The notes under the pieces were generated by a model. It was not told the origin of the DNA and made no database searches. It saw nothing but the letters and a program-made list of their open reading frames with translations. This document shows, piece after piece, positions 1-64,000 of a stretch of 64,000 nucleotides of DNA (positions within the stretch are counted from its first letter, which is position 1; each line of letters starts with the position of its first letter). The stretch lies in assembly GCA_900768845.1 (NCBI GenBank), contig CAAGEK010000024.1, forward strand, positions 3,001 through 67,000. Reading direction: 5' to 3'. The stretch comes from Alphaproteobacteria bacterium (GTDB taxonomy: Bacteria; Pseudomonadota; Alphaproteobacteria; CAAGCB01; CAG-977). Both the position numbers and the translations under genes were made by a program.

Positions 1-9770: not shown

Positions 9771-10450
9771 TGGGGAGCGATTTGATTTTATACAGTACCG
9801 CGGACGGGAAAACGAAAATCAGTCTGCAGAAAACCGACGGGACGGTTTGGCTGACCCAAGCGCAAATGGCGGAACTGTTCGACTGTAAGAAACAAAACAT
9901 CAGCCTGCACATTAAAAAAATATTTGACGAAGGTGAATTGGAACAGAATTCAGTTGTCAAGCGTTACTTGACAACTGCCTCTGACGGCAAGGAGTACTCT
10001 ACACTTTTTTATTCTCTTGATATGATTTTGGCGGTCGGTATGCGGGTGCGCTCTGTTCGCGGAACGCAGTTCCGGCAATGGGCGATCGAGCATTTAAAGG
10101 AATACCTTGTCAAAGGGTTTGTTTTGGACGACGACCGCTTAAAAGGATCGGTGCGAAGCGATTATTTTGATGAATTGCTTCAACGGATTCGGGACATTCG
10201 GGCGTCCGCGTTGCGCTTTTATCAAAAAGTCAGAGATTTATTTGTCCTCGCGGTTGACTACAAGGGAAAAGAGGAAGAAACGGCGGAATTTTTTGCAATC
10301 GTTCAAAATAAATTATTATATGCCGTGGCACGGAAAACGGCGGCGGAACTGATTGTCTCCAGAGCCGATCCGTCTATGCCGAATATGAATCTGGGAAAAC
10401 TGCGCCGCGTCGGTTCCGACAAAGGCGGGAAATGGGATGTAATCAAATGA
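9770..10450 (+). CDS. RhuM-family protein (Pfam Virulence_RhuM)
   Basis: The N-terminus LILYSTADGKTKISLQKTDGTVWLTQAQMAELF and C-terminus KTAAELIVSRADPSMPNMNL are characteristic of RhuM proteins commonly embedded in type I RM loci. The ATG at 9770 overlaps the hsdM stop (TGATG). Confidence 0.8.
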   Translation: MGSDLILYSTADGKTKISLQKTDGTVWLTQAQMAELFDCKKQNISLHIKKIFDEGELEQNSVVKRYLTTASDGKEYSTLFYSLDMILAVGMRVRSVRGTQFRQWAIEHLKEYLVKGFVLDDDRLKGSVRSDYFDELLQRIRDIRASALRFYQKVRDLFVLAVDYKGKEEETAEFFAIVQNKLLYAVARKTAAELIVSRADPSMPNMNLGKLRRVGSDKGGKWDVIK

Positions 10451-11421
10451 CGGACGAGATTATAAAATATAATATTGCCGATGAATCTTTTGAAATCCGT
10501 CCCGATTATGAACAGGATACGGTTTGGATGACAAAAGCGGAAATGGCGCATCTGTTCGGGATAGACCGTTCCGGTGTTTCCCGCCACATTTCCAAAGCGT
10601 TTAAGAACAACGAACTGAACAAAAAAAGCAATGTGCAAAAAATGCACATTCCAAATTCGGACAGACCTGTTGAATTTTTTGACTTGGATGCGATTTTATA
10701 CGTCGGATATAAAACGGATTCTCAACGGGCTGTCCAATTCAGGAAATGGGCAAACCGCGTTTTAAAACAATATTTGTTAGAGGGCTTCACTCTTAATCAG
10801 AAAAAATTACAGGAGGAACAGGGGAAAAAATTCTCCGCTTTGCAGAAAGCCGTTGATTCAGTGCAAAGAGGGATAAAACGCCAAATAACGTCTTTAGACG
10901 AAGCGGACATGTTAATGCGGATTTTATCCGATTTTTCGCAGGGATTAAAGTTGTTGGACGATTTTGACAACAATGCGTTAGATGTACGCGGAAAAACGGA
11001 CAAAGAAGCCGTAAAAATCGAAGTCGCCGAATTTTTGACGGTGATTGATAAAATGAAACCGCAGTTCGGATCGGACGTGTTCGCCAATCCGAAAGACGAT
11101 GGTTTTAACAGTTCCGTCAATCAGATTTATCAAACATTCGGCGGGCAGGATTGCTATCCGACATTGGAAGAAAAAGCGGCAATGTTGCTTTACCTGATTA
11201 CCAAAAATCACAGCTTTTCGGACGGGAATAAACGCATCGCGGCACAATGTTTTTTGTATTTTCTGGAAAAGAACGGGCTTCTGTATCACCACGGACAAAC
11301 GTTGATCGACAATGCGACGTTGGCGGCGGTAACGGTTTTGATTGCTGAAAGCAGACCGGATGAAATGGAAACAATCAAACAAATGGTTGTCAGTATTTTG
11401 AACAGGAATAAAATGCAATAA
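10447..11421 (+). CDS. Fusion protein with an N-terminal RhuM-like domain and a C-terminal Fic/Doc (death-on-curing) toxin-like domain
   Basis: The start overlaps the preceding stop (ATGA). The N-terminus IIKYNIADESFEIRPDYEQDTVWMTKAEMAHLF parallels the RhuM N-domain. The C-terminus carries the Doc/Fic core motif HSFSDGNKRIAAQ (HxFx[DE]GNKR). Confidence 0.75.
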   Translation: MTDEIIKYNIADESFEIRPDYEQDTVWMTKAEMAHLFGIDRSGVSRHISKAFKNNELNKKSNVQKMHIPNSDRPVEFFDLDAILYVGYKTDSQRAVQFRKWANRVLKQYLLEGFTLNQKKLQEEQGKKFSALQKAVDSVQRGIKRQITSLDEADMLMRILSDFSQGLKLLDDFDNNALDVRGKTDKEAVKIEVAEFLTVIDKMKPQFGSDVFANPKDDGFNSSVNQIYQTFGGQDCYPTLEEKAAMLLYLITKNHSFSDGNKRIAAQCFLYFLEKNGLLYHHGQTLIDNATLAAVTVLIAESRPDEMETIKQMVVSILNRNKMQ

Positions 11422-11463
11422 AAGCGGACGGGATCAAGCGGAATTTGAAAAAGCTGAAAAAAG

Positions 11464-11500
11464 CGGGAAAACTGCGCCGCGTCGGTCTAGATAAAGGGAA
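11464..11500 (+). repeat. Duplicated 3'-end fragment of a rhuM-like gene (recombination scar)
   Basis: GGGAAAACTGCGCCGCGTCGGT at 11464-11485 is identical to 10393-10414 (end of rhuM). It translates as ...AGKLRRVGLDKGNKQ, a remnant RhuM C-terminus. Confidence 0.55.
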
Positions 11501-11632
11501 TAAACAGGTTGAAACGCAAGAAAAAACAGCCAAATTTTTCATTTTTTGATTGATTTATTTTGTGAAATAATAAAATATAGTTGCAATCAAAACGATGAAA
11601 ACAGTAAGTAGGAATTGATTGAAGGAAAGAAT

Positions 11633-12991
11633 ATGGCTGATACAGAATATTTAGATGAAGAACGCAAAAAAACATGGGAGCGTATAGAAGCCCTTGAAAA
11701 GGCTTTGCCGGCAATTCAGAAACTGGCAAACGAGGCTAAAAGCATTGCAGAAAGTAAAATAAGCACAACAGAAGCAGAAGCTAAAAAAGCTTTTGATAAT
11801 GCAGAATTACTTATGCAGAAAACGGAACAGCAAAGAATAGAAACATCTAACATTCTTAGAGAAATAGAAGAGATTTCAAAAAACTACAAAGAAAATAAGA
11901 ATAATCTTAAACATGCAATAAAAATTGCAAATGAAATTAGTGAAAAATTCTATCAGCTTGCTAAGGAAGAAACGGATATATCAGAAACTCAAAATCGGAT
12001 CAAAGTATTACAAAATGAAGTTTCTACCGAATTAGGCATAGCAAAAGCATCAAGAGAAAGTATTGTTACGATTGAAGCAGAAGTAAATTCTTCTTTAAAA
12101 AGGATAACTGATTTACAAACAACTGCAAAGGAACGAAAATCTGATATTGATGATTTATATAATGAAATTATGGGAGAAGAAAAACCAGACGGGGAACGCG
12201 AAGGAGGCTTAAAAGACAAATTGAACAAAAGCTATTTTGTAATTGAAGAAAAAATGAAAAAGTATTCAGAAAGTTTTGAAATTTTAAAAAATACATATGA
12301 CTCTGAATATGAAATTCGAAAAGAAAAATTGGATGAGTTAATGCCGGAAGCAATGGCAAAAGGATTGAGTGCTGCTTATGTTTCTCAAAAAAATGATGAA
12401 ATAAAACACAGAAAAATATCTTCTATTGTTTTTACACTAGCCATTGTTTCAATGGTACTAGTTTCATTAATTCCTGTTTATATTAATTTTTCTTTGCACA
12501 TTGAAAGTTTAAATAAAATGCAAGATTTAATAAAGAATTTTCCAAAAATGCTATCTTTAGTTATTCCTATCTATTTTCCGTTATTTTGGATAGCTTGGAC
12601 TTCGAATAAATCTATCAATCTATCAAAACGTTTAATAGAAGAATATGCTCATAAAGAAGTTCTAAGCAAAACTTATCTCGGATTAGTCAAGCAAATTCAA
12701 GATTTGCCGCAAGAAAATATGTCCCATGAATTACGGGCAAAATTACTATTTAATATGATAATAACTAGTGCAGAAAACCCTGGAAAACTAATTACAGATT
12801 ACAATAAAACTGATAATCCTTTAATGGAAATTATGGATAAAACAGCTGCAGTTGCAAATGCTGTGGATAAGTTTAAAAATATTCCAGGCATCTCGCAATT
12901 TGCAAAGTACCTAAATAAAAAAGCTGAAGAAGCTGAAAGAGAATTCTTGAAAAAAGCAACATCTGAAATTGATGATAAGGAAAGTGAATAG
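11633..12991 (+). CDS. Hypothetical membrane protein with an N-terminal coiled coil, two central transmembrane helices and a C-terminal soluble domain; candidate defence effector
   Basis: 452 aa from ATG 11633 (AAGGAAAG ribosome-binding site). The region is strongly AT-rich relative to its flanks. The coiled-coil-like region spans about 1-250. The two hydrophobic helices are ISSIVFTLAIVSMVLVSLIPVYINF and MLSLVIPIYFPLFWIAWTS. I recognise no family. Confidence 0.6.
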   Translation: MADTEYLDEERKKTWERIEALEKALPAIQKLANEAKSIAESKISTTEAEAKKAFDNAELLMQKTEQQRIETSNILREIEEISKNYKENKNNLKHAIKIANEISEKFYQLAKEETDISETQNRIKVLQNEVSTELGIAKASRESIVTIEAEVNSSLKRITDLQTTAKERKSDIDDLYNEIMGEEKPDGEREGGLKDKLNKSYFVIEEKMKKYSESFEILKNTYDSEYEIRKEKLDELMPEAMAKGLSAAYVSQKNDEIKHRKISSIVFTLAIVSMVLVSLIPVYINFSLHIESLNKMQDLIKNFPKMLSLVIPIYFPLFWIAWTSNKSINLSKRLIEEYAHKEVLSKTYLGLVKQIQDLPQENMSHELRAKLLFNMIITSAENPGKLITDYNKTDNPLMEIMDKTAAVANAVDKFKNIPGISQFAKYLNKKAEEAEREFLKKATSEIDDKESE

Positions 12992-13023
12992 AACACAATA
13001 CCAAAAATGATAAGGAGAAATAA

Positions 13024-14298
13024 ATGACAAAAACTAATCAAAAAATCCCTGAGAGGTGGAGTGTTACAAGACTTGAACTTTTAGGAGAATTTTCGAAAGG
13101 TTCAGGAATAACAAAAAATGATTTGATGCAAAACGGTTTGCCTTGTGTCAGATATGCCGAATTATATACAAAATTTGATTTTATAATTCCTTGCTGTATT
13201 TCATTTATATCCGAAGAAACAGCAAAAACGGCGAAACCGATTCGAATTGGAGATATTCTGTTCGCAGGCTCTGGAGAAACAAAGGAAGAAATAGGGAAAT
13301 GTGCTGTTTATATGAATCCTCTTATTGCTTATGCCGGAGGGGATAATATTATTTTCAGAACGACTAATGTAGTTCCTTTATATTTAAGTTTTTATCTAAA
13401 CACTTTAGGGCGGAAACAATTAAATAAACTTGGACAGGGGGATTCTATTGTTCATATTCATTCTAACGATTTGAAAAATGTTATTGTGCCTTTACCCCCA
13501 CTTGCAGAACAAGAGAAGATTGCGGAAATATTGGGGTGTTGGGACGACGGCATCGAAAAATTAAGCCGGTTGATTGAACAAAAGAAGTTGTTGAAAAAAG
13601 GGTTGATGCAACGCCTGTTGTCCGGCAAACAACGACTCTCCGGCTTCTCTGAACCATGGAGTATAAAAAAACTAGGAGAAATGGGGAAATTCGTATCAGG
13701 GGGAACGCCAGACACTGAAAAATCGAAATATTGGGACGGAAATATAATTTGGCTTACTCCCTCGGAAATAACAAAATTATCGACAAGGTTTGTGTCAGAG
13801 AGTGAAAGAAAAATAACAGACTTAGGATTAAAAAATAGTTCTGCTGTTTTGCTGCCAATCGGAAGTTTGATTATTTGTACAAGAGCAACCATTGGAGATT
13901 GTTGTATAAACATAAAAGAGGTTTCTACAAATCAAGGATTTAAAAATTTAATTCCGGAAAACAGCAATATTGATTTTCTATATTATATCATTTCATCACA
14001 TAAAACTGATTTAATCAGAAGAGCAAGTGGAAGCACTTTTCTTGAAATTTCAAAGCACGATATTGAAAAATTAAAATACTCTGTTCCCTCTCTTTCCGAA
14101 CAAAAGGCGATTGCGGACATTCTTTCCAAAGCGGACGAGGAAATCGACTTGCTGACTTCAAAATTGTCCGCGTTAAAATCGCAAAAAAAAGGCTTGATGC
14201 AAAAACTCTTAACCGGTCAAATCCGTGTAAAGGTGGATTCCGCCGCCCCTCTTTGCGAGCGAAGCGAAACAATCCAAAAAAGGCAGGTGACGGAATGA
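13024..14298 (+). CDS. hsdS: Type I restriction-modification specificity subunit (full-length, two TRDs)
   Basis: 424 aa with two variable TRDs and conserved central/C-terminal repeats (LAEQEKIAEILGCWDDGIEKL...; LSEQKAIADILSKADEEIDLL...LLTGQIRV). TRD1 is AT-rich. Confidence 0.85.
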   Translation: MTKTNQKIPERWSVTRLELLGEFSKGSGITKNDLMQNGLPCVRYAELYTKFDFIIPCCISFISEETAKTAKPIRIGDILFAGSGETKEEIGKCAVYMNPLIAYAGGDNIIFRTTNVVPLYLSFYLNTLGRKQLNKLGQGDSIVHIHSNDLKNVIVPLPPLAEQEKIAEILGCWDDGIEKLSRLIEQKKLLKKGLMQRLLSGKQRLSGFSEPWSIKKLGEMGKFVSGGTPDTEKSKYWDGNIIWLTPSEITKLSTRFVSESERKITDLGLKNSSAVLLPIGSLIICTRATIGDCCINIKEVSTNQGFKNLIPENSNIDFLYYIISSHKTDLIRRASGSTFLEISKHDIEKLKYSVPSLSEQKAIADILSKADEEIDLLTSKLSALKSQKKGLMQKLLTGQIRVKVDSAAPLCERSETIQKRQVTE

Positions 14299-14479
14299 GA
14301 AAAAAAATAAATCGCTTCGTCGCTATCGCTTCTGGCAATGACGAAAAAACGGGAAAAGAGAATAATGCAAAAAATAACCTCGGAGTGGTAACGCTACCAA
14401 GGCGCCATAGCACTTTCCGAGGACTATTGAGGGGTAAGATATCATTTTTCACGGATTTGTCAAGGGGGAATGAACGTCA

Positions 14480-15124
14480 ATGTTACAGTTATTGAAAGAA
14501 AGCTTTTCGGAACAACGTTTAAGCACTTATCAGCGAATAGCTGCAACAAAAGGGCTGTCTGAAGGAAAAGCAGTCGAATTATATAAAATCAATATCTTAA
14601 TTTGTGAAGAACTTTATGCCTTTATTGATTGTGTCGAAGTTTGTTTGCGCAATAAGATTCATAAAAAAATGACGGAGGCTTTCAAATGTCAAACATGGTA
14701 CGATTCCGTGCAATGGCTTCCCTTGCATCAGGACAGTCTGGATAACGCTAAAAAAGTTAAGTACCCTCAGGAAATACCTTCAGCTAATGATGTTATAGCC
14801 AGACTGAATTTCGGATTTTGGTGTCATATTTTTGACGCTTTTTATGAGCAACGTTTATGGATTCCGGTCTTACGTTTTCTTTTTCCCAATTATGCAGGCG
14901 CACCGTCGCGAAAGCATATATCCAACGTTTTCAACAAATTATTGAAAATAAGAAACAGAATTGCCCACTTTGAGCCTGTTATTAAAGACGAAGCGGATTT
15001 ACTCAAAAGCTATAATCAACCGGTAGAAGTTATAAATTGGATGAATCCGGAAATATATAATTGGTTTGAAACATTTAACAGATTTAAAGAACTTTACAGA
15101 CAACTGAAGTCTGGCGATTTTTAA
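14480..15124 (+). CDS. Abi_2-family (AbiD/AbiF-like) abortive-infection protein
   Basis: 214 aa. The conserved C-terminal motif LLKIRNRIAHFEPV (RNxxAH) and overall composition match Pfam Abi_2. It sits between hsdS and hsdR. Confidence 0.65.
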   Translation: MLQLLKESFSEQRLSTYQRIAATKGLSEGKAVELYKINILICEELYAFIDCVEVCLRNKIHKKMTEAFKCQTWYDSVQWLPLHQDSLDNAKKVKYPQEIPSANDVIARLNFGFWCHIFDAFYEQRLWIPVLRFLFPNYAGAPSRKHISNVFNKLLKIRNRIAHFEPVIKDEADLLKSYNQPVEVINWMNPEIYNWFETFNRFKELYRQLKSGDF

Positions 15125-15139
15125 AGAAAGGGCTGAAAA

Positions 15140-18100
15140 ATGACCGACTCTTATGTTCATCTTTTCTTTGATGAAGCGTGTCAATCGCAGTTGCCGTGCG
15201 TGGAAATGCTGGTCAATATGGGGTGGGAGTTTTTGCCTCTTGCCGATTTGGAAGCCGCACGGGAAAAAAATCCCGCCAAATCCGTTCTGAAATCCGTTTG
15301 CGAACAGGCTTTGGATAAAATCAACCGTTTTGAACATTTGGACAAGTCTTATCATTTCTCGCCCAAAAACATCGCTAACGCCGTTTTCGATTTGGAAAAT
15401 TTCCCGATGAAGGGGCTGATGACGACTTCCGCAGAAGTTTATGCCGATTTAATCGCCGGACGGGATTTAAAGGAATTTGTGCAAAATAAAGAATCTTCTT
15501 TCGATTTTAGGTTTTTCGATTTTGAGCATATCGAAAACAACCGTTTCCAAGTCGCTGTCGAAGTTCCTTTACGCGGCAAAGAAAACATTCGTCCCGACAT
15601 CGTTTTGTATGTCAACGGCATTCCCCTTGTCGTCATAGAAAACAAAAAATCCGCCGTCAGTGTGCAGGAAGCGGTCGTTCAGCTGATTGATTATCAAGCG
15701 AAGTTTCCGCGCTTTTTTTTGTTTCCTCAGTTGTTAATCGCGACGAACAAATCTGAATTTCTTTACGGAACGACAGGAACGCCTAAAAAATTTTATTCCG
15801 TATGGCAGACGGAGGATTTTGACGAAGAGGCGTGTCTGAACGCGATGACAAAAAAAATCGACGACGCCGTTTATCAAAAAATCCTTGCCGATTTGAACGG
15901 AGCGACTTTCAATCATCGCCAAAATACGGGAAAGAGGCTGATTTCAGAACAGGATCGCGGCGTTTTTGAGCTGTTGCAACCCGTCAGATTGATGCGGCTG
16001 ATTAAAAACTTTATCCTTTATGATGCGGACAAGAAAAAAATCGCCCGCCATCAGCAAATTCGCGCCATTTCCAAAACGATGGACGCCATTCGCTCTTTTG
16101 ACGGTAATTCCCGCAAAGGCGGTTTGATCTGGCATACGCAGGGATCGGGAAAAACGTTGACAATGGTGATGTTGGCAAGAGCGATCTTTTCGGACAAATC
16201 CATCAAAGATCCCCGTGTCATCGTTGTAACGGACAGAAAGGATTTGGACCGGCATATCCGCGACACGTTTAAACAGTGCAAGTTGAAACAGGGCGTTATG
16301 CAGGCGAAATCCGGCGCGGATCTGATAAAAAAACTGGAAGACCTTGAAAAGGTTGAAAATCTGGAAAATCCCAAAGGACGGGTCATTACGACTTTGGTAC
16401 ATAAGTTTGACGCGGCATTTAAAAAACGGTCGACTTTCAAAGACGAAGATCCGAATATCTTTATCTTTATTGACGAAGCGCACAGAACGCAAACGGGACA
16501 GGCCAATGCGAACATGGGAAAAATCCTGCCGAACGCGTGCGTCATCGCTTTTACCGGAACGCCCTTGATGAAAGGGGAACACGCCAGTTATCTGAAATAC
16601 GGGGGTTATATCGACAAATATACGATAGACGAAGCCTTGCACGATAAAAATATTCTGCCGTTGATGTATGAACAACGTCAAATCCGGTTTGAACAGTATG
16701 AAGGGTTGGTCAGGAAAAAGATCGATGATGACGAGGATTTTAAAAAGCTGTCCGATGAAAACAGGAAAAAATTACAGCAGGAAATCAAAGCGCGTGTTCT
16801 GTTCGAGCTTGACGACGTCGTTTCGGATATCGGCAAAGATATACAAAAGCATTTTATGAAAAACGCTTTTCTGACGGATGGAACGCCGAACGGATTTAAA
16901 GCGCAACTTGTCACGCCGTCCAAGGCTTCCGCCGTTAAATTTCAGCATTTTTTTGAAAATCAAACAGATATCGAAACCGCCGTCGTCATTTCAAACGAAG
17001 TCGGTAAAAATGAAAAGGATATTGAAGAAAAAAAAGAAGTTCGCGAGTTCCTGAAAGAAAAAACGGAAAAATCAGGAACATTGGACAAGTACGAAGAACA
17101 ATGTATCGACAGTTTTACGAACAACGATGACGGGATTCAAATTCTGATCGTTGTTGATAAACTCTTGACGGGGTTTGACGCGCCCAGAAACACTTTTTTG
17201 TATTTATTGCGCCCGTTGCAGGATCACAACCTGTTACAGGCGATTGCCCGCGTCAACCGTTTGTGCGATGAAACAAAAGAACAGAAAACGGCGGGATTTA
17301 TCATCGACTATTCCAAAAATCAGGAACATATCACGGACGCGATGCGGTTGTTTTCCAAATACAATCAGGAAGACGTCGCCGGAGCTTTAGAGGATTTGAA
17401 TAAAAAAATCGACGAACTGGACGGTTGTTATCAGGACGTGATCCGCTTGTTCAAACACTTGAAAAACTCGATCGATGAGGAAGAATATATCAGGGCTTTG
17501 GCAGATGAAGAGGCTAGAAAAGATTTTTATAAAAAACTGAACCGCTTTATTTCCGTATTTTCGGAAGCCGTGCTTTTCCGCGATTTTGAAACGACTTTCG
17601 GAAATGAAAAATCGGCTTTGTATAAGAAGCAATCCTTAAAGTTTTTGAACATCAAAAAATCCGCTGTTTGCCGTTATGCCGATGTGGTCGATTTGAGCGT
17701 CTACCGGCAAAAAATATACCGTGTTTTACAATCTGCCGTCAGTGTTGAGGAAATTAAAGAAGTTACTCAAAGCGTCGATATTATGAACCTGAACGGCATG
17801 AAAAAAGATCTGGAAAAGTTTTCTCCGAAATCCGCCGCGGAAGCCATGCTCGCGAACATGACGAGAAAGACTTCCGTTCTGATGGAAACCGATCCCGAAT
17901 TTTATAAGTCTTTTTATGAGAAAATTCAGGAGTTGATTGAAAAGCTGAACAAGGCCGACGCCGATTACGAAGAATTGTTTTCGGATGCGCAAGTCTTACA
18001 GCAGGAATTGATCAACCATGAATGCGAAAAATCTTCCGCAGACAGAACCGCGGATTTGTTCTACCGCAATTTGAGCCCCTTGTTTGAAAAAATCAAAGAT

Positions 18101-18322
18101 CGAAACTTACAGGAGGAAATCGGGAAACTGACGGATTTCTTCAAAAAGAATTTGATTGTCGAATGGTCGGTCAATGATGAAACGCAACGTATGCTCAAAA
18201 CGAAAATCGACGATTATCTGTATGATACTTACGGCGCGATTTTGAACGATACTTCGTGGGATATTGCCGAAGCTTTGATGAATTTGTCTTTGCATAACAA
18301 AGAGCTGTTCGATGTCCGATAA
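15140..18322 (+). CDS. hsdR: Type I restriction endonuclease R subunit (helicase/nuclease)
   Basis: 1060 aa. N-terminal nuclease region (VVIENKK), SF2 helicase motifs I (HTQGSGKTLTM) and II (FIFIDEAHRTQTG), and a C-terminal HsdR helical domain. Confidence 0.9.
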   Translation: MTDSYVHLFFDEACQSQLPCVEMLVNMGWEFLPLADLEAAREKNPAKSVLKSVCEQALDKINRFEHLDKSYHFSPKNIANAVFDLENFPMKGLMTTSAEVYADLIAGRDLKEFVQNKESSFDFRFFDFEHIENNRFQVAVEVPLRGKENIRPDIVLYVNGIPLVVIENKKSAVSVQEAVVQLIDYQAKFPRFFLFPQLLIATNKSEFLYGTTGTPKKFYSVWQTEDFDEEACLNAMTKKIDDAVYQKILADLNGATFNHRQNTGKRLISEQDRGVFELLQPVRLMRLIKNFILYDADKKKIARHQQIRAISKTMDAIRSFDGNSRKGGLIWHTQGSGKTLTMVMLARAIFSDKSIKDPRVIVVTDRKDLDRHIRDTFKQCKLKQGVMQAKSGADLIKKLEDLEKVENLENPKGRVITTLVHKFDAAFKKRSTFKDEDPNIFIFIDEAHRTQTGQANANMGKILPNACVIAFTGTPLMKGEHASYLKYGGYIDKYTIDEALHDKNILPLMYEQRQIRFEQYEGLVRKKIDDDEDFKKLSDENRKKLQQEIKARVLFELDDVVSDIGKDIQKHFMKNAFLTDGTPNGFKAQLVTPSKASAVKFQHFFENQTDIETAVVISNEVGKNEKDIEEKKEVREFLKEKTEKSGTLDKYEEQCIDSFTNNDDGIQILIVVDKLLTGFDAPRNTFLYLLRPLQDHNLLQAIARVNRLCDETKEQKTAGFIIDYSKNQEHITDAMRLFSKYNQEDVAGALEDLNKKIDELDGCYQDVIRLFKHLKNSIDEEEYIRALADEEARKDFYKKLNRFISVFSEAVLFRDFETTFGNEKSALYKKQSLKFLNIKKSAVCRYADVVDLSVYRQKIYRVLQSAVSVEEIKEVTQSVDIMNLNGMKKDLEKFSPKSAAEAMLANMTRKTSVLMETDPEFYKSFYEKIQELIEKLNKADADYEELFSDAQVLQQELINHECEKSSADRTADLFYRNLSPLFEKIKDRNLQEEIGKLTDFFKKNLIVEWSVNDETQRMLKTKIDDYLYDTYGAILNDTSWDIAEALMNLSLHNKELFDVR

Positions 18323-19025
18323 ACAAATATCCGTAGGGCAAAAAATTTATAATTATAACTTGTTGCTGTCTGAACGGAAAACGGCAACGATTTATATTTC
18401 AAACGATGCAAAGATTACTGTAAAAGCTCCGCTCAATGTCAGCATCGGCCGTATAGAAACATTTATCCGGCAAAAAGCAAAGTGGATTGCCGAGCAATTG
18501 GAAGAAGTGGAAAAATACAGGCAAATTTCCGATCGGAACAAATATTTGTCCGGTTCCGCTTTGCTTTATCTGGGGCGACAATACAAAGTCATTGTCAATC
18601 CCGCCCTTGAGCAGGAAAAGGTTCAACTGTTAAAAAACCGGATCGTTATTTTTACGAAACAGAACGTTCAAAACGAAATTCATAACGGATCGCTCGTTAA
18701 GCTTTGGTACGAAAAACGGCAAAAGCGCGTTTTTCGGGAGCGTTTCGCTTTGATTTCCGAGCAATTCCCCGATTTTGAAAATCCGAAACTGGCCGTGATT
18801 AAAATGAAAAACAGATGGGGATGCTATCGTATCAACGGCACGGTCGTTTTAAATCCGGAGCTGATCAAAGCGTCCAAACAATGTATCGACTATGTGCTTT
18901 ATCACGAGTTTTGCCACCATTTTTTCAGAAAACATGATGCGGACTTTTATAAAATGCTTGAAGAAAAAATGCCTGATTGGAAAAAGGTGAAAGAAAAACT
19001 TGAACTGCGATTTACATCAAATTAG
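18312..19025 (+). CDS. YgjP-like DUF45 / M48-family metallopeptidase-like protein
   Basis: 237 aa with HEFCHH (HExxH) near the C-terminus. It overlaps the hsdR stop. This family is frequently the last gene of type I RM operons. Confidence 0.8.
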   Translation: MSDKQISVGQKIYNYNLLLSERKTATIYISNDAKITVKAPLNVSIGRIETFIRQKAKWIAEQLEEVEKYRQISDRNKYLSGSALLYLGRQYKVIVNPALEQEKVQLLKNRIVIFTKQNVQNEIHNGSLVKLWYEKRQKRVFRERFALISEQFPDFENPKLAVIKMKNRWGCYRINGTVVLNPELIKASKQCIDYVLYHEFCHHFFRKHDADFYKMLEEKMPDWKKVKEKLELRFTSN

Positions 19026-19268
19026 TTCCTTTCCGGAACAATTCTTTTTGTGTCGCGTGTTATTTTTGCGGGATTTTCCAATTCCGGAAAAATCGCTTTT
19101 AAATAACCGGTCGGGCATAATCCGGTTTAAATTCATCGTGCCTGACGGAAAAATGCGTCGGGAATGTCCGTAATTATGACAGGAAGTTGCTAAAAACTTT
19201 CTCGTCAAACAAACGGAACGTTTTATCGAATGTTTCGGAATATCGACGCCGGAAGCAAAAACAGGTCA

Positions 19269-19274
19269 GGGGGG
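19269..19274. repeat. G6 homopolymer about 100 bp upstream of the T1SS operon start
   Basis: CAGGGGGGCAC, in the AT-rich promoter region preceding the hlyB-like gene. Confidence 0.4.
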
Positions 19275-19373
19275 CACAATTTTAAGATTTGCATATAGAA
19301 AATAACATATAGTATATAGAGCATGGTATATAAAAACGGACAAGCAAGTTTGCATCTTTTAAGGCATACCTTT

Positions 19374-21503
19374 ATGACCGAAACATCGGATAGCGGATTA
19401 TTATGTTTGAGCGTGATGGCGCAATTATTTGAGCGCAAGACCAATCCGCAACAATTACGGCATTTGTCAGGCAAGGGATCGGGGTTGTTTGACGAAACGG
19501 ATATTTTGCGCGGCGCAAAAACGCTTGATTTGAAAGCCAAGGCGATTCAAAGCGGGATGGAGCGGTTGGAACAAACGCCTTTGCCGGCGATCGGGTGTGC
19601 ACGCGACGGGACTTTTTTCGTGTTGGCCAAGTATGCGCCCGATAAAGTGCTGATTCACAGGCCGGAAAAAGGACGGCCGGAAATCATCAGTGCGGAGGCG
19701 TTCGCGGCATTATGGTCGGGGCGGTTGATTTTATTCACTTCCCGCCAAAGTTTAAAAAAAATGTGGCGGCGATTTGAAATCGCGTGGTTCATTCCGGCCG
19801 TTTTGAAATACAAAAAACTGTTCGGCGAAGTTTTGCTGTCGTCTTTGTTTTTGCAGATTTTCGCTCTTGTTTCGCCTCTGTTGTTTCAGGTGGTGATTGA
19901 TAAAGTGCTTGTCCATCACAGTTTAAGCACTTTGGACGTGATTTTTTTCACTTTGTTGTGCATGACGGTGTTCGAGTGCGTTTTAAGCACGTTGAGGACA
20001 TATGTTTTCTCTCACACGACGAACAGAATAGACGTCGAACTCGGCGCGCAACTGTTCAAGCATCTGTTGGCTCTTCCTTTGGCGTATTTCGGGGCGAGAC
20101 GTGTCGGCGACACGGTCGCAAGAGTTCGGGAATTGGAAAATATCAGGAATTTTTTGACCGGCTCGGCATTGACTTTGGTCATTGATACGGCGTTTACGGT
20201 TGTGTTTTTTGCCGTGATGCTGATGTATGCGCCTTTTTTGACGCTGATTGTCGCTTTGTCCGTTCCGTTTTATGTCGTTTTGTCGTTGCTGGCGTCCCCC
20301 GTTTTGCATAGAAGAGTGGAGGAAAAGTTCAAATACGGTGCGGAAAACCAAGCTTTTTTAGTAGAGTCCGTTTCGGCGATCGAAACGTTGAAAGCTCTGG
20401 CGGTCGAGCCTCAATCCGTTCGCAAGTGGGAAGAACAGTTGGCTGCTTATGTCGCAAGTTCGTTCAGAGTGTCCAATCTGGCGAACATCTGCCATAACGC
20501 AATCGGCTTTATTCAAAAAACGACGTCGGCTTTAACTTTGTTTTTCGGGGCAAAGCTGGTTATCGAAGGCAAAATGACGGTCGGACAACTGGTGGCGTTC
20601 AATATGCTGGCCGGTCATGTAGCGGCTCCGATTTTGCGGTTGGCTCAATTATGGCAGGATTTTCAGCAAGTCCGCATTTCCATCGACCGGTTGGGCGATA
20701 TTCTGAACACTCCGGCGGAACCGGCGGTCAATTCGGGGCAGGCTCCGGCGGTCGCGCTAAAAGGCGACGTGAAATTCAGCGGCGTTTCCTTTCGCTATGC
20801 TTTGGACAAACCGCAAGTCCTGTCCGACGTGACATTGCACGTCAAAGCGGGGGAAAGCGTCGGCATCGTCGGTTCTTCGGGGTCGGGCAAAAGCACGTTG
20901 ACAAAGCTTGTTCAGCGGCTTTATTTGCCTGAAACGGGGCGGATTACGATTGACGATATTGATATTTCCACGGCCGATCCTTCTTGGCTCAGGCGGCAAA
21001 TCGGCGTTGTTTTGCAGGAAAACACTTTGCTGAACCGTTCGGTGCGCGACAATATCGCTTTGGTCGATCCGGTTCAGCCGCTGGAAAATATCATTCGGGC
21101 GGCGAAAGTGGCGGGAGCGCACGATTTTATCGCCGAAATGCCGGAAGGGTACGATACGATCGTCGGGGAACGCGGAACTTCCCTGTCCGGCGGCCAGCGG
21201 CAGAGAATAGCCATTGCGCGGGCTTTGCTTGTCAATCCTCGCATTTTGATTTTTGACGAAGCGACTTCCGCCCTTGATTATGAATCCGAAGCTTTGATTA
21301 AAAAAAATATGGCGGCAATCGGCAAAAACAGGACGGTTTTCATTATCGCTCACAGGTTGTCCACGGTTCGGACGTGCGACCGGATCATCGTGATTGAAAA
21401 AGGCGAAATCGTCGAAGAAGGAACGCATGACGGCCTTCTTTCCCGCCCGAACGGCCGGTACGCTTATTTGTGGAACTGTCAGATGAACGGAGAAGCCGTA
21501 TGA
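19374..21503 (+). CDS. Type I secretion system ABC transporter (HlyB/RtxB family) with an N-terminal C39-like domain lacking the catalytic Cys
   Basis: About 709 aa from ATG 19374. End-to-end similarity to the HlyB architecture: a C39-like N-domain (DSGLLCLSVMAQLF, with Ser where peptidase C39 has Cys), a 6-TM domain, Walker A (GSSGSGKST), signature LSGGQRQR and Walker B (ILIFDEATS). Confidence 0.9.
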   Translation: MTETSDSGLLCLSVMAQLFERKTNPQQLRHLSGKGSGLFDETDILRGAKTLDLKAKAIQSGMERLEQTPLPAIGCARDGTFFVLAKYAPDKVLIHRPEKGRPEIISAEAFAALWSGRLILFTSRQSLKKMWRRFEIAWFIPAVLKYKKLFGEVLLSSLFLQIFALVSPLLFQVVIDKVLVHHSLSTLDVIFFTLLCMTVFECVLSTLRTYVFSHTTNRIDVELGAQLFKHLLALPLAYFGARRVGDTVARVRELENIRNFLTGSALTLVIDTAFTVVFFAVMLMYAPFLTLIVALSVPFYVVLSLLASPVLHRRVEEKFKYGAENQAFLVESVSAIETLKALAVEPQSVRKWEEQLAAYVASSFRVSNLANICHNAIGFIQKTTSALTLFFGAKLVIEGKMTVGQLVAFNMLAGHVAAPILRLAQLWQDFQQVRISIDRLGDILNTPAEPAVNSGQAPAVALKGDVKFSGVSFRYALDKPQVLSDVTLHVKAGESVGIVGSSGSGKSTLTKLVQRLYLPETGRITIDDIDISTADPSWLRRQIGVVLQENTLLNRSVRDNIALVDPVQPLENIIRAAKVAGAHDFIAEMPEGYDTIVGERGTSLSGGQRQRIAIARALLVNPRILIFDEATSALDYESEALIKKNMAAIGKNRTVFIIAHRLSTVRTCDRIIVIEKGEIVEEGTHDGLLSRPNGRYAYLWNCQMNGEAV

Positions 21504-22822
21504 GTGACAAGCCGTCTTTGGAACAACAGTTTTTGCCGGCGGTTTTGGAAATCACGGAAACGCCGCCGTCGCCTTTGGGACGGGCGACGATGTACGCGAT
21601 TATCGGCGTGTTTTGTTTCGCTTTACTGCTCAGTCTGATTTGTAAAGTCGATATTATTGCGATAGCTTCGGGAAAAATCATTTCAAGCGGGCACAACAAA
21701 CTGATCCAGCCGTTGAAAAGCGGCGTTGTCGCAGATATTTTCGTGCGCGACGGACAGGCTGTCAAAAAAGGCGACCCGTTGGTGCAAATCAAATTCGAAG
21801 ACGCCGAAGTCAACCGCATCCGCTTGGAACGGGAATTGTTGTTTGCGTCAATGGACGTGGCGCGGTTGACGGCTTTGCTGGCGGAGAATCCTTTGAAATC
21901 GTTTGCGCCGCCTTCTTCCGCTTCGGAAGAGCTGAAAAGCAAAAACAGGATTTTGTTAAAAAACGAAACGGATAAAATCAGAACACAGTTGGCCGTCATT
22001 GACGAACAAATCGTTCAGGCCGAAGCCGAAAAGGAAACGGCTCAAGCGTCGATAAAAAAGATTGAACGCCTTCTTCCGAACGTCCGTTTCCGCGTGGATC
22101 AGTACCGCGATATTTATGAAAAGGGCAGTATTGCAAAGTCTTTTTTTCTGGAAAAAGAAAAAGAGTTGATCCAGTACGAGGAAGATTTAAACGTTCAACG
22201 CAATACTTTGGCGGAAATCAAAGCGAAATTGCAGGTTTTGGCCACACAGAAAGAGCAGGAGAAATTGAATTTTAAAAACGACGTCCTTTACCGTTTGCAG
22301 GAAGCGTCCAACAAGGAAAAGTTGTTAAAAGACGAATACGCCAACGCGCAATGGATTGACGGCTTGACAACGATCAAAGCCCCCGAGGACGGTATGATAC
22401 AGGAAATGGAAATCCACACGGTCGGCGGCGTTGTCACTCCGGCGCAAACGTTGATGAAACTTGTTCCGTCCGACAGCGTTCTGGAAATAGAGGCAATGGT
22501 CTTGAACAAGGACGTCGGGTTTGTGGAGGAAGGGCAGGACGTCAGCATCAAGGTCGACAGTTTCCCCTATACGCGATACGGCACGATTGACGGAAAACTG
22601 GTGCATTTGTCACGCGACGCAGTCGAAAACGAACAGCTCGGCTTGATTTATATCGCGAGAATTTCCATGTCGCGGGACACTGTCCGCGTGGAGGATAAAG
22701 ACGTCCGTCTTTCCGCGGGCATGAGCGTTTCCGCGGAAATCAAGACCGGCCGCCGCCGTTTGATTGAAATTATCCTGACGCCGTTTATGGAATATGCATC
22801 TGAAAGCCTAAGGGAAAGATGA
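21500..22822 (+). CDS. Type I secretion periplasmic adaptor (HlyD family membrane fusion protein)
   Basis: 440 aa from an ATG overlapping the ABC stop (ATGA). It has an N-terminal TM helix, a long coiled-coil hairpin and the C-terminal HlyD barrel (LVPSDSVLEIEAMVLNKDVGFVEEGQDV...). Confidence 0.9.
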   Translation: MSDKPSLEQQFLPAVLEITETPPSPLGRATMYAIIGVFCFALLLSLICKVDIIAIASGKIISSGHNKLIQPLKSGVVADIFVRDGQAVKKGDPLVQIKFEDAEVNRIRLERELLFASMDVARLTALLAENPLKSFAPPSSASEELKSKNRILLKNETDKIRTQLAVIDEQIVQAEAEKETAQASIKKIERLLPNVRFRVDQYRDIYEKGSIAKSFFLEKEKELIQYEEDLNVQRNTLAEIKAKLQVLATQKEQEKLNFKNDVLYRLQEASNKEKLLKDEYANAQWIDGLTTIKAPEDGMIQEMEIHTVGGVVTPAQTLMKLVPSDSVLEIEAMVLNKDVGFVEEGQDVSIKVDSFPYTRYGTIDGKLVHLSRDAVENEQLGLIYIARISMSRDTVRVEDKDVRLSAGMSVSAEIKTGRRRLIEIILTPFMEYASESLRER

Positions 22823-23054
22823 GGGGGTGTAGGTATTTTTACAGGAAATGACGGTATTTTTTATAGAAAATGTCTCGTCTGATTACGAAATGAGGCCTTT
22901 GAGTTATAAACTTAATGGTTTTATGAAATTCGCTTGAAATATGGTATTACATTGCATACACTTTTCGTAAGCGTTTCGATATCGAATTATCGTTGACGTT
23001 GTTTTTTGGTTAATTGCCTAGGTGACACTTGGGCATAAGAATTTGGAGGGAAAG

Positions 23055-23588
23055 ATGGCTTTTGAAGGCGTAAAAATGACGGAAGAGGATAAGCGATTGG
23101 TGAACTCATGGCCGGAAGAAGCCAGAAAACTCGGTCGCGATTTTTTGGAGTATCGTCTTTTTCGGGGTGATCTATTAACTTCTCATGCATCACGCATGGC
23201 AGTAGATCGTGAAAGAGGATTTTATTTTATACGGAGCGCAGTTGAAAGCTTGGAGCCAGAGGGGCCCCTTGTTAATCCGACATACTTTTTTTATCTTTGG
23301 TGGAATGGCGGATTTATTGAAATATATGCGAAAAGAGAGAGAAAACGTAGGATTATATTGGAAAATGGAAGAGAAAATTATGAAACGTATTATTTGAGAT
23401 ATGATGCATTTCAGATGTATTTACATCAGGAAAAGACAGATTATACAAAAGAATACTTATTAGGTGTCCTTAAAGAGGCGTTTGAGGCTTATAAGATGTC
23501 TGGGAACAATCCTATATTTGATACTTATGTTGAGACGGTAGTCGTTGATTTTGATAAAGTTAAACTGGAAGGCGATTGGAGTAAGTAA
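23055..23588 (+). CDS. Hypothetical protein (AT-rich insert)
   Basis: 177 aa from ATG 23055 with a GGAGGG ribosome-binding site. No recognisable motifs. Low GC. Confidence 0.4.
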   Translation: MAFEGVKMTEEDKRLVNSWPEEARKLGRDFLEYRLFRGDLLTSHASRMAVDRERGFYFIRSAVESLEPEGPLVNPTYFFYLWWNGGFIEIYAKRERKRRIILENGRENYETYYLRYDAFQMYLHQEKTDYTKEYLLGVLKEAFEAYKMSGNNPIFDTYVETVVVDFDKVKLEGDWSK

Positions 23589-23589
23589 T

Positions 23590-23760
23590 ATGACGGATTG
23601 GATTGACAGCATTGAGTGGAATACCCTTGATGATAATGCGATTGTTCGAAAATTAATTGATAATAAGGAGAAAGTAGGTGAGGCGGAAATCCATAGAATT
23701 TTAGATAAACTGTCTGTTGATGTAAATAAATTTGATGCAGTTTATGAAATATATTCCTGA
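23590..23760 (+). CDS. Small hypothetical protein (AT-rich insert)
   Basis: 56 aa (MTDWIDSIEWNTLDD...). Its ATG lies 2 nt after the preceding stop, with a GGAG ribosome-binding site. Low GC. Confidence 0.3.
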   Translation: MTDWIDSIEWNTLDDNAIVRKLIDNKEKVGEAEIHRILDKLSVDVNKFDAVYEIYS

Positions 23761-23867
23761 AAGTCTAATAAAAATATAATACAGTCATTAATTATAATCT
23801 CTTTCTTGTATTGATATGTTTTGTGTGATACGCTGACATAATCAGTATTTACTGAAAGGTATTTTAC

Positions 23868-25148
23868 ATGGTACGTCCGTTCAACACAAGAAAGATTATG
23901 ACAAGTTTATTTTTGTTTCTGGGTGTAATTGCGTCTTGTTCTATGGCAAAGAATGAAAACGTCATGCACCCCGCCGGAAAAGAAAAGGCTGAAAACGTCG
24001 TGCAATCCGCCGGAAAAGAACCGGAAATAAGACCGAGTGATTATTCAAAAACAAAAAAGGAATACGCCGCCTCTTCAGTTCATCCGTTACCGCCATATCC
24101 GACCGAAGAACAACAGAATGAAGTTGTTTTTGACGAAATGAGATATGATGGTATGCGAGAAGCTTTTGAAATAATAAATAACAAATCATATAAAAAAATG
24201 CCTTCGTATGATTGTAATAAAGCGAAAACAGAAGTTGAAAAACTGATTTGTTCGAATGAAACGTTATCCGAATTAGATGCAAAAATGGCTTTATTGCATG
24301 AATATATGCAAGATTTGTATGATTTGGAGCTGACGCCATCCAGAGGGCATTTAGAATGGTTGAAGGCACGCAATAATTTCGAATGTAAGCCAAAAATAGA
24401 AAATAAAACGGACTGCCTTATATCTTTGTATGAGTTAAAAATAAGCAGTCAGTTAGCCGTTATTTTTATGCAACAGTTATATGCTGAAGATAGCATCAGG
24501 AATCGGGAAAATCAAAAAAATAAAAAGTTAAACAGATATTGGTTTGATTTGTTTTTAAGCCAAGGTTTTTCTGTCAATTTCAGGGGGGATTTTTTAGGAA
24601 GTCAGGTTGATTATTTGGGAGGTAGCTGCCCTGTGTTTGTAAGGATGAGGGGAATTTATCATCCTGATTATTTTACGTATGCCCTTGATCATGGCGCGGA
24701 TGTTAATTTGCAAAATAGATACTGTCCGCCGGTTCTATTTTATGCAAGCAGAGATGCAGATGTTGATAAGATTTTAGAAATGGGGGCGGATGTTAATGCA
24801 GTTTCAGGAAGCGGAGAGCCTTTGTTGGTTCATCGTACGGATCTTGCAGAAAAGATATTGCCATTAGGGGCTGATCCGAACAAGGCTAATGAATATGATG
24901 GAGAAACGCCTTTGATGAGGGGGGCGTATTGGATCAAAGCGAATTATTTGCCGGCGTACATTAAGTTGTTGGTCCGATACGGCGCAGATATAACAGCCAA
25001 AAACAAGGAAGGAAAAACCGCATATGACGTTTTGGTCGAAACGTATGACAATCCCAAAGTTTATGAAGATAGAAGACAAGAACTAAAGTTAACGGATGAC
25101 GAAATGAATAAATACTTAGATGAAGCAAAAAAATTATTAAGAAATTAA
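23868..25148 (+). CDS. Lipoprotein with a DUF1311 (LprI/lysozyme-inhibitor-like) domain and C-terminal ankyrin repeats
   Basis: Lipobox LGVIASC. The DUF1311-like cysteine pattern YDCNKAKTEVEKLICSNETLSELDAKMALLHEY...LEWLKARNNFEC. At least three ankyrin repeats (GADVNLQN..., GADVNAVSGSGEPLLVH..., GADITAKNKEGKTAYD). Confidence 0.7.
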   Translation: MVRPFNTRKIMTSLFLFLGVIASCSMAKNENVMHPAGKEKAENVVQSAGKEPEIRPSDYSKTKKEYAASSVHPLPPYPTEEQQNEVVFDEMRYDGMREAFEIINNKSYKKMPSYDCNKAKTEVEKLICSNETLSELDAKMALLHEYMQDLYDLELTPSRGHLEWLKARNNFECKPKIENKTDCLISLYELKISSQLAVIFMQQLYAEDSIRNRENQKNKKLNRYWFDLFLSQGFSVNFRGDFLGSQVDYLGGSCPVFVRMRGIYHPDYFTYALDHGADVNLQNRYCPPVLFYASRDADVDKILEMGADVNAVSGSGEPLLVHRTDLAEKILPLGADPNKANEYDGETPLMRGAYWIKANYLPAYIKLLVRYGADITAKNKEGKTAYDVLVETYDNPKVYEDRRQELKLTDDEMNKYLDEAKKLLRN

Positions 25149-25202
25149 AAAGAACAGGTCAATCCCGAACGGTATGCTCGGGATTGTCCCGAAACGGCGA
25201 TT

Positions 25203-26195
25203 TCACGGCTTTTTCCTTTTGTGTCCGCCGTATCCTTCACCGATGGTGCGCCCGATGGCCGGAATTTTTTCGCCGATGCCGCCAAAACAATGGAACGGTG
25301 TGCCGCTTGATCCGGCTTTATTCGGGTAAAGCTCGTAAAACTTACGATATTCGTCTTCCGTCACGTTCGGCATCACGACGTTTGCGCCGCTTTGCAAAGC
25401 AATGATGCGTCCGTCGGGATGCAGGCTTTCCATTGCTGTCGTGGCGGGAATGTTGATGTCCGGCAATAACAGGCGCATAATCGCCATCGTGCGCAAAGCC
25501 AAATGCAACGTTCCGCCCGCTTCTTTTCCCAGAGGCGTATCCGGATGGGGGATGAAAGGCCCTATGCCGGCCATATCGACTTCCAGATCTTTCAAAAACA
25601 GCAAATCGTCGGCGATTGAATCAAGCGATTGCCCCGGCAATCCGACCATGATGCCCGATCCGAGTTCAAACCCCAGTTCTTTAATCATCAACAGACATTC
25701 GTAACGCTTGTCCCAGCTCATTTCCGGATCAAGGCGATGATATAAGTCTTTGTCCGTCGTTTCAATGCGCATCAAATAACGGTCGGCGCCGGCTTCCCGA
25801 AAAGTTTTGTAGTCTTCATAACTGCGTTCGCCAATGCTGAGCGTGACGGCGACATCGAATTTTTTGATTTTTTCGATGATGCCCGCCATCTTTGAAGCAC
25901 TGAAGAACAGGTCTTCGCCCGATTGCAAAACAACGGTCTTAAAGCCCGTGACAGCCGCTTTCCTCGCCGTTTCAACCACTTCTTCGGGGCTCATGCGATA
26001 GCGCACGGCTTTTGTGTTTCCCCGCCGGATGCCGCAGTACAGACAGTTGTTCCGGCATATGTTTGAAAATTCTATCAATCCGCGCAAATGAACGGCGTCT
26101 CCGACATTCCGTTTCCGGACTTCGTCGGCGCGATGCAAAAGGGCTTTTTCGTTTTTTTCGTCTGACAACAGACGGATGACATCCCGTTTTTCCAT
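25203..26195 (-). CDS. Radical SAM enzyme of the HydE/PylB/BioB-like family (resembling [FeFe]-hydrogenase maturase HydE more than true BioB)
   Basis: 330 aa. A CxxxCxxC cluster (ICRNNCLYCGIRRGN), a GGE-type SAM motif (VVLQSGED) and the ADRYLMRIETTD and MVGLPGQS blocks. It lacks the BioB CPEDCKYC/YNHNLDT signatures. The start overlaps the mnmA stop. Confidence 0.7.
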   Translation of the reverse strand: MEKRDVIRLLSDEKNEKALLHRADEVRKRNVGDAVHLRGLIEFSNICRNNCLYCGIRRGNTKAVRYRMSPEEVVETARKAAVTGFKTVVLQSGEDLFFSASKMAGIIEKIKKFDVAVTLSIGERSYEDYKTFREAGADRYLMRIETTDKDLYHRLDPEMSWDKRYECLLMIKELGFELGSGIMVGLPGQSLDSIADDLLFLKDLEVDMAGIGPFIPHPDTPLGKEAGGTLHLALRTMAIMRLLLPDINIPATTAMESLHPDGRIIALQSGANVVMPNVTEDEYRKFYELYPNKAGSSGTPFHCFGGIGEKIPAIGRTIGEGYGGHKRKKP

Positions 26196-26196
26196 A

Positions 26197-27279
26197 TTAT
26201 TGTCCGTTCCGTTCTATGATTCCGCCTCCGAGGACGAATCCCTCTTCATCGTAAAAAACGACGGATTGTCCGGTCGCCGACGCTTTTTGCCTTTCTTGGA
26301 AAACGACTTCGACCGATCCGCCGGCTCGGGGGACGATTTCTGCAGGAACAGGTTTTTGAGAGGAGCGCACTTTGCAAAAAGCGCGGACGGGGCGTTCCAA
26401 ACCGGACACGGACACCCAATTCACGTTTCCCGCAGTCAGGCTTTCCCTGTAGCGTTCTTCGTCAAATCCCAAAACGACTTCATTCGTTTCGGGGCGTATT
26501 TCCATGACGTACAACGGGCGTTCGGCACTGATGCCCAATCCTTTGCGCTGACCCGTCGTGTAGTTCCAAATCCCTTTGTGGCGGCCGAGGATTCTGCCGT
26601 CGGCGTCTACGAAATTTCCGGTTTGCGGTTCCGTTTGCAAAATATCGTTTATGTCGCCCGAATAAAAATCCTGACTGTCGGGTTTGTCGCTGACTTTCAG
26701 GCCGTATTTGCGCGCCGTTTCGCGAACCTGATCTTTGGTGAAGTTTCCCAAGGGCAGCATGATGCCCGCCAGCCGTTCCTGTTGCAGGCGGTAGAGGAAA
26801 TAGCTTTGGTCTTTGCGTTCGTCGACGGCGCGTTGCAAACGGAAACGTTGCGTCCGCCCGTCAAACGACAGTCGGGCGTAATGGCCGGTGGCGAATTTGT
26901 CGAATTCGATTCCGTCTTTGGCGGCTTTTTCGGGCAGAGCTTTGAATTTTATCGACGCATTGCACATGACGCAGGGGTTCGGCGTCCGGCCGGACAGGTA
27001 TTCGCGCTTGAAATTTTCCAAAACAAGCCGTCTGTATTCTTCGGTGCAGTCGATGACACGGTAAGGGATGCCGAGCGTTTCGCACAACGCCCGCGCTTCT
27101 TGCGTGTCCTGTTCTTCGTGCGGGGAAAAGCAACCGTTTTTTTGTGCCGGAAGGTTATGGTGGCTTTCTTTGTTCCAAATCGACATCGTTGCGCCGACGA
27201 CTTCGTGACCGGCCTCCTTTAACAGACACGCCGCGACGGAGGAATCGACGCCTCCGCTTAATCCGACCAATATTTTCAT
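26197..27279 (-). CDS. mnmA: tRNA-specific 2-thiouridylase (tRNA 5-methylaminomethyl-2-thiouridine synthase)
   Basis: 360 aa with the N-terminal PP-loop MKILVGLSGGVDSSVAA and conserved MnmA catalytic Cys regions. Confidence 0.9.
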   Translation of the reverse strand: MKILVGLSGGVDSSVAACLLKEAGHEVVGATMSIWNKESHHNLPAQKNGCFSPHEEQDTQEARALCETLGIPYRVIDCTEEYRRLVLENFKREYLSGRTPNPCVMCNASIKFKALPEKAAKDGIEFDKFATGHYARLSFDGRTQRFRLQRAVDERKDQSYFLYRLQQERLAGIMLPLGNFTKDQVRETARKYGLKVSDKPDSQDFYSGDINDILQTEPQTGNFVDADGRILGRHKGIWNYTTGQRKGLGISAERPLYVMEIRPETNEVVLGFDEERYRESLTAGNVNWVSVSGLERPVRAFCKVRSSQKPVPAEIVPRAGGSVEVVFQERQKASATGQSVVFYDEEGFVLGGGIIERNGQ

Positions 27280-27426
27280 CCGTATCTCCAGAATAAAAAT
27301 TTCCCCGACGGCGGAAGTATAGGGCGGAAAATCCGTTTTATCAACAAAAGCGGCGGTTTTTCCGCTCGGGAAGACTGTTCAATCGGGGATGCGGCGGTTA
27401 TAGTACGGTAAAACCGCCCGCAATTT

Positions 27427-29283
27427 ATGAAAGCCGTTCCCATGAAAGAAAATACAAGCAAAGATCCGGCGTTGCAAATTTTGCGGGACGTTTTCGGCTA
27501 TCAGGAATTCAGAGGTTTGCAACGCACCGTCATCAACCGCGTTCTTGAGCGGAAAAACACTCTGGTTTTAATGCCGACCGGAGGGGGGAAGTCGCTGTGT
27601 TATCAGATTCCCGCGCTATGTATGAACGGCGTCGCCGTCGTGGTTTCGCCCCTGATCGCATTGATGCAGGATCAGGTCGCGGGATTGAAACAATCGGGGA
27701 TTCGGGCGGAAACGCTTAATTCGTCTTCGTCTGATGTTTCAAAGGTTTATGCCGCGCTTGAACGGGGAACGATCGATTTGCTGTATGTTTCTCCGGAACG
27801 TTTGTTGCGGGAGGATTTTCTGGCGTTTTTAAAAAAGGTCGGCGTGTCTCTTTTTGCAATTGACGAAGCGCACTGCATTTCCCGATGGGGGCATGACTTC
27901 CGTCCCGTTTACACGCGTTTGTCCGTTTTGGGGACGCTGTTCGCCGGCGTTCCCCGTCTGGCTTTGACGGCGACGGCCGATGAAACGACGCGGCGCGACA
28001 TTTTAAAGCAACTGGACATGGAAAACGCCGAAACGTTCGTTTCAAGCTTCAACCGTCCGAACATCCGTTATGCGGCGGTGTTGCGCGAAAACGAAAAAGC
28101 CCAGATCCTTTCCTTTTTGAAAAACGGGCACGCCGGAGAATCGGGAATCATCTACTGCGCGACCAGAAACGCCGTCGAGGACAACGCCCGCTTTTTAAAG
28201 GAAAACGGTTTTGAAGTTTTTTCCTATCACGCCGGATTGACTTCCGAAGTTCGGGAGAAAAATCAGGACGCTTTCATCAAAAGCGACGCGGCGGTCATGG
28301 TGGCGACAATCGCTTTCGGCATGGGAATCAACAAACCCGACGTCCGCTATGTCGTACACACAAGCCTGCCGAAAGACATCGAATCGTATTATCAGGAAAC
28401 GGGGCGTGCGGGACGCGACGGTTTGCCGGCCGAAGCTTTGCTGATTTACGGGGCGAAGGATTTGATTTTGCAACGCGGTTTCATAGAGGCTTCGGACGCT
28501 TCGCCCGAACAAAAGGGCATAGAGCGTAAAAAGCTGGACGCCGTCGTCGGATATGCGGAAACGGCAGGGTGCAGACGGCGTGTATTGCTGGAATATTTCG
28601 GCGAAACCGCAGAGGAAAAATGCGACAACTGCGACAATTGCAATTTCCCGCCGGACGTTTATGACGCTCGAAACGATATGTTGAAACTGTTGTCATGCAT
28701 TTACAGGATTAAAGCCAAATCCGGAAAAGCCTCTTTCGGAACGGAGCATACGATTGACGTTTTGACGGGCAAAAAAACGGAAAAAGCCCTGAAGTTCGGG
28801 CATGAAACGCTTTCCACGTTCGGAATCGGCGCAAACGTCCCCCGTCGCGTCTGGAAAGCGTTGGTACGTCAGGCGTTGATTGCCGGATTCGTTAAAATCG
28901 AAACGGATTATTCCGGATTGGAGCTGACGGAGGCGGCTTTCGCCTTTTTCAAAAAAACTTATGCCGTGAACGTCCGCAAAGACGCGACGTCCCGTTTGAA
29001 AAAAACGCCGTCGCCCGTCCGCGCCTCGCCGGAAACTCAAAACGATCGGGAACTGACGGCCGCTTTGAAAAAATTGAGGCTTTCCTTGGCAAGGGCGGAA
29101 AATCTGCCGGCTTATTACATCTTTTCCGACAAATCCCTGACGGACATGGCGGATAAAAAGCCTGTCACAAAAGCCGAATTTGCAGAAGTGTACGGCGTCG
29201 GCAGGAACAAGCTGGAAAAGTATGCCGATGCCTTTGTGGAAGTCGTCAAAGCGTATGCGGACAAAACATCCTGTCCGAAATAA
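27427..29283 (+). CDS. recQ: ATP-dependent DNA helicase RecQ
   Basis: 618 aa. Helicase motifs (LVLMPTGGGKSLCYQIPA, DEAHCISRWGHDFRP), the RecQ Zn-binding 4-Cys (CRRRVLLEYFGE...CDNCDNC), and winged-helix and HRDC regions. Confidence 0.9.
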   Translation: MKAVPMKENTSKDPALQILRDVFGYQEFRGLQRTVINRVLERKNTLVLMPTGGGKSLCYQIPALCMNGVAVVVSPLIALMQDQVAGLKQSGIRAETLNSSSSDVSKVYAALERGTIDLLYVSPERLLREDFLAFLKKVGVSLFAIDEAHCISRWGHDFRPVYTRLSVLGTLFAGVPRLALTATADETTRRDILKQLDMENAETFVSSFNRPNIRYAAVLRENEKAQILSFLKNGHAGESGIIYCATRNAVEDNARFLKENGFEVFSYHAGLTSEVREKNQDAFIKSDAAVMVATIAFGMGINKPDVRYVVHTSLPKDIESYYQETGRAGRDGLPAEALLIYGAKDLILQRGFIEASDASPEQKGIERKKLDAVVGYAETAGCRRRVLLEYFGETAEEKCDNCDNCNFPPDVYDARNDMLKLLSCIYRIKAKSGKASFGTEHTIDVLTGKKTEKALKFGHETLSTFGIGANVPRRVWKALVRQALIAGFVKIETDYSGLELTEAAFAFFKKTYAVNVRKDATSRLKKTPSPVRASPETQNDRELTAALKKLRLSLARAENLPAYYIFSDKSLTDMADKKPVTKAEFAEVYGVGRNKLEKYADAFVEVVKAYADKTSCPK

Positions 29284-29320
29284 AAGACAAAAAACGAAAT
29301 TTTTTGTCAAAAAAGCTTGA

Positions 29321-29355
29321 TTTTTCCGCTTTACCGGTGATATAAAAGAAGACAG
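29321..29355 (+). promoter_or_regulatory. Candidate sigma70 promoter for the downstream secreted-protein gene
   Basis: TTGATT-N17-ATATAA upstream of the ribosome-binding site and ATG at 29383. Confidence 0.3.
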
Positions 29356-29382
29356 AGGAAAACTTTTGAAGGGAAGTTCGTT

Positions 29383-30177
29383 ATGTCTGCTTGGTTCAAT
29401 AAAAAGTTTTTGGCGGTAATGGCGGCTGCGAGTATCGCAGGCGCGGCGAATGCACAGTCGAACGGTACGATTTTGCCGACCCTGCCCGGTTGGGAGGATA
29501 CCGAAGTCGTCGCGGGGGCGCGTCAGGAATCGCAACAGTCCGCCCGTCAGGGACAGCAGGCGAAGCAAGGCCAAAAGGAAGTCGTGCTGGTCTTGTGCAG
29601 GGATGCGAACGGCGAACTGGTCTATAGAATGAAAGAAGTCGATTCGTCTTCGCTGACTCCGGTTCAGAATGTCGAGCAGTCGCGCAGAACCCAGAACGGC
29701 GGATCTCAGTACGCTTCGTCGCAAAACGAGGGTTACACGGACATCTACAATTACGACGGCGGTCGCGGTCATGGCGTATCCGTGACGCACGGCGACGGTT
29801 CGCGCACGACGGTTGAGCGTTCAAACGGCAAAACGTCCGTAACGCGCAACCCGCGTCAGGGCGGATATGTCAAGGTCGGTTCCGACGGTCATTATTCCTA
29901 TGATGTGGGCGTTTCCAACCCCGACAAAAAAGTCGGAGTCGTTACGACCTCCCGCAATAACAGCGGAAACACCGTAACGGGCGTCAATACGGGCAACGGC
30001 GGTCGTGTCACCGTTTTGACCGGTAACGGAGGCGTCACAATCCGTTCTTACAATCCCGAAACCGGAACGTCCGAAGTTTCCGTCGGGAAAAACGGCGTCC
30101 GTTCTTCCGGCAGAACCCGCATCAAGGGCGATATCGTCGGCGGTTTGATTAATATGCTCGGCGGCAGAGGCCACTGA
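29383..30177 (+). CDS. Secreted Gly/Ser/Thr-rich hypothetical protein
   Basis: 264 aa. Signal peptide MSAWFNKKFLAVMAAASIAGAANAQS. A repetitive G/N/T/V-rich mature part. Followed by a strong terminator. Confidence 0.6.
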   Translation: MSAWFNKKFLAVMAAASIAGAANAQSNGTILPTLPGWEDTEVVAGARQESQQSARQGQQAKQGQKEVVLVLCRDANGELVYRMKEVDSSSLTPVQNVEQSRRTQNGGSQYASSQNEGYTDIYNYDGGRGHGVSVTHGDGSRTTVERSNGKTSVTRNPRQGGYVKVGSDGHYSYDVGVSNPDKKVGVVTTSRNNSGNTVTGVNTGNGGRVTVLTGNGGVTIRSYNPETGTSEVSVGKNGVRSSGRTRIKGDIVGGLINMLGGRGH

Positions 30178-30195
30178 TAAAAAAACGGAAATTAA

Positions 30196-30229
30196 AAAAG
30201 CCTCCGGTTTCCGGAGGCTTTTCGGTTTT
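30196..30229 (+). terminator. Rho-independent terminator
   Basis: AAGCCTCCGGTTTCCGGAGGCTT hairpin followed by TTCGGTTTT. Confidence 0.6.
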
Positions 30230-30374
30230 CCGGAAAAGCGTGCGGGAAGTCTTTTTCGCAAATCTTCGCGGGTGTTCAAATCTTTTTTTGTTTTCCGGAA
30301 AAATATGCCGGACGTGTTTCGTTCGTGCTTGTTGCAAAAAGTGTTGACGGGCGGAGTGTTCCGGACGTACCGGA

Positions 30375-30863
30375 TTGAAAAATATGAAAAAGGATGCCGA
30401 CGATATGTTTTTACGCCCTTATGAAACAAAAGATTGCCCGAGTATGATTGATTTGTTCCGTAACACCGTTTATTCCGTAAATGCCAAAGATTATACGCGG
30501 GATCAATTGGACGTTTGGGCGGAAGGCGTCAATGCGGCGGATTGGAATCGATCCTTTTTGAACCGTTATTCGTTGGTTGCCGTCGAAAACGGAATGATTG
30601 CGGGTTTCGGCGATATCGACCTTTCGACCGGATACTTGGACAGACTTTACGTTCACAAGGATTTTCAATCCAAAGGCGTCGCGACGGCTTTGTGCGATGC
30701 TTTGGAATCGGCTGTAAACGGACGGGTTTTTGTTCATTCCTCTATTACCGCCAAGCCTTTTTTTGAAAAACGGGGCTATAAAACCGTTAAGAAACAAGCT
30801 GTTGAAAGAAAAGGCCTGTTTTTGACCAATTATGTCATGGAAAAAAACACCGGAAACGTATGA
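30375..30863 (+). CDS. GNAT-family N-acetyltransferase
   Basis: 162 aa (possibly starting at the internal ATG 30405). An acetyl-CoA-binding motif region (YVHKDFQSKGVATALCDALE). Confidence 0.7.
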   Translation: MKNMKKDADDMFLRPYETKDCPSMIDLFRNTVYSVNAKDYTRDQLDVWAEGVNAADWNRSFLNRYSLVAVENGMIAGFGDIDLSTGYLDRLYVHKDFQSKGVATALCDALESAVNGRVFVHSSITAKPFFEKRGYKTVKKQAVERKGLFLTNYVMEKNTGNV

Positions 30864-30966
30864 TTCGCCGTTTTTTAAAAAAAGGCCGGCAAAACGTTTT
30901 TCAAAACGGAAAATTTCAAATAAAATCCGGAAAAGAGGGCGTCTTTGAATAATAAATGAGGGCTGT

Positions 30967-32049
30967 ATGAAAATGTTCGGGGTCGGGATTTTAATCGTTG
31001 CCGTTTTCGTTTTCGCTTTTCTTCATTCCGAAAAATTCGGCCGTCTGCCGCATGGAGAAGAATTGAAAAGGATTGAAAAATCCCCGAATTACAAAAACGG
31101 ACGGTTTCAAAATCTTGAACCCACTCGCAAAATGACGGGCGAAGGCGGTTTTTTCACCGTTATGGCGGATTATTTTTTCGGCAAACACCCGAATACGAAA
31201 CCCGTGCAAAAAATACCGTCGGTGAAAACGGATTTGCGCAATCCGGATGAAAACGAAGATTTTTTAATCTGGTTCGGACATTCTTCATATTTCATACAAG
31301 CGGGAGGCGTCCGGTTTTTAATAGATCTGGTGTTCAGCGAAACGGCTTCGCCCGTTCCGTTTAACGTTGTCGCCTTTGACGGTGCGGATATTTACGGTGC
31401 GGACGATATGCCTGCGGTCGATTATGTGATTATTACGCACGATCATTGGGATCATCTGGATTATCCGACGATGAAGGCTTTAAAGGACAAAGCGGGAAAA
31501 ATCGTGACGGGGCTGGGAGTCGGTTCTCATTTGCGCCGTTGGGGGTTTAAGGATGAACGGATTGCGGAACTTGATTGGTTCGATACGTTTTCTGAAAACG
31601 GCGTCGAGATTCACTGCTTGCCGGCGCGCCATTTCTCCGGCAGGGGGTTGAGTGAGAACAAAACGCTGTGGTCGTCATTTCTGTTGAAATTTCCGGACTT
31701 CAAGCTTTATGCCGGCGGGGATTCGGGATACGGAAAGCACTATGAAGCAATCGGCAGGCGTTTCGGCGGAATCGATTTGGCGTTGTTGGACAGCGGCCAG
31801 TACGATAAGAACTGGCGGGAAATTCATGAAACCCCCGAACAGGTCGTTCAAGCGGCGCACGACTTGAAAACGGCGGCTTTGTTCGCCGGACACAATTCAA
31901 AGTTCACAATTTCAAACCATCCGTGGAACGAACCGATGGAGCGGGTGTCTTCCGTCGCGGAAAAGGAGGAAATCAGATTGCTGACGCCGAAAATCGGGGA
32001 AAAGGTGTTTTTGAAAAAAAGCGGACAGACGTTTGAAAAATGGTGGTGA
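30967..32049 (+). CDS. MBL-fold metallo-hydrolase with an N-terminal membrane anchor (NAPE-PLD-like)
   Basis: 360 aa. N-terminal hydrophobic helix. The metallo-beta-lactamase motif ITHDHWDHLD and downstream His/Asp ligands. Confidence 0.8.
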   Translation: MKMFGVGILIVAVFVFAFLHSEKFGRLPHGEELKRIEKSPNYKNGRFQNLEPTRKMTGEGGFFTVMADYFFGKHPNTKPVQKIPSVKTDLRNPDENEDFLIWFGHSSYFIQAGGVRFLIDLVFSETASPVPFNVVAFDGADIYGADDMPAVDYVIITHDHWDHLDYPTMKALKDKAGKIVTGLGVGSHLRRWGFKDERIAELDWFDTFSENGVEIHCLPARHFSGRGLSENKTLWSSFLLKFPDFKLYAGGDSGYGKHYEAIGRRFGGIDLALLDSGQYDKNWREIHETPEQVVQAAHDLKTAALFAGHNSKFTISNHPWNEPMERVSSVAEKEEIRLLTPKIGEKVFLKKSGQTFEKWW

Positions 32050-32199
32050 CGCTTTAGTTCTTCCCGTGCTTTACGGATTTTTTGACAAACCGGCCCGTTT
32101 CGGACGCGTTTGAAAAAATCGGCGGCTTTCCTTTCGTACCGGCTTTTCCTTTTCCCGCCGTTTCCAACCGCGGCGGCGGGCGTTTTTACGGCGAAACGC

Positions 32200-33618
32200 T
32201 TAACGTCCGCCGACGGTGATTTTGGAAATGCGAACGGAAGGCTGGCCTACGCCGACGGGGACGCTTTGGCCGCCTTTGCCGCAAGTGCCGACGCCGTTGT
32301 CCAAACATCCGTCGTCACCGATCATGTCGATGGCGTTCATAACATCCGTACCGTTCCCGATGAGAGTGGCGTCTTTGACGGGAACCGTGATTTTTCCGTT
32401 TTCGATCATATAGGCTTCCGAGGACGTAAAAACGAATTTTCCCGATGTGATGTCGACTTGCCCCCCGTGAAAACCGACGGCGTAAACGCCTTTTTTCACC
32501 GATGCGATCAGCTCGTCCTTTTTCTTGTCGCCGTTCGTCATAAAGGTGTTGGTCATACGGACCAGAGGCACGGATGCAAAAGATTCACGCCGTCCGTTGC
32601 CGGTCGGTTCGGAGTTTGTCAGGCGGGCGTTCATCCTGTCTTGCATATAGCGTTTCAGAATGCCGTCTTCGATTAAAACGGTGCGTCGGGAAGGGGTTCC
32701 TTCGTCGTCTACCGTGATTGATCCGCGCAAGTCCGGCAAAGTGCCGTCGTCAATGACGGTGACGCCTTTCGCCGTAACCTGTTGCCCGATTTTTCCGGTA
32801 AAGACCGAAGAGCCTTTGCGGTTGAAATCGCCTTCCAGCCCGTGCCCGACGGCTTCGTGCAACAAAACGCCGCACCACCCCGAACCTAAAACGACGGGCA
32901 TTTCTCCGGCGGGGGCGGAAACCGATTCCAAATTGACCGTAGCGATGCGCAAAGCTTCGTTTACTGCGGATTTCCAAGTGTCTTCACGAAAAAAGACGTC
33001 ATACGGGAAACGGCCGCCCGACCCGAACGATCCGCTTTCCATCCGGTCTTTGCTTTTTGCCACGACGCTGACGTTCAAACGCACCAAGGGACGGATATCC
33101 GCCGCTTCGCGTCCGTCGGCTCCGATAATGCGCACGGCCTGCCATTGGCCGCTTAACGAAGCGGAAACCTGTACGACACGCGGATCTTTCGCACGGGCGT
33201 ACGCGTCGATTTTCCCCATCAATGCGACTTTGTCCTCAAAGGGAATCGAAAGCAACGGATTGGCGTCCGTGTAAAGCGGTTCGGCCTGTTTCATATCCGG
33301 CATATAAAGCGGGGAGGAGGCCGTCCTTATCGGCCGGACGTTTTGCGCCGCATTTTTCAAGGCCGCATCGGATATTTCGTTCGACAGGGCGTAGGCATAG
33401 GCTTCCCCGCTGACGGCGCGCAGTCCGAATCCCGATGAAGCGTTGTATCCGGCACTTTTAATCCGGCCGTCGTCCAAAGCAAGATGTTCGGAACAGGCGT
33501 ATTCCAAAAACAGTTCGCCGTCGTCGCACCCTTCCAACGCCGAGCGGACGGTTTTTTTCGCCGCGTCGTAATCCAAAGCCGAGAAAAACAACCCGTCCGT
33601 TTTGTGCATAGCTGTCAT
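32200..33618 (-). CDS. tldD: Metalloprotease TldD (PmbA/TldD family)
   Basis: 472 aa with full-length similarity to TldD (HEAVGHGLEGD region, C-terminal GxC...GGQSVP motifs). Confidence 0.9.
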   Translation of the reverse strand: MTAMHKTDGLFFSALDYDAAKKTVRSALEGCDDGELFLEYACSEHLALDDGRIKSAGYNASSGFGLRAVSGEAYAYALSNEISDAALKNAAQNVRPIRTASSPLYMPDMKQAEPLYTDANPLLSIPFEDKVALMGKIDAYARAKDPRVVQVSASLSGQWQAVRIIGADGREAADIRPLVRLNVSVVAKSKDRMESGSFGSGGRFPYDVFFREDTWKSAVNEALRIATVNLESVSAPAGEMPVVLGSGWCGVLLHEAVGHGLEGDFNRKGSSVFTGKIGQQVTAKGVTVIDDGTLPDLRGSITVDDEGTPSRRTVLIEDGILKRYMQDRMNARLTNSEPTGNGRRESFASVPLVRMTNTFMTNGDKKKDELIASVKKGVYAVGFHGGQVDITSGKFVFTSSEAYMIENGKITVPVKDATLIGNGTDVMNAIDMIGDDGCLDNGVGTCGKGGQSVPVGVGQPSVRISKITVGGR

Positions 33619-33736
33619 CGTAGAGCATCCTTTGTGAATTCGGTGTTAAAAAGGCAGGCTTGAAAGGCTTTTTCGCAAACTTTGAAAACGGGGTTTCCTT
33701 AAACGCCCGACAAGCGAATCGGAACATCCGCCGCGA

Positions 33737-33943
33737 TCAGGCGATAATGTCGGGAAGCAAGCTGTTTTCCAATGCGGAAATTTCATCTTTGAGAGCCAGT
33801 TTGCGTTTTTTCAAACGCTGAACGCGAATCTGGTCGAATCCCGCTTGGGAAATCAGGGATTCTATTTCGGAATCCAGCTTTTGATGCTCGGTTTTCAGCG
33901 AATTCAGTCTGGCTTCGATTTTTTGATGATTGAGAGATTCCAT
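33737..33943 (-). CDS. DUF465 (YdcH-like) small protein
   Basis: 68 aa with the typical ...RLKKRKLALKDEI... pattern. Confidence 0.65.
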   Translation of the reverse strand: MESLNHQKIEARLNSLKTEHQKLDSEIESLISQAGFDQIRVQRLKKRKLALKDEISALENSLLPDIIA

Positions 33944-34057
33944 AGTGTTTTTACGCTTGCGAAAGAAAAAAATAACCTCAATGTCATTTTAGACTAGCAG
34001 AAACGAACGAAAAAATGTATGGATTTCAGTGAAAAAAATTCATAAGGAGTTTCGACA

Positions 34058-35146
34058 ATGGCGCAAATCAAGCGTATCGGTGTTTTAACAAGCGGCGGCG
34101 ACTGTGCGGGCTTAAATGCGGTTATCCGTGCTGTCGTTCACCGTGCTATCTGGACGTATGGCTGGGAAGTGTACGGCATTTTGGACGGAACGGACGGTTT
34201 GACCTTCCGCCCGTTGCGTTACCGCAAAATGTCGATTGCGGATTTCCATACGCCTTATGCCCGTTTGGGCGGAACGATGTTGGGCACGATTAACAAAGGC
34301 AGCCCCTTCGCTTATCCGATGCCGGACGGTACGACGAAAGACCTGACCGAAGATTTCGGTGCGGGTTGCCGTGAATTGGGATTGGACGCTTTGGCCGTCA
34401 TCGGCGGCGACGGTTCCATGTCCATCGTCAGCCGGCTGTGCCGCGGTGCGGGCATTCCGATGGTCGGCATTCCCAAAACGATCGACAACGATACGCCGAT
34501 CACCGAACATTCCGTCGGTTTCTCGACCGCTCGCGACGTTTGTGTCGAAGCTTTGGATCGTTTGGACGCTACGGCGGCCAGCCATCACCGCGTTATGATT
34601 TTGGAAGTCATGGGACGCGACGCCGGACACATCGCTTTGCATTCCGCGATTGCCGGCGGGGCTGACGTTTGCCTGATTCCCGAAGTTCCCTATACTTTGG
34701 AAGGCGTCGTCCGCAAGTTGCATCTGGTTCGCGAACAGGGACGCGACCACGCGTTGATCGTCGTCGCGGAAGGCGTGAAAACGCCTGACGGAAACAATAT
34801 CACCGTTGATCAGGTTGACGGAACGCGTTACGGCGGTATCGGCCATTACCTGAGCGTCAAGCTCAATGAAATCGATCCGCGCTTTTCGACTCGCGTTACC
34901 GTGCTGGGTCATGTCCAGCGCGGCGGCGTTCCCGCGGCTCACGACCGTTTGGCGGCGTCGGCTTTCGGCGTTCATGCCGTCGACGTTTTGGCTCAGGGTA
35001 AAACGGATCGTATGGTCGCGTGGAAAGACGGCACGATTTCCGACGTCGGTTTGGACGAAGTCGTTGCGGTCGGTTCCGCTCCGGTCGATCCGAACGGTAT
35101 GCTGGTTAAAACCGCACGCGGTTTGGGTATGTATATCGGCGAGTAA
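34058..35146 (+). CDS. pfkA: 6-phosphofructokinase (PFK-A family; ATP vs PPi dependence not resolvable here)
   Basis: 362 aa. KRIGVLTSGGDCAGLNAVIRAV, GGDGSMS and PKTIDNDT catalytic motifs. Confidence 0.88.
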   Translation: MAQIKRIGVLTSGGDCAGLNAVIRAVVHRAIWTYGWEVYGILDGTDGLTFRPLRYRKMSIADFHTPYARLGGTMLGTINKGSPFAYPMPDGTTKDLTEDFGAGCRELGLDALAVIGGDGSMSIVSRLCRGAGIPMVGIPKTIDNDTPITEHSVGFSTARDVCVEALDRLDATAASHHRVMILEVMGRDAGHIALHSAIAGGADVCLIPEVPYTLEGVVRKLHLVREQGRDHALIVVAEGVKTPDGNNITVDQVDGTRYGGIGHYLSVKLNEIDPRFSTRVTVLGHVQRGGVPAAHDRLAASAFGVHAVDVLAQGKTDRMVAWKDGTISDVGLDEVVAVGSAPVDPNGMLVKTARGLGMYIGE

Positions 35147-35164
35147 TTAAATATTTGATTTAAA

Positions 35165-35197
35165 AACGGAAAGAAGGGATTCTTTCCGTTTTTTTAT
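35165..35197 (+). terminator. Rho-independent terminator downstream of pfk
   Basis: CGGAAAGAAGGGATTCTTTCCG hairpin plus a T7 run. Confidence 0.55.
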
Positions 35198-35204
35198 TGC
35201 AAAG

Positions 35205-35245
35205 AGTCCTTTTAAAAATTTTTTAAAAAGGATATAATCAGTTTC
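35205..35245 (+). promoter_or_regulatory. AT-rich near-perfect palindrome overlapping a TATAAT -10 box
   Basis: TCCTTTTAAAAATTTTTTAAAAAGGA followed by GATATAAT. Candidate promoter/operator for the small DUF465 gene at 35281. Confidence 0.35.
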
Positions 35246-35280
35246 ATGTTACAGGATGCGTCTGAATAAGGAGGACTTTA

Positions 35281-35460
35281 ATGACGAGCAGTGAAAACAA
35301 CCATATTCAAGCATTAAAAGCAAAACACGCCGCTTTGGATGTCGCGATTAACGAAGAGCTTGCCAGACCGCTTCCCGACGAGGCCGTCCTTGCGAATCTG
35401 AAGCGTCAGAAGTTGAAGCTGAAGGAAGAAATCGAAATGAAGTCGGGAACGGCTGAATAA
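35281..35460 (+). CDS. DUF465 (YdcH-like) small protein, second paralog
   Basis: 59 aa (below the ORF-track cutoff): MTSSENNHIQALKAKHAALDVAINEELARPLPDEAVLANLKRQKLKLKEEIEMKSGTAE. An AAGGAGG ribosome-binding site 7 nt upstream and a terminator hairpin downstream. Confidence 0.5.
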   Translation: MTSSENNHIQALKAKHAALDVAINEELARPLPDEAVLANLKRQKLKLKEEIEMKSGTAE

Positions 35461-35481
35461 TTTTCGACGGATTTGGATTTG

Positions 35482-35514
35482 ACGCCGCTCTCTTTCACGG
35501 GCGGCGTTTTTTTA
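35482..35514 (+). terminator. Rho-independent terminator
   Basis: ACGCCGC...GCGGCGT stem followed by a T7 run. Confidence 0.45.
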
Positions 35515-35603
35515 TCTGTTCCGCTTGCGGAATACGCGGATGCTTTATACAAAAACAATAGACAAAAATCATAAAACCGCTTATCCTTGAAAGCAAGAAA
35601 TCA

Positions 35604-35609
35604 TAGGGG
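35604..35609 (+). repeat. G6 homopolymer within the ribosome-binding site of the 789-aa paralog gene
   Basis: CATAGGGGGGCGCGAAGAAAATATG: the Shine-Dalgarno-like element is itself a G6 run, 13 nt before ATG 35623. Confidence 0.45.
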
Positions 35610-35622
35610 GCGCGAAGAAAAT

Positions 35623-37992
35623 ATGACAGATGTAAAACCGTTTGCCGAATTGATGGATTTGGTTAATCCCTTAAACGGGACAATCGACCCTGCGGATGAA
35701 AAATTGGCGCGGGAGGTTTTGCAGGCTTTGGAAAAACACCCCGCATCCCGGGAAGCTGTCGACAATTGGGCAAAAGCCGGATACGAAGTCGTTTTCGCTA
35801 ATATGAGTACCAAGGTTTTTCACGGATCAAAGCGTTTCATTTTAAGCAAAAGGGATACTCCGGATAAACTGGCGGACAGTATTGTCGCTTCATCCGAAGG
35901 GCTGACGTTGAATCAGTTGAAGTTTGTCTTTCCCAAGCGGAAAGAAGAGGCGGATTCTTTCAAGGATTCGCTGTCCCGCATTTTAGGAAACGACGCTCAG
36001 CGGGAACGCTACGGCAAAATGCTGGATGAGCTTTATTCCCGCCCCGAAGGAAAGAAATTGTTGGAACGTTTGGCGTTTCACAATACGCGTGTCGCTTTTA
36101 ATACGGATGTGGTCGGAGATGAACGCGGAACGTTTGATAAGCGGTATGATTGCATCCTTTTGAACGAAAACCTGTCCGGCAAGGAGCTGTCCGAAACGTT
36201 TGAAACCTTGGCGAAAGAAGCCGTCGCTTATGCCGAACGGCCGAACCGTCAGGTGTTGAAAGAGGCTTTTGAGACAAAAACGCCCGAAGAAGAAGGATTG
36301 GCGGAACGTTTGATCGAAACGGCTTATAAAACGCCTGTCGGGGCGGAAATAATGGATCAAATGGCAAAGGCGGGCTATTCGATCCACTTTGAAAACATCC
36401 CTCCGCGAAAAGACGGTACGATAACCTTCGGATTTTGCAGTTTTTCCTCTCGCCGGATTGTTTTGGATCCGAAACATCCGTTTGAAAGCATGATATCGAC
36501 CTTTGTTCATGAATCGGAACACGCCCTTCAAAATGAAAGATATGCGAAAAGCGGACTGGACAGACGGAAATTAGACGTTGCATCCATGTTTAAAAAATCA
36601 CGCGCCATGGAAGCGGACGCCTGCGCGCACGAAGCGTTGTTCGCATGGCAGATTAAGGATGTCCATCCCGAAATCTATCAGTATAACCAAAGCGACGATA
36701 TAAACCGTGCTTTTATTCGTGAAATGGAAAACAGCGGCGATCCGTCCAAATCCATGTCTGCGGCATTTATGCAATGGTATGATTCCGAGGGCAGGCAGGG
36801 GAGCTATGAAAAGGATCATTTTGAATACGCGGAACATACGGCGAGATGCGGAATAGCGCGTCAAGTGTACGGATATTTTTCCGACGAGGCGTCTTCGAAA
36901 GAGGTTTTGGACGGCTGTCTGGTCGGGGGTAAGCCCTATGTCGAGCCCTCATTTTTGGATTCTCCGATTGCAACGGCGATTAAGGATGAAACCAAACAAA
37001 AGCTGGACGCCCTGATGCTGAATTATTCCCGTGCCGTCGAAACAAAGATGGATACGTCGTTATTCAATATGGCTTCCAGAGAAAAATTGGCCGCCGAGCG
37101 TCGAAAACAGGCGGAATTGGAAAGTATGTATCGGGATACTTTCAGAAATGAAGGTTTCAATAGTGAGGAGCAAAAGGCTTTAGTTCAGGGAATATTGGAC
37201 TGTCCGGAAGGGGAAAAGGCGGCGGAGCGTCTGAAGGGCGTTAATCTGTGGTTTGAAAAATCGGACAAGCCGATGGAATATATGCCGCAGGCAAACGCGC
37301 TGATCGTTGATCCCGATCGTATTCCCGAAGCCGCACGGGAAGCGGTAAGGCACAGCCGGCTTATCGAAGGCGGAAAACTGGCTCATAAGTGCGGAAATGC
37401 GGGTTTGCTTGCTTTCAAACCTTCGTTGTTGGTGTCGCCGAAAGAGGAAGCCCGAAGGTTGCAAAGCGTTATGGACGTTATGTGTGTCCGCGAGAAAAAC
37501 ACTCCGATGATGGTTCGGGAAATGAAAGCCCTGAATTATGAAATCGCTTTCAGCGATGATATATGCGGGGACAGCATCGCTTCCGTTCCGCGGAGGAGAC
37601 GGATGATCGTGTTGCATACCGATGCTTCAAACACTCCGGAAATGTTGGCGGATGCGATGTTAAAGGAAATGAAGAAACTTCCCGAACGTCATGCCGCCGA
37701 AATGCCGGTGGCGCGTTTGGCAGCCGTTGAAAAAATGCGGCAGGAAATGTTTGAAAAGGGAAAAATCGAACAAATCAGTTCCGTGCATCCGACTGCCGAA
37801 ACTCACGGCAAGCAACAATCCGCAGAAGAGCCGGCCAAGCTGTCTCAAGCCGTCGAAAAAACGGCCGGACAACGGCAATCCGGCGCGCCGTCCAAATCTT
37901 CGTTGCACGGGGTTTTGACTGAAATCGACCAAAAACAACGAATCGGGCAACTCCGGCAGAAAATCGCGTCCGTAAAATCAGCAGGGCGTTAA
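35623..37992 (+). CDS. Large hypothetical protein, member of the HExxH...EADAxAHE paralog family (putative zincin-like domain plus extra N/C regions)
   Basis: About 789 aa from ATG 35623. The central block FVHESEHALQNERY...RAMEADACAHEALFAWQ aligns with the other two copies. Multiple Cys residues and no signal peptide. Confidence 0.72.
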   Translation: MTDVKPFAELMDLVNPLNGTIDPADEKLAREVLQALEKHPASREAVDNWAKAGYEVVFANMSTKVFHGSKRFILSKRDTPDKLADSIVASSEGLTLNQLKFVFPKRKEEADSFKDSLSRILGNDAQRERYGKMLDELYSRPEGKKLLERLAFHNTRVAFNTDVVGDERGTFDKRYDCILLNENLSGKELSETFETLAKEAVAYAERPNRQVLKEAFETKTPEEEGLAERLIETAYKTPVGAEIMDQMAKAGYSIHFENIPPRKDGTITFGFCSFSSRRIVLDPKHPFESMISTFVHESEHALQNERYAKSGLDRRKLDVASMFKKSRAMEADACAHEALFAWQIKDVHPEIYQYNQSDDINRAFIREMENSGDPSKSMSAAFMQWYDSEGRQGSYEKDHFEYAEHTARCGIARQVYGYFSDEASSKEVLDGCLVGGKPYVEPSFLDSPIATAIKDETKQKLDALMLNYSRAVETKMDTSLFNMASREKLAAERRKQAELESMYRDTFRNEGFNSEEQKALVQGILDCPEGEKAAERLKGVNLWFEKSDKPMEYMPQANALIVDPDRIPEAAREAVRHSRLIEGGKLAHKCGNAGLLAFKPSLLVSPKEEARRLQSVMDVMCVREKNTPMMVREMKALNYEIAFSDDICGDSIASVPRRRRMIVLHTDASNTPEMLADAMLKEMKKLPERHAAEMPVARLAAVEKMRQEMFEKGKIEQISSVHPTAETHGKQQSAEEPAKLSQAVEKTAGQRQSGAPSKSSLHGVLTEIDQKQRIGQLRQKIASVKSAGR

Positions 37993-38004
37993 GGTAGGGA
38001 AAAA

Positions 38005-38916
38005 ATGGGAAATTCAGATAAACGTTATCCTCCGTTTCAGCTTCAAAACGCTTTGTGGGCGAACGGGGGAGCCGACCGCGAACGGTTCGGAAGCCTGTTG
38101 TCCGTTGCCTATGAATCCCGAAAAGGGGCTGATATGTTGGACGAGGTTTCAACGCTGGGGTACAAATTCATGTACGAAGGGCTTTGGAACGTCAATGCGG
38201 CGTGCAACCATATTACAAAAACGATAGTGATGGATTCGTATCATACGTCGGAAAATATGGCGCCGGCTTTCATTCACGAAGTCAATCACGCGTTGCAATT
38301 CAGCCGTATCGGCAAAGACGTGTCAAAGTTGAACGCGGCGGATTACATCGTCTTGCACAGGGCGTTGGAGGCCGACGCCTGTGCGCATCAGGCGGCGTTT
38401 ACATGGGAAATGAAAGACAACCATCCCCGAATGTTTCAAGAGGAAATGAAATCGCCGATAATGCGGGCGTATGCGGCCGAAATGGAAAAAAGCGGCGATA
38501 TCCGAAAAGCGATGCGCGCTTCTTTTGAATCGTGGTTTGATTTCAAGACGTATCGGGATGTTTATGAAGAGGGGCATTGCAAAGACGTTATGCACATATG
38601 TTCCTTGGCTGAAAAAAATCCGGACGGGGGGTATTTCTCCGATTCATTTTCCGTGGCGGAAATCTGCAAGGTATGCCATTTGGAAGAAAAGCCCTATATC
38701 AATCCCGATTTTTTGAAATCCGACAAAGCACGGGCGGTGTCTGCCGAAACAAAGAGGAAATTAAGCTCCGCTTTGTTGGAAGTCAGCAGGAAAAGCGGCC
38801 TGATTGCCGATAAGTCCGTTGCCGCTTTGCCTGTTTACAAGGAAAACGCCGCTTCGGAAAAGACGGCGGTTTTGTCGGCGGCAGTGAAAAAACGGGTGCA
38901 AAATTCCGGACGTTGA
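38005..38916 (+). CDS. Hypothetical protein, member of the HExxH...EADAxAHQ paralog family
   Basis: 303 aa with a good ribosome-binding site (AAGGTAGGG). FIHEVNHALQFSRIG...RALEADACAHQAAFTWEM. Directly downstream of the large paralog. Confidence 0.72.
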   Translation: MGNSDKRYPPFQLQNALWANGGADRERFGSLLSVAYESRKGADMLDEVSTLGYKFMYEGLWNVNAACNHITKTIVMDSYHTSENMAPAFIHEVNHALQFSRIGKDVSKLNAADYIVLHRALEADACAHQAAFTWEMKDNHPRMFQEEMKSPIMRAYAAEMEKSGDIRKAMRASFESWFDFKTYRDVYEEGHCKDVMHICSLAEKNPDGGYFSDSFSVAEICKVCHLEEKPYINPDFLKSDKARAVSAETKRKLSSALLEVSRKSGLIADKSVAALPVYKENAASEKTAVLSAAVKKRVQNSGR

Positions 38917-38990
38917 GGGATCGGGCGTTTTTCCCGTTTCCTGTCAACCGTAAAACCTTGGAGCGTGAAAAAGCGGGGGGTATCCTTTCC

Positions 38991-39234
38991 CTGTCTTTTG
39001 CTTGGCAATAGGGTGTTTCGGATGTCGTCGTCTGCCAAAATAAGAGGGGGGCTTTCGCACGCCGGCCGTTTCCGGCGTTGGCATCCGCGCCACCCCGACG
39101 GCATGAAAGAAACGCTTCCTTTCACCGCTCCGCCATCCCCCTGTCTTTTGCGTGGCAATAGGGTGTTTCGGATGTCGTCGTCTGCCAAAATAAGAGGGGG
39201 CTTTCGCACGCCGGCCGTTTCCGGCGTTGGCATC
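38991..39234. repeat. Two copies of a ~95-bp direct repeat (period 150 bp) in a convergent intergenic region
   Basis: Copy 1 is 38991-39085 and copy 2 is 39141-39234. They are near-identical (CTGTCTTTTGC[T/G]TGGCAATAGGGTGTTTCGGATGTCGTCGTCTGCCAAAATAAGAGGGGG[G]CTTTCGCACGCCGGCCGTTTCCGGCGTTGGCATC). They differ by one substitution and a G6 vs G5 tract. Each contains a CGCCGG/CCGGCG hairpin. Confidence 0.6.
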
Positions 39235-39296
39235 GCAACACGTCGGAAAGAAAGAGAAAACGGGGAGGGGGGGCCCTTTCCGAACATCCGGAAAAT

Positions 39297-42200
39297 TTAC
39301 TTCGCAACGGACATCATCAGCTTGATGCGGTTGTTTTGATTGGTTTCGTCGGTTCCGGGGGCATAATCCAGAGCGATAATGTTCGCATCGGGATAACGGG
39401 ATTTGATTTCGTTGACAAAGCCTTTTCCCGTGATGTGGTTCGGCAGGCATCCGAACGGTTGAACGCACAGGACGTTGTTTACGCCCGCATCCAACAATTC
39501 GACGATTTCTCCGGTCAACAGCCAGCCTTCGCCCGTTTGATGTCCCAAAGAGATAATGTTTTTTACTTTTCCCTTTAATTCTTTGAAGGAAAGGGGTGGT
39601 TCAAAACGTTTGCTGAGCCGGAAACCCAAATGCAACGGTAAACGGAACAGTTCGGCAATCGTGATGTCGATTTTTCCTGAAACCGCCGATTTCCACGATC
39701 CGCTTATGTGGTTGTAGTTGAAAATGCGGTCGTAAAAACCGTAGAGCATGAAGTCCGTAAAATCGGGAATGACGACTTCCCCTCCTTCGGATTTGATGAT
39801 TTCGGCGGTACGGCTGTTCGCATCAAAGGGATACATCAACAATTTCTCTCCGACCAGCCCGATGCGGGGTTTTTTCTTCGTTTCGTCAATCGGAACGGCG
39901 TCAAATTCGCGAATCATTTTAAGTATGTTCAGATTGAATTTGAATATGTTTCCGTCTTTGATGTTTTCTTTTGCCCGCTCCGACCATTTATCCGCCAGCG
40001 TCCGTATCGAACCTTGTTCTTTTTCGTAAGGGGAAAGCCGGTTTGTCATACGCATCAGCGCGTCGCCATAGCATTCCGCCATAAGGAAACGCAATAACGC
40101 CTTTTTGCCGATCGTAAGGCCGGAGCTTTCGTTTCCGCCGACATTAAGGGGCAGGACGGGAAGCTGATTCAATCCGCAACGAGCCAATGCACGACGCAAC
40201 AGGACGGCATAATTCGACGCCCTGCATCCGTCGCAGATTTGAGTGATCAACAAAACGACCTTGTCCGCCTTGTATTTTCCCGAGGTTATTGCCTGAAGCA
40301 ACTGGCCTATGACGACAACGGCCGGAAAACAAACGTCGTTGTTGACGTGTTTCAATCCCAGCTCGACGGCGTCCTTGTCGGCTGTGGGTAACACGGCGGT
40401 TTTATATCCTTCCGCGGCTAAAACGGCTTCAATAAATTGAAAATGAAGGGGCGCAATCCTTGGAATCAAAATGGTATGCGTTTTTTTCATTTCTTCCGTA
40501 AAAACGGCGTCTTGCGTGTCCGGTTTCCGTTCTTCTCCGTTTTCAAAGCCGTTTCTCTTCTTTAGTGCGGCTACCAGAGAGCGGATGCGGATTTTTTCAG
40601 AGCCGGCGTTCGCCCCTTCGTCAATTTTGATTTGTGCATATAAACGTCCTTTGGCGGACAGGATTTCTTCGGCCTGATCCGTTGTAATCGCATCCGGACC
40701 GCATCCGAAGGAAACCAGTTGTAAAAAGGCGAAATTGTCTGCATTCGCCGCAAAATCCGCCGCTTGATACAAACGGGCTGTCCATTGGTCGCGGACTCTG
40801 AGCGTTAAGGACGAATGTTCCGCATCCGCGACGGAATCCTCTGTCAGGACGGCCGCTCCGCAAGCGTTGATCAATTCGGGGACGCCGTGGTTGACTGCCG
40901 GATCGACGTGGTACGGACGGCCGGCCAAAATAACGGCCGGTTTGCCGGTTTCATTTATTTCCCTGACGGCTTCAATCCCCTTTTGCCGTATGTCGCGGCG
41001 GAAAAGAGCCTGTTCTTCAAATCCGGCTTTAACGGCTTTTTTCAATTCCCCGAGAGGAATGCCGGAAAACAAAGGTACGGATTTCAGGCGTTCGGGAAGG
41101 CGGGTCGCGTCAAGCGGCAGGAACGGCGTAAACACGGGCGTTCCTTCCACTTCCGGAATGTTTTTGGACAAGACTTCGGGATAACCGCTGACGACGGGAC
41201 AGTTGAAGCCGTCGGATTGCGATTTAAATTCTTTTTGTTCGCGGGGAATACACGGAAAGAAAACGGCGTCGACCCCTTTTTCGATTAAATCGATGATATG
41301 CCCGTGCGCCAGTTTCGCAGGATAGCATATCGTTTGCGACGGAACGGAAGAACAGCCGCGGAAAAACATTTTCTTTGACGATGCGCCGGACAGTTCGACC
41401 CTGAATCCCAATCGTGTCAAAACCGTAAACCACAGCGGATAGTTTTCGTACATATTCAAGGCGCGGGGAATGCCGACCGTGCCCCGAAAAGCGTCTTCGG
41501 CCGCCAGAGGGGAATAATGATCGAACAAGCGTTTGTATTTATAGGCGTACAGGTTGATGCTGTCGTTTTTCGGTGTTCCCGATCCCTTTTCACACCGGTT
41601 GCCCGATATGTAGTTTTTCTTTCCGCCGAAATTCGTCACCGTCAGAGCGCAGTTGTCGGCACACTGTCCGCATCGGACATTCGTCGTTTTCAGTCGAAGG
41701 TTTTCAAGTTCTTCCAATGAAAGCAACTGTGTCCGTATGCCGTTTTCGGGGCCTCTTTCTTTTGCGATCAATGCGGCTCCGAACGCTCCGGACAATTCCG
41801 ACAGGGGAGGGCGGATGACGGTTTTTCCGATTTGAAGCTCCAACGCACGCAACAACGCGTCGTTCAAAAAGGCTCCGCCCTGTGCGACGATGCAATCGCC
41901 CAATTCCGAAACATCGTTAATCTTCATAACCTTGTGGCAGGCGTTTTTGATAACGGAATATGACAAACCCGCCGCAATGTCGCCGATGGAAATGCCTTCT
42001 TTTTGCGCCTGTTTGACTTTCGAGTTCATAAAAACCGTGCAACGCGTCCCCAAATCCGCGGGGCGTTTCGCATTCAACGCCGCTTCCACAAAAGCGTCCA
42101 AATCCATGTTCAGCGATTTTGCAAAGTTTTCGATAAAAGATCCGCATCCCGCCGAACACGCTTCGTTCAGGCTGATTTTTTCAATCAGTCCGTCTTTTAT

Positions 42201-43514
42201 TTTCATACATTTGATGTCTTGACCGCCGATGTCCAGAACAAAGCTGACGTTCGGGGCGAAGAAACGCGCCGCCTGACAATGGGCGACGGTTTCCACTTCG
42301 TCTATATCCGCTTTCAATCCCGCTTTGACCAATGCTCCGCCGTATCCCGTCGCGGCGGCGGCTTTTATGTCGATTTTGCCGCGACCCAGAGTGCGGATTT
42401 CCTTTAAAATGCGGACGGCTACCGAAAACGGGTCGCCTTCGTTCAATCCGTAATAGGAATAAATCAGACGCCCCCGGGCATCGATAAGGGCGGCTTTGAT
42501 CGTTGTCGATCCGCTGTCAATGCCCAGCCAGGCTTCTCCTTCATAATCCGCTCCGGCAAAGATTGAAGAATCGAACCTCCGGTGGCGTTCGTAAAAGGCC
42601 TGACGGTCGTTTTCGTTTTGAAACAATGGAGGAAGCCGGCGGATGTCGCGGTCTTTGCCGGCGTGTTCCAATGCCGTGACGATTTCCGACAACGGGCGTT
42701 TTTCCCCCTTTCCCGATATTGCGTAAAGAGCGGCTCCGAACGCTCCGAAAAGTTCCGCGCTTTTGGGGAACACGGCATTTTTGTCGTCCAGTTTCAACGT
42801 ATCGACGAAACAGCGACGCAAGGATTTGATAAAGGCCAAGGGGCCTCCCAAAAAGACGACCCGTCCTTTGATTTCCCGTCCGCGTGCCAACCCGCCGATA
42901 AATTGATTGGCGACCGCTTGCATGACGGACATGGCGATGTCGGCCTTGGAACATCCTTCGTTGATCAAGGGCACGATGTCCGTTTTGGCAAATACGCCGC
43001 ACCGTGAAGCGATCGGGTAGATGTTTTTGTGCATCAAAGCCAGCTTGTCCAGTTCGGGCGTTTCGACGTTCAAAAGGGACGCCATTTGATCGATGAAGGC
43101 TCCCGTTCCGCCGGCACACGTTTCGTTCATACGCAGATCCGTTCCGCCCGTCAGGTACGTCAGTTTGGCGTCCTCTCCGCCCAGTTCGACAATGACGTCG
43201 GCGTCGGGAATGCGGTTTTTGATGCTCAGCCCCGCGGCAATAACCTCTTGCACGAAATCGAAATTCAAAGCCGTGCAAAGGGATAACGCGCCGGATCCCG
43301 TAAAAGCGATTTTGACGTTTGCATCGGGAAAAACGGCTTGGATGTCATGAAAAACGGAAACGATTTTTTCACGGACTTCGGACATATGGCGTTGATAAGT
43401 TGAAAATAAGATAACGCCGTTTTCATCCGTCGCCACAATCTTTACCGTCGTGGAACCGATGTCCGTGCCGATGTATAAGGTCTTGTCAACCATGTTTTTC
43501 CCTGCTTTTACCAT
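39297..43514 (-). CDS. Fusion of two BadF/BadG/BcrA/BcrD-type (CoA-enzyme activase) ATPase domains with a 2-hydroxyacyl-CoA-dehydratase-like domain
   Basis: Up to 1405 aa (alternative start ATG 43493). Two ASKHA-fold activase N-motifs (LYIGTDIGSTTVKIV; WLGIDSGSTTIKAAL) and a Cys-rich dehydratase-like C-terminal half. This architecture is typical of anaerobes. Confidence 0.75.
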   Translation of the reverse strand: MVKAGKNMVDKTLYIGTDIGSTTVKIVATDENGVILFSTYQRHMSEVREKIVSVFHDIQAVFPDANVKIAFTGSGALSLCTALNFDFVQEVIAAGLSIKNRIPDADVIVELGGEDAKLTYLTGGTDLRMNETCAGGTGAFIDQMASLLNVETPELDKLALMHKNIYPIASRCGVFAKTDIVPLINEGCSKADIAMSVMQAVANQFIGGLARGREIKGRVVFLGGPLAFIKSLRRCFVDTLKLDDKNAVFPKSAELFGAFGAALYAISGKGEKRPLSEIVTALEHAGKDRDIRRLPPLFQNENDRQAFYERHRRFDSSIFAGADYEGEAWLGIDSGSTTIKAALIDARGRLIYSYYGLNEGDPFSVAVRILKEIRTLGRGKIDIKAAAATGYGGALVKAGLKADIDEVETVAHCQAARFFAPNVSFVLDIGGQDIKCMKIKDGLIEKISLNEACSAGCGSFIENFAKSLNMDLDAFVEAALNAKRPADLGTRCTVFMNSKVKQAQKEGISIGDIAAGLSYSVIKNACHKVMKINDVSELGDCIVAQGGAFLNDALLRALELQIGKTVIRPPLSELSGAFGAALIAKERGPENGIRTQLLSLEELENLRLKTTNVRCGQCADNCALTVTNFGGKKNYISGNRCEKGSGTPKNDSINLYAYKYKRLFDHYSPLAAEDAFRGTVGIPRALNMYENYPLWFTVLTRLGFRVELSGASSKKMFFRGCSSVPSQTICYPAKLAHGHIIDLIEKGVDAVFFPCIPREQKEFKSQSDGFNCPVVSGYPEVLSKNIPEVEGTPVFTPFLPLDATRLPERLKSVPLFSGIPLGELKKAVKAGFEEQALFRRDIRQKGIEAVREINETGKPAVILAGRPYHVDPAVNHGVPELINACGAAVLTEDSVADAEHSSLTLRVRDQWTARLYQAADFAANADNFAFLQLVSFGCGPDAITTDQAEEILSAKGRLYAQIKIDEGANAGSEKIRIRSLVAALKKRNGFENGEERKPDTQDAVFTEEMKKTHTILIPRIAPLHFQFIEAVLAAEGYKTAVLPTADKDAVELGLKHVNNDVCFPAVVVIGQLLQAITSGKYKADKVVLLITQICDGCRASNYAVLLRRALARCGLNQLPVLPLNVGGNESSGLTIGKKALLRFLMAECYGDALMRMTNRLSPYEKEQGSIRTLADKWSERAKENIKDGNIFKFNLNILKMIREFDAVPIDETKKKPRIGLVGEKLLMYPFDANSRTAEIIKSEGGEVVIPDFTDFMLYGFYDRIFNYNHISGSWKSAVSGKIDITIAELFRLPLHLGFRLSKRFEPPLSFKELKGKVKNIISLGHQTGEGWLLTGEIVELLDAGVNNVLCVQPFGCLPNHITGKGFVNEIKSRYPDANIIALDYAPGTDETNQNNRIKLMMSVAK

Positions 43515-43904
43515 ATCTTACATCTTAATGAGCCTAAAAGGTTTCCGTCAATCTGGCGACCTGTATATAAAACTAAAGTTATATTTATAGTTTCTATTAA
43601 AGATTGATATATCCTGAAATGAGTTTTTTTTCGACCTGACGCAAAAAGGAAAAAGTATCCGGATCAGGCGGGTGACGGCCGGTGAAGGAGGGATAAAACC
43701 GGCGGAAGCGGTGAAGCTGTCAGGGAGTGTATCATTTTAGACAATAGGGAAAAATTCAAAAGTGGCGGAGTTCTGCGGTTGTTTTGAAAAAATCGGCGGA
43801 AAAAGAATTTTCTTTTTAGACTCAATTTTGATTAAAAACCGATCGTTAAGCATCACTATTCGCACAGGATCGTCAATAATTCATACATTCACATCGGTGT
43901 TTTT

Positions 43905-44444
43905 ATGAACGGCAACATTGTCGGGAGTCTGCAATTTGGTTATTTGCTTACTCCGAGAGCTATGAAAAAAATCGTTGCGGGAACTGAAATAGGAGAATAT
44001 CTGGAACTTAACCGAATGTGGCTTTCAGACGTTGCTCCAAAAAACAGCGAAAGCCAAGCGATCAGCTACGCATTTAAATATATTAAGCGTGTCTGTCCGA
44101 TGGTCAAGTGGGTTCAGTCATTCGCCGATGAACGGTGCGGTCGTTTGGGCGTTGTTTATCAGGCGTCAAATTTCCTTTATCTTGGTTATCATCTGACGAG
44201 CTTTTTCGAGCTGGATAGCGAAACGTACCATGAAATGCTGCTGACATGTTATAAAAAAGGAGGAAATCGCGCTAATTATCTACGAGCGAATCTTGACCGA
44301 GCCGTTAAGCACACGTTGAGGCAATTTAGGTATATTTACTTTATAAAACAAAAGTATCGAAAACACCTGAATTTTGCGGTTTATCCCTATCCGAGGCCCG
44401 GAGAAGAAAGTTTTAATGAAAAGCTTTTGAAAAAAGCCGCATGA
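43905..44444 (+). CDS. Hypothetical protein (possible acyltransferase-like fold) in an islet adjacent to tRNA-Lys
   Basis: 179 aa, lower GC than flanks. Followed by a clear terminator. No confident family assignment. Confidence 0.45.
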   Translation: MNGNIVGSLQFGYLLTPRAMKKIVAGTEIGEYLELNRMWLSDVAPKNSESQAISYAFKYIKRVCPMVKWVQSFADERCGRLGVVYQASNFLYLGYHLTSFFELDSETYHEMLLTCYKKGGNRANYLRANLDRAVKHTLRQFRYIYFIKQKYRKHLNFAVYPYPRPGEESFNEKLLKKAA

Positions 44445-44471
44445 CGATAAAAAAAACGTGGATGAAAAGAA

Positions 44472-44512
44472 AACGCAGGATAGTTTTAAATTAAATCTAT
44501 CCTGCGTTTTTG
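44472..44512 (+). terminator. Rho-independent terminator
   Basis: CGCAGGATAG...CTATCCTGCG stem followed by TTTTT. Confidence 0.5.
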
Positions 44513-44789
44513 GTATCAATGAACCATTTGAAAAAAGTTAAAACTAAGTTGCGTTTCGGTTAAAACTAACCTGCGCGCTACATGAAAACCGTCTCTTTCA
44601 TTACAGTCCGCTTGTTATGAAAAATGAGTCTAAAAAATCTGACGGAAATGTCTGAAATCATTCACCGCGTTACAGAAGCCGTGTTTCGGGACGGCTTTTC
44701 CGCCTTTTTAAAGGGACGGGGGAGGGGGCGTTCGTCCGGAAACGATGAAGGCCGAAGCGCAGGGAAGCCATCCGTTTTCTGCGGAAATA

Positions 44790-44822
44790 CAAAAAAGCGG
44801 CAGACATGATGCTACCGCTTTT
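44790..44822 (-). terminator. Rho-independent terminator downstream of tRNA-Lys
   Basis: On the minus strand: GCGGUAGCAUCAUGUCUGCCGC hairpin (one G-U pair) followed by UUUUUU. Confidence 0.45.
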
Positions 44823-44827
44823 GTTTA

Positions 44828-44903
44828 TGGTGAGCGTGCCGGGACTCGAACCCGGGGCCACCTGATTAAAAGTCAAGTGCTCTACCAACTGAGCTACACG
44901 CCC
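44828..44903 (-). tRNA. tRNA-Lys (anticodon TTT)
   Basis: Reverse complement GGGCGTGTAGCTCAGTTGGTAGAGCACTTGACTTTTAATCAGGTGGCCCCGGGTTCGAGTCCCGGCACGCTCACCA. Cloverleaf with a 7-bp acceptor stem (one G-U pair), a CTTTTAA anticodon loop, a TTCGAGT T-loop and encoded CCA. Confidence 0.9.
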
Positions 44904-45001
44904 GATCACCGTGACCGTCACCATATAGATATCTGCTCTTCAGGTCAACAACTTTTTTTATTTTTTTCCGATTTTTTCGCAAAAATAAAACCGGCCGGCC
45001 G

Positions 45002-45749
45002 TCAGCGGATGAAGTTTGTAAATTCGATTTTTTCCTTTTCCGGAGGCAGAATGCCCGCTTTTTCGGCGGCTTGCTTCATTTTCAAAAAATAAGCCATGTT
45101 CTTTGCCAGAATACGCATATTTTGCATACCCTCCCTGTCCTGACGGACTTCGTCGGGCGTGCCGCCGTGAACCATATTCCAATAACGGCCGGAAATGATT
45201 GGCATTTCCGAAATTTGAAAATATTTGTTCAGCTGATCCAGCGTCGCTGTCGTTCCCGCACGGCGGGCACTGGTGATTGCCGCGGCGGGTTTGTGGCGGA
45301 AAATGTCCCTGCCCGACAGAAACGCCGAAAAGAACACCCTGTCCATAAACGGGACGATAACTCCCGATGCCGAACCGTAATGAACGGGAGAGCCTAAAAT
45401 ATAACCGTCGAATTCCGACGCCTTGTCAACAAAACCGTTGACGCCGTCGTCCAAAACGCATTTACCGAGCTTGGCGCAGGCGCGACAGGCCAGACACGGG
45501 CGGATGGCCTGTGTCCCGATATGGTAAATTTCAGAATCAATCCCTTCTTTTTGCAATTGAGCGGCAATTTCGCTTAATGCCGTGAAAGTGCATCCGTTTT
45601 TGTTCGGTGACCAGCAATACTTTCATTTTTCCCGTCCCTTTATTGTCAGTCCGTTCGTTTTCTCCGGCTGTCGAAGCGGACGCCGAAGCCGGCAACGCGG
45701 CAATCGCCGCCGCCGTCGCAATGGTTTTGATAAATTCACGTCTTTCCAT
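45002..45749 (-). pseudogene. Tat-signal-bearing flavodoxin-like / NADPH-dependent FMN reductase family protein, disrupted by a frameshift in the FMN-binding loop
   Basis: The upstream frame encodes MERREFIKTIATAAAIAALPASASAS (twin-arginine motif RREFIK) followed by ...MKVLLVTE and then stops. The downstream frame continues NKNGCTFTALSEIAAQLQKEGIDSEIYH... (184-aa ORF 45002-45556). The junction at about 45595-45605 lacks the expected GSP loop. Confidence 0.5.
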
Positions 45750-46788
45750 TTCAGTCTTCCGTTCTTGATTTTATCGCATTCATGGTTAAAGAATAGCGGG
45801 AAAGACGTAAAAAAACAGGCCTGTTCCTGTCATAATCTTGCCTGATTCTGTCAAAATCGAAAAAGGACAATTCTGTCAGGAGGCGAAACTGTCGTAAACC
45901 GGAATAATCATTGAAGGCTGTTCGTTTCGGAATCGGAAATGCAATCCGGCAAAGGCGTTTTTTCGTCACGGCAAACGGGAACGTTTCCGGTTGACAGCAT
46001 CAAACTTCCGTCCGGATGATCGACAAAGGCGTATTCAAGCAAATCCGCTCCGATGTGCGCTTTTTCAAATTCCCGAGTGATGTTGCCGGTGCGTTTTCGT
46101 GCCGTTCCTTCCGTTTTCCGCGGATTGACATATAATGTTATCCGGCCGCCGGATTTTCATTCGACAGTTTGACAAGCTTTGCAATCCGGCTGTGCGTAAA
46201 CCGTTTATCCCGTCGCTGTTTTCTTCAAAGAAAAAAGAAGCATCCTGAAACATCCGGTACAGTTTCGGACGGCGGCGGACGATTGTGACGAACGCCGTAA
46301 AATCGTCGCATCTTTTGGATTCGTTATCGGCCTTCCCCGTCCAACGCCGTTTCATTGAGGGCATACCTGAAATAAGGCCGCATTGTCTTGAAAGCGGGAT
46401 TCGAGGTGTTGCGAGCTTTCAACCGGCAATCGCGATATAAAGCCGCATCGGGCTCGGCCGTCAAATACTTGTACGCATTTATGCTTTGCGTTTCCGTTTT
46501 TCGGGCGGGAATGCCTTTGTCCGCAAAGCGGGCTTTGAGGGATTCCGTGCGGCGCGGGCTCAGATCCGTATCGCCTTCGCAGGCTTCCCTTCGATTTTTA
46601 TTTTCGCACTGTCATCGCGACCGGCTTCGGGCGGAAATTCCGCCAACACTTTATCCAAGGCTTTCCGCGTTTTTTCCGACAGGGCGGCCGAGCCTTTTTA
46701 AAAACGGTTTTTTTCGTCGCGTGATTGTCCGATGCGAAGGAAAAACAGGGCGGAAAGCACAGAAAAGCTAAAATAAACAGGATATGTT

Positions 46789-47490
46789 TCATGCGTCGTT
46801 TTTCCCTTTCGCAGGGGTTCGCCTTTTCAAGATTTTCCGGAAAATTTCAAGCAGGGAATTTCCCGAAGAGGGTGGAAGCGAACCTCCCGAAACGGTTTCG
46901 GGATCAAGTTTTGACGCACGGACGGCGGCTTCCATAACAATCGTTCCCGCAATTTCCGGCGGAAGGTTCGTCGTTTTTGCGATGATGATCGCCTGTGCCG
47001 CTCCCGCAAACAGCCAACCCGTCGTCAGGGGATCGACTCCGCGTTTATATTGTCGGCGCACATATTCATACAACGGCGGCCATTGTGTTTTCAACATATC
47101 GAAAACGGGTTCTTGCGGCTGATGTTCTTCCGGAACCGTCAGTTTGCCATAGTCCGGCGTTCCCAAAGTTTGTGCCGCACGTTTTACGATTTCCAAAATA
47201 TCGGGAGGTTTTCCGCCGGCGGCGGCAACGCCCGAAGCGATGATATTCCACACGGACGCGGGAGCTTCCAACAAAGGCTGATTCAGCTCATTGCCAAAGA
47301 AATATGTTTTCCCGTCCGCGGATTTTACCCGAATGAACGCGTCTTTCGCCGGAATCATCCCCGCTCTGACGGCTTCGCGCACGCGAAGCCCGCACAAGCC
47401 CCCAAGATTCCCAAAAGGGTTTCCGGATGCGGATACTTTCGGGACAGGTTTTCTTCGATATACCGTATCGTTTCTTCCGTAACGGTCATA
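46789..47490 (-). pseudogene. Frameshifted hypothetical gene
   Basis: N-terminus MTVTEETIRYIEENLSRKYPHPETLLGILGACAGFACA... from ATG 47490 runs into a stop. The long 243-aa ORF continues in another frame (...REAVRAGMIPAKDAFIRVKSADGKTYFFGNE...). One indel separates them. Confidence 0.35.
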
Positions 47491-47541
47491 TCTTCGTTTC
47501 CTTTTCAAAAGCTCAAGCACCCGATCGGGATTTCCGCCCGT

Positions 47542-48321
47542 TTAAATGCCCGACTGCCTTTTTTTACCGTTTAAGATCGAGAGTTGCATCGGCGGTTTCA
47601 AATAAACTTTTCCCAAATCGACGGCGTCTTTTGCCATTGGAGACGGTTTATGGGAAATTATCGGCGAAGACGGATTTTTTTGGAAATCTTTTAATTTCCG
47701 TTCGGCTTCTTTCGCATTCAAGCCGTGTTCGCCCATTTGCTTTATCGCCGCGGTCAGTTCGTCGGGGGTGACCAAAAAGACGTGTCCGCCTTTTCCGTTT
47801 TTGCCGTGCCAATATTCTTTGGCTTTTTCGTTCATGGCAACGGATTTCTCATCGGCGTCCGGAGGTAAATCTCTGGGAAAAGGTTCTCCGGGATTGCCGA
47901 ATGTCATCGTATAAATCCCGCCTTTACCGGTCGAGCCGTACGGACCGTAAATCGCATGAACGAGATTGGTTTTCGGTAAATCTTTGGCATTGATGATCGC
48001 CACTTTTATATCGGCTTCCCCCCGTGTCCCCGGTTCGCGTACAATGTTGAAAATCTTATCCGTTTGCAATTCTTCCGCCGAAACGACGGCGTCGGTGCCG
48101 ACCCGACGATCCGTTCTCAGTGCAAAAACTTTCCTTCCGGGGTTTCCTTTTTTATTGATTTCTTCCTGATAAGCTCTGTCGGTTCGTGCCAGAATGTTTG
48201 AAATATCGTCCTTTGTCGTGCTTTTTACGGCCTTTGAGCCGATGACCAAAGAATTGCCGTCGGAATGTCTGATTAAATGTTCTTCATTATTTGAAGCGGG
48301 TAAAAATTCTAATTTTTCCAT
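47542..48321 (-). CDS. Hypothetical protein (island at tRNA-Pro)
   Basis: 259 aa from ATG 48321 (MEKLEFLPASNNEEH...). No recognisable family. GC lower than the core genome. Confidence 0.45.
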   Translation of the reverse strand: MEKLEFLPASNNEEHLIRHSDGNSLVIGSKAVKSTTKDDISNILARTDRAYQEEINKKGNPGRKVFALRTDRRVGTDAVVSAEELQTDKIFNIVREPGTRGEADIKVAIINAKDLPKTNLVHAIYGPYGSTGKGGIYTMTFGNPGEPFPRDLPPDADEKSVAMNEKAKEYWHGKNGKGGHVFLVTPDELTAAIKQMGEHGLNAKEAERKLKDFQKNPSSPIISHKPSPMAKDAVDLGKVYLKPPMQLSILNGKKRQSGI

Positions 48322-49215
48322 TATGATTCCCCCTGCATTTTTAACGGATGCAATTATACGCCATATCCGGCGCGAATTCAAATGAAGTGAATGATATTTG
48401 ATCCGTAAAAATTTAAAGGTTCTGATAAAATATGCGGGATGTAATAAACGGATGTTGGGGCTGGTGTGAAACCGTCAATTAGCATGATAATGAACGGAAA
48501 AAACGCGCAACGGATGATAAAATACTGTTTGAGTTTTTGGTATTGGAAAGTGTGTAGATCGGATTGAGCTGACGGATTGTTTTTAAAAAACGCAGACGCG
48601 GATGTTGAAAAATTGATGTTGTTTGCCAAAATCGTCAGGAATCAGTCGAAACTAAAATCACAATCCTGAACGCCCGTCTGTTTCTTGAAATACAAAAGGA
48701 ATTCGGTAGCTTTTATAATTATACTTTGTCATTTTCCCGATAAAAGGTCGTTCATCAATACTTTTCGGTATTTAAAGACCTCGCTATGTCGTTTCCGGAA
48801 GCCGATGCAATGAGTGGAAATATGAAAAATGCGGATTTCAATTTTTCGGAACGACGATAGGTTTCGTCCATTTACAAGCCATGGTAATTACATTTGCAGA
48901 AATAAAGACAATTAAGATAAAAAATCAAATACGTTTAAAAAAACAGCTTTTTAAATAATAAAAAATATATGATTTTTAGATTTCGAATCTCAGTTAATTC
49001 AATAAATCTGCAACAGAGATTTCAGAGAAAAATGTTTGCAATACCGTGATTTTGCACAGCATATTAAGGTAATTCAGGTAATCTTCAATATACTTTTTAT
49101 TATACATACTACTGTTAAAAATGTTTATAATGTTTAAAAATTTAATAAAAAGACTTCCCTTTAGGGAAGTCTTTTTAGGTTTTAGGAATTAAGTCTTTTC
49201 GGAAGAAAGCATTGT

Positions 49216-50280
49216 TTAAATTCTGGTGCTTTGTTTACGGCGCAGAGCTTCTTGCCAACTCATTTTCTCACCTCTGGCCGCAGCGTCAGCCTGCCTGTTA
49301 ACAGCAACAGAGGGATGAACACGCGTGCCGTCAAACTCATCATTTGTCATAAGTCCTCGTTTTGCCAAATCTTTACGAGCTTTGTCTTCATGGCGGTGTA
49401 CTTTCACATAGTGATCGACTTTGTCTTCCATCGCTCCTCTGACGGCAACGGCATTGGCGTTATCTTCATTCATCGCGTTCAATTGCATATTAAGCTGTTT
49501 AGTATTATTAGCCGCTGTGTTCACATTCTCAAGAGCCGCATTATAAGCTTCAGATGCGGGGGCATGGTCTTGCTTAAAAGTTTCAATCATTTCCGTATAA
49601 GGTTTGTTTGCCAACTTCTGCATATACTCATTATTTTCTTTATTTCTAAAGTAATAACCGAATGTGTCTCCCGACCCGACAAGCTTCCGGGTATTTTGAC
49701 AAATATGGTTGCATTGAGCCATCAAATCAACCTTGGCATCAGGGGTGCGTTTTAAACGTTTATCCATTTTATATTTCATCCGCGTGGCAAGCGGCAATTT
49801 TTCATAAGGCGTTTTGAGTTTATAGATATTCTCCGAAGGATGTTTTCCATCCGGCGTGTTTAAACCGGCTTTAATGCACTCCTGCAAAAAACCATAACAA
49901 ATTTCGGCCGTTTCTTTCGGGGGTAAAGCACTCGCCACAGGGCCGAATTTGCCGTCAATCATTTCGCATGTATAACCGTTAATACCGTCAAGTGCTTGTG
50001 GAATGCAACGTGAGCAATAGTCATCGTATGCAGAAACCATTCCTTCAAACTTCCCCTTTTGATCTGCCACATCTCTTTTCTGATCGGTGTTTTTTTCTGC
50101 TTCGGCAATTTCTTTTTGCTTTGTTTCTAATGCCTTCTGGTCATACTGCGGCATTTTGGCAACATATTCGTCGATATGACGACGCGCATCATCAACCGTC
50201 TGGAAATCAGAAATTTTAAATAAACTACCGTATTTAATCTGTAATAGCTGTTTTTCAATATTTGAGTGTTTTTCCGACAT
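49216..50280 (-). CDS. Hypothetical protein (low-GC island)
   Basis: 354 aa from ATG 50280 (MSEKHSNIEKQLL...). Flanked by very AT-rich non-coding DNA (48.4-49.2 kb). No motif recognised. Confidence 0.45.
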   Translation of the reverse strand: MSEKHSNIEKQLLQIKYGSLFKISDFQTVDDARRHIDEYVAKMPQYDQKALETKQKEIAEAEKNTDQKRDVADQKGKFEGMVSAYDDYCSRCIPQALDGINGYTCEMIDGKFGPVASALPPKETAEICYGFLQECIKAGLNTPDGKHPSENIYKLKTPYEKLPLATRMKYKMDKRLKRTPDAKVDLMAQCNHICQNTRKLVGSGDTFGYYFRNKENNEYMQKLANKPYTEMIETFKQDHAPASEAYNAALENVNTAANNTKQLNMQLNAMNEDNANAVAVRGAMEDKVDHYVKVHRHEDKARKDLAKRGLMTNDEFDGTRVHPSVAVNRQADAAARGEKMSWQEALRRKQSTRI

Positions 50281-50451
50281 GGCGTCCTCCTTAGCAACAA
50301 TCCATAAGCAATAACAGTGCAATTATATCCACAACACTACAATTGTGTCAAGATATTCTGCGATTTATTGTGAGGTCTCTTTAAGTTATAGACAGGAAAA
50401 ACCCATTTAAATTTGGACAACTAAACTGTTCCTGAAACAAGGGGAACAGGC

Positions 50452-50906
50452 TTGACCGGCGAAGAAACAATCGTATCCGCTTACAGGCGTGAGTGGAAAC
50501 GGTTTCAACAATATGGCGTTCCCCAAGCCTTCTACGCGGACGGACGCAATATGTATCATCTTGATCCCGATAAAGAGCATCACTTCTTTACAATGATGTG
50601 CGAAGTCTTGGGAATACGCGTCATTCCGCCTCCTTCTCCACAAGCTAAAGAATGTGTCGAACGATACGACGGAAAGACGCCTTATCCCTTTAACGAAACT
50701 TGACGGAGTACAAGATACGAAAAATCGCAAACGAATACTTGCAACAATATCCGATCGCTCATACGCCTTTGCCGCAATGGGCTAACAAATGTCTGATTCA
50801 TGGAAGTCCACTTAAAAATAATGATTGCACGGTTTGCTACAAGGGAAAATTTATCAAATCATCCCTATGTTCAAACGTACTCCGGCTGTCAAAAAATGTA
50901 CCGTAA
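50452..50906 (+). mobile_element. Remnant of an IS transposase (rve integrase-core C-terminal fragment)
   Basis: The 83-aa ORF ...AFYADGRNMYHLDPDKEHHFFTMMCEVLGIRVIPPPSPQAKECVERYDG... resembles the end of DDE integrase-core domains (GI+...PYSPQ.NG.VER). No intact transposase or terminal inverted repeats were found. Confidence 0.45.
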
Positions 50907-51065
50907 AAAAACTCTTTCAGGTCATATCTCCATCACCTGTAGAGACCGCTTTTTCCATAATCTGTCACCCCTTAAACTGTCCAAATTTAAAGGAGATTTA
51001 ACACAAATACGGTTTGTTAAATGTTTAAGAGAGGGGCGCGTCCGGTCTTTTGTTCGCAAGCTTTG

Positions 51066-51863
51066 TCAGTTGAAAATCAGCTCGTAAATCATATCGGGCT
51101 CTTCTGTCGTTTCGGCAGGCCTGTTTTTCCAGAGCTTTATGCGGATTGAAGCGGGCAGGGCCGTCAGGAAAAAATGGTTGCGGCTTTCATAAGGCGAATA
51201 ATTATTGCATCCTTGTCGGGCTTTGCAGGAATAACCGCGGTGAAAAAATCCTTGCGTCGGCGTAACGTCTGTCGACAGATTGACGCTTTCTTTAAAGCGG
51301 ATGTTGTGTGTTTTATCGGCAAAGGCGTACCCGTATCCCAAGTCGTTGGCGTTTGCGTCTTGAAGAATGATTGCTGAAAAAAAACGGTTTTTACGGTAGA
51401 AAGCCGTGTAATTTATATAAACGGACAGCGTATTTTCCGGTTCGTTGTAAGCGGCGCGGTAGGGAATCAGGTAATCGGCTTCGGAACATCCCGTCTTTGA
51501 ATAAAAGGAAAAAGACAGCATACTGACGTAAAATAACAGTTCGGGGTTTAAAATCCCGACGCTTTCCCGAGAAAGGCCTTTGCCGATGTCTTGCGATCCG
51601 TTCACGCCGAAACAGGTGATTTCATAAGCACTGATCCACGGCAAGCCGTCTTCGATCTGAAAAACGCGGTCGGCGGGGCGGTAAGGAGTGCCGTTTCCGA
51701 ATACGGGTGAATCGTTTACGGCGGCGATGCGGCGGTTCAAAATTTCTTTTTTGCTTAACCCGCTGAACGCTTGCATTTTTTTGAGCCGGATTTCCGTACT
51801 TTGCGCGCCGGAAGCCGAAAAACACATCAAGAGAAAAAGAAAAACACAACGCCGCATTGTCAT
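51066..51863 (-). CDS. Secreted hypothetical protein
   Basis: ATG 51863 gives the signal peptide MTMRRCVFLFLLMCFSASGAQS. About 265 aa with aromatic-rich beta-like composition. The longer ORF extension would overlap tRNA-Pro and is rejected. Confidence 0.5.
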   Translation of the reverse strand: MTMRRCVFLFLLMCFSASGAQSTEIRLKKMQAFSGLSKKEILNRRIAAVNDSPVFGNGTPYRPADRVFQIEDGLPWISAYEITCFGVNGSQDIGKGLSRESVGILNPELLFYVSMLSFSFYSKTGCSEADYLIPYRAAYNEPENTLSVYINYTAFYRKNRFFSAIILQDANANDLGYGYAFADKTHNIRFKESVNLSTDVTPTQGFFHRGYSCKARQGCNNYSPYESRNHFFLTALPASIRIKLWKNRPAETTEEPDMIYELIFN

Positions 51864-51962
51864 GTCCTTGCCGTTTGAGGAAAAGCCGGACATTTTAAAA
51901 GGGGCACAAGAAAAAATGCATGACCGGCCGCCGAAAATAAAAAGGGCTTTGCCTGTTTGAAA

Positions 51963-52042
<80 letters not shown>

Positions 52043-52111
52043 CCGGATCCGGCAAAGTGTCCGGCAGTCGTAAAAAAACGCCGGCAACCCTGCAATCATA
52101 TCGGAAACGGG

Positions 52112-52594
52112 TTATTTTTCAATATTAAAAACGGGATGGCGGACAATATCGCCTTCGGAAATGTCAAAACGCCGCGCACTGCCGGCTTTCATTTCCAAAA
52201 CGCTTGTCATTTTCCCGTCCGTCGTTATGACGTCGCGGGAAAAAGGTTCCGTATATTCGGCAATGTGGCGGATGACGCCCGATGCGTCAATGAAAAACAT
52301 ATCCAGCGACATGGGCGTGTCGGCCATCCACATCCCGATTTTTCGGGGCGTTTCAAACAGGAACAACATTCCCGCATCGTCCGCCATTTCCGTCCGGAAC
52401 ATCAGTCCGCGCTCCCTTTGAGCCGGACTTTTCGCCAGTTCGACGTTCAAAGGCAGAGGCGGCAGGTTCCGGCGTTCTATTTCAATGCGGGCGGTTTCAA
52501 AAACGATCTCCCTGCCTGCGGAATCGTCGGGCAGACATCCGCAAAGCAGGAACAGGCATACAAACCACGCTTGTTTCATTTGTCGTTCCTTCAT
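52112..52594 (-). CDS. DUF192 domain protein (secreted/lipoprotein-like)
   Basis: 160 aa with signal peptide MKQAWFVCLFLLCGC. The DUF192 core GLMFRTEMADDAGMLFLF...MWMADTPMSLDMFFIDASG. Confidence 0.65.
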   Translation of the reverse strand: MKERQMKQAWFVCLFLLCGCLPDDSAGREIVFETARIEIERRNLPPLPLNVELAKSPAQRERGLMFRTEMADDAGMLFLFETPRKIGMWMADTPMSLDMFFIDASGVIRHIAEYTEPFSRDVITTDGKMTSVLEMKAGSARRFDISEGDIVRHPVFNIEK

Positions 52595-52642
52595 AAGGAA
52601 AGCCCCCTTCCGGTAAAGGGAGGGGGCTTTTTCGGGAGAAAA

Positions 52643-53590
52643 TCATTTGTCACCGAAAGGGGAATAGGATTTCATTCCCACGACGTCTTTGGCGTCGTCT
52701 TTTTTAACTTCTTCGGGTTTGGGTTCTTCTTTCGCCGCGGCGACCGGTTCGACGGGCACACCGGCGGGAACGTCGATCGCAGCCGGTTCGTCGGCCTTGG
52801 TCGTAATATCCTTGCGATCGCGGGTGGCGGGGGATTCCATCTGCAACGCCGTTCTGCCGTCGATCGTTGACAGTTTCATCGTCGATTTGCCCTGATGGTC
52901 GATATAAGACAGGACGGCGGCCGCGGGCTGTGCCTGCAAAGCGACCGTTCCGCCGACGGTTTCCGTCATGGCCAGCGTCGTTTTGTCACCCGTCATGTCG
53001 ATCGTGCTTTTCGTACCGTCGATGGACAGTTCCGCCGTGCCGGAGCTGACAACGTCGACAGAGGCCGTACCGTTTCCTGTCAACCCCAGATAAATGTTGT
53101 TGTTGCGCGTGTCGTCGGTTACGGAAATCGAACGGACGGAGTTGACAAGGCTCATATTGATTTTGCCTTGATAAACGTCGGTCAGGGACAGGGAAGCGTT
53201 CTTTTCGTCGACCGACATGGCGGCGACGGGGAATTTCCCTTTGTGCATCATGGCAAACGAAGTCGTTTGGTTGTCCGCGCTCCACACGCCGCGAATCTGT
53301 CCTTCGTCATCCTTTAATACGAAAACCTGAGCCTCGACGACTGCGGGGATTTTCGCTTCGCCTTCCTTGGAAAACGCCTGTACCGCGGCTTTGAGCTGAT
53401 CTTCGGGAGACGCTTGCGCCGTCGCGGGGCGGTTGATCGTCAGCCCTCCCGAAAAAGAGGCGTATGCGGCAAAGCATACGAGTGCGGCAACCGAACGGGT
53501 CAGAAAGCGGCACTTTTTTTCCAAATGCTGAACGCGTGTTTCCAAATTTTCCATTTTCAACTCCATGTGAATTAGGCGGGCGTTTTTCAA
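52643..53590 (-). CDS. Hypothetical membrane-anchored protein with a repetitive Thr/Ser/Gly-rich beta-type periplasmic region
   Basis: 315 aa. An N-terminal short coiled coil, then a TM helix (SVAALVCFAAYASF), then a repetitive region and a K/E-rich tail. Start codon uncertain (53590/53566/53554). Confidence 0.5.
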   Translation of the reverse strand: MKNARLIHMELKMENLETRVQHLEKKCRFLTRSVAALVCFAAYASFSGGLTINRPATAQASPEDQLKAAVQAFSKEGEAKIPAVVEAQVFVLKDDEGQIRGVWSADNQTTSFAMMHKGKFPVAAMSVDEKNASLSLTDVYQGKINMSLVNSVRSISVTDDTRNNNIYLGLTGNGTASVDVVSSGTAELSIDGTKSTIDMTGDKTTLAMTETVGGTVALQAQPAAAVLSYIDHQGKSTMKLSTIDGRTALQMESPATRDRKDITTKADEPAAIDVPAGVPVEPVAAAKEEPKPEEVKKDDAKDVVGMKSYSPFGDK

Positions 53591-53703
53591 TTTGCATATA
53601 ATCTACGGAAAATACGTTAATTATATATGAATGGCAGTTTATTCCTTTTTTGACTTTAATGGAATCCCTTTTATCGTCGGAAGGAATTTTTTCCAAAGCG
53701 GTT

Positions 53704-54243
53704 TCAGGCTTTTTTCTTCGGCAACCATTTTTTAACGGCGACCGCTTTGCCCGTTTGGGATCGCATGACCTTCGTACCGGCGAATTTTTCCGCGGCGGGC
53801 GTTGCCGGAGTATTTTTGCCCTGCATATAAAAATCCGTCATTTCGTTTATGTCTATGACGGATCCTTCGCCTTTGGCAAACGCGGCGGCGTACGGTTCGT
53901 GGGTTGCAATCAGTCTTGCCAGATAATCCGCCGAATGCGCGCCGTATTTCCGCCAGATCGTCTGTAAAAGGGCTTCCGTCGTCCGGTCGAACGCCGTTTT
54001 TTTGACCAAAGGCCGTCCCGAAGCATAGATTTTATAGCTGTTCGGTTCGACGGGGCCCCGATCCGTTGCGATGAAAACCGAAGGCATCAACATTTCCCCG
54101 CCCGTCATGGCGGCATAATATCCTTGCGACAGAAACATCAGGAATTGCATCTTTGCCGGTTGCAGATACTCTTTGTCGTTTAATGCGGTGTCTATGAACC
54201 ATTCCGCAACATCGAAAACGGATTGAGCGGCGGTTTTTGTCAT
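53704..54243 (-). CDS. Panacea-domain (DUF4065 / SocA / GepA-like) protein, putative antitoxin with a ~70-aa C-terminal extension
   Basis: 179 aa from ATG 54243. SVFDVAEWFIDTA...LQPAKMQFLMFLSQGYYAAMTGGEMLMPSVFIATDRGPVEPNSYKIY matches the Panacea core (L.KLQKLLYyAQGW.LA.TG..LF...FEAW..GPV.P.VY). Confidence 0.6.
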   Translation of the reverse strand: MTKTAAQSVFDVAEWFIDTALNDKEYLQPAKMQFLMFLSQGYYAAMTGGEMLMPSVFIATDRGPVEPNSYKIYASGRPLVKKTAFDRTTEALLQTIWRKYGAHSADYLARLIATHEPYAAAFAKGEGSVIDINEMTDFYMQGKNTPATPAAEKFAGTKVMRSQTGKAVAVKKWLPKKKA

Positions 54244-54516
54244 GAAAATATCCTCGGTTTGATTCTTTCGGGGAATGTTGCGCGATTTTTCCGGTAAAGA
54301 AAAGACGAAAATCCGTTCGTGCGTTTTTTTTTGCACGCGGCGAAGGTTTTAAGCACCCGAAACGTTATGAATCATGGACAAGTCCGAATTAAAAGGATAG
54401 TATGTAAACCGTTTTTTTAGTGCTTCGGACGCGGACACGGCCGACGGCGGCATGACATCCCCCCGAAGTGCTGTAAAGTTATGAACATCAACGGATTTGA
54501 AACAGAGGTCTTCAAT

Positions 54517-64000: not shown

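What the first reader, a model, noticed from the sequence alone, without database searches (positions are those of the whole stretch)
11500..13020. Unannotatable AT-rich coiled-coil + two-TM protein inside the RM island: candidate novel abortive-infection/defence effector
The ORF at 11633-12991 (452 aa) has a long N-terminal coiled coil, two adjacent hydrophobic helices and a C-terminal soluble region. I recognise no conserved family. Its GC content is far below the flanking genes. It sits exactly at the variable hsdM/hsdS junction, next to a Doc-type toxin and upstream of an Abi_2 gene. Two-TM effector modules (SLATT-like) with coiled-coil sensors are a recurring theme in phage defence, so it could be a membrane-disrupting abortive-infection effector. 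This is inference from architecture and context only.
Basis: inference. Interest (0 to 1): 0.75.

Follow-up and report, generated by a model that had tools for sequence, protein, structure and literature searches.

The report
Uncharacterised membrane coiled-coil gene in RM operon
This is a real, conserved gene for a membrane-anchored coiled-coil protein from a widespread family nobody has characterised; in its whole sub-lineage it sits inside type I restriction-modification operons, which makes it a credible but untested candidate anti-phage gene.

Summary

It is not an orphan. At least 346 clusters (50% identity) across many phyla share the architecture.

No partner gene is conserved across the family. 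X is more AT-rich than its flanks in 79 of 81 loci, which fits a mobile stand-alone gene.

The window's clade (38-83% identity; ten other loci plus the window) always sits in one slot: hsdM-[RhuM/Fic]-X-hsdS-[cargo]-hsdR-YgjP, often overlapping hsdS. Three distant members independently adjoin RM genes and a fourth adjoins RhuM. The only neighbour families that recur are defence or mobilome types. Many loci are plain housekeeping.

An orthologous RM backbone (L102) carries a different X allele, so X is swappable cargo.

Defence is the best-supported reading, by guilt-by-embedding, and it is unproven. The SLATT likeness is not supported, and the mechanism is inferred.

The parts
11633..12991 (+). 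Gene X: 452-aa membrane-anchored coiled-coil protein (alternative TTG start at 11615)
   Evidence: ORF. At least 634 homologues, and 346 clusters at E<=1e-30. dN/dS is 0.11 against L004 and L081.
11622..11626 (+). Shine-Dalgarno-like AAGGA, 6 nt before the ATG
   Evidence: Read directly from the sequence printed.
11672..12139 (+). Arm A (aa 14-169): canonical heptad coiled coil, variable in sequence
   Evidence: 3.50-residue periodicity. Family lengths are 141/148/155/162/169, in steps of 7. pLDDT exceeds 90 for residues 60-170. Mean majority-residue frequency is 0.37.
12173..12208 (+). Conserved turn / beta-hairpin (aa 181-192; invariant G181 and G192) between arms A and B
   Evidence: Strands E181-183 and E189-191 in the model. 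Invariant columns.
12221..12340 (+). Arm B (aa 197-236): helical segment whose length varies in steps of 11 across the family
   Evidence: Lengths are 39/50/61/72 in 229 of 245 proteins, and do not co-vary with arm A (rho 0.03).
12338..12412 (+). Conserved pre-membrane motif LLPxALTAGLSxAY (aa 236-260)
   Evidence: Invariant P238, G244, L245, A248 and E256. Conservation 0.65.
12416..12598 (+). Membrane hairpin: TM1 (aa 262-285), short loop (286-302), proline-rich TM2 (303-322; invariant P304, P312, Y314, P316, W319)
   Evidence: Hydropathy. Invariant columns. Positive-inside counts.
12599..12832 (+). Most conserved part (aa 323-400): NLSKRLIEEYxHKEVLSKT...ENPGKLIxDYNKxDxP, cytoplasmic juxtamembrane module
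   Evidence: Conservation 0.78 and 0.67. dN/dS of the C half is 0.02-0.05. No PDB relative by sequence or by fold.
11425..11514 (+). Non-coding scar upstream of X: leftover 3' end of a Fic-HTH_24 gene, one copy of a direct repeat
   Evidence: 88% identity to L102 7883-7955 and 82.5% to L085 8946-9025. Repeat D1 at 10393-10442 and 11465-11514.
8265..9770 (+). hsdM, upstream boundary of the cargo slot
   Evidence: N6_Mtase E 2e-98 and HsdM_N.
10432..11421 (+). RhuM-N + Fic/DOC gene (PADLOC PDC-S23), co-cargo in the same slot
13024..14298 (+). hsdS, 32 nt downstream of X; the two genes overlap in relatives
   Evidence: Methylase_S E 2e-45. Overlaps of 4-14 nt in L085, L102, L103 and L104.
14480..15124 (+). 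Abi_2 / PD-T4-5-like gene in a second cargo slot between hsdS and hsdR
15140..19025 (+). hsdR and the overlapping YgjP-like metallopeptidase gene, the end of the operon
   Evidence: The same order is seen in L081, L085, L102, L103 and L104.

Best explanation
Gene X encodes an inner-membrane protein of an uncharacterised, horizontally mobile, single-gene family. Shown: a cytoplasmic N-terminal stalk of about 230 residues, a two-helix membrane hairpin with a short outside loop, and a cytoplasmic, very conserved juxtamembrane module. Inferred: the stalk forms a register-preserving, probably parallel, homo-oligomeric coiled coil. In this window and throughout its clade, X is cargo in the slot between hsdM and hsdS of a type I RM operon. 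It is co-oriented with hsdS, tightly packed against it and often overlaps it. It is exchanged between operons by recombination. Most likely function (inferred): a phage or foreign-DNA defence accessory that acts at the membrane. In this reading the conserved hairpin plus C-module is the effector or assembly unit (ion leak, depolarisation or entry exclusion). The fast-evolving stalk would sense a trigger or transmit it. Inside RM operons, X could back up restriction, as other RM-embedded genes such as PrrC and TgvAB do.
For: Real and functional: dN/dS is 0.11 overall, 0.15-0.21 in the stalk and 0.02-0.05 in the C half. The family has a uniform architecture. Structure: with indels quantised by 7 and by 11 and no co-variation between arms. 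Embedding: window, L001, L003, L004, L081, L082, L085 and L101-L104 share the same slot. They form one clade in an NJ tree. Independent RM or RhuM adjacency occurs in L005 (Eco57I/MmeI-like), L041 (HsdS), L054 (HsdM-S fusion) and L008 (RhuM). Swappable cargo: L102 shares 85-91% DNA identity over hsdM, Abi, hsdR and YgjP, but X matches only over its first ~300 nt. L004 and L081 match X end to end at 80-82%, while their hsdR proteins are 38-40% identical. Mobility signature: GC of X is below its flanks in 79 of 81 loci, and no partner gene is conserved. Neighbour families that recur are all defence or mobilome types: Methylase_S, N6_Mtase, UvrD/AAA_19, RhuM, NERD, HipA, T5orf172, DUF3800, AAA_21, AAA_15/SMC_N, integrase and HIRAN. 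Further contexts: a HicAB/DUF4062/RelA-SpoT island in Pseudomonas, an integrase/AlpA/Ogr-Delta element in Chromobacterium, and a TIGR02391/MazEF/PIN region on Leptospira plasmids. Precedent: guilt-by-embedding and TgvAB.
Against: There is no experimental datum and no homology to any protein of known function. Only about 7 of the 80 species-representative loci have RM or RhuM genes within 10 kb. Several loci are purely housekeeping: Tokpelaia, Curvibacter, GH43/esterase, and ribonucleotide reductase three times. The family is not among the 145 PADLOC PDC candidates. The defence enrichment was estimated from Pfam counts, not from a formal background model. No catalytic or pore motif is recognisable, and the conserved residues 388-420 are modelled with low confidence. 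The oligomeric state was not computed.
Confidence: 0.45

Rival explanations
1. X is a non-defence accessory membrane protein, such as an envelope-stress, scaffold or membrane-organising coiled-coil protein. It spreads horizontally, and one lineage of it happened to become trapped in the recombination-prone cargo slot of type I RM operons.
Against: The distribution is patchy and low GC is near-universal. One deep clade stays in the same RM slot, and there are four independent RM or RhuM adjacencies. The neighbour families that recur are defence or mobilome types only. X overlaps hsdS in several loci.
Confidence: 0.25
2. In this clade X is an accessory subunit of the type I RM enzyme itself. It would tether or regulate the HsdM2S / HsdR2M2S complex at the inner membrane, for example at DNA entry sites or to control restriction alleviation. 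It would not be an independent effector.
For: The position between hsdM and hsdS is fixed, and X overlaps the hsdS start in L085, L102, L103 and L104. The X body and hsdS form the swapped, low-GC central block between otherwise orthologous operons. A long cytoplasmic coiled coil could dock onto the HsdS coiled-coil spacer (inference only).
Against: About 90% of family members have no RM gene nearby, yet they keep the same conserved modules. The same slot also holds unrelated cargo: RhuM, Fic, T5orf172 and small ORFs. Relatives nested in the embedded clade live outside RM operons: L002, L045 and L107.
Confidence: 0.15
3. X is a selfish or mobile-element function: a membrane toxin or addiction module, or an entry/surface-exclusion protein that stabilises the island or blocks competing elements, not phages.
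For: X is found on a Vibrio plasmid near the partition and transfer genes, and on an integrase/IS/AlpA element. The window's island carries a relaxase remnant, and its relative L102 is flanked by a relaxase and an integrase. Low GC.
Against: No cognate antitoxin-like partner is conserved. X is rare on plasmids: 1 full-length hit in 72,556 records. Most copies are chromosomal and not next to transfer genes.
Confidence: 0.1
4. The ORF is a chance open frame in AT-rich DNA, not a gene.
For: None beyond the unusual composition.
Against: Hundreds of full-length homologues. dN/dS is 0.11. There are 28 invariant columns across 48 sequences.
Confidence: 0.01

Closest known systems
Type I RM-embedded defence candidates and systems (guilt-by-embedding PDCs of Payne et al. 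2024; TgvAB in Vibrio VPI-2; PrrC)
   Same: X is nested on the same strand between hsdM and hsdS of a complete type I RM operon. It sits beside RhuM/Fic cargo that matches PDC-S05 and PDC-S23, and it lacks mobilome or housekeeping annotation.
   Different: There is no sequence match to any PDC, HEC, GmrSD, PrrC or other PADLOC model beyond coiled-coil noise. X is a membrane protein with no nuclease or NTPase domain. Most family members are not embedded.
SLATT-type two-TM effector domains
   Same: Two adjacent TM helices are followed by a cytoplasmic helix. Both occur in conflict-type contexts.
   Different: No SLATT Pfam hit. Foldseek hits to SLATT proteins are non-significant, at E 0.2-0.6. 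The TM hairpin is central, not N-terminal. No SMODS, SLOG, TIR or CBASS partners.
Membrane-anchored coiled-coil signalling or defence stalks (Zorya ZorA tail, chemoreceptor-like register-sensitive coiled coils)
   Same: A long register-preserving coiled coil is attached to a membrane module. Length varies in whole heptads or hendecads, as expected when helical phase must be kept.
   Different: No ZorA, MotA or MCP model matches. X has a single two-TM hairpin. No ZorB-like or other partner is conserved. This resemblance rests on general knowledge and was not tested for homology.
SMC/JetC/MukB-type coiled coils (the only PADLOC and NCBIfam hits)
   Same: Heptad-rich sequence aligns to the arm regions (E 4.5e-6 to 0.035).
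   Different: Only the arms align. There is no ATPase head or hinge. The SMC_prok_B score is 16.9 bits against a cut-off of 567. These are compositional matches.
PHROG phrog_34659 (phage protein family of unknown function)
   Same: Residues 149-404 match profile positions 151-388 of 433 co-linearly at E 1.2e-6. This is probably a true distant relative found in prophage-like DNA.
   Different: It has no known function. tblastn of X found no match in 50,697 phage records, and there are only 7 relatives in IMG/VR.

Membership tests
SLATT (SMODS and SLOG-associating 2TM effector) domains | Significant match to a SLATT profile (Pfam SLATT_1-5 / SLATT_fungal) | tested here: not met
   Pfam scan of X at E<=0.01 gave 0 families. 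Nine homologues at E<=1 gave no SLATT family.
SLATT (SMODS and SLOG-associating 2TM effector) domains | Fold similarity to SLATT proteins | tested here: not met
   In BFVD, SLATT proteins rank 17, 44 and 47 with E 0.2-0.56 and TM-scores 0.19-0.34. No hit reached E<=0.001.
SLATT (SMODS and SLOG-associating 2TM effector) domains | Genomic or fusion link to nucleotide-signal generators or sensors (SMODS, SLOG, TIR, CBASS) | tested here: not met
   None appears among the 25 most frequent Pfam families of 289 neighbours at +-1 and +-2.
Known or candidate defence families in PADLOC-DB v2.0.0 | Match to a defence-protein HMM outside low-complexity or coiled-coil regions | tested here: not met
   Only JetC and LmuB arm regions match, at E 4.5e-6 to 0.035. 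DefenseFinder and post-2023 catalogues could not be searched.
Guilt-by-embedding candidates (Payne et al. 2024 criteria) | Gene nested within a same-strand type I RM system that has hsdM, hsdS and hsdR | tested here: met
   True in the window and in L001, L003, L004, L081, L082, L085 and L101-L104.
Guilt-by-embedding candidates (Payne et al. 2024 criteria) | Not a mobility-associated protein, known defence protein or housekeeping orthologue | tested here: inconclusive
   No Pfam, NCBIfam or PADLOC assignment. mobileOG and eggNOG, which that study used, were not available here.
Guilt-by-embedding candidates (Payne et al. 2024 criteria) | Membership in one of the 145 published PDC families | tested here: not met
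   No PDC model hit for X. Its neighbours match PDC-S05 and PDC-S23 strongly.
PrrC/RloC-type RM-linked abortive-infection nucleases | ABC-type NTPase domain plus anticodon-nuclease domain | tested here: not met
   No NTPase or nuclease domain in Pfam, NCBIfam or PADLOC. The model is all-helical with two TM helices.
PrrC/RloC-type RM-linked abortive-infection nucleases | Kept latent by the RM enzyme and released by a phage anti-restriction factor | not testable with these tools
   This needs biochemistry or genetics.
ClyA-family alpha-pore-forming toxins | Elongated helical bundle with a hydrophobic head, detectable by fold comparison | tested here: not met
SMC / JetC (Wadjet) | ABC ATPase head and hinge flanking the coiled coil | tested here: not met
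   Matches cover arm positions only. SMC_prok_B scores 16.9 bits against a cut-off of 567.
HmpF (PF28019, precomputed on homologue P0058) | Confident match shared by family members | tested here: not met
   The hit is marked 'weak' and is recorded for one homologue only. This is coiled-coil noise.

The most novel reading that the evidence does not exclude
X represents a new class of single-protein immune device. A conserved N-terminal motif at the tip of a phase-locked homo-oligomeric coiled-coil 'ruler' would detect a phage product or the inactivation of the neighbouring type I RM enzyme. The stalk would pass that signal to a proline-rich two-TM hairpin and juxtamembrane module, which would open or assemble a leak in the inner membrane. 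In effect this is an RM guard with a membrane effector, unrelated to SLATT, Zorya or any known Abi protein.
Probability: 0.2. Interest if true: 0.75.

Novelty: new variant of a known kind. Interest (0 to 1): 0.5.

Why it matters
If X is a defence gene, three things follow. It adds a fold-novel, membrane-acting, single-gene family, present in many phyla, to the bacterial immune repertoire. It extends the list of back-up systems nested in type I RM operons. It also offers a tractable model for how a register-sensitive coiled coil couples a cytoplasmic cue to a minimal membrane hairpin. If X is not a defence gene, the deep and stable residence of one clade inside RM operons is a useful warning case for guilt-by-embedding predictions. 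Either way, the locus shows how the hsdM-hsdS junction works as a cassette-exchange site, with scars, direct repeats, intragenic breakpoints and TRD shuffling.

Tried and rejected
- **Curated libraries:** Pfam, NCBIfam, PADLOC and PHROGs gave nothing beyond coiled-coil noise and one PHROG of unknown function.
- **PF28019:** this precomputed accession on homologue P0058 is a weak HmpF coiled-coil hit.
- **Mit_KHE1 (PF10173):** one homologue, P0020, matches at E 1.2e-6, but X and the other eight scanned homologues do not. I treated it as compositional.
- **PDB by sequence:** no hit for the single sequence or for the C-module profile; the best match was rhodopsin TM noise at E 0.09.
- **AFDB Foldseek:** not available.
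- **Conserved partner gene:** all-against-all clustering of +-5 neighbours in 81 loci found none.
- **Phage origin:** no hit in 50,697 phage records and 7 relatives among 2.9 million IMG/VR contigs, mostly at contig ends.
- **Antiparallel A-on-B hairpin:** rejected because the arm lengths do not co-vary.
- **Own promoter:** sigma-70-like sites are not above the shuffled expectation (9 found against 7.8 +- 3.1).
- **tRNA or Rfam elements at the island borders:** none.
- **Host identification by exact-match clusters:** failed, because all matches are unnamed metagenomic contigs.
- **Literature:** no paper describing this family was found.
Full report

Yes. An ORF runs from 11615 (TTG) or 11633 (ATG) to 11633-12991's stop at 12991 on the + strand. 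The ATG is the likely start: AAGGA lies 6 nt upstream, and the closest homologues begin MADTEYLDEERKK or MTDTEYLDEERKK.

GC is 0.303 and GC3 is 0.20. The window as a whole is 0.479, hsdM is 0.478 and hsdR is 0.43.

- a half-hsdS ORF at 7651-8268
- hsdM at 8265-9770
- a C-terminally truncated RhuM gene at 9767-10450
- a RhuM-N+Fic/DOC gene at 10432-11421, which matches PADLOC candidate PDC-S23 at E 2e-111
- X
- hsdS at 13024-14298
- an Abi_2 / PD-T4-5-like gene at 14480-15124
- hsdR at 15140-18322
- an overlapping YgjP-like metallopeptidase gene at 18312-19025

**2. What the protein looks like**

The AlphaFold2 model (48-sequence alignment, mean pLDDT 75.6) is entirely helical apart from a short hairpin. 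It has one helix over residues 5-180 (pLDDT above 90 for 60-170). The hairpin lies at 181-191 and is framed by invariant G181 and G192. Further helices span 193-236, 238-291 and 296-356.

Family-averaged hydrophobicity over residues 14-169 has a single sharp period of 3.50 residues (power 136, against 2.9 at 3.67). This is a canonical heptad coiled coil, in phase for 155 residues.

Two hydrophobic helices lie at about 262-285 and 303-322. The second carries invariant P304, P312, Y314, P316 and W319. Mean K+R counts are 3.4 before TM1, 1.5 in the 17-residue loop and 4.0 after TM2. There is no N-terminal hydrophobic segment. I infer an N-in/C-in hairpin with both large parts in the cytoplasm.

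Conservation is lowest in the stalk (0.33-0.37). It is highest just after TM2, at 0.78 for residues 323-356 and 0.67 for 357-400. The motifs there are NLSKRLIEEYxHKEVLSKT and ENPGKLIxDYNKxDxP.

Across 245 family members, the stalk varies in length in quanta. Arm A (W14-K169) is mostly 141, 148, 155, 162 or 169 residues, in steps of 7. Arm B (L197-L236) is 39, 50, 61 or 72 residues in 229 of 245 proteins, in steps of 11. The two lengths do not co-vary (rho 0.03).

Phase-preserving indels that are independent in the two arms suggest each arm pairs with the same arm of another subunit. That points to a parallel homo-oligomer, not to arm A folding back on arm B. It also suggests that helical register between the N-terminal tip and the membrane module matters. 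This is inference; oligomers could not be modelled here.

**3. Is it a gene, and how big is the family?**

dN/dS against the 82-83% identical orthologues in L004 and L081 is 0.11. It is 0.15-0.21 in the stalk and 0.02-0.05 in the C-terminal half.

The word-indexed search found at least 634 relatives, nearly all 440-510 aa and full length. The exhaustive profile search of 1.84 billion representatives found 346 clusters at E<=1e-30 and 1,460 at E<=1e-10.

A scan of one genome per species found 184 relatives. They occur in Alpha-, Beta-, Gamma- and Deltaproteobacteria, Bacteroidota, Verrucomicrobiota, Planctomycetota, Melainabacteria and others. Sources name them only 'hypothetical protein'.

**4. 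Known families**

- Pfam gave 0 hits at E<=0.01.
- NCBIfam gave only SMC at 16.9 bits against a cut-off of 567.
- PADLOC gave only JetC and LmuB arm regions.
- PHROGs gave one family of unknown function that aligns co-linearly (phrog_34659, E 1.2e-6).
- PDB sequence searches with the protein and with a profile of the C-module found nothing.
- BFVD gave no hit at E<=0.001. SLATT proteins appear only at E 0.2-0.6.
- The precomputed PF28019 on one homologue is a weak HmpF coiled-coil hit.

The SLATT analogy is therefore not supported, and X belongs to no characterised family.

**5. Genomic context across the family**

Clustering the five ORFs on each side of X in 81 loci found no conserved partner. 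The most frequent neighbour cluster, HsdM/HsdS, occurs in 7 loci.

X is more AT-rich than its 8-kb flanks in 79 of 81 loci, by 9.4 points on average. In Curvibacter, X is 0.338 against 0.577 for the flanks.

The family is essentially absent from phages. tblastn of X found no match in 50,697 phage records, and there are 7 relatives among 2.9 million IMG/VR contigs, mostly at contig ends. It is rare on plasmids: one full-length copy on a Vibrio plasmid. Shorter proteins match only residues ~226-432; on Leptospira plasmids they sit next to TIGR02391, MazEF and PIN genes.

**6. The RM-embedded clade**

Every relative between 38% and 83% identity whose context I could read sits in the same slot. 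These are L001, L003, L004, L081 (P0003), L082 (P0011), L085 (P0024), L101 (P0006), L102 (P0015), L103 (P0023) and L104 (P0038).

The arrangement is (half-hsdS)-hsdM-[RhuM, Fic, T5orf172 or small ORFs, or nothing]-X-hsdS-[second cargo]-hsdR-(YgjP).

X is tightly packed against hsdS. The X stop overlaps the hsdS start by 14, 4, 11 and 11 nt in L085, L102, L103 and L104. The gap is 1-10 nt in L082 and L081, and 32 nt in the window.

In an unbootstrapped NJ tree these loci form one clade. Three non-embedded members are nested within it (L002, L045 and Tokpelaia L107). Four other members lie in four separate places elsewhere in the tree, next to RM genes or RhuM:
- L005, before a 1,069-aa Eco57I/MmeI-type enzyme
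- L041, after HsdS
- L054, after an HsdM-HsdS fusion
- L008, after RhuM

**7. X is exchangeable cargo**

L102 is an orthologous operon. Its DNA identity to the window is 86.5% over half-hsdS+hsdM, 91% over the Abi gene and 85% over hsdR+YgjP. Yet its X matches the window only over the first ~320 nt (78%). The first 52 residues are identical in the protein alignment, and the rest is a different allele at 47% overall.

Conversely, L004 and L081 match X end to end at 80-82% DNA identity. Their HsdM, HsdS and HsdR proteins are only 64-68%, 35-38% and 38-40% identical.

Scars confirm the cassette traffic. Window 11425-11497 is the leftover 3' end of the Fic-HTH_24 gene of L102 and L085. A direct repeat (10393-10442 and 11465-11514, first 22 nt identical) brackets the RhuM-N+Fic gene.

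**8. Context of the rest of the family**

Among 289 proteins at positions +-1 and +-2, the only Pfam families that recur are defence or mobilome types. Counts are the number of neighbour proteins that match:
- Methylase_S (5)
- N6_Mtase (5)
- UvrD (4), with AAA_19 (3)
- RhuM (5)
- DUF3800 (3)
- AAA_21 (3)
- SMC_N, AAA_15 and AAA_23 (2-3 each)
- NERD, HipA_C, T5orf172, DUF5710, HIRAN and integrase (2 each)
- HTH regulators

The one exception is ribonucleotide reductase, which appears three times.

Sampled loci include a HicAB/DUF4062/RelA-SpoT/YhfG island in Pseudomonas and an integrase/IS/AlpA/Ogr-Delta element in Chromobacterium. Others are plainly housekeeping: Tokpelaia, Curvibacter and a GH43/esterase cluster.

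The association with defence is real but partial. I could not compute a formal background.

**9. Interpretation**

Shown:
- X is a functional, mobile, stand-alone gene.
- It encodes a coiled-coil protein with a predicted two-TM hairpin, a highly constrained TM2/juxtamembrane module and a faster-evolving, register-preserving stalk.
- One deep clade lives as swappable cargo in the hsdM-hsdS slot of type I RM operons.

Inferred: a defence role. Embedding in type I RM, BREX or DISARM predicts anti-phage function. Payne et al. [quoted passage not shown] TgvAB is a validated case inside a type I RM operon.

The mechanism is speculative. The proposal is a membrane leak or exclusion by an oligomerised hairpin plus C-module, triggered through the stalk, possibly as a back-up when restriction is disabled.

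Rivals are set out separately: a non-defence membrane protein trapped in a recombination hotspot (0.25), a genuine RM accessory subunit (0.15), and a mobile-element function (0.10).

**10. Novelty and score**

The phenomenon of defence-type cargo nested in RM operons is known. This family is not: it matches no curated model, no solved fold and no PADLOC candidate, and no paper describing it was found. Post-2023 defence catalogues could not be searched.

I rate it a new variant of a known kind, with interest 0.5. It is a well-founded, testable candidate with an unusual architecture. It is one of many unvalidated embedded genes, and its family-wide context is only partly defence-like.

Noticed in passing
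window 10393-10442 and 11465-11514: A 50-nt direct repeat (first 22 nt identical, 76% overall) encodes '...GKLRRVG.DKG...' and brackets the RhuM-N+Fic gene. The downstream copy lies in non-coding DNA and matches the 3' end of the Fic-HTH_24 gene of L102 and L085. It looks like a cassette-insertion scar or recombination site.
   Followed up: partly
window 9767-10450: This RhuM ORF covers only positions 1-155 of the 252-position Pfam profile. It overlaps the next gene, which starts again with a RhuM N-terminal region. A second repeat (9842-9881 and 10519-10558, 85%) reflects this duplication. The gene is probably a truncated remnant.
   Followed up: partly
window 7243-7561: Non-coding DNA upstream of the RM operon is 80-83% identical to parts of the relaxase gene region of L102 (2317-2520 and 3036-3139). 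In L102 the same operon is flanked by HTH_17 and relaxase genes on one side and an integrase on the other. The window's RM island may therefore be a decayed integrative mobilisable element. No integrase follows YgjP here.
   Followed up: partly
window 7651-8268: A 205-aa half-size HsdS ORF with a single Methylase_S region lies directly upstream of hsdM and overlaps it. Equivalent ORFs of 183-188 aa occur in L102, L103 and L104, so this is a conserved feature of this operon type. It could be a spare specificity half.
   Followed up: no
window 13657-14121 (hsdS, second half): This stretch is 82.6% identical to the first target-recognition region of the L085 hsdS (11391-11855). The hsdS conserved regions (13495-13660 and 14098-14236) match many loci. 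This indicates TRD shuffling between positions and between operons.
   Followed up: no
window 14299-15139: There is a second cargo slot between hsdS and hsdR. It holds an Abi_2 / PD-T4-5-like, HEPN-flavoured gene here and in L102. Relatives hold unrelated genes there: 315-aa, 246-aa and 185-aa proteins of unknown function, a HAD protein, and a Vpar_1526 protein.
   Followed up: partly
window 14369-14432: A 64-nt intergenic stretch just upstream of the Abi-like gene is 97% identical to L004 12942-13005, just upstream of hsdR there. That is far more conserved than the surrounding genes. It may be a regulatory element or a recombination boundary of the second slot.
   Followed up: no
window 18312-19025: A YgjP-like (SprT/WLM-type) metallopeptidase gene overlaps the end of hsdR. 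It recurs at that position in L081, L085, L102, L103, L104, L003 and L004. It seems an integral but unexplained part of this type I RM operon family and has no PADLOC hit.
   Followed up: no
L092 5581-6474 (Acinetobacter, E. coli and Klebsiella plasmids); L093 5362-6651 (Leptospira plasmids): Proteins with different or shorter N-termini match only the two-TM plus juxtamembrane region of X (residues ~226-387 or 244-372). The conserved membrane module therefore also exists outside the full-length architecture.
   Followed up: no

Follow-up and report, generated by a model that had tools for sequence, protein, structure and literature searches.

In the 64-kb stretch of DNA analysed here (the window), the type I secretion (T1SS) genes hlyB and hlyD appear orphaned because a giant RTX gene adjacent to them was deleted; the explanation that we favour, with a probability of roughly 70%, is that an exporter pair predicted to be intact has lost the RTX toxin gene beside it, of which a stub is left together with two likely immunity genes. 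Such a deletion removes most of the puzzle of an orphan exporter, the pair itself being an ordinary, routine HlyBD homologue, encoded as follows:

19374..21503, forward strand: hlyB, a 709-residue T1SS ABC exporter with a non-catalytic C39-like domain
21500..22822, forward strand: hlyD, a 440-residue membrane-fusion adaptor, whose gene overlaps hlyB by 4 nt

Both starts (ATG 19374 and ATG 21500) were set by the starts used in relatives, the mechanically called ORFs beginning earlier (hlyB 19323-21503, hlyD 21470-22822). The homology searches establish window positions 19374-22822 as coding for what is, to judge from its sequence, an intact inner-membrane module of a type I secretion system: the hlyB ORF belongs to the HlyB subfamily (1031 bits against TIGR01846, type_I_sec_HlyB; cutoff 725) and matches Peptidase_C39, ABC_membrane and ABC_tran in Pfam, and the hlyD ORF is a member of the HlyD-family adaptors (364 bits against TIGR01843, HlyD; cutoff 209). 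Walker A, signature, Walker B and H-loop are all kept in the HlyB translation (GSSGSGKST, LSGGQRQR, ILIFDEATS and IAHRLS), and the substitution pattern indicates strong purifying selection on both genes, with dN/dS values of 0.04-0.08 for hlyB (0.08 against the nearest relative, L098) and of 0.007 for hlyD against L098 (1 amino-acid difference, 35 synonymous changes).

The resemblance to the exporter of E. coli hlyCABD (7sgr, 3zua) is extensive; indeed, window HlyB aligns end to end with E. coli HlyB (7sgr; 838 bits), both C39-like domains are devoid of the catalytic Cys, the HlyD adaptor gene overlaps the ABC gene and TolC is unlinked. The differences concern the His and Trp that stack in HlyB, replaced here by Phe (at H83, with loss of the catalytic His) and Cys (at W77), the lack of hlyC, the position of the cargo gene, downstream of hlyBD instead of upstream, and the nature of the cargo: instead of a pore-forming toxin, relatives have a giant RTX protein with many repeats, whose N-terminal head is enzymatic. 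The earlier note had called the exporter HlyB-type on account of a C39-like domain without the catalytic Cys, and had taken this domain as a pointer to RTX cargo; the former agrees with the TIGR01846 score and with the Ser found at the catalytic-Cys position (Y9 of HlyB, C21 of PCAT1), the latter with the literature, where the non-catalytic C39-like domain is tied to large RTX cargo (PMC8277102).

The lack of any RTX, acyltransferase or TolC gene from the window, also claimed in that note, was confirmed: no ORF of the 64 kb carries two or more GGxGxD motifs, and no Pfam match to HemolysinCabind, HlyC or OEP/TolC was obtained among the approximately 50 ORFs. As regards the components of a complete T1SS, the window thus has neither a TolC-type outer-membrane factor nor a substrate with RTX repeats and C-terminal signal, nor does it encode the HlyC-type toxin-activating acyltransferase of an hlyCABD-type pore-forming operon. 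The complete hlyBD-RTX loci of relatives are likewise devoid of HlyC and TolC, and the absence of these two is therefore uninformative; RTX substrates are present in the relatives, and the window keeps only a 47-codon 5' stub of the RTX gene. This stub and the loci of relatives point to a deleted adjacent RTX gene, at variance with the earlier view of the substrate as unknown; since the genes downstream of hlyBD relate to RTX loci, the substrate class (RTX) is no longer unknown. The downstream region comprises:

23055..23588, forward strand: w188, a 177-residue cytoplasmic protein that belongs to no family in Pfam and is a conserved companion of giant RTX genes
23590..23760, forward strand: w56, a chimeric 56-codon stub in which an RTX 5' end is joined to an hlyD 3' relic
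23766..23867, forward strand: intergenic spacer, homologous to the spacer between hlyD and the LprI gene in L083
23868..25148, forward strand: w426, an IASC-lipobox lipoprotein that combines an LprI-like domain with ankyrin repeats
25160..25186, no strand assigned: terminator-like hairpin (inverted repeat) between w426 and the convergent hydE

The region had been described as an AT-rich three-gene insert; it is AT-rich (GC 0.365 vs 0.499 for hlyBD) and does hold three ORFs, but the word insert does not suit genes related to the exporter, namely an RTX stub and RTX-flanking genes, and by homology the region is better described as the remains of the cargo locus. In w56, the opening 47 codons of the giant RTX gene are matched by bases 23590-23731; blastp retrieves the L098 giant (E 1e-14) and an 82-residue stub that L098 carries beside its intact RTX copy (2.6e-17), and residues 1-43 are about 88% identical to P0152. 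The hlyD 3'-end relic spans approximately 23717 to 23765, with the RTX/hlyD junction at about 23717-23737, and positions 23717-23875 align with L083 10413-10581 (74.7% identity, E 1.3e-27).

The host lineage is an uncultured alphaproteobacterium found in human-gut metagenomes. Its nearest relative, L098, shares 94.5% DNA identity with the window over 19374-23719, rising to 97-99% in the hlyBD core, and carries a giant RTX gene of at least 1671 codons. In the closest relatives the order is hlyB-hlyD-(small accessory genes)-giant RTX protein, and RTX genes adjoin hlyBD in most loci at 57-64% identity as well as in loci at 87-97% identity; HemolysinCabind scores reach 276 bits in the L098 giant, 449 in the L083 giant and 520 in L099. 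The genes retained in the window accompany these giants. The 177-residue protein w188, with homologues in 31 clusters, defines a conserved family without annotation, and its fold search gave no match; it is 98% identical to L098_177, whose gene is separated by 1 nt from the giant RTX gene that follows, and relatives have the gene either 1 nt ahead of a giant RTX gene or shortly behind one. The 1-nt spacing to an ARC-head gene (see below) recurs in the window, twice in L098 and in L102. LprI/ankyrin lipoprotein genes, too, flank giant RTX genes in relatives, directly preceding them; w426 is 75% identical to the product of an L085 gene (383 residues) that directly precedes a gene for 3375 residues, and the hairpin stands where, by the gene order of L085, relatives have the giant RTX gene. 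Pfam returns no LprI match (PF07007, DUF1311) for w426 even at E up to 1, but the protein aligns with paralogues that do pass (24-25 bits, cutoff 22) and has in common with them the invariant motif S-D-C-K-TE-EK-IC...L..LD; a profile of the LprI region searched against the PDB found nothing. DUF1311/LprI has been implicated in T6SS immunity (PMC12135965).

The kind of protein that was lost may be gathered from the relatives. A profile of the N-terminal head of P0152/L098 matches both the ARC toxin Tac1 (9OUF) and Pantoea ARCtox (E about 1e-9); the values are 2e-9 for 9ro8, 6e-9 for 9ouf/Tac1 and about 0.009 for CD38. Nine of the 23 head members match Pfam Rib_hydrolayse (PF02267), P0152 itself scoring 15.6 bits against a gathering score of 25. 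Conserved Trp, Ser and Glu columns, invariant as W115, S119 and E148 in the relatives' head and which we take to be W189, S193 and E226 of CD38, together with the profile matches identify it as an ARC/CD38-like toxin domain, and suggest that the head of the lost protein belonged to the ADP-ribosyl-cyclase (NADase) toxin family, an assignment for which some 50 residues in the C-terminal lobe are the main basis and which was made in relatives' proteins, no such protein being left in the window. ARC toxins act as NADases against bacteria, and their immunity genes lie next to them; the known examples, such as Tac1 and Pantoea ARCtox, form the C-terminal domain of T6SS, T7SS or CdiA carriers and are countered by Imm74 or by other immunity proteins, and the two 2025 reports, in which these are the only carriers described, mention neither RTX nor T1SS (PMC12356396, PMC12605009). 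The relatives resemble them in having a small gene adjacent to the ARC head, and differ in that their ARC domain stands at the N-terminus of an RTX protein and that the neighbour, w188, is in no known family.

With such a head on the lost protein, orphan immunity genes are the best reading of the neighbours that remain. From its gene position, w188, one base upstream of the stub, is probably the cytoplasmic immunity protein for the ARC/NADase head of the lost toxin; w426, likewise from its position, is probably a periplasmic immunity protein, which would act against lysozyme-like RTX heads, or an RTX-binding lipoprotein. The cargo would have been an RTX toxin exported by T1SS, with an N-terminal head that resembles ADP-ribosyl cyclases and depletes NAD(P); the C39-like domain would have tethered it unfolded, its C-terminal signal would have been recognised as in HlyBD, and ATP-driven export would have run through an unlinked TolC-like channel. 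Recombination has since removed the RTX gene except for its first 47 codons. By way of a short motif common to both sequences, this remnant is joined to the final ~30 nt of an hlyD copy, and beyond them come the spacer and the LprI/ankyrin lipoprotein gene found behind hlyD in another locus type. With the toxin lost and the immunity genes retained, the strain would still be protected against the toxins of its relatives while no longer making that toxin itself.

For the relatives' clade as a whole, we propose tentatively, as a reading more open to doubt than the deletion itself, that HlyBD exports giant RTX polymorphic toxins with swappable N-terminal heads and paired immunity-like genes. The heads encountered are of ARC/NADase-like, lysozyme-like and lipase-like kinds. 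Variable modules with a conserved segment, and orphan cassettes, occur in relatives only: the SPM segments of head+SPM cassettes and of giant genes are 76-97% identical there, none being present in the window, and a toxin head adjoining an immunity-like gene survives in the window only as the stub. Heads could be swapped by recombination between the conserved SPM segment of the main gene and silent head+SPM cassette arrays, each cassette being paired with an immunity-like gene of the cytoplasmic w188 type, of the periplasmic LprI/ankyrin type, or for a multi-pass membrane protein. As in the CdiA/Rhs/MafB polymorphic toxins, the relatives have variable toxin domains, adjacent small immunity-like genes, deletion relics and arrays of truncated cassettes with a common conserved recombination segment, and the window has immunity-like genes kept without a toxin. 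In contrast to those systems the polarity is mirrored, with the variable head N-terminal and the conserved SPM (PF26745) at the 3' end of the cassette, consistent with a C-terminal T1SS signal, and export is via T1SS instead of T5, T6 or T7. If true, the N-terminal-head reading would make these systems a mirror image of the CdiA/Rhs/MafB C-terminal cassettes and add a new ARC-toxin carrier, and the window would represent a 'disarmed but immune' state. Gut Alphaproteobacteria that are abundant but uncultured seem to encode RTX proteins linked to T1SS, which have toxin-like heads at the N-terminus and immunity-like genes beside them. The window provides a clear-cut natural case in which exporter and likely immunity genes were kept after toxin loss, comparable to the orphan-immunity islands of other gut bacteria, and for w188 it offers a concrete, testable candidate function, the inhibition of an ARC NADase.

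That the giant gene, being repetitive, merely collapsed out of the metagenome assembly is hardly credible, even though contigs often end in giant RTX genes at related loci: three independent assemblies (those of the window, L097 and L096) agree exactly on the junction, it holds a non-RTX hlyD 3' relic and a spacer that simple collapse would not create, and the 82-codon stub of L098 is comparable. The junction is taken as real because the 104-kb scaffold L097 matches the window at 100% identity over 22700-25300 and L096 has w426 followed by hydE. Purifying selection on the exporter then implies either a recent deletion or another RTX substrate elsewhere. The exporter may indeed still serve substrates encoded elsewhere in the genome, the local deletion having taken only one cargo gene among several; such a view fits the deletion history, from which it differs on present function only, and we consider it a real possibility, if somewhat short of even odds. 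It would explain two intact genes strongly constrained since the split from L098; moreover, the sample that holds the window's scaffold (ERZ28566611) also has scaffold_2423 (L102), where a w188-like gene fragment is followed by an array of toxin-head/SPM cassettes, and separate T1SS and substrate loci are known in the meningococcal frp genes (PMC5472700). However, L102 shares no more than 85% identity with the window, over 265 nt, and may come from another strain or species, its cassettes are truncated, with no RTX C-termini within the 10.5 kb seen, and the 64-kb window holds no RTX gene. It is unlikely, instead, that hlyBD is a freshly orphaned, functionless relic heading for decay: related species do have bare hlyBD pairs with no adjacent cargo (197 aa-hlyB-hlyD-CDGSH), and in one such lineage a 1-nt deletion in hlyB splits off the C39-like domain (L004, L093-L095), the truncated HlyB protein cluster having 81 member sequences, but the window pair has no disabling mutation, all its ATPase motifs are intact and its dN/dS is very low.

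Also unlikely is the view that the relatives' giants are LapA/BapA-type surface adhesins and not toxins, with w188 as a cytoplasmic chaperone and w426 as an FrpD-like lipoprotein that keeps the RTX N-terminus on the cell surface. The giants match BapA_N and HCBP_related, and LapA weakly, and have in common with the RTX adhesins LapA, BapA and FrhA their giant size and a C39-like-domain T1SS ABC exporter. In N. meningitidis, the RTX proteins FrpC and FrpA have variable N-terminal domains, the FrpD lipoprotein, encoded immediately upstream of frpC, binds the N-terminal part of FrpC, and exporter and cargo can be unlinked (PMC5472700); here the LprI/ankyrin genes stand immediately before giant RTX genes, but the lipoprotein is of LprI/ankyrin type and the relatives link exporter and cargo. 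Against adhesins, the heads match families of toxins that are enzymes (ARC, where the catalytic columns are conserved; borderline phage-lysozyme and lipase_3) and have immunity-like neighbours, head cassettes alternate with multi-pass membrane and signal-peptide proteins in a manner that we liken to toxin/immunity arrays, Pfam reported no Ig-like extender repeats, and no LapG/LapD genes were detected.

The DNA upstream of hlyB contains three elements:

19269..19274, forward strand: G6 tract, 99 nt upstream of ATG 19374, in no conserved element
19281..19297, forward strand: box TTTAAGATTTGCATATA, common to the hlyB upstream regions of several relatives
19292..19319, forward strand: three (C/T)ATATAG copies, arisen by an 18-nt insertion relative to L002 and L003

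The G6 tract about 100 bp upstream and the YATATAG repeats remarked upon previously are both there, but the tract is unremarkable and not conserved. That they make hlyBD a phase-variable contingency locus is very improbable, notwithstanding their proximity: G6 is short, one of 14 G/C runs of at least 6 in the window, no rarer than chance, identical in length in the independent contig L001, missing from the upstream regions of all relatives compared, and placed upstream of the conserved box, outside any promoter spacer. The box, a candidate -35 region or operator, is present in L082, L085, L002 and L003 and missing from L098, L091, L092 and L093. CATATAG occurs at 19292-19298 and 19306-19312 and TATATAG at 19313-19319, so that three of the 8 YATATAG sites of the window (2.2 expected) are clustered within 28 nt upstream of hlyB.

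The hlyBD locus of the window comprises the following features:

19269-19274, G6 tract upstream of hlyB
19281-19297, box TTTAAGATTTGCATATA, upstream of hlyB
19292-19319, two CATATAG and one TATATAG, upstream of hlyB
19323-21503, + strand, hlyB as a mechanical ORF of 726 codons
19374-21503, + strand, hlyB from its ATG, 709 aa, overlapping hlyD
21500-22822, + strand, hlyD from its ATG, 440 aa, TIGR01843 HlyD at 364 bits
23055-23588, w188, a 177-aa protein of a family of 31 clusters, with no Pfam domain
23590-23760, w56, a 56-codon stub starting one base after w188
23868-25148, w426, a lipoprotein (signal …LGVIASC) with ankyrin repeats

The ATG at 19374 is very probably the real start of hlyB, since it is shared by all close relatives and the DNA homology of the nearest one, contig L098, begins at that base. 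The earlier note had recognised an HlyB-type exporter whose C39-like domain lacks the catalytic Cys, and this is confirmed: the hlyB ORF scores 1031 bits against TIGR01846 type_I_sec_HlyB (cutoff 725), contains the Pfam domains Peptidase_C39, ABC_membrane and ABC_tran, and aligns with E. coli HlyB over residues 6 to 703 (838 bits). In the alignment with the C39-like domain of HlyB and with PCAT1, Ser occupies the position of the catalytic Cys (HlyB Y9), while HlyB His83 and Trp77 are replaced by Phe and Cys, respectively; the domain is therefore non-catalytic. The ATPase motifs are intact. Judged by these sequence features, all of which were found, the pair belongs to the HlyB/HlyD families; the locus differs from the hlyCABD operon type, being without HlyC and having a different gene order. 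In comparisons with seven relatives, both hlyB and hlyD have a dN/dS of 0.04-0.07; relative to L098 (dS ~0.13), HlyB differs at 14 amino acids, 12 of which lie in the C39-like domain (dN/dS 0.08), and HlyD at only one (dN/dS 0.007), and hlyBD shows no sign of decay. These 12 differences fall within residues 47-129 (window 19374-19760 versus L098 4306-4690), a stretch where DNA identity is 91-94%, compared with 98% elsewhere; the divergence could have arisen by 5'-end recombination, or the cargo-binding domain could be evolving faster.

That the window encodes no RTX-repeat protein, acyltransferase or outer-membrane component, as first noticed, is borne out, in that no ORF in the whole 64 kb carries two or more GGxGxD motifs and Pfam scans of about 50 window ORFs gave no HemolysinCabind, HlyC or TolC/OEP. 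Upstream of hlyB, the G6 tract and the (C/T)ATATAG repeats are likewise present as described; the YATATAG cluster derives from an 18-nt insertion specific to the window genome, and the box TTTAAGATTTGCATATA is also found upstream of hlyB in the related loci L082, L085, L002 and L003 and is absent there in L098, L091, L092 and L093. Phase variation of the G6 tract finds no support: the tract is not conserved in relatives, is identical in L001 and is one among 14 such runs in the window.

Among genomes, uncultured Alphaproteobacteria/Rhodospirillaceae MAGs, including UMGS1296, match best (87-89% amino-acid identity), followed by more distant Rhodospirillales (62-64%); exact copies of the window proteins occur in metagenome contigs only, and the record name of one related contig includes 'human.gut.metagenome'. 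Among the contigs with exact copies is L097, a 104.5-kb scaffold that matches window 22700-25300 at 100% and shares the window's gene order from the R-M island through pmbA. Most of the loci of 57-64% identity with enough flank have an ORF of 1,000-3,000 aa adjoining hlyBD, with 10-113 GGxGxD motifs; the closest relatives (83-97%) carry downstream of hlyBD a variable AT-rich array of small unannotated genes, signal-peptide LprI or LprI+ankyrin proteins, mid-size RTX-repeat proteins and giant RTX proteins, the last matching HemolysinCabind at 449 bits (27 stretches) in L083, 276 bits in L098 and 520 bits in L099. These arrays, as in the window, have a GC content below that of hlyBD. The AT-rich three-gene stretch reported downstream of the exporter is indeed there (GC 0.365 over 2.3 kb, compared with 0.499 in hlyBD), but what was described as an insert is part of the cargo region: since the arrays of relatives are AT-rich too, low GC is a property of this region and does not mark the stretch as unrelated and foreign. 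Genes for a relaxase, MobC, ArdC, HU and a UmuC/YolD-type polymerase directly precede hlyBD and its cargo in several relatives (L002 1-10000; L082 1-10000; L083 1-7000; L098 1-4300), which suggests that the T1SS-RTX module is carried on a mobilisable element; the upstream context of hlyBD differs in every species examined, being an R-M island in the window and dnaA-dnaN-recF-gyrB in L085/L089.

The three downstream genes, which the earlier note allowed might be unrelated to the exporter, are remnants of such an RTX cargo region. In L098 a copy of w188 (98% identical) is separated by one base from the giant RTX gene that follows it (1671 aa or more), a second L098 copy (81%) precedes an 82-codon stub, and in L099-L101 a copy 53% identical follows a giant RTX gene (>2,600 aa) at a distance of 247 nt. 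The w426 protein is 75% identical to that of a 383-aa gene of L085, which a gap of 22 nt separates from a 3375-aa gene downstream, and its residues 112-192 align with the LprI domain of those paralogues that exceed the Pfam threshold; a profile of this LprI-like region had no match in the PDB. Over its first 47 residues, w56 resembles the start of the L098 giant (E 1e-14) and the L098 stub (E 2.6e-17), with ~88% over 43 residues to P0152, a relative's protein bearing the same variable N-terminal domain (head). In DNA comparisons, window 22899-23731 and L098 8842-9674 are 93.4% identical and the homology ends at 23731 (that to L102 at 23729); from 23717 on, the window matches instead L083 10413-10581 (74.7%, E 1.3e-27), a segment comprising the final ~35 nt of hlyD, the spacer between hlyD and the LprI gene, and that gene's first codons. 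Since its two parts match an RTX 5' end and an hlyD 3' end, w56 is a chimera; the short motif GTTGA.G.AAATAA, common to both parental sequences at the switch point, is consistent with microhomology-mediated recombination. The window locus has lost the giant RTX gene.

An origin of this junction by assembly collapse is very unlikely: the same arrangement occurs in three independent assemblies (window, L097 and L096), and deletion relics are normal in these arrays, given that L098 has a stub like w56 beside the intact gene and that in L085 three parts of an 813-aa RTX gene are joined into a 92-aa ORF. When nine related loci were compared by tblastx with the full window, no further relics came up outside 19300-25200. 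The window itself retains only the exporter, two accessory genes and the stub; the pair was rightly called an orphan, as the window holds no RTX gene, but the puzzle of its substrate is largely resolved by the loss of the adjacent giant gene.

As for the lost cargo, the head shared by the L098 giant and P0152 has 104 relatives, at the N-termini of proteins of up to 3,609 aa. In the P0152 protein it spans residues 1-215. Searched as a single sequence with phmmer, the L098 head had no PDB match, and single-sequence AF2 of the head gave no usable model (pLDDT 37); the relationship to ADP-ribosyl cyclase (ARC) toxins was revealed only by a 23-sequence profile, which matches the structurally solved antibacterial ARC toxins 9ro8 (E 2.2e-9) and 9ouf/Tac1 (E 6.2e-9) and, at E ~0.009, CD38/ADP-ribosyl cyclases. 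Pfam Rib_hydrolayse is detected in 9 of the 23 members (best E 4e-5). The invariant columns are TVLYSG, W115, S119, F122 and E148, of which W115, S119 and E148 presumably correspond to W189, S193 and the catalytic E226 of CD38. ARC toxins act by depleting NAD(P)+, an immunity protein encoded alongside neutralises them, and they have so far been described on T6SS, T7SS and CdiA carriers (PMC12356396, PMC12605009); neither paper mentions RTX or T1SS. In other relatives the heads have borderline similarity to phage lysozyme (20-22 bits, with the cutoff at 22.3) and also match lipase_3; they adjoin LprI ('lysozyme inhibitor') proteins, and one lysozyme-like head is at L089 17146-18135. A link between DUF1311/LprI and T6SS immunity has been described (PMC12135965). 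The ARC match, the lysozyme-like heads beside LprI and this link support, without proving, the assignment of w188 as the putative immunity protein of the ARC head and of w426 as a putative periplasmic one. Immunity proteins of other ARC toxins reportedly insert into the catalytic cleft. Fold searches gave no assignment for w188, and a fair rival is that the w426 lipoprotein is an FrpD-like RTX-binding protein; a Rickettsiales-style T1SS ankyrin substrate is ruled out by its lipoprotein signal peptide (lipobox IASC).

Cassette arrays lie downstream of hlyBD in several relatives (L085 13450-22130; L086 5123-13803; L089 13450-22130; L102 1-10509). Their truncated 'head + RTX + SPM' cassettes (170-813 aa) share a terminal segment, 76-97% identical, that recurs close to the N-terminal end of the giant, and are interleaved with multi-pass membrane proteins of 138-293 aa and with signal-peptide proteins. 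With an N-terminal toxin head and a 3' conserved segment common to the cassettes, these arrays look like a system for switching N-terminal cassettes, the mirror image of CdiA/Rhs orphan arrays; the locus type unites T1SS/RTX export with polymorphic toxin/immunity arrays, each of them known, and literature searches on T1SS and polymorphic toxins listed no obvious match as judged by title or abstract. The L102 array includes a w188-like gene; L102 is scaffold_2423 of sample SAMN02334140 (ERZ28566611), which also yielded L097 as scaffold_114. It is only 85% identical to the window and may belong to another strain.

Bare hlyBD pairs, with no adjacent RTX gene, are found in other species (L091, L004, L093-L095). 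In one related lineage (L004 1088-3222, L093 9579-11713, L094, L095), unlike in the window, where there is no decay, and in the sister contig L091, where hlyB is intact, a 1-nt deletion at about codon 96 (GATCCACC to GATCACC) splits hlyB into 119 + 570 aa, severing the C39-like domain; the cluster of the truncated protein has 81 member sequences.

Just upstream of hlyB, at 7129-19025, lies a defence island of low GC (~0.40) encoding a partial hsdS, hsdM, RhuM, RhuM+Fic, a 458-aa Cys-free coiled-coil protein, a full hsdS, an Abi-like protein, hsdR and a YgjP-like metallopeptidase. Further features of the window are:

486-1403, - strand, DUF6782 putative metallopeptidase
35587-37992, + strand, DUF6782 paralogue, 801 aa
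38005-38916, + strand, DUF6782 paralogue
25203-26195, hydE
39297-43514, - strand, BadF/BcrAD-type ATPase + DUF2229 fusion (CoA-enzyme activase type), 1405 aa
43905-44444, + strand, Mom-family protein, 204 bits, ~400 nt from tRNA-Lys
44828-44903, - strand, tRNA-Lys

None of the three DUF6782 paralogues has an obvious signal peptide, and as non-RTX substrates of the exporter they and other unannotated ORFs (basic or neutral pI, Cys-rich, no RTX) find no support. The Mom-family gene with tRNA-Lys may be the remnant of a prophage or island with a DNA-modification function, and the BadF/BcrAD-DUF2229 fusion together with hydE fits an anaerobic lifestyle.

Follow-up and report, generated by a model that had tools for sequence, protein, structure and literature searches.

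The three AT-rich genes that follow hlyD in the window (the whole stretch of alphaproteobacterial DNA that was analysed, 64,000 nucleotides) are probably the remainder of the toxin cargo of a type I secretion system (T1SS) cassette, comprising a pair of probable immunity genes whose toxins are lost and the initial 47 codons of a giant RTX toxin gene that is otherwise deleted. ORF1 and ORF3 are read, with a probability of about 0.6, as orphans, namely immunity genes against RTX toxins that are exported by type I secretion and whose N-terminal toxin domains can be swapped. ORF1 (23055..23588, plus strand, 177 aa) encodes a cytoplasmic protein, the conserved upstream partner of RTX proteins carrying the N-terminal domain A and a probable orphan immunity protein. 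ORF2 (23590..23760, plus strand, 56 aa) is a stub, the 5′ end of a giant RTX toxin gene of which the rest is deleted. ORF3 (23868..25148, plus strand, 426 aa) encodes a predicted exported lipoprotein, probably an orphan periplasmic immunity protein. The T1SS link that the earlier note had suspected is real and is closer than the hitchhiking that it had proposed; among its suggestions (hitchhiking effector or immunity genes, T1SS accessory factors), immunity is the best supported.

The genes lie downstream of an intact secretion cassette. hlyB (19374..21503, plus strand) encodes a T1SS ABC transporter with an N-terminal C39-like domain (709 aa from the ATG at 19374); its gene call is identical in length to those of the fetched loci L005, L007, L012 and L018. 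Its product scores 1031 bits against TIGR01846 (cut-off 725.55) and matches Pfam Peptidase_C39, ABC_membrane and ABC_tran. hlyD (21500..22822, plus strand) encodes the periplasmic adaptor (440 aa; TIGR01843, 364 bits, cut-off 208.65). Both profiles are above the curated cut-offs and the pair is a HlyB/HlyD type I secretion system. The block that follows (22823-25150) has 36.5% GC vs 47.9% in the whole window, 50.5% in hlyB, 48.8% in hlyD and 51.5% in the radical-SAM gene, a drop that the earlier note had described; its coordinates for the three ORFs also agree with the ORF list. Only 4% of equal-sized windows have a GC content as low, the others being those of a type I restriction-modification region (10-15 kb). 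ORF3 and the radical-SAM gene are convergent and are separated by a GC-rich terminator-like hairpin (25160..25186; 11-bp stem, then a T-run on the minus strand); promoter and terminator scans of the region gave site counts no higher than those of shuffles. No direct or inverted flanking repeats suggesting transposon or integrase-mediated insertion, no nearby tRNA and no Rfam match were found. The window contains no other RTX gene; the 1405-aa ORF at 39297-43514, considered as one, encodes a CoA-enzyme activase.

ORF2 starts one base past the stop codon of ORF1. Its product has 60% identity over 47 aa with the N-terminus of the RTX protein of L005 (blastp, E 8e-14) and 65% identity with an 82-aa stub of the same locus (blastp); the same identification was reached by DNA alignment and translations. 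The homology ends at about 23731-23745, near codon 47. ORF2 is thus the 5′ remnant of a T1SS substrate gene and not an independent gene. It holds residues 1-47 only, i.e. a part upstream of the catalytic core of domain A. The length of such stubs varies by locus (56, 82 and 20 aa). The earlier note had listed two unknown small proteins; this stands for ORF1, which has no Pfam match, and not for ORF2. A repeat unit common to both L005 copies (22899..23731, plus strand) extends over 156 nt upstream of ORF1, ORF1 itself and ~142 nt at the start of the RTX gene; it has 93.4% identity to L005 10842-11674 and is also found within a 94.5% match to L005 6306-10662 (blastn). The AT-rich spacer that follows ORF2 (23761..23867, 24% GC) lies between the deletion junction and ORF3 and has no match in L005, L007 or L001 (blastn).

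Intact relatives export giant RTX proteins that resemble FrpC. These have their repeat and C-terminal part in common, whereas the N-terminal 165-300 residues are exchangeable; FrpC-type self-processing modules (SPM) are found among precomputed Pfam hits. The N-terminus consists of a domain A, B or C or of a lipase-like domain, and the junction between module and shared region was located at '...GGTDYTLDPV' (L019 vs L001). A shared trafficking region is therefore combined with toxin modules exchanged by recombination, and the partner gene changes with the module: ORF1 homologues accompany A, the ORF3 family accompanies B (2/2), and membrane proteins accompany C and the lipase-like domain. The sample is a small one of about 10 independent loci, all from gut metagenomes.

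Domain A resembles an ADP-ribosyl cyclase (NADase) toxin, with matches below the curated threshold. PF02267 (ADP-ribosyl cyclase) ranks first or second among the Pfam hits of all four sequences (E 0.012-0.051; about 13-15.5 bits vs a cut-off of 25). The PDB profile search gave first the chain 9ro8_A, 'ADP-ribosylcyclase toxin' (E 0.016), with whose Trp and Glu the conserved Trp and Glu of domain A are aligned; the catalytic residues reported for this chain are W273, E299, W323 and E356 (PMC12605009). A word-indexed protein search with L005 residues 1-230 (domain A) gave no hits, and the domain-A alignment therefore rests on four loci. Domain B, an RTX N-terminus with the motif 'EGNK..Y.D..GYPTHGIG', is found next to ORF3 homologues and resembles T4 lysozyme, also below curated thresholds and with no hit to Pfam Phage_lysozyme. 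The three single-sequence PDB hits are all of T4-lysozyme type, as are nearly all of the best 60 in the profile search; the alignment covers only a segment of ~35 residues with the catalytic E11, D20 and T26 (E 0.016-0.45). Domain C is carried by the RTX proteins of L021 and L019, and its gene is preceded by that of a 303-aa polytopic membrane protein. In L007, a lipase-like RTX gene (GHSLGG motif) is preceded by two membrane-protein paralogues; in the same locus, a 92-aa stub with the lysozyme motif follows the gene of an LprI protein of 455 aa that begins with a hydrophobic leader.

The start of ORF1 is placed at an ATG with GGAGG 7 nt upstream (read by eye); gene callers chose the GTG at 23022. 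The protein begins with M-A/T-F in 29 of the 30 aligned homologues, P0010 having a longer N-terminus. The family is very small, with 30 clusters and no more than 5 representatives in a set of 1.84 billion. No Pfam match and no Foldseek match at E<=0.001 were found; the structure check on the 177-aa protein that the earlier note had proposed, made with Foldseek and a PDB profile search, thus gave no structural relative. Nor is there a hit to Imm74/Imm63, the known immunity families of ARC toxins (Pfam at E<=1; NCBIfam). An ORF1 homologue is located 1-5 nt upstream of every domain-A RTX gene among the fetched loci. This count includes four distinct full-length genes, in L001 (L003 is a near-identical copy), L018, L011 and L005, and three 5′ stubs, in the window, L005 and L026. 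Orphan copies of ORF1 are found downstream of RTX genes (L001, L018, L021), beside RTX relics (L019, L021) and in the window. They are under purifying selection (dN/dS 0.09-0.35). The more distant relatives P0151 and P0153 are on contigs of about 1.3 kb; L026 is again an ORF1-plus-stub arrangement, and L025 was uninformative.

ORF3 appears to be a bacterial lipoprotein, its signal peptide ending in a lipobox read by eye. The N-terminus, MVRPFNTRKIMTSLFLFLGVIAS followed by the lipobox cysteine, shows a basic n-region and an I-A-S-C lipobox; the signal MVRPFNTRKIMTSLFLFLGV-IAS-C fits the pattern [LVI][ASTVI][GAS]C. The lipobox is common to P0033 and P0034, whereas P0032 and P0035 have a plain hydrophobic leader instead; all homologues whose N-terminus is on record have a hydrophobic leader (lipobox or signal peptide by eye). 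Just after the lipobox, a 12-aa linker repeat is encoded by two tandem 36-nt repeats (23948..24019, plus strand; repeat search, 86% identity), of which the sibling protein P0034 has three copies. Residues 1-70 are disordered in the AF2 model. A four-cysteine helical domain, LprI-like, follows (residues 112-192; nt 24201-24443, plus strand). C116, C128, C173 and C183 are invariant in the family. The segment aligns at E=8e-14 with the LprI domain of the 455-aa protein of L007, which itself scores 24 bits against a Pfam cut-off of 22. PF07007 (DUF1311/LprI) gives no direct hit in ORF3 or in any of 5 family members. The assignment to LprI is thus transitive only, via the L007 protein; of the earlier note's description, the lipoprotein and the Cys pattern are retained, and the domain name follows by this indirect route. 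The ankyrin repeats that the earlier note had read (residues ~267-390; nt 24666-25037, plus strand) are above Pfam cut-offs (Ank_4, 37.5 bits vs 22.7; Ank, 27.2 vs 21.1). Residues ~260-425 are modelled as an ankyrin repeat protein fold: over residues 260-425, AF2 pLDDT is 83-97 and Foldseek matches DARPins with a TM of about 0.7. In two other loci, the genes of the homologues P0032 (75% identity) and P0035 (48%) are followed, after 22 and 17 nt, by RTX genes whose product has an N-terminus like that of T4 lysozyme.

The proposed sequence of events is as follows; the stub homology, the constant adjacency, the exchange of modules, the deletion in siblings and the purifying selection on ORF1 are observed, and the enzymatic identity of modules A and B and the binding and neutralisation by their partners are inferred. 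In intact relatives, the gene directly upstream, in many cases at a distance of just 1-22 nt, would encode the partner of the exchangeable N-terminal toxin module. T1SS substrates leave the cell C-terminus first, and an N-terminal enzyme therefore stays longest in the cytoplasm. ORF1, as a cytoplasmic partner, would bind and block the NADase-like module A inside the producer cell. ORF3 would be the exported partner of module B and may shield the cell wall, either that of the producer itself or that of a cell attacked by its neighbours. In the window, the module-A gene is cut after about 47 codons (ORF2) and no module-B gene follows ORF3; since the toxin genes are gone, ORF1 and ORF3 would persist as orphan immunity genes. 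Sibling strains have since deleted ORF1 and ORF3, and their hlyB and hlyD are broken. Both roles have precedents: LprI/DUF1311 proteins with signal peptides have been predicted to confer immunity against lysozyme-like T6SS effectors, also as orphans (PMC9796082, PMC12135965), and ARC toxins need cytoplasmic immunity proteins (PMC12605009, PMC12356396).

The block had been described in the earlier note as an insert. The segment 22832..25011 is absent from sibling strains, which have 55 nt in its place. In these siblings (L013, L014, L017), the flanks have 94-97% identity and homology restarts inside ORF3 at 25012 (blastn); the final 137 nt of ORF3 are retained, hlyB is fragmented and hlyD has a 149-nt deletion. 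As the siblings keep the 3′ end of ORF3 and carry broken hlyB and hlyD genes, the block is considered ancestral and the locus decaying: the block was lost there, not gained here. This bears directly on whether the block is an unrelated AT-rich horizontal insert whose ankyrin lipoprotein, a host-interaction protein or effector, is merely beside a T1SS. That the GC content is low (36.5%), that ankyrin proteins are often eukaryote-directed effectors and that ORF3 gives weak NCBIfam hits to Legionella Ank effectors (E 0.005-0.009, far below the cut-offs) would all suit such an origin. However, besides the sibling evidence, at least 8 independent contigs show homologues of ORF1 and ORF3 in linkage with hlyBD and RTX genes, in a genome-context comparison of the kind suggested by the earlier note, and the partner genes are AT-rich (31-41% GC) in every locus examined. 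An unrelated insert is thus largely refuted and highly improbable, and no evidence was found here for the host-interaction role that had been suggested for the ankyrin protein. Nor are the homologues widely conserved housekeeping genes with normal GC in relatives, the finding that the earlier note had named as speaking against its view; the ORF1 family is tiny, and the partner genes are AT-rich in relatives too.

Two other functions would keep the genes tied to secretion. The partners could bind the RTX N-termini in a role other than immunity, ORF1 as a cytoplasmic chaperone for secretion, maintaining the N-terminal domain in an unfolded or export-competent state, and ORF3 as an envelope lipoprotein like FrpD, retaining the released N-terminal fragment on the cell surface. 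The gene order is that of frpD-frpC in Neisseria meningitidis, whose lipoprotein FrpD is a high-affinity binder of the variable N-terminal part of FrpC (PMC5472700); the SPM of the RTX proteins is of the FrpC type, and the constant location of ORF1 directly after hlyD also suits a secretion accessory factor. However, in L019, L021 and the window, where the domain-A gene has been lost or replaced, orphan ORF1 copies are still intact and evolve under purifying selection, whereas a chaperone that has lost its client should decay. The class of partner also follows the predicted target compartment, as expected of immunity: cytoplasmic with NADase-like, exported LprI-like with lysozyme-like, polytopic membrane with lipase-like and C. 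Moreover, in profile searches of solved chains, neither ORF1 nor the N-terminal LprI-like part of ORF3 showed a convincing match to any chain, FrpD included if it is in the copy searched. A chaperone and envelope-anchor role is thus judged unlikely. Even less probable, at the level of a long shot, is that ORF1 is a toxin-activating acyltransferase. HlyC is an acyltransferase of ~170 aa encoded directly upstream of hlyA, and ORF1, comparable in size and position, would likewise modify the RTX protein ahead of its export. However, it gives no Pfam HlyC hit at E<=1, and its family has no invariant His, Cys or Ser, the only conserved His ('MYLHQ') being replaced by Tyr or Asn in some members. The predicted topology shows a long β-hairpin where GNATs have the β4-α3 cofactor-binding motif, and Foldseek gave no match at E<=0.001. 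ORF1 was therefore rejected as a member of the HlyC/RtxC family on its profile, on the catalytic His/Asp and on the TAAT/GNAT-like fold. Tandem orphan copies with 5′ stubs are likewise not expected of a modifying enzyme. Orphan immunity thus remains the preferred reading of ORF1 and ORF3.

Among the closest known arrangements is frpD-frpC of N. meningitidis: an RTX protein exported by a T1SS, whose variable N-terminal domain (a few hundred residues) is followed by a self-processing module, and a small gene directly upstream that encodes a lipoprotein binding the N-terminal part (PMC5472700). In contrast, ORF1 is cytoplasmic and not a lipoprotein, the N-terminal domains found here look like bacteria-killing enzymes (NADase-, lysozyme- and lipase-like), and FrpD/FrpC are interpreted as adhesion factors rather than as a toxin-immunity pair. 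A Neisseria origin, considered for the FrpC likeness, was rejected; the window is without the DNA uptake sequence.

Polymorphic toxin-immunity systems (CDI/CdiA-CdiI, Rhs, MafB; Zhang et al. 2012, PMC3482391) share with these loci a common trafficking part, exchanged modules, an adjacent cognate partner, and arrays in which module fragments and immunity genes are left as orphans. Their layout is, however, mirrored here: the toxin module occupies the N-terminus, its partner gene lies upstream and orphans take the form of 5′ stubs, which fits the C-terminal secretion signal of T1SS substrates. The canonical layout (C-terminal toxin, downstream immunity gene) was found in no locus. With the toxin-like module N-terminal and the partner upstream in every locus, the system is filed as a variant and not as a canonical member. 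T1SS is not among the Tox-ARC trafficking modes in the catalogue PMC3482391. The ARC toxins Tac1/Tci1 and ARCtox/ARCimm (PMC12356396, PMC12605009) are also comparable: the best profile match of domain A, below threshold, is the ARCtox chain 9ro8_A, and in these systems a cytoplasmic immunity protein plugs the active-site cleft. Unlike domain A, known examples are C-terminal and delivered by T6SS, T7SS or CDI; their immunity protein is Imm74 or a small unrelated protein, and ORF1 matches neither. In Pantoea (PMC9796082), an exported LprI/DUF1311-type protein, predicted to confer immunity, adjoins a lysozyme-like antibacterial toxin and is also found as an orphan. These predicted immunity genes are, however, downstream of T6SS effectors, whereas ORF3 adds a C-terminal ankyrin part and its LprI similarity is transitive.

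The arrangement points to a little-described layout in which the toxin domain is N-terminal and the protective gene upstream. To our knowledge, interbacterial toxins with immunity partners are seldom thought of as type I secretion substrates. It is conceivable, at slightly less than even odds, that these loci represent a mirror-image class of polymorphic toxins adapted to T1SS (exchangeable N-terminal modules of NADase-like, lysozyme-like, lipase-like and other kinds on FrpC-like RTX carriers, cognate immunity gene upstream and in close coupling with the toxin gene, orphan arrays made of an immunity gene and a 5′ stub), that ORF1 is a new immunity family against ADP-ribosyl cyclase toxins, possibly with a new fold, and that the long-unexplained frpD-frpC of Neisseria is perhaps a toxin-immunity pair. 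If so, hlyBD cassettes would serve gut bacteria in the delivery of exchangeable toxins at the N-terminus of RTX carriers, and genomes such as this one would keep immunity genes after the loss of the weapon, like the predicted orphan immunity genes of T6SS. ORF1 would then be a new immunity family for NADase toxins, and LprI-ankyrin lipoproteins would gain a testable role. For annotation, a short ORF starting with 'MTDWID...' after an ORF1-like gene would be recorded as a toxin-gene stub rather than as a gene.

Named relatives of ORF1 are found in two gut Alphaproteobacteria assemblies only. Some hlyBD cassettes (L005, L022) are carried by mobilisable elements.

The three genes 3′ of hlyD (ORF1, 23055-23588, 177 aa; ORF2, 23590-23760, 56 aa; ORF3, 23868-25148, 426 aa; all on the plus strand) lie exactly where the earlier note had placed them. 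The drop in GC content that it described was also found: 36.5% in 22823-25150 versus 47.9% in the whole window, 50.5% in hlyB, 48.8% in hlyD and 51.5% in the radical-SAM gene just 3′ of the block. Among windows of this size, only 4% have so low a GC content, and the others in this 4% are located in the type I restriction-modification region (10-15 kb). The genes 5′ of the block are a genuine HlyB/HlyD pair (TIGR01846, 1031 bits; TIGR01843, 364 bits). ORF1 starts at ATG 23055, with GGAGG 7 nt 5′ of the start (by eye), and M-A/T-F is found at the N-terminus of 29 of the 30 aligned homologues (the exception, P0010, has a longer N-terminus). One base separates the ORF1 stop from the ORF2 start. 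At the ORF3 N-terminus, a basic n-region and a hydrophobic core lead into an I-A-S-C lipobox (by eye).

The block had been described as a three-gene insert, which the sibling strains (L013-L017) do not bear out. Their contigs, from gut metagenomes (one named as pig gut), are 94-97% identical to the window in the flanks and have the same gene order: hsdR, ygjP, hlyB, hlyD, radical-SAM gene, mnmA. In L013, L014 and L017, deletions of ~136 nt in hlyB and ~149 nt in hlyD (window 20534-20669 and 21918-22066) have disrupted both genes, and 55 nt are found in place of window 22832-25011; L015 and L016 have lost all of hlyD but its last 93 nt. Sibling homology is back at 25012, within ORF3, and the last 137 nt of ORF3 are kept; the common ancestor therefore had the block, and the siblings have since lost it by deletion. 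The block is what remains of ancestral cargo and not an insertion. The locus is decaying, and its best-preserved form is that of the window strain. Different stages of loss of one type I secretion system (T1SS) locus are seen among the sibling strains, which come from different samples.

ORF2, previously listed as an unknown small protein, aligns with the N-terminal 47 residues of the RTX protein of contig L005 (E 8e-14) and with an 82-aa ORF of the same contig (E 4e-17). L005 is 94.5% identical to window 19374-23719, a stretch that opens at the hlyB start codon and ends in the stub. After hlyB and hlyD, it carries a 176-aa ORF1 homologue, the 82-aa ORF, a second ORF1 homologue (177 aa) and an RTX gene of >1671 codons; the region of the second copy is matched by window 22899-23731 at 93.4%. 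The N-terminus 'MT[DQ]WIDDIEWN...DKLSV' (domain A) also opens the RTX proteins of L001 and L018 (2612 and 2787 aa) and that of L011, whose gene runs off the contig end. The similarity of ORF2 to RTX proteins stops at 23731-23745; ORF2 is thus what is left of the 5′ end of a deleted T1SS substrate (RTX) gene. In L026, which encodes a more distant ORF1 family member, each of two tandem ORF1-like genes is followed by 'MADWIDAINWN...', the first of which stops after 20 codons. Mobility genes adjoin this cassette type in L005 (1-6300: relaxase, MobC, ArdC) and L022 (5300-7500 and 16000-21143: TraG-like coupling protein, AbiEii, DUF3987 primase-like gene), which suggests spread on mobilisable elements.

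ORF1 is a new protein family, without match in Pfam or NCBIfam and with no signal peptide or membrane segment seen. The family is very small: 30 clusters, each at least 51% identical, were found by word-indexed search and five representatives among 1.84 billion by exhaustive HMM search, the only named genomes being 'Acetobacter sp. CAG:977' and an uncultured alphaproteobacterial MAG. Among the fetched loci, an ORF1 homologue is located 1-5 nt 5′ of every domain-A RTX gene, i.e. four distinct full-length genes (L001, L018, L011, L005) and three 5′ stubs (window, L005, L026). Additional copies are orphans, either 3′ of the RTX gene (L001, L018, L021) or beside a relic of the RTX self-processing region (L019, L021). 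ORF1 is under purifying selection (dN/dS 0.09-0.35 in all pairs tested, orphans among them).

Domain A is probably ADP-ribosyl cyclase (NADase)-like, by an assignment below threshold: PF02267 (ADP-ribosyl cyclase) ranks first or second among the Pfam matches of all four domain-A sequences (E 0.012-0.051), at 13.4-15.5 bits, under the cut-off of 25. The top match of the domain-A profile among PDB sequences is the bacterial 'ADP-ribosylcyclase toxin' 9ro8_A (E 0.016). This match covers 'W..vS..fA...GE.r...G..lr....f...ELP', and the conserved Trp and Glu of domain A align with a Trp and a Glu in 9ro8_A. The reported catalytic residues of 9ro8_A are W273, E299, W323 and E356. The ADP-ribosyl cyclase toxins Tac1 and ARCtox deplete NAD(P)+, and immunity proteins in the cytoplasm neutralise them by plugging the cleft; delivery by T6SS, T7SS and CDI is described, and T1SS is mentioned in neither paper (PMC12356396, PMC12605009).

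ORF3 had been called a lipoprotein with a DUF1311/LprI-like pattern followed by ankyrin repeats. The ankyrin domain is solid; the LprI part is reached through an intermediate only. Residues 112-192, with four invariant Cys, match (E 8e-14) the LprI domain of a 455-aa protein of contig L007 that scores above the Pfam LprI cut-off, and no ORF3-family member has a direct LprI match. Close homologues are few (75%, 48%, fragments), and beyond these only ankyrin repeats are matched. The 75% homologue is located 22 nt 5′ of an RTX gene of >3326 codons (L007), the 48% homologue 17 nt 5′ of a gene for a 1354-aa RTX protein (L022, beside hlyB on a mobile-element-like contig). Both RTX proteins have 'EGNK..[I/L]Y.D...GYPTHGIG' at the N-terminus (domain B). 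Against PDB sequences, this N-terminus hits T4-lysozyme-type proteins in 3/3 single-sequence matches and nearly all of the best 60 profile matches; the alignment includes the segment with catalytic E11, D20 and T26 but spans only ~35 residues, at a marginal E of 0.016-0.45. The gene for the 455-aa protein is followed by a 92-aa stub that bears the domain-B motif, 'YVDSRGIPTVGLGYA'. For LprI/DUF1311 proteins with signal peptides, a role as immunity and orphan immunity proteins to lysozyme-like T6SS effectors was predicted earlier (PMC9796082, PMC12135965). ORF3 also contains a 36-nt tandem repeat (23948-24019) coding a 12-aa linker repeat (KNENVMHPAGKE / KAENVVQSAGKE), in two copies versus three in the sibling protein P0034.

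The N-terminal module of the RTX proteins is exchanged between loci, and the upstream gene changes together with it: cytoplasmic ORF1 for module A (putatively NADase-like), an exported LprI-type protein for module B (putatively lysozyme-like), two polytopic membrane paralogues for a lipase-like module (GHSLGG) and a 303-aa polytopic membrane protein for module C. A recombination junction is seen where L019 meets sequence shared with L001. Polymorphic toxin-immunity systems likewise exchange modules along with the partner gene, but the RTX loci are mirrored: the variable module is N-terminal, the partner 5′ and the orphans at the 5′ end, presumably because T1SS signals are C-terminal. Precomputed SPM matches tie these RTX proteins to Neisseria FrpC, whose variable N-terminal part is bound by FrpD, a lipoprotein encoded upstream (PMC5472700). 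Domain C (~165 aa, containing 'GINYGIILRNCIGW', without family match) and the polytopic membrane protein of 298-303 aa that accompanies it (L021 1407-2318 and 2345-2850; L019 10741-11637) are a further candidate toxin-immunity pair. In L007 3910-7936, the lipase-like N-terminus (weak Lipase_3 match) belongs to a 744-aa RTX protein with a precomputed SPM region, and the two paralogous membrane proteins encoded 5′ of it (293 and 257 aa) are 33% identical.

The window feature is a degenerate remnant that exposes, besides the new family, a probable T1SS toxin-immunity layout of which little has been described. Neither toxin gene is left, and the 64-kb window has no other RTX gene; ORF1 and ORF3 are therefore orphans. 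Our preferred reading (probability about 0.6) is that they are orphan immunity genes. ORF1 would bind and block the NADase-like domain in the cytoplasm, shielding the producer while the RTX N-terminus awaits export, or a non-producer against its neighbours; ORF3 would block the muramidase-like domain in the periplasm. What the sequences show is the stub homology, the adjacency, the exchange of modules, the sibling deletions and the purifying selection; enzyme identities, binding, neutralisation and the rationale of C-terminus-first export are inferred. The gene order would also suit non-immunity partners (chaperone or anchor), but intact orphans and a partner class matching the target compartment fit less well, and such a role is rather unlikely. 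It is highly improbable that ORF1 is a HlyC-like activator, as the acyltransferase catalytic signature is lacking, with no invariant His, Cys or Ser in the family alignment. Just as little credit is given to an unrelated AT-rich insert or host effector: the sibling strains and the linkage to RTX genes in at least eight contigs contradict it, and low GC is common to these partner genes at every locus (31-41%). The effector/immunity-or-accessory interpretation first offered is supported in part.

A second AT-rich block (10000-19025, 32-43% GC) encodes a Fic/RhuM-family protein (10432-11421), a 458-aa protein of no family, a type I R-M specificity subunit (13024-14298), HsdR (15140-18322) and a YgjP-like metallopeptidase (18312-19025). 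It is directly 5′ of hlyB, so that a defence island borders on the T1SS cassette. The HlyB N-terminal domain (19374-19500) has 'DSG' at the position of the C39 peptidase catalytic Cys and, if this by-eye reading holds, would be non-catalytic C39-like, as in RTX-type HlyB. A perfect 17-nt inverted repeat (TTTCGCTTTGATTTCCG) with arms 3.4 kb apart, in ygjP (18743-18759) and hlyD (22212-22228), is probably due to chance. Two adjacent genes for DUF6782 putative metallopeptidases (801 and 303 aa, 35587-38916) and one for a 1405-aa BcrAD_BadFG/DUF2229 CoA-enzyme activase (39297-43514, minus strand) appear unrelated to ORF1-ORF3. The 264-aa product of 29383-30177, in which Gly, Ser, Asn and Thr are abundant, matches no family; its N-terminus resembles a signal peptide.

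What the first reader, a model, noticed from the sequence alone, without database searches (positions are those of the whole stretch)
25203..27279. HydE-like radical SAM enzyme translationally coupled to mnmA
The ORF carries ICRNNCLYCGIRRGN, VLQSGED and other blocks that I recall as characteristic of HydE/PylB-type radical SAM enzymes. It lacks the BioB hallmarks. Its start codon overlaps the stop of the tRNA thiouridylase gene mnmA. No hydG/hydF or hydrogenase genes are in the window. Either this is a lone HydE-like paralog with a different substrate, or it is linked to sulfur or tRNA chemistry.
Basis: partly seen in the sequence, partly recalled or inferred. Interest (0 to 1): 0.5.

Follow-up and report, generated by a model that had tools for sequence, protein, structure and literature searches.

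The report
Ordinary HydE maturase gene behind mnmA
The gene is a normal HydE, one of the three helper enzymes that build the iron cofactor of [FeFe] hydrogenases, in an uncultured anaerobic gut alphaproteobacterium; its position directly behind the tRNA-thiolation gene mnmA is a lineage-specific operon arrangement and does not point to a new function.

Summary
The two ORFs are real: mnmA at 26197-27279(-) and a 330-aa radical SAM gene at 25203-26195(-). They do not overlap. The junction reads TAA-T-ATG, a 1-nt gap.

The radical SAM protein is a bona fide HydE.
- It scores 362.6 bits on the HydE equivalog TIGR03956 (cutoff 254.6) and falls far below the PylB, BioB, HmdB, ThiH and HydG cutoffs.
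- It aligns with Thermotoga maritima HydE over 318 residues without a single indel (53% identity).
- It keeps all 12 catalytic or cavity residues named in the HydE literature. Eleven are invariant in all 201 clade members and T269 is kept in 200.

The window holds no other hyd gene, and that is normal: only 11 of 80 hydE loci from metagenomes had one nearby. The organism is an uncultured gut alphaproteobacterium. Clade members with 73-74% identical HydE carry a true HydF next to hydE. Degli Esposti et al. (2016) list HydE, HydF, HydG and [FeFe] hydrogenases, scattered, in gut MAG species that appear to belong to this kind of organism.

The mnmA-hydE pair is probably ancestral in the clade and was lost at least twice. 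Two more distant lineages also place hydE beside an mnmA, which is a weak hint of linkage.

Side observation: this MnmA lacks the Cys199/200 equivalent, as does a large MnmA subfamily.

Verdict: ordinary, already annotated, low interest.

The parts
27316..27344 (-). sigma-70-like promoter candidate upstream of mnmA (TTGATA-17-TATACT), in the 147-nt divergent spacer shared with recQ
   Evidence: Consensus scan, 10 of 12 matches. This is a prediction only. The second hexamer ends about 36 nt before the mnmA ATG at 27279.
26197..27279 (-). mnmA, tRNA 2-thiouridine(34) synthase, 360 aa. It is a variant with PNPCVMCN (CxxC), a single Cys in the first motif (GCFSPHEE) and no equivalent of E. coli Cys199 / T. 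thermophilus Cys200.
   Evidence: NF001138 381.3 bits (cutoff 284) and TIGR00420 327.7 bits. Pfam tRNA_Me_trans and its M and C domains match. Alignments to E. coli MnmA 2DER place a gap at Cys199.
26193..26199 (-). mnmA-hydE junction TAA-T-ATG: stop, 1-nt spacer, start. There is no room for a promoter or terminator.
   Evidence: Sequence read directly. The same 1-nt gap is found in L019/L020, and overlaps of 8-26 nt in L007, L009, L010, L011 and L107.
25203..26195 (-). hydE, [FeFe]-hydrogenase H-cluster radical SAM maturase, 330 aa. The CX3CX2C motif is at residues 47, 51 and 54. The C-terminal auxiliary-cluster Cys triad is absent.
   Evidence: TIGR03956 362.6 bits (cutoff 254.6). 365 bits and no indels against T. 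maritima HydE structures. Twelve of 12 literature residues are identical.
25160..25186 (-). intrinsic-terminator-like hairpin (11-bp stem, 6 G-C pairs) with a T-rich tail, 17 nt after the hydE stop
   Evidence: Consensus scan and sequence. This is a prediction only.

Best explanation
The ORF at 25203-26195(-) encodes HydE, one of the three dedicated maturases (HydE, HydF, HydG) of [FeFe] hydrogenases.

Established for T. maritima HydE and inferred here from sequence conservation: the enzyme binds SAM on a CX3CX2C [4Fe-4S] cluster. It takes the HydG product [Fe(II)(Cys)(CO)2(CN)]. The 5'-deoxyadenosyl radical attacks the cysteine sulfur and strips away the cysteine backbone. The resulting Fe(I)(CO)2(CN)S units are held on two methionines (Tm M224 and M291, here M208 and M275) and are thought to dimerise into the [Fe2S2(CO)4(CN)2] precursor that goes to HydF.

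The host is an uncultured anaerobic gut alphaproteobacterium, of the kind NCBI labels Alphaproteobacteria, Rhodospirillales or 'Acetobacter sp.' MAGs. In this lineage hydF, hydG and the hydrogenase genes lie elsewhere on the chromosome.

In this genome hydE is the second gene of a two-gene operon: promoter-like site, mnmA, 1-nt gap, hydE, terminator-like hairpin. The arrangement seems ancestral to the clade and has been broken at least twice. It is best read as an inherited accident of gene order that gives co-expression and probably translational coupling, not as a shared pathway.

Shown here: family assignment, residue conservation, operon anatomy, distribution of the arrangement, and HydF next to hydE in clade members.
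Inferred: enzymatic activity, co-transcription, and the presence of hydF, hydG and hydA in this particular genome.
For: Family assignment:
- TIGR03956 HydE 362.6 bits against a cutoff of 254.6.
- Other models fall far below their cutoffs: PylB 162.6 (348.2), BioB 107.5 (225), HmdB 80.3 (320.9), ThiH 60.7 (380), HydG 49.6 (312).

Structure relatives:
- T. maritima HydE chains score 361-365 bits, with query 10-327 matching Tm 26-343 without any gap.
- PylB scores 96.7 bits and BioB about 53 bits.

Residues:
- Tm R54, C63, C67, C70, V105, T134, R155, L157, M224, T269, M291 and K309 are named in PMC11826987 and PMC10114646.
- All 12 are identical in the window protein.
- Eleven are invariant in 201 full-length clade homologs, and T269 is kept in 200 of 201.

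Lineage:
- The closest GTDB genomes are uncultured gut Alphaproteobacteria and an 'uncultured Acetobacter sp.'.
- NCBI names clade proteins HydE.
- Degli Esposti et al. 2016 (PMC4967309, Table 1) list HydE, HydF, HydG plus type A and M3 [FeFe] hydrogenases in the gut metagenomic species Azospirillum sp. CAG:239, CAG:260 and Acetobacter sp. CAG:977. Their accession numbers are far apart, so the genes are scattered.

Direct evidence within the clade:
- L030 and L031 have HydE 73-74% identical to the window protein and nest inside the clade.
- Both carry HydF within 2.4 kb of hydE (TIGR03918 548 and 551 bits, cutoff 325.6).
- The same convergent hydE/hydF pair appears in L109, with Pfam HydF_dimer and HydF_tetramer.

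Control: only 11 of 80 metagenomic hydE loci have any other hyd gene in their flanks.

Anaerobe marker in the window: a 1405-aa BcrAD/BadFG + DUF2229 activase.

Operon anatomy.
Against: - hydF, hydG and hydA could not be looked for in the genome this window comes from. Only about 70 kb of its 104.5-kb scaffold was seen (the 64-kb window plus 3.5 kb beyond it), and none of them is there.
- The link to the CAG genomes of Degli Esposti et al. rests on taxon labels and habitat, not on a direct sequence match.
- The window protein lacks the auxiliary-cluster cysteines C311 and C322, which about 155 of 201 clade members have. That cluster is reported as non-essential.
- The tight mnmA coupling is conserved over 70-80% HydE identity, and hydE is found near mnmA in two other lineages. 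This is more than simple chance predicts.
Confidence: 0.88

Rival explanations
1. Functional linkage: the mnmA-hydE operon reflects a real biochemical or regulatory connection. Both products would be oxygen-sensitive [4Fe-4S] enzymes that draw on cysteine-derived sulfur and are co-regulated. In the bolder form, HydE chemistry (radical C-S cleavage of a cysteine ligand) would feed sulfur to an MnmA that lacks the usual third cysteine.
For: - The pair is tightly coupled (1-nt gap or 8-26-nt overlap) in many clade members whose flanks otherwise differ: window, L007, L009-L011, L019, L027, L028, L033, L044 and L107.
- About 20 contig-length coincidences link the HydE and MnmA hit lists.
- Outside the clade, L106 has cysK-thiM-hydE-mnmA with an ATGA overlap, and L099 has mnmA, a ThiF/MoeB-like gene, then hydE.
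- That is 2 mnmA genes in 420 kb of flank, against about 0.14 expected for a 3-Mb genome with one mnmA. By my own arithmetic the Poisson P is about 0.009.
- The coupled MnmA lacks the Cys199/200 equivalent.
Against: - The pairing was lost at least twice inside the clade, including in the most prevalent species (P0016, 157 contigs).
- The same Cys-less MnmA occurs without hydE (L023-L026). It belongs to a large subfamily: 80 of the best 150 clusters at 50% identity.
- The two outside cases have canonical three-Cys MnmA, and their HydEs group together, so they may count as one event.
- Immediate hydE neighbours are very heterogeneous. Trigger factor is the commonest, at 5 of 105 neighbour proteins from 61 loci, which shows that conserved adjacency to housekeeping genes is common for hydE.
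- The full-text search for papers naming both HydE and MnmA returned only irrelevant hits.
Confidence: 0.07
2. Orphan paralog: the genome has lost, or never had, [FeFe] hydrogenase, HydF and HydG. This HydE-type enzyme would then act on another substrate, such as a thiazolidine-like or other sulfur metabolite.
For: - No other hyd gene lies in the 64-kb window or in any of the 10-kb flanks of several relatives.
- T. maritima HydE is known to turn over non-natural thiazolidines.
- The auxiliary cluster site is lost in this protein.
Against: - All residues that bind and process the HydG product are conserved: M224, M291, K309 and the S3-site R54, T134, R155 are invariant across the clade, and T269 is kept in 200 of 201.
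- HydF sits beside hydE in clade members.
- HydF, HydG and HydA are documented in gut alphaproteobacterial MAG species that appear to be of this kind.
- An isolated hydE is the norm in hydrogenase-bearing organisms.
Confidence: 0.04
3. Mis-assigned family: the protein is really a biotin synthase (BioB), a methylornithine synthase (PylB) or a ThiH-type enzyme. Some metagenome pipelines label clade members 'biotin synthase'.
For: - JGI names three clade proteins 'biotin synthase'.
- There is a weak Pfam BATS domain match of 24 bits.
Against: - It scores far below the curated cutoffs of BioB (107.5 vs 225), PylB (162.6 vs 348.2) and ThiH (60.7 vs 380).
- Against solved structures, HydE scores 365 bits, PylB 97 and BioB 54.
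- No YNHNLD block is present.
- No bio or pyl genes are found in the window.
Confidence: 0.01

Closest known systems
Thermotoga maritima HydE (PDB 3CIW, 3IIZ, 7O1O and others)
   Same: - 53% identity over 318 residues with no insertion or deletion.
- Same CX3CX2C motif.
- Identical R54, V105, T134, R155, L157, M224, T269, M291 and K309.
- Same length class, and the BATS-like C-terminal half of the barrel.
   Different: It lacks two of the three C-terminal cysteines (Tm C311, C322) that hold the auxiliary Fe-S cluster. That cluster is reported as non-essential and is absent from part of the family.
HydE of human-gut uncultivated 'Rhodospirillales' (Azospirillum sp. CAG:239 and CAG:260, Acetobacter sp. 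CAG:977 and CAG:267; Degli Esposti et al. 2016)
   Same: - Same habitat and the same NCBI taxon labels as the closest relatives of the window protein.
- In those genomes hydE lies apart from hydF, hydG and the hydrogenase genes.
   Different: No sequence from those accessions could be fetched, so identity to the window protein was not measured. The paper does not mention mnmA.
PylB (methylornithine synthase) and BioB (biotin synthase)
   Same: Same radical SAM TIM-barrel subgroup with a BATS-type C-terminal part. They are the next-best HMM and PDB matches.
   Different: Scores are 2 to 7 times lower and below the curated cutoffs. There is no BioB [2Fe-2S] or YNHNLD signature, and no pyl or bio gene context.
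C-type, [4Fe-4S]-dependent MnmA of Thermus thermophilus (Shigi et al. 2020)
   Same: For the upstream gene: PP-loop SGGVDSS, a CxxC motif at the position of E. coli D99/C102, and the same three-domain layout.
   Different: The third cluster ligand (Tt Cys200, Ec Cys199) is missing and the loop is 5 residues shorter. The first motif has one Cys (CF) in place of CC.

Membership tests
HydE ([FeFe]-hydrogenase maturase, TIGR03956) | Score above the curated equivalog cutoff, and higher than for sister families | tested here: met
   362.6 bits against a cutoff of 254.6. The next best is PylB at 162.6 bits, below its cutoff of 348.2.
HydE ([FeFe]-hydrogenase maturase, TIGR03956) | Radical SAM CX3CX2C cluster motif near the N-terminus | tested here: met
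   C47-X3-C51-X2-C54 (NICRNNCLYCG) corresponds to Tm C63, C67 and C70. Pfam Radical_SAM scores 85.1 bits.
HydE ([FeFe]-hydrogenase maturase, TIGR03956) | Residues that bind or process the HydG product: M224, M291, K309; the cavity residues V105 and L157; the S3 site R54, T134, R155, T269 (Tm numbering) | tested here: met
   All are identical in the window protein. All except T269 are invariant in 201 clade members, and T269 is kept in 200 of 201. The residue list comes from PMC11826987 and PMC10114646.
HydE ([FeFe]-hydrogenase maturase, TIGR03956) | Co-occurrence with HydF, HydG and an [FeFe] hydrogenase in the same genome | tested here: inconclusive
   - Not found in the window or in the part of its scaffold that was seen.
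- Met for the lineage: HydF lies beside hydE in clade members L030, L031 and L109.
- HydF, HydG and HydA are listed for gut alphaproteobacterial MAG species that appear to be of this kind.
HydE ([FeFe]-hydrogenase maturase, TIGR03956) | C-terminal auxiliary Fe-S cluster (three Cys). This defines a subset only, not the family. | tested here: not met
   Only one of the three Cys is present (G, C, G at Tm 311, 319, 322). The cluster is reported as non-essential.
HydE ([FeFe]-hydrogenase maturase, TIGR03956) | Activity: supports HydA activation together with HydF and HydG; converts [Fe(Cys)(CO)2(CN)] | not testable with these tools
   This needs biochemistry.
BioB (biotin synthase, TIGR00433) | Score above cutoff; [2Fe-2S] ligands and the YNHNLD block; bio gene context | tested here: not met
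   107.5 bits against a cutoff of 225. No YNHNLD block. No bio genes in the window.
PylB (methylornithine synthase, TIGR03910) | Score above cutoff; pylC, pylD, pylS and pylT nearby | tested here: not met
   162.6 bits against a cutoff of 348.2. No pyl genes were seen in the window annotation.
MnmA (tRNA 2-thiouridine(34) synthase) | PP-loop ATP-pyrophosphatase domain plus central and C-terminal barrel domains; score above cutoff | tested here: met
   NF001138 381.3 bits (cutoff 284). Pfam tRNA_Me_trans, _M and _C match.
MnmA (tRNA 2-thiouridine(34) synthase) | Catalytic triad D/CxxC plus a third Cys (Ec C199, Tt C200), reported essential in both characterised types | tested here: not met
   CxxC is present. 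The third Cys aligns to a gap (DSQDF-YSGD) in the window protein, in all 120 closest homologs and in 80 of the 150 best 50%-identity representatives. Essentiality is reported in PMC7025502 and PMC8053098.

The most novel reading that the evidence does not exclude
hydE and an Fe-S-type mnmA are linked by selection. The pair has been kept as a translationally coupled unit through much of a gut alphaproteobacterial clade, and hydE sits next to mnmA again in at least one other lineage (L099 and L106, there together with cysK or a ThiF/MoeB-like gene). This could mean a shared dependence on a cysteine, sulfur or Fe-S supply route. In the boldest form, it could mean a second role of HydE-type C-S cleavage in providing sulfur to an MnmA subfamily that lacks the canonical third cysteine.
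Probability: 0.06. Interest if true: 0.6.

Novelty: already known. Interest (0 to 1): 0.12.

Why it matters
It matters little as it stands. The gene would be named HydE by any standard annotation pipeline, as NCBI's PGAP already does for its relatives. The presence of hydrogenase maturases in gut alphaproteobacterial MAG species was published in 2016.

The work settles that the missing hyd neighbours and the mnmA coupling are not signs of a new enzyme.

Two small leads remain.
- hydE lies beside mnmA more often than chance predicts: the clade itself, plus 2 of 61 other loci.
- There is a large MnmA subfamily without the cysteine that both current mechanisms (persulfide relay and [4Fe-4S] ligation) treat as essential. 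This could be worth a biochemist's attention.

Tried and rejected
1. Finding hydG, hydF or hydA of this very genome.
- Only the window and 3.5 kb beyond its right end (L005, scaffold position 70,443) were seen.
- Matching 'longest contig' lengths between hit lists worked for mnmA, but could not be used for hydG because no lineage-specific HydG query was available and only the best 120 hits are listed.

2. Linking the clade by name to the CAG genomes.
- A second HydE search and two cluster look-ups gave only the labels 'Alphaproteobacteria bacterium', 'Rhodospirillales bacterium' and 'Acetobacter sp.'.

3. Literature.
- Searches for RF32 or CAG-239 with hydrogenase, for 'HydE-like', and for HydE with MnmA gave nothing useful.
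- Supplements of the gut hydrogenase paper, the ciliate hydrogenosome paper and the ammonia-lyase paper held no relevant entries.

4. The idea that loss of MnmA Cys199 goes with hydE coupling.
- Rejected, because the same MnmA type occurs without hydE and is a widespread subfamily.

5. A riboswitch or other known RNA around the operon.
- No Rfam match up to E = 1.

6. Structure prediction.
- Not run. A 53% identical, gap-free crystal-structure relative made it unnecessary.
Full report
**What is there.** On the minus strand the window has a 360-aa ORF at 26197-27279 and a 330-aa ORF at 25203-26195.
- The first ORF is MnmA: NF001138 381.3 bits (cutoff 284), and Pfam tRNA_Me_trans with its M and C domains.
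- The second ORF has a Radical_SAM domain (85.1 bits) and a weak BATS match.
- The junction reads ...GGA CAA TAA T ATG GAA...
- A sigma-70-like site (27344-27316) lies about 36 nt upstream of mnmA.
- An 11-bp hairpin with a T-rich tail (25186-25160) follows the stop of the second gene. Nothing fits between the genes.
- No Rfam family matches the region.
- The anatomy is that of a two-gene operon flanked by a divergent recQ and a convergent ankyrin-repeat gene.

**Family of the radical SAM protein.** Against NCBIfam it scores 362.6 bits on the HydE equivalog TIGR03956 (cutoff 254.6). It stays far below the cutoffs of PylB (162.6 vs 348.2), BioB (107.5 vs 225), HmdB (80.3 vs 320.9), ThiH (60.7 vs 380) and HydG (49.6 vs 312).

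Against all PDB chains, the eight best matches are Thermotoga maritima HydE variants at 361-365 bits (E about 1e-108). Query residues 10-327 align to Tm 26-343 without one gap. PylB gives 96.7 bits and BioB about 53 bits. Identity to TmHydE is 53%.

The HydE literature names these residues:
- the radical SAM cysteines C63, C67 and C70;
- the two methionines that hold the Fe(I)(CO)2(CN)S units, M224 and M291;
- K309 of the proposed radical relay;
- the hydrophobic cavity residues V105 and L157;
- the polar S3-site residues R54, T134, R155 and T269.

With the constant offset of 16, all twelve are identical in the window protein. Eleven are invariant in 201 full-length homologs of its clade, and T269 is kept in 200 of 201. 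Only the C-terminal auxiliary-cluster cysteines are missing (G, C, G at Tm 311, 319, 322). That cluster is reported as non-essential and is present in only part of the family. The protein is therefore a HydE by every sequence criterion I could apply.

**Organism.** Identical or 99% identical copies sit on gut metagenome contigs. The closest species genomes in GTDB are uncultured Alphaproteobacteria and an 'uncultured Acetobacter sp.', at 71-77% identity. An Elusimicrobium at 58% is the nearest outsider. NCBI labels clade members as HydE of 'Alphaproteobacteria bacterium', 'Rhodospirillales bacterium' or 'Acetobacter sp.' MAGs. The window also encodes a 1405-aa BcrAD/BadFG + DUF2229 activase, typical of strict anaerobes.

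**Is it a lone HydE?** The window has no other hyd gene. This rests on Pfam or NCBIfam calls for most ORFs of 90 aa or more and on a six-frame motif scan of the whole window. The rest of this genome could not be reached. Four lines of evidence make the orphan reading unlikely.
- Degli Esposti et al. 2016 (PMC4967309, Table 1) list HydE, HydF, HydG and two types of [FeFe] hydrogenase in the human-gut metagenomic species Azospirillum sp. CAG:239, CAG:260 and Acetobacter sp. CAG:977. The accession numbers are far apart, so the genes are scattered. The link between those species and this clade rests on taxon labels and habitat, not on sequence.
- A scan of metagenome contigs with a HydE alignment returned 80 loci. 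Two of them, L030 and L031, have HydE 73-74% identical to the window protein and nest inside its clade in a neighbour-joining tree. Both carry a true HydF within 2.4 kb (TIGR03918 548 and 551 bits, cutoff 325.6). The same convergent hydE/hydF pair, with Pfam HydF_dimer and HydF_tetramer, is seen in L109.
- One locus from the groups nearest the clade, L083, holds hydG, hydF, hydE and hydA together.
- Only 11 of the 80 hydE loci have any other hyd gene in their flanks. An isolated hydE is therefore the normal state.

**The mnmA coupling.** The pair occurs in the window, L001-L003, L007, L009-L011, L019/L020, L027, L028, L033, L044 and L107/L108. The junction is either the same 1-nt gap or an overlap of 8-26 nt. 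The surrounding genes differ between these loci. About twenty contig-length coincidences between the HydE and MnmA hit lists point the same way.

hydE stands without mnmA in L006, L008, L015-L018 (the most prevalent species, seen on 157 contigs), L021/L022, L029-L032 and others. In the HydE tree the coupled arrangement is paraphyletic, which suggests it is ancestral in the clade and was lost at least twice. The tree is a rough neighbour-joining tree without support values.

Outside the clade two loci also place hydE beside an mnmA:
- L106 has cysK, thiM, hydE and mnmA (ATGA overlap), followed by a NuoF-like gene and a group A6 hydrogenase.
- L099 has mnmA, a ThiF/MoeB-like gene and hydE.

That is two cases in 420 kb of flanking DNA. 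For a 3-Mb genome with one mnmA I expect about 0.14, which gives a Poisson P near 0.009 by my own arithmetic. Several points weaken this:
- The two HydEs group together in the tree, so they may be one event.
- Their MnmAs are of a different, canonical type.
- The immediate neighbours of hydE in the 61 non-clade loci are very mixed. Trigger factor is the commonest (5 of 105 neighbour proteins), followed by HydG-type radical SAM proteins (3), HydA (2) and HydF (2). Conserved adjacency of hydE to a housekeeping gene is thus not unusual.
- The full-text search for papers naming both HydE and MnmA returned only irrelevant hits.

I rate a real functional link at about 6-7%.

**Side observation on MnmA.** The MnmA here has the CxxC form of the catalytic motif (PNPCVMCN). 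It lacks the third cysteine: E. coli KKDSTGICFIGE corresponds to KPDSQDF-YSGD here. That cysteine is Cys199 in E. coli and Cys200 in T. thermophilus. Both the persulfide and the [4Fe-4S] mechanisms treat it as essential (PMC7025502, PMC8053098).
- The first motif has a single Cys (GCFSPHEE) where C-type enzymes have CC.
- All 120 closest homologs share this pattern.
- So do 80 of the 150 best cluster representatives at 50% identity, while 69 have the canonical third Cys.
- The same type occurs without hydE next to it.

It is therefore a large subfamily and is unrelated to the hydE coupling. It was not among the two types and one variant described by Shigi et al. I did not follow it further.

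**Verdict.** The interpretation as a lone paralog, or as an enzyme of tRNA or sulfur chemistry, is not supported. The gene is an ordinary hydE, already named as such by standard pipelines, in a kind of organism for which hydrogenase maturases have been published. Its link to mnmA is a lineage-specific operon arrangement.

Noticed in passing
window 26197-27279 (-); also L007, L009-L011, L019, P0209-P0328, P0329-P0478: This MnmA has CxxC but no equivalent of E. coli Cys199 / T. thermophilus Cys200, which is reported essential in both known mechanisms. It has a single Cys in the first motif (xCFSPHEE). All 120 closest homologs share the pattern, as do 80 of the 150 best cluster representatives at 50% identity. 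This is a large MnmA subfamily that is not among the C- and D-types described by Shigi et al. 2020.
   Followed up: partly
L106 4211-12571; L099 3752-6990: Two metagenome loci from other lineages also put hydE beside an mnmA. L106 has cysK, thiM, hydE, mnmA (4-nt overlap), then a NuoF-like gene and a group A6 [FeFe] hydrogenase. L099 has mnmA, a ThiF/MoeB-like adenylyltransferase, then hydE with no gap between the last two (stop directly followed by start). Both MnmAs are canonical C-type.
   Followed up: partly
L051, L064, L065, L084, L089-L091, L095, L096, L102 and similar (gene of about 433 aa next to hydE): Trigger factor is the most frequent immediate neighbour of hydE in the non-clade loci, at 5 of 105 neighbour proteins. 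This is an example of lineage-specific synteny of hydE with a housekeeping gene.
   Followed up: no
window 7702-19025: A type I restriction-modification island. It holds an HsdS fragment, HsdM, two RhuM-family genes (one with a Fic domain), an unknown 452-aa ORF, a full HsdS, HsdR (1060 aa) and a YgjP-like gene. G+C falls to 32-41% between 10 and 16 kb, against about 50% elsewhere. It was probably acquired horizontally.
   Followed up: no
window 19323-22822: A type I secretion pair: an ABC exporter with a C39 peptidase domain (726 aa) and an overlapping HlyD/AprE-type adaptor. Relatives have large RTX or SPM-repeat proteins near hydE (L015, L017).
   Followed up: no
window 23868-25148 (+): An ankyrin-repeat protein convergent with hydE. 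The same region is broken into several short ORFs in near-identical contigs L002 and L003, so it varies between strains.
   Followed up: no
window 486-1403 (-), 35623-37992 (+), 38005-38916 (+): Three paralogs of the putative metallopeptidase family DUF6782 lie within one 64-kb window.
   Followed up: no
window 39297-43514 (-): A 1405-aa fusion protein with two BcrAD/BadFG ATPase domains and DUF2229 (2-hydroxyacyl-CoA dehydratase activase type), a marker of strict anaerobes. Its exact sequence is not on record in the contig collection, although the neighbouring genes are.
   Followed up: no
window 43905-51100: A Mom-family (phage Mu DNA modification) protein at 43905-44444 is followed by a stretch of ORFs without family matches. 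G+C drops to 39% at 48-50 kb. This may be a prophage remnant or an island.
   Followed up: no
window 25203-26195 (-) compared with the clade (P0001-P0208): The window HydE has lost the auxiliary Fe-S cluster cysteines (Tm C311, C322) that about 155 of 201 clade members keep. The loss is therefore recent and occurred within the clade.
   Followed up: partly

Follow-up and report, generated by a model that had tools for sequence, protein, structure and literature searches.

Two adjacent, related genes in the genome of a human-gut alphaproteobacterium, a relative of 'Acetobacter sp. CAG:977', are preceded by a short run of guanines, which an initial annotation had read as a ribosome-binding site subject to phase-variable slippage. 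The locus, analysed within a window of 64,000 nucleotides, raises the questions of whether this run is a genetic switch and what kind of proteins the two genes encode. We conclude that it is probably an ordinary two-gene operon of two diverged, uncharacterised DUF6782 paralogs, and that its G5 run shows no sign of acting as a slippage switch. The coordinates of all features are given in Table 1.

Table 1 Features of the DUF6782 gene pair and of the related sequences in the window (positions counted from the first letter of the window).
Feature	Position	Strand	Description
Third DUF6782 paralog	486–1403	-	305 aa, unlinked to the pair, same window; C-terminus ...AARNR
Intrinsic-terminator-like hairpin	35481–35513	+	End of upstream 59-aa DUF465 gene; 10-bp stem with 7 GC pairs, then TTTTTTT
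Promoter-like block	35546–35587	+	TATACAAAAACAATAGACAAAAATCATAAAACCGCTTATCCT; TAGACA 35559–35564, 17-nt spacer, TATCCT 35582–35587
SD-like AGGGGG, 5' UTR	35605–35610	+	AGGGGGCGCG; G5 at 35606–35610; 12 nt 5' of ATG
Large DUF6782 gene	35623–37992	+	ATG 35623 to stop 37992, 789 aa
Module R1, aa 23–91	35689–35895	+	Degenerate zincin N-lobe without HExxH; helix-helix-three strands-helix (hmmsearch, hhalign, AF2)
Module R2, aa 124–204	35992–36234	+	Degenerate N-lobe without HExxH (hmmsearch, hhalign, AF2)
Module R3, catalytic helix and helical C-lobe, aa 221–506	36283–37140	+	Only complete DUF6782 domain of the large copy
Module R4, aa 515–589	37165–37389	+	Degenerate N-lobe without HExxH (hhalign probabilities 72–96%, AF2)
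Module R5, aa 606–689	37438–37689	+	Degenerate N-lobe without HExxH (hhalign 97–98% to R1–R3, 72% to R4; AF2)
Basic C-terminal helix of large copy	37906–37989	+	...KIASVKSAGR; after disordered linker aa 714–767 (pLDDT below 50)
Intergenic spacer, 12 nt	37993–38004	+	SD-like GGTAGGG at 37993–37999, 5 nt before small-gene ATG
Small DUF6782 gene	38005–38916	+	ATG 38005 to stop 38916, 303 aa; single complete domain

The relationship between the two genes had been described as an adjacent paralog pair, and this was confirmed. The two ORFs lie 12 nt apart on the same strand, their products share 35% identity over 285 aa in BLASTP (E 7e-50), with the small copy aligning to residues 230–511 of the large copy, and both match the Pfam family DUF6782 (3.4e-48 for the large copy and 1.6e-36 for the small copy). 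The scores against the DUF6782 HMM were 164.5, 126.2, and 141.5 bits for the large, small, and third copies, respectively, all above the gathering threshold of 27, and an HExxH motif is present in all three. The third paralog shares 26% identity with the small copy (E 7e-14). The genes flanking the pair encode TldD, DUF465, PFK, and a CoA-enzyme activase. Some gene callers place the start of the large gene at TTG 35587, which would yield a protein of 801 aa and bring the G run within the ORF. This start was rejected, since the conserved -10 hexamer overlaps the TTG, which CAG:977 does not share; the N-terminus of the CAG:977 ortholog aligns with the ATG start instead.

The sequence of the terminator-like hairpin is identical in all strain contigs; it would close the upstream gene and separate transcription of the pair from it. 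The TAGACA and TATCCT hexamers match the sigma-70 consensus at 9 of 12 positions, and the surrounding block is approximately 90% identical to that upstream of the CAG:977 ortholog, while the proteins themselves are only 33% identical. Judged by these sequence features, the block would work as a promoter, and transcription would most likely start just 3' of the sigma-70-like promoter at 35559–35587. The spacer between the two genes is short, carries its own SD-like element, and contains no terminator, which suggests that both genes are co-transcribed. The locus has the predicted layout of a probable operon of two genes, preceded by this conserved promoter-like sequence. A terminator after the small gene was also considered and rejected, as the hairpins there were no more stable than those of shuffled sequence (z -0.22).

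The large copy had been described as having additional N- and C-terminal regions relative to the small copy and as possibly modular. Both points were borne out: the extra regions consist of four further degenerate copies of an N-lobe of about 80 aa. The five modules were identified by hmmsearch, by hhalign (probabilities 72–98%, E 3e-5 to 2e-13), and as five H-H-E-E-E-H units in the AF2 model of the large copy (pLDDT 81; the model of the small copy had a pLDDT of 89 and a pTM of 0.86). The HExxH motif is HESEH in the large copy (aa 296–300, DNA 36508–36522) and HEVNH in the small copy (aa 91–95, DNA 38275–38289); the HExxH residues are invariant in the family alignments, and in the AF2 models the helix bearing them comes after a mixed beta-sheet N-lobe, as in the zincin fold. 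An invariant EADACA motif is located at aa 330–335 of the large copy and at aa 122–127 of the small copy. Within it, E330 and D332 (large) and E122 and D124 (small) are invariant and lie on the helix after HExxH, whereas the large subfamily varies at the His that follows the motif. One of these acidic residues, Glu or Asp, would be the likely third metal ligand. No signal peptide, transmembrane segment, or hydrophobic segment was detected in the proteins (maximum KD19 below 0.9). Both proteins are soluble and have a zincin-like fold in these predictions, and they are most likely metal-dependent peptidases.

The large protein would have arisen by internal duplication that produced five N-lobes, of which only the third has an HExxH motif and a helical C-lobe. 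The four pseudo-protease modules probably bind substrate or partner proteins. Anthrax lethal factor offers a parallel, in that its PA-binding domain I is itself a degenerate duplicate of the catalytic domain. The large copy likewise carries duplicated, inactive versions of its protease lobe, but has four pseudo-lobes rather than one. Proteins of 700–750 aa with the same architecture occur in CAG:977 and in six further clusters defined at 50% identity, all retaining it at 26–36% identity.

We then examined the G tract itself. The initial annotation had given it as G6, in an AGGGGGG at 35604–35609 that lay 13 nt from the ATG. This string is absent and its coordinates were shifted: the tract is a G5, preceded by A35605 and followed by CGCG (TAGGGGGCGCG), and 12 bases lie between its final G (35610) and the start codon (ATG, first base 35623). 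Because AGGGGG can pair with the canonical anti-SD, the label SD-like is fair, and the predicted duplex energy of -9.3 kcal/mol is similar to those of other genes in the window. Its position is unusual: of the 21 genes in the window whose SD can be recognised, 19 have an aligned spacing of 3–7 nt. The G5 run would be the G-rich core of an SD-like element set unusually far from its start codon. The predicted duplex energy changes from -7.5 kcal/mol with G4 to -11.0 kcal/mol with G6, i.e., by about 2 kcal/mol for each added G, and the spacing would range over 11–13 nt. Gain or loss of one nucleotide by slippage would only alter the spacing of an already remote element, from 12 nt to either 11 or 13 nt, and may be expected to cause a quantitative change at most. 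Among DUF6782 genes in related genomes, an AGGGGG-type SD with a G run of at least 5 occurs upstream in only 8 of 75, at an ordinary 6–7 nt from the ATG. The CAG:977 ortholog has GTTTCCG at the aligned tract position and a GGAG 6 nt before its own ATG.

Comparison among strains showed that the large gene is the most variable in the neighbourhood, with 97.0–97.6% nucleotide identity versus 99.1–99.9% for PFK. It has 24–31 nonsynonymous and 22–31 synonymous codon changes. Variation is uneven along the protein: changes cluster at aa 205–290, beside the active site, and R1–R2 (aa 1–204) and the tail (aa 762–789) are nearly invariant. The reading frame is intact (789–790 codons) in the window and in four other strains. 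In a sister lineage (L007 and L008, 96% identical), the large gene is a pseudogene with shared lesions, namely nonsense codons at K27 and E142 and an A6-to-A7 frameshift; the housekeeping neighbours in L008 are also broken, so that part of the damage may reflect assembly quality. An apparent 151-bp deletion in L002 proved to be a contig end. Frameshifted cluster members (214–566 aa) were considered as evidence of slippage and discarded, as they break at A6 runs and nonsense codons, not at the G run.

These data bear on two alternative accounts of the large gene. If the G tract were its ribosome-binding site, slipped-strand mispairing would alter the strength or spacing of the SD and make expression phase-variable, as had been proposed. 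The complementarity to the anti-SD and the growth of the duplex energy with tract length agree with this proposal, and in strain L005 the site reads G7. However, this G7 results from a C35611G substitution that leaves the total length unchanged, and the other 6 of 7 distinct strain-level contigs (the window and six others, 96–99% identical) all have G5; these are consensus assemblies, in which rare or low-level length variants within a population would escape detection. The adjoining downstream intergenic region (38917–39296) contains G-runs, at 38975, 39046, 39196, and 39267, whose lengths vary among the same assemblies. This could be taken in favour of slippage; it also serves as a positive control, indicating that variation of the tract would have been visible. 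A scan of JGI metagenomes for the tract with a variable gap gave 0 matches. The 64-kb window contains 34 G5, 9 G6, 1 G7, 18 C5, and 4 C6 runs, and G/C runs of at least 5 are not enriched (66 observed versus 81 ± 9 expected from first-order Markov simulations). Homopolymer contingency tracts usually operate at about 7–8 nt or more. The locus resembles the homopolymeric-tract loci of Neisseria, Haemophilus, Campylobacter, and Helicobacter in having a G run before a start codon and in belonging to a multi-copy, accessory-looking family. It differs from them in that the tract is only 5 nt, shows no length polymorphism among strains, is missing from the ortholog, accompanies no run enrichment, and lies in the 5' UTR, where ±1 nt has no effect on the frame or on a promoter spacer. 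A tract that is short, invariant in length, unenriched, and absent from CAG:977 does not support phase variation; the position far from the ATG and the inactivation of the gene in the sister lineage by nonsense and A-tract mutations argue against it as well. We therefore regard a phase-variable ribosome-binding site as very improbable, and there is no contingency-locus biology to be built on the tract. Alternatively, the large copy might be decaying into a pseudogene and no longer do anything itself, in which case only the small copy would matter. Nonsynonymous changes roughly as frequent as synonymous ones, the two nonsense codons and the frameshift shared by L007 and L008, and a poorly placed SD-like element point in this direction. 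Against it stand the frames that are intact in the window and in four further strains, the five-module architecture kept at low identity, the non-uniform distribution of the changes, and the intact HExxH and EADACA motifs, which together make such decay quite improbable.

We next considered the identity of the enzymes. DUF6782 is catalogued as Pfam PF20573, a putative HExxH metallopeptidase family, and a literature search for DUF6782 found no paper on it. The proteins resemble zincins and gluzincins (M1 aminopeptidases, BoNT light chains of M27, anthrax lethal factor of M34, Wss1/SprT, and NleC) in the mixed beta-sheet N-lobe, the HExxH helix, and the following helix with an invariant acidic residue, but they share only 6–15% identity with these and have a family-specific helical C-lobe. 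No match was found among PDB chains searched by sequence, and the PADLOC (defence) and PHROGs (phage) libraries gave nothing or a weak generic 'metallo-protease' match only. The best structural matches were alpha-KG/Fe HExxH oxygenases rather than peptidases, including similarity to the HExxH domain of ChlH at 8–11% sequence identity.

A second conserved feature is the tail of the proteins. The basic C-terminal helix of the large copy is invariant among strains, and the tail of the small copy, modelled by AF2 with low confidence, ends in ...KKRVQNSGR. The net charge of the last 30 residues is +4, +4, and +5 for the large, small, and third copies, respectively, all of which end in Arg; only 5 of 45 other ORFs in the window do so. 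A disordered linker followed by a basic, usually Arg-terminated C-terminal helix is shared by all family members: a C-terminal Arg is present in 106 of 138 representatives (77%), 45 of which end in GR, and the representatives average a net charge of +4.5 over their final 25 residues. In gut, rumen, and faecal MAGs of Alphaproteobacteria, DUF6782 genes form tandem arrays of 2–7 genes, and the neighbours of the arrays that are conserved in relatives are housekeeping genes (nuoN, birA, rnj, ruvX, mscS, and gatCAB). No secretion-system genes adjoin the pair or the arrays in relatives, and no T4SS was found in the 64-kb window, with neither virB nor virD4 among the ORFs scanned. The small copy contains a possible double-glycine leader (…WANGG|ADRE), which might have made it a substrate of a nearby C39-type ABC exporter. 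This was rejected, as the family alignment does not conserve the GG and AF2 confidently models the stretch as a helix.

Several readings of the chemistry and location of these proteins can be weighed against this background. The structural matches raise the prospect that these HExxH metalloenzymes are not peptidases and follow a different chemistry, such as that of the Fe(II)/alpha-ketoglutarate-dependent peptide hydroxylases ChlH, BpmH, and PflC, with a peptide or protein as substrate. There is precedent, in that HExxH proteins annotated as peptidases can turn out to be alpha-KG oxygenases (PMC12636437). However, the identity to ChlH is very low, nothing relevant matched in NCBIfam at E ≤ 1 (the aKG-HExxH family being presumed to be in the library), and Pfam returned DUF6782 only. 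Unlike the known alpha-KG HExxH hydroxylases (ChlH, BpmH, PflC/PosC, and SjiH; IPR026337), moreover, the pair and the arrays in relatives have no RiPP context (radical SAM, precursor peptide, or MNIO) beside them. We consider this chemistry unlikely; were the enzymes non-hydrolytic, a newly recognised HExxH chemistry would extend outside RiPP clusters. We prefer to take the proteins as peptidases. Their basic Arg-ended tail may be an export signal. Substrates of VirB/D4-type T4SSs (Agrobacterium VirF, VirE2, and VirE3, and Bartonella Bep tails) are likewise alphaproteobacterial, lack an N-terminal signal peptide, and have an Arg/Lys-rich, unstructured or helical C-terminus. An Arg as the very last residue, by contrast, is not in the published consensus, and the T4SS genes expected with such substrates are missing from the window and from beside the arrays. 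The consensus and importance of the C-terminal Arg motif of T4SS substrates are reviewed in PMC10025392. The tail, the confinement of the tandem arrays to one lineage, and the turnover between strains would together fit exported or targeted effector-like enzymes with the tail as recognition signal. Extending this speculatively, the DUF6782 arrays could encode an unrecognised family of metalloenzymes that commensal Alphaproteobacteria of the gut and rumen export as effectors, with the Arg-ended tail as export or recognition signal and the large copy as a 'poly-pseudoprotease' whose four dead N-lobes serve as substrate or translocon adaptors, in the manner of lethal factor domain I. We hold this to be rather unlikely; if the tail is an export signal, the family would offer a first way into the effector biology of a poorly known gut lineage. 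Conversely, the proteins could be cytoplasmic regulatory or quality-control proteases, with the basic tail acting in auto-inhibition by occupying the cleft or in binding to membrane or nucleic acid. The missing signal peptide, the location of the arrays among housekeeping genes with no secretion genes beside any of them, and the purifying selection on the small copy among strains (2–4 nonsynonymous versus 14–15 synonymous codon changes) are consistent with this reading. Among minimal gluzincins, C-terminal tails that block the cleft have been described, for instance in proabylysin, and provide a precedent for auto-inhibition. The 2–7 diverged tandem copies in one host-associated clade with strain-level loss are a better fit to effector-like roles, and the fold neighbours BoNT light chain, LF, and NleC are toxins or effectors; neither point is decisive, and a cytoplasmic role is possible, if doubtful.

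Had phase variation held, it would have given an uncultured gut alphaproteobacterium a phase-variable locus. With it set aside, the interest that remains in the locus is modest, and lies in a catalogued yet unstudied HExxH family that is confined to host-associated Alphaproteobacteria, is tandem-expanded, and has an unusual five-lobe member and a strikingly conserved Arg-ended tail. The literature searched describes neither the five-module architecture of the large copy nor the tandem arrays, nor the Arg-terminated basic tail. A word-indexed protein search with the large copy retrieved only itself. The exhaustive representative search placed 233 clusters among 1.84 billion in the family at E ≤ 1e-3, indicating that DUF6782 is small.

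The large and small copies were confirmed as neighbouring paralogs of the lengths given in the initial annotation, both by their ORF coordinates and by BLASTP, in which the entire small protein matched residues 230-511 of the large copy (35% identity over 285 residues, E 7e-50). Both proteins matched Pfam PF20573 (DUF6782; 3.4e-48 and 1.6e-36), which is described in Pfam as a 'putative metallopeptidase family'. Sequence search with the proteins gave no match among PDB chains, no relevant match in NCBIfam, and no match in the PADLOC library; the sole match in the PHROG library was weak and labelled 'metallo-protease'. A hydrophobic segment was absent from both proteins (maximum 19-residue Kyte-Doolittle mean < 0.9), and a literature search for DUF6782 found no paper naming the family. 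The pair adds two members to a family that is catalogued but has yet to be studied. A third paralog in the window is unlinked, lying 34 kb from the pair; it too has a basic tail, with Arg as the last residue.

Coordinates of the DUF6782 genes and associated features (window positions unless residues or another locus are named)
Feature	Position	Strand	Details
Large DUF6782 ORF	35623-37992	+	ATG to stop; 789 aa; alternative TTG 35587 gives 801 aa
Small DUF6782 ORF	38005-38916	+	ATG to stop; 303 aa
Spacer between the two ORFs			12 nt; SD-like GGTAGGG, 5 nt before second ATG
Third DUF6782 paralog	486-1403	-	305 aa; Pfam 3.6e-41; 26% identity to small copy
Intrinsic-terminator-like hairpin + T7	35481-35513		ends upstream 59-aa DUF465 gene
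Promoter-like block	35546-35587		TATACAAAAA·AATAGACAAAAA·CATAAAA·CG··TAT·CT; ~90% conserved in alignment with upstream DNA of related locus L009
Five AF2 units of large copy	residues 23-91, 124-204, 221-310, 515-576, 606-684
Large-copy C-terminal part	residues 714-767; 762-786		disordered; terminal helix (AF2 model)
Example arrays in related genomes	L014 2844-6846; L022 2970-6846; L027 1-11413
Restriction-modification island	~7651-19025		HsdS fragment, HsdM, RhuM-family protein, RhuM-Fic fusion, unknown 458-aa ORF, HsdS, 214-aa ORF, HsdR (1060 aa), YgjP-like metallopeptidase

The predicted model of the small copy, based on a 34-sequence alignment (pLDDT 89, pTM 0.86), consisted of two helices, a three-stranded sheet, the HExxH helix (H91, E92, and H95), and a second long helix with the invariant EADACA (122-127), followed by a helical lobe; confidence was low over the final ~25 residues. 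For the large copy, the family HMM detected a full domain at residues 212-491, preceded by extra partial matches at residues 24-63 and 123-193 (model positions ~22-90). An exhaustive representative search found six other proteins of 707-746 aa that align end to end with the large copy, and five segments cut from this alignment (A3) were related to one another in profile-profile comparison (pairwise probabilities 72-98%, E 3e-5 to 2e-13). The AF2 model of the large copy (pLDDT 81) contained five helix-helix-strand-strand-strand-helix units, and HExxH (296-300), with the EADACA helix and C-lobe after it, was found only in the third. The additional sequence at the N- and C-terminal ends therefore consists of internally duplicated N-lobes in which the catalytic motif is no longer present, and the guess in the initial annotation that the large copy is modular was correct by HMM, profile-profile comparison, and AF2 alike. 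Anthrax lethal factor has a degenerate copy of its own protease domain, which is used for binding, and the large copy similarly bears degenerate duplicates of its own protease lobe. A role of the five-lobe protein as a pseudo-protease adaptor, if true, would be of modest added interest.

Among 1.84 billion 50%-identity representatives, the DUF6782 family comprised 233 clusters at E <= 1e-3 and 89 at E <= 1e-10. In species-representative genomes, 41 loci were identified, nearly all in MAGs of Alphaproteobacteria from gut, rumen, or faeces; the nearest were those of 'Acetobacter sp. CAG:977' (L009) and MAG E04_bin108 (L010). L009 has the same gene order, large then small, and its large protein showed 33% identity to that of the window over 739 aa (E 9e-119). 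In MAGs of related Alphaproteobacteria from gut and rumen, DUF6782 genes are arrayed in tandem as 2-7 diverged copies; most of the arrays occupy one conserved chromosomal site with nuoN-birA-rnj on one side and ruvX/mscS-gatCAB on the other, and some related genomes contain 2-3 separate loci. One typical alphaproteobacterial array with the usual synteny (L019, CAVCSV010000009.1) was deposited as Limosilactobacillus gorillae, a name that probably reflects mistaken binning or labelling of the public record.

The conserved block upstream of the large gene includes a promoter-like TAGACA-17-TATCCT. Because the alternative TTG at 35587 is not conserved in L009 and overlaps the -10 hexamer, ATG 35623 is likely to be the start. 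No terminator was found between the large and small genes, and in the simplest reading the pair would form a two-gene operon. On the 3' side of the small gene, the 380 bp that separate it from the convergent gene for a 1405-aa CoA-enzyme activase contained no hairpin more stable than shuffled sequence. This intergenic region (38917-39296) has a ~150-bp tandem duplication, whose copies (38989-39085 and 39139-39234) carry a G run of unequal length, G6 at 39046 and G5 at 39196. Further runs lie nearby (G6 at 38975 and G7 at 39267), and G-run lengths vary among strains. Two strain-level contigs, L007 and L008, have a single unit of the repeat; no other copy was found in the window and no Rfam match in the region. 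Upstream of the pair, two small DUF465 genes at 33737-33943 (-, 68 aa) and 35281-35460 (+, 59 aa) flank the PFK gene, an arrangement kept in all strain contigs.

The initial annotation described a G6 tract at 35604-35609 as the ribosome-binding site of the large copy. The sequence there is …AAATCATAGGGGGCGCGAAGAAAATATG…, in which five Gs occupy 35606-35610; the tract is a miscounted ordinary G5 run. The window contains 34 G5, 9 G6, 1 G7, 18 C5, and 4 C6 runs; since these 66 runs of at least 5 compare with 81 ± 9 in first-order Markov simulations, G/C runs are if anything depleted. Pairing of AGGGGG with the canonical anti-SD, with G·U wobble assumed, was calculated as -9.3 kcal/mol (other window genes, -8.8 to -12.0). 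The last G is separated from the ATG by 12 bases; aligned SD spacing was 3-7 nt in 19 of the 21 window genes with a recognisable SD, which makes the spacing of the large copy an outlier.

Slippage in the tract had been proposed to make expression of the large copy phase-variable. Strain variants were taken from 90%-identity clusters of both proteins and their contigs compared; L001 proved to be the window and L004 to duplicate L003, which left the window and six other samples at 96-99% identity in nucleotides. In six of these seven distinct contigs the sequence is ATAGGGGGCGCG, and the seventh (L005) has ATAGGGGGGGCG, in which a C35611G substitution produces a G7 run with total length unchanged. 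The run at 38975, used as an internal control, read G6, G4, G4, GGAGG, G6, and G7 across the same assemblies. No match to the locus, with a gap of variable length allowed, was obtained from JGI metagenomes. In the upstream DNA alignment, the G5 run corresponds to GTTTCCG in L009, whose ortholog has GGAG 6 nt before the ATG where the window has GAAG. Among DUF6782 genes of related loci, 8 of 75 have a G run of at least 5 within 30 nt upstream, typically CAGGGGG, an ordinary G-rich SD with 6-7 nt to the ATG. The tract is thus short, constant in length, not conserved in the ortholog, and not enriched; moreover, a change of ±1 would merely shift the spacing from 12 to 11 or 13 nt and the predicted duplex energy by ~2 kcal/mol, and the L007/L008 lineage inactivates the large gene by means other than the G run. 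Slippage-driven phase variation of the large copy is therefore extremely unlikely.

In L007 and L008, a sister lineage with 96% identity to the window, the large gene has common nonsense substitutions (K27 to TAA at 35701 and E142 to stop at 36046) and a common A6-to-A7 insertion at 37730; the small gene is disrupted by different frameshifts in the two contigs (window-equivalent 38887 and 38250). Because neighbouring genes are broken, with that for CoA-activase split in both contigs and TldD in L008, assembly quality may explain part of the damage. The loss of the large gene is ordinary decay, not a reversible G-run switch. That the large copy of the window strain is itself a dying gene seems very unlikely. 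Compared with four strains, it showed 97.0-97.6% nucleotide identity, with 24-31 codon differences that are nonsynonymous and 22-31 that are synonymous; the adjacent PFK gene showed 99.1-99.9% identity and zero nonsynonymous changes. In the three strains covering its full length, the small copy differed by 2-4 nonsynonymous and 14-15 synonymous changes; in the 601 nt covered by L003, the fourth strain, there was one of each. Variation in the large protein was not uniform: residues 1-204 contain one variable site and the tail (762-789) none, and a hot spot lies at residues 205-290, a clustering that argues against simple decay. Such a hot spot would fit a substrate-binding edge that is diversifying or recombining. 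Within it, the loop 262-274 (36406-36444) by the active-site sheet differs at 7 of 13 residues between the window and the four other strains and has a one-codon (3-nt) indel at 36421; it could be a recombination patch or a product of diversifying selection.

A terminal Arg was found in 106 of 138 (77%) DUF6782 representatives of at least 250 aa, 45 of which end in Gly-Arg, and the mean net charge of the last 25 residues was +4.5. All three copies of the window end in R (SAGR, NSGR, and ARNR), compared with 5 of its 45 other ORFs. Arg-rich C-terminal signals are known from substrates of VirB/D4 T4SS (reviewed in PMC10025392), and the conserved, basic, flexible extreme C-terminus of these alphaproteobacterial DUF6782 proteins, which lack a signal peptide, resembles them. 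By this analogy, the tail may be an export signal, which, if true, would be of modest added interest. No T4SS genes were seen in the window or beside the arrays, and the proteins may instead be purely cytoplasmic proteases with the tail as an auto-inhibitory or localisation device; we regard this as rather doubtful, although the data are compatible with it as well as with export.

Several other features of the window were observed. A T1SS-like pair at 19323-22822 consists of an ABC transporter, whose N-terminal domain is of the Peptidase_C39 type, and an adjacent HlyD-family protein; a 426-aa ankyrin-repeat protein is encoded 1 kb downstream, at 23868-25148. The C39 catalytic-Cys position reads DSGLLCL by eye, and the domain would presumably be a non-proteolytic C39-like one. 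The island listed in the table is of the type I restriction-modification class. A Mom-family protein at 43905-44444 (Pfam 2.3e-60) lies beside tRNA-Lys(UUU) at 44828-44903 and may be, with it, what remains of a mobile element or of a site of prophage integration. Six successive ORFs of 210-368 aa at 46789-54336 (-) had no Pfam match at E <= 1e-4, and the start of one of them is overlapped by tRNA-Pro (51963-52039).

Follow-up and report, generated by a model that had tools for sequence, protein, structure and literature searches.

A low-GC, IS-scarred patch beside the proline tRNA gene of an uncultured gut alphaproteobacterium

The closest described systems to the locus analysed here are tRNA-linked integrative islands, with which it shares its location directly 3′ of a tRNA gene, a low-GC patch, an insertion sequence (IS) remnant and a content that varies between related species, one of which (L012) carries a foreign R-M cassette at the site. 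It differs from them in that it contains neither an integrase nor an att direct repeat and no empty site was found among the species compared, in that only 2.7 kb deviates in composition and the would-be ‘cargo’ genes on either side are residents conserved in the lineage, and in that tRNA-Pro is followed by housekeeping genes in most relatives.

In this work, we examine a 64-kb stretch of DNA (64,000 nucleotides, hereafter the window) from an uncultured human-gut alphaproteobacterium, in which the patch adjoins the proline tRNA gene. We find a routine genomic feature, a small patch of DNA scarred by an IS that was acquired or relocated at a breakpoint next to a tRNA gene; neither an integrative island nor a toxin locus can be recognised in it. 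On balance, we lean towards reading the interval from 47.5 to 52.0 kb, next to tRNA-Pro, as a mosaic at a site where synteny has repeatedly broken rather than as one integrative island. The analysis documents three uncharacterised protein families, all particular to uncultured Alphaproteobacteria of the gut and two now with confidently predicted structures, and illustrates that a tRNA gene, low GC and an IS remnant are by themselves insufficient for calling an integrative island.

Composition and synteny beside tRNA-Pro

The tRNA-Pro(TGG) gene occupies positions 51963–52039 of the minus strand (ARAGORN; Rfam 66.8 bits) and is identical to its L012 counterpart over 77/77 positions. Its 3′ end (51963) therefore points to lower coordinates, and it faces the interval in question, as the original prediction had stated. 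A block comprising NTP-transferase, YdbH-like, 210-aa, 307-aa and DUF192 genes and tRNA-Pro is kept in six related species (L012 and L043–L047), and in 6/6 of these the similarity to the window ends exactly at the tRNA-Pro 3′ end. Beyond this point each species has different, mostly housekeeping, DNA, and no distal flank is shared among the six: a clearly foreign, low-GC DpnII R-M cassette takes the same position 3′ of tRNA-Pro in L012, housekeeping genes follow in L043, and tRNA-Asp and housekeeping genes in L045 and L046. All contigs of the host species itself have the region. The suggested comparison of the tRNA-Pro locus thus places a true edge of variable DNA at the 3′ flank, with a breakpoint in every one of the related species. 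DNA that changes from species to species is as compatible with a breakpoint of rearrangement as with a site of integration; since housekeeping genes come next in most relatives, the behaviour here is that of a rearrangement breakpoint.

Against a backbone GC of roughly 0.51 and a median gene GC3 of 0.575 (sd 0.10 across the window), the deviant core measures only about 2.7 kb (roughly 48.3–51.06 kb) and is made up of a non-coding spacer (GC 0.33), gene B (GC 0.42, GC3 0.40) and a 602-bp ISNCY remnant (GC 0.42). Genes A (GC 0.46, GC3 0.49) and C (GC 0.48, GC3 0.55) are both near-native, so that the low-GC island originally drawn from 47.54 to 51.96 kb holds for roughly 48.3–51.06 kb but does not extend to these two genes. 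Low-GC patches are not rare in the window, and those at 11–19 kb and 23–25 kb have an even lower GC than this interval. The roughly 0.9 kb of very AT-rich non-coding DNA is present as described (48322–49215), with its lowest GC (0.24) at 48.85–49.15 kb; the spacer within it (48382–49145, GC ~0.32) contains no gene and has no RNA family or database match.

The three open reading frames of the original prediction are all there and all on the minus strand (A, 259 aa; B, 354 aa; C, 265 aa), and the view that they lack a recognisable family stands, as none reaches a meaningful E value in Pfam, NCBIfam, PHROGs, PADLOC or PDB sequences. When homologue neighbourhoods were compared, the three genes were never found together outside this locus.

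Gene B, the IS remnant and the proposed history

Gene B (49216–50280, minus strand) encodes a soluble protein whose model (pLDDT 88.5) combines a helical head with a long antiparallel coiled-coil hairpin. It is preceded on the same strand by a sigma-70 promoter motif that matches the consensus at 12/12 positions (50322–50351, TTGACA-18-TATAAT) and, 6 nt ahead of its ATG, by a ribosome-binding site with a strong Shine–Dalgarno sequence (AAGGAGGA), and is followed by an intrinsic terminator (49146–49177, minus strand), an inverted repeat with a 14-bp stem and then a T-run. From these sequence signals, B is predicted to be expressed singly here from its consensus promoter, its function likewise being a prediction.

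The family is very rare: 5.8 billion proteins contain only 2 clusters of homologues, and a profile run against 1.84 billion representatives gave 13 matches (about 9 of them full length). Homologues at 28–45% identity occur in four lineages (L037, L038, L048 and L049/L050), always between a divergent secreted protein of 257–262 aa and mraY-ftsW-murB-ftsQ-ftsA-ftsZ, and at these loci no terminator separates the B homologue from mraY. B resembles an accessory gene of the dcw cluster, and its soluble coiled coil resembles many division scaffolds; it differs in that no known dcw protein resembles it in sequence or, specifically, in structure and in that the window copy is detached from the cluster, with a promoter and terminator of its own. 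Neither mraY nor any partner gene of B lies within the window. The lineages that carry B are also represented by alphaproteobacterial MAGs, with a genome GC of 0.40–0.47 and a B-gene GC of 0.40–0.42, values that the window copy matches in a backbone of 0.51. Gene B is displaced from its usual position upstream of mraY and has a donor-like GC. Its nearest homologue, at 45% identity, is far more distant than a recent donor would be. The product, a coiled-coil protein, is probably tied to the cell envelope or division, and the strictly conserved place of its homologues, leading a compact dcw cluster, offers a testable lead towards a division or envelope factor restricted to certain lineages.

Next to gene B lies an internally deleted ISNCY-family element (50398–50999), bounded by imperfect inverted repeats of 22 nt (50398–50419 and 50978–50999; 19/22 matching) whose core, CATTTAAATTTGGACA, is found only at those two sites (0.11 expected by chance). 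These repeats had been overlooked in the original prediction. A third repeat-like site (48404–48419) lies at the GC boundary and is not statistically significant. The transposase remnant described at 50452–50906 as C-terminal is real but represents the middle of the protein and is recognisable only at 50452–50703 (plus strand), where a pseudogene fragment covering the middle third of an ISNCY transposase aligns to positions 167–242 of 368 in NF033594 (E = 1.2 × 10−8; being a fragment, it stays far below the full-length cut-off); 50700–50906 and the other frames of the remnant have no family match. The element thus shares with ISNCY insertion sequences and their MITE-like derivatives this NF033594 match and terminal inverted repeats of about 22 nt, and differs from ISNCY elements in its length of 602 bp, in retaining about 76 of 368 transposase positions with no intact transposase open reading frame, in its single copy within the window and in its indels between strains. 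Per 0.5 kb, it differs from its counterpart in strain L002 by 3 indels and 11 SNPs, against 0–2 differences in gene B and the spacer, and because such indels build up between strains we call the element dead. The inverted repeats, whose exact outer ends are uncertain, have no obvious target-site duplication at their flanks and, with no second copy found within the window, the role of the IS in moving gene B is circumstantial.

Under the mosaic reading, the core of about 2.7 kb is the only part that looks foreign. Gene B would have come from a lower-GC relative among the uncultured Alphaproteobacteria, where it is fixed beside mraY-ftsW-murB-ftsQAZ, and IS-associated recombination or transposition may have put it at the tRNA-Pro locus. 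The IS would then have lost most of its transposase and would now be drifting. Genes A and C would be resident lineage-specific genes brought beside the patch by the extensive rearrangement typical of the clade, and the leftward stretch (A, X and an FMN reductase gene) may be under relaxed selection in the host species. The layout and composition of the locus, the rarity of the B family, the gene neighbourhoods and the differences between strains are shown here, whereas we infer the direction and mechanism of the transfer of B, as well as all functions proposed.

The alternative that fares best, which we nevertheless regard as unlikely, is that nothing in the interval is foreign and that native DNA was shuffled by rearrangement. 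B would then be a vertically inherited gene that moved out of the dcw cluster, with a low GC that reflects its high expression and the amino acids of its product, and the spacer would be long, promoter-rich intergenic DNA. Gene order is indeed weakly conserved in the clade, the other B-bearing lineages are likewise Alphaproteobacteria, 7 contigs of the host species carry a 100% conserved gene B, and part of its low GC is due to a protein rich in Lys, Asn and Glu (GC2 0.35). This reading has to contend, however, with the GC3 of B, which lies 1.7 sd under the window median and near that of homologues from genomes of 40–47% GC, with the absence of the family from nearly all of the many gut Alphaproteobacteria that have A or C, with an IS remnant that abuts the gene, and with a 0.9-kb spacer whose GC of 0.24–0.38 is far outside that of other intergenic DNA here (0.49 at 45557–46788).

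The integrative-island reading

The original prediction saw a decayed integrative island, of which the variable DNA at the tRNA-Pro 3′ flank and the decay are borne out, but not an integrase, an att repeat, deviation over the whole length or a common cargo. In its full form, the whole stretch would be one island that entered by means of a site-specific recombinase at the tRNA-Pro 3′ end and later lost its integrase and att sites, with A, B and C as cargo that could act as effectors or toxins. The orientation of the tRNA gene, the exact coincidence of its 3′ end with the loss of synteny to all relatives, the foreign low-GC R-M cassette at the equivalent position in L012 and the presence of an IS remnant and pseudogenes all speak for such an origin. 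We nonetheless consider it quite improbable, as Pfam and NCBIfam searches of A, B, C, X, the IS pieces and stop-to-stop pieces (45.5–46.8 kb and the spacer) returned no integrase or recombinase, nor a remnant of one, and the repeat expected of an att site did not materialise: no match of at least 12 nt to the tRNA 3′ end occurs in 43–52 kb, and a fuzzy search allowing up to 7/30 mismatches found none in the window or in L012. Likewise, none of the six related species shows an empty site with rejoined flanks or a shared distal flank, and families A, B and C are absent from the IMG/VR viral contigs and PLSDB plasmids that we searched. The composition test, too, finds deviation only at 48.3–51.06 kb and not across the whole 47.5–52.0 kb, leaving A and C with near-native GC3 and, in other species, as families of core loci that never occur together. 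Homologues of these two genes sit at unrelated housekeeping loci, namely secE-nusG, rpoD-dnaG, gyrB-nrdDG, and PFOR or Pif1.

Genes A, X and C

Gene A (47542–48321, minus strand), with a promoter-like site at 48353–48381, belongs to a family of 39 homologue clusters from gut Alphaproteobacteria with up to 77% identity. Its product, predicted to be a cytoplasmic enzyme-like protein, has many His, Arg, Lys and Asp residues that are invariant across the family and is modelled with a confident alpha/beta fold (pLDDT 91.8) for which fold searches found no significant solved relative. Strains L002 and L003 carry frameshifted copies of gene A, and gene X downstream (46789–47489, minus strand, no family match) is frameshifted in the window by a 13-bp deletion at about 47383 and intact (237 aa) in L002. 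An FMN reductase gene also has a strain-specific frameshift and, together with the indels between strains in the IS remnant, these frameshifts indicate that decay is ongoing.

The suggestion that the unknown proteins could be effectors or toxins found little to sustain it, as the one structural hint concerns protein A alone and is sub-threshold: its match to small RNase toxin folds (the Yersinia kristensenii CdiA-CT, PDB 5e3e, and ParE/RelE-type and MafB/YxiD folds) is below significance, with no Foldseek match reaching E 0.001. Compared with small RNase toxins, protein A (259 aa) has additional helical elements, lacks any domain for secretion or delivery, is accompanied by no conserved partner gene and is strongly conserved at core loci. 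That A and X form an RNase-type toxin–immunity or toxin–antitoxin pair, a small conflict module, is very improbable: X does begin about 50 nt after A, each is frameshifted in some strain and invariant His, Arg and Lys are numerous in A, but A has no PADLOC match, its downstream neighbour differs between species and is unrelated to X (L040 has a protein of 265 aa there and L042 an IS), and toxin modules, which evolve fast, would not be expected to keep 77% identity between species at housekeeping loci.

A more far-reaching pair of readings, which we consider improbable, would make B a so far unrecognised coiled-coil component of the cell-division and peptidoglycan machinery and A a new enzyme family distantly akin to small RNase toxin folds. 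If so, B would be a component particular to a clade of uncultured host-associated Alphaproteobacteria, with the window copy a horizontally transferred, strongly promoted stand-alone version, and A would represent a well-conserved cytoplasmic family whose core is distantly related to those folds.

Gene C (51066–51863, minus strand) starts with an N-terminal signal peptide (MTMRRCVFLFLLMCFSASGA/QS), in agreement with its original description as secreted. It has 64 homologue clusters at 34–66% identity in gut Alphaproteobacteria and Gastranaerophilales, belongs to a lineage-conserved family with the motif S-C-x5-GCNNYSP, and is predicted to form an extracytoplasmic, disulfide-containing domain.

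Composition and coding content of the flagged interval

The interval at roughly 47.5–52.0 kb, on the 3′ side of tRNA-Pro, had been read as a decayed integrative island. The reading that we favour, with moderate confidence, is that of an ordinary mosaic, in which an IS-scarred patch of 2.7 kb, carrying one rare displaced gene, lies between resident lineage-specific genes at a tRNA-associated synteny breakpoint. A 104.5-kb human-gut metagenome scaffold (scaffold_114, ENA ERZ28566611) matches the window at 100% identity, and its nearest named relatives are uncultured Alphaproteobacteria MAGs.

All three predicted genes are present, on the minus strand: A (47542–48321, 259 aa), B (49216–50280, 354 aa) and C (51066–51863, 265 aa including a classical signal peptide). 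As anticipated, none has a recognisable family in Pfam, NCBIfam, PHROGs, PADLOC or the PDB, whether queried as single sequences or as family profiles, with coiled-coil noise for B only. The backbone has a GC content of about 0.51 and a median GC3 of 0.575 (s.d. 0.10, 43 long ORFs of the window), so that A (GC3 0.49) and C (0.55) are near native and B (0.40) is low. Low composition is limited to B, the non-coding spacer between A and B, and the ISNCY remnant between B and C; the proposed low-GC island thus persists in these three parts, but is narrower than envisaged. The AT-rich gap itself, at 48322–49215, is as described (GC 0.33, minimum 0.24). Elsewhere in the window, 7100–19100 (GC down to 0.29, GC3 to 0.20) and 23000–25200 are low-GC regions stronger than the flagged interval; the first, at about 7–19 kb, is a type I restriction-modification island encoding HsdS, HsdR, a RhuM/Fic protein and a YgjP-like peptidase, and the second holds a low-GC ankyrin-repeat gene at 23868–25148.

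Gene B and the IS remnant

B is the truly odd element of the interval. A word-indexed search of 5.8 billion proteins recovered two homologue clusters, and 1.84 billion representatives, searched exhaustively with a profile, yielded 13 hits, about nine of them full length. Four other lineages, also Alphaproteobacteria MAGs, were open to inspection (L037, L038, L048 and L049/L050); each has a homologue, 28–45% identical, located between a divergent secreted protein of 257–262 aa and mraY-ftsW-murB-ftsQ-ftsA-ftsZ; a scan of these loci found no terminator before mraY. The copy in the window is without these two usual neighbours and adjoins the IS remnant, and its GC content of 0.42, in a backbone of 0.51, is the same as that of its homologues (0.40–0.42, in genomes of 0.40–0.47). 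It carries a perfect TTGACA-18-TATAAT promoter, the ribosome-binding site AAGGAGGA and a terminator with a 14-bp stem and, judged from these signals, is now a stand-alone and probably well-expressed gene. From its rarity, its dcw-side position elsewhere, its GC content, its missing neighbours, its contact with the IS remnant and its own signals, we infer that IS-associated recombination either brought B in from a relative of lower GC or relocated it. A purely vertical rearrangement seems unlikely.

In the B-bearing lineages (L037 9142–18224, L038, L048 and L049/L050) the mraY-ftsW-murB-ftsQ-ftsA-ftsZ cluster is compact, without murD, murG and murC in between, and the secreted 257–262-aa protein, of unknown family, is 51–57% identical among the lineages compared.

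The transposase remnant was correctly predicted, but it represents the middle of an ISNCY transposase (positions 167–242 of 368, recognisable only at 50452–50703) and not its C terminus. It is enclosed by a 602-bp element whose ends are 22-nt imperfect inverted repeats (50398–50419 and 50978–50999), with CATTTAAATTTGGACA as the putative end sequence of the ISNCY element; the repeat core motif occurs at only these two sites in the window, with 0.11 expected by chance. A third such site, if real, would make the spacer and B appear IS-bounded. The candidate at 48404–48419, at the GC boundary, needs 3 mismatches in 16, where 4 matches versus 1.3 expected are not above chance. When the spacer was probed by tblastn, at E values up to 50, for remains of mraY or the 258-aa partner gene, no match appeared, and its 83-aa ORF is unrelated to the 84-aa gene upstream of the A homologue in L040. 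Spacer and IS DNA had no match in phage or plasmid records, and RNA-family searches of the two gave sub-threshold matches alone, on the terminator hairpin.

The tRNA-Pro flank

The 3′ end of tRNA-Pro(TGG) (51963–52039, minus strand) does point into the interval, as noted originally. A block comprising an NTP-transferase, a YdbH-like protein, proteins of 210 and 307 aa, DUF192 and tRNA-Pro is kept in six related species, with anchor identities of 70% in L012 (DUF192), and of 75% in L043 and 48–54% in L044–L047 (307-aa protein). In all six, similarity to the window stops exactly at the tRNA-Pro 3′ end, and the DNA beyond is different in each species inspected: a low-GC (0.33–0.36) DpnII-type restriction-modification cassette followed by UvrA-like, GmrSD and ankyrin genes in L012; cyclophilin-like, LysR, glycerate kinase and HAD genes in L043; and tRNA-Asp, glucokinase, RNase J, tRNA-Val, Fe-ADH and alanine racemase in L045 and L046. 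These differences mark the 3′ flank of tRNA-Pro as a breakpoint that recurs and at times receives foreign DNA.

A fully decayed island at tRNA-Pro would accord with the orientation of the tRNA and with the strain-specific indels and frameshifts detailed below, which bear out the predicted decay; its integrative part is not supported, and we regard such an island as improbable. Neither an integrase nor a remnant of one was found with Pfam and NCBIfam in any ORF or stop-to-stop piece tested. The proposed check for an att repeat gave no exact match of at least 12 nt to the tRNA 3′ end in 43–52 kb, and no copy emerged from exact k-mers, from seeded repeats or from fuzzy matching across the window at up to 7 mismatches in 30. 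Nor did the relatives compared offer an empty site or a common distal flank by which an integrated element could be delimited in this interval.

The L012 cassette (10531–13750; D12 Dam-like methylase, N6_N4 methylase and DpnII endonuclease) lies directly 3′ of a tRNA-Pro 100% identical to that of the window, and an att repeat is likewise absent there. Within the conserved block, the 210-aa gene (53704–54336, minus strand) matches PHROG 1281 (E = 3 × 10−16), and its L012 orthologue has a weak match to the SocA/Panacea antitoxin domain.

Genes A and C and differences between strains

The families of A, B and C were never found together elsewhere, and the three genes are not a shared cargo; all are absent from IMG/VR viral contigs and PLSDB plasmids, and the transposase fragment is likewise absent from plasmids. 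C has 64 homologue clusters (34–66% identity) in gut Alphaproteobacteria and Gastranaerophilales, with neighbours that vary by species (gyrB and nrdDG, PFOR, or Pif1). In some homologues a transmembrane helix and an N-terminal zinc ribbon are fused to the domain, an arrangement implying that the C domain is extracytoplasmic. The 39 clusters of A (46–77% identity) include homologues that adjoin secE-nusG or stand near dnaG-rpoD; H19, K30, H122 and H180 are among the invariant residues of A.

The structural model of A is confident (pLDDT 91.8, pTM 0.84). Since Foldseek returned nothing at E ≤ 0.001, its likeness to small RNase toxin folds is a lead and not membership, and the case is weaker still in that A has neither a delivery domain nor a conserved partner gene. 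The suggestion of effectors or toxins is not borne out, and a toxin module formed by A and X, the gene downstream of it, is highly improbable.

Strains of the same species (98.5–99.7% identity) differ by 3 indels and 11 SNPs in the IS remnant, and by 0–2 changes in B and the spacer. An 8-bp deletion at about 45607 frameshifts the window copy of a Tat-signal, NADPH-dependent FMN reductase (45002–45749, minus strand), which is intact in L002 (251 aa, Tat-like signal, full-length Pfam match), and X (46789–47489) has lost 13 bp in the window by comparison with L002, where it is intact at 237 aa. A, intact in the window, carries the same frameshift in L002 and L003, two independent samples (+1 T at 48182, about codon 46), and thus appears dispensable in this species despite identities of up to 77% across species. 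These indels and frameshifts indicate that the neighbourhood is under relaxed selection.

The adjacent 1.2 kb at 45557–46788, of normal GC (0.49), contains neither a called gene nor an Rfam hit, and none of its ORF pieces matches Pfam; it may represent a gene that has decayed completely, or else an RNA that is not recognised. A Mom-family gene (PF25680, E = 2 × 10−60; 43905–44444, plus strand) lies in a segment of about 960 bp (43718–44680; low GC, with GC3 0.42) that is missing from L002. Flanked by 30-nt imperfect inverted repeats (43813–43842 and 44607–44636) and about 140 bp 3′ of tRNA-Lys(TTT) (44828–44903), this segment resembles a tRNA-adjacent cassette that holds one gene and varies between strains.
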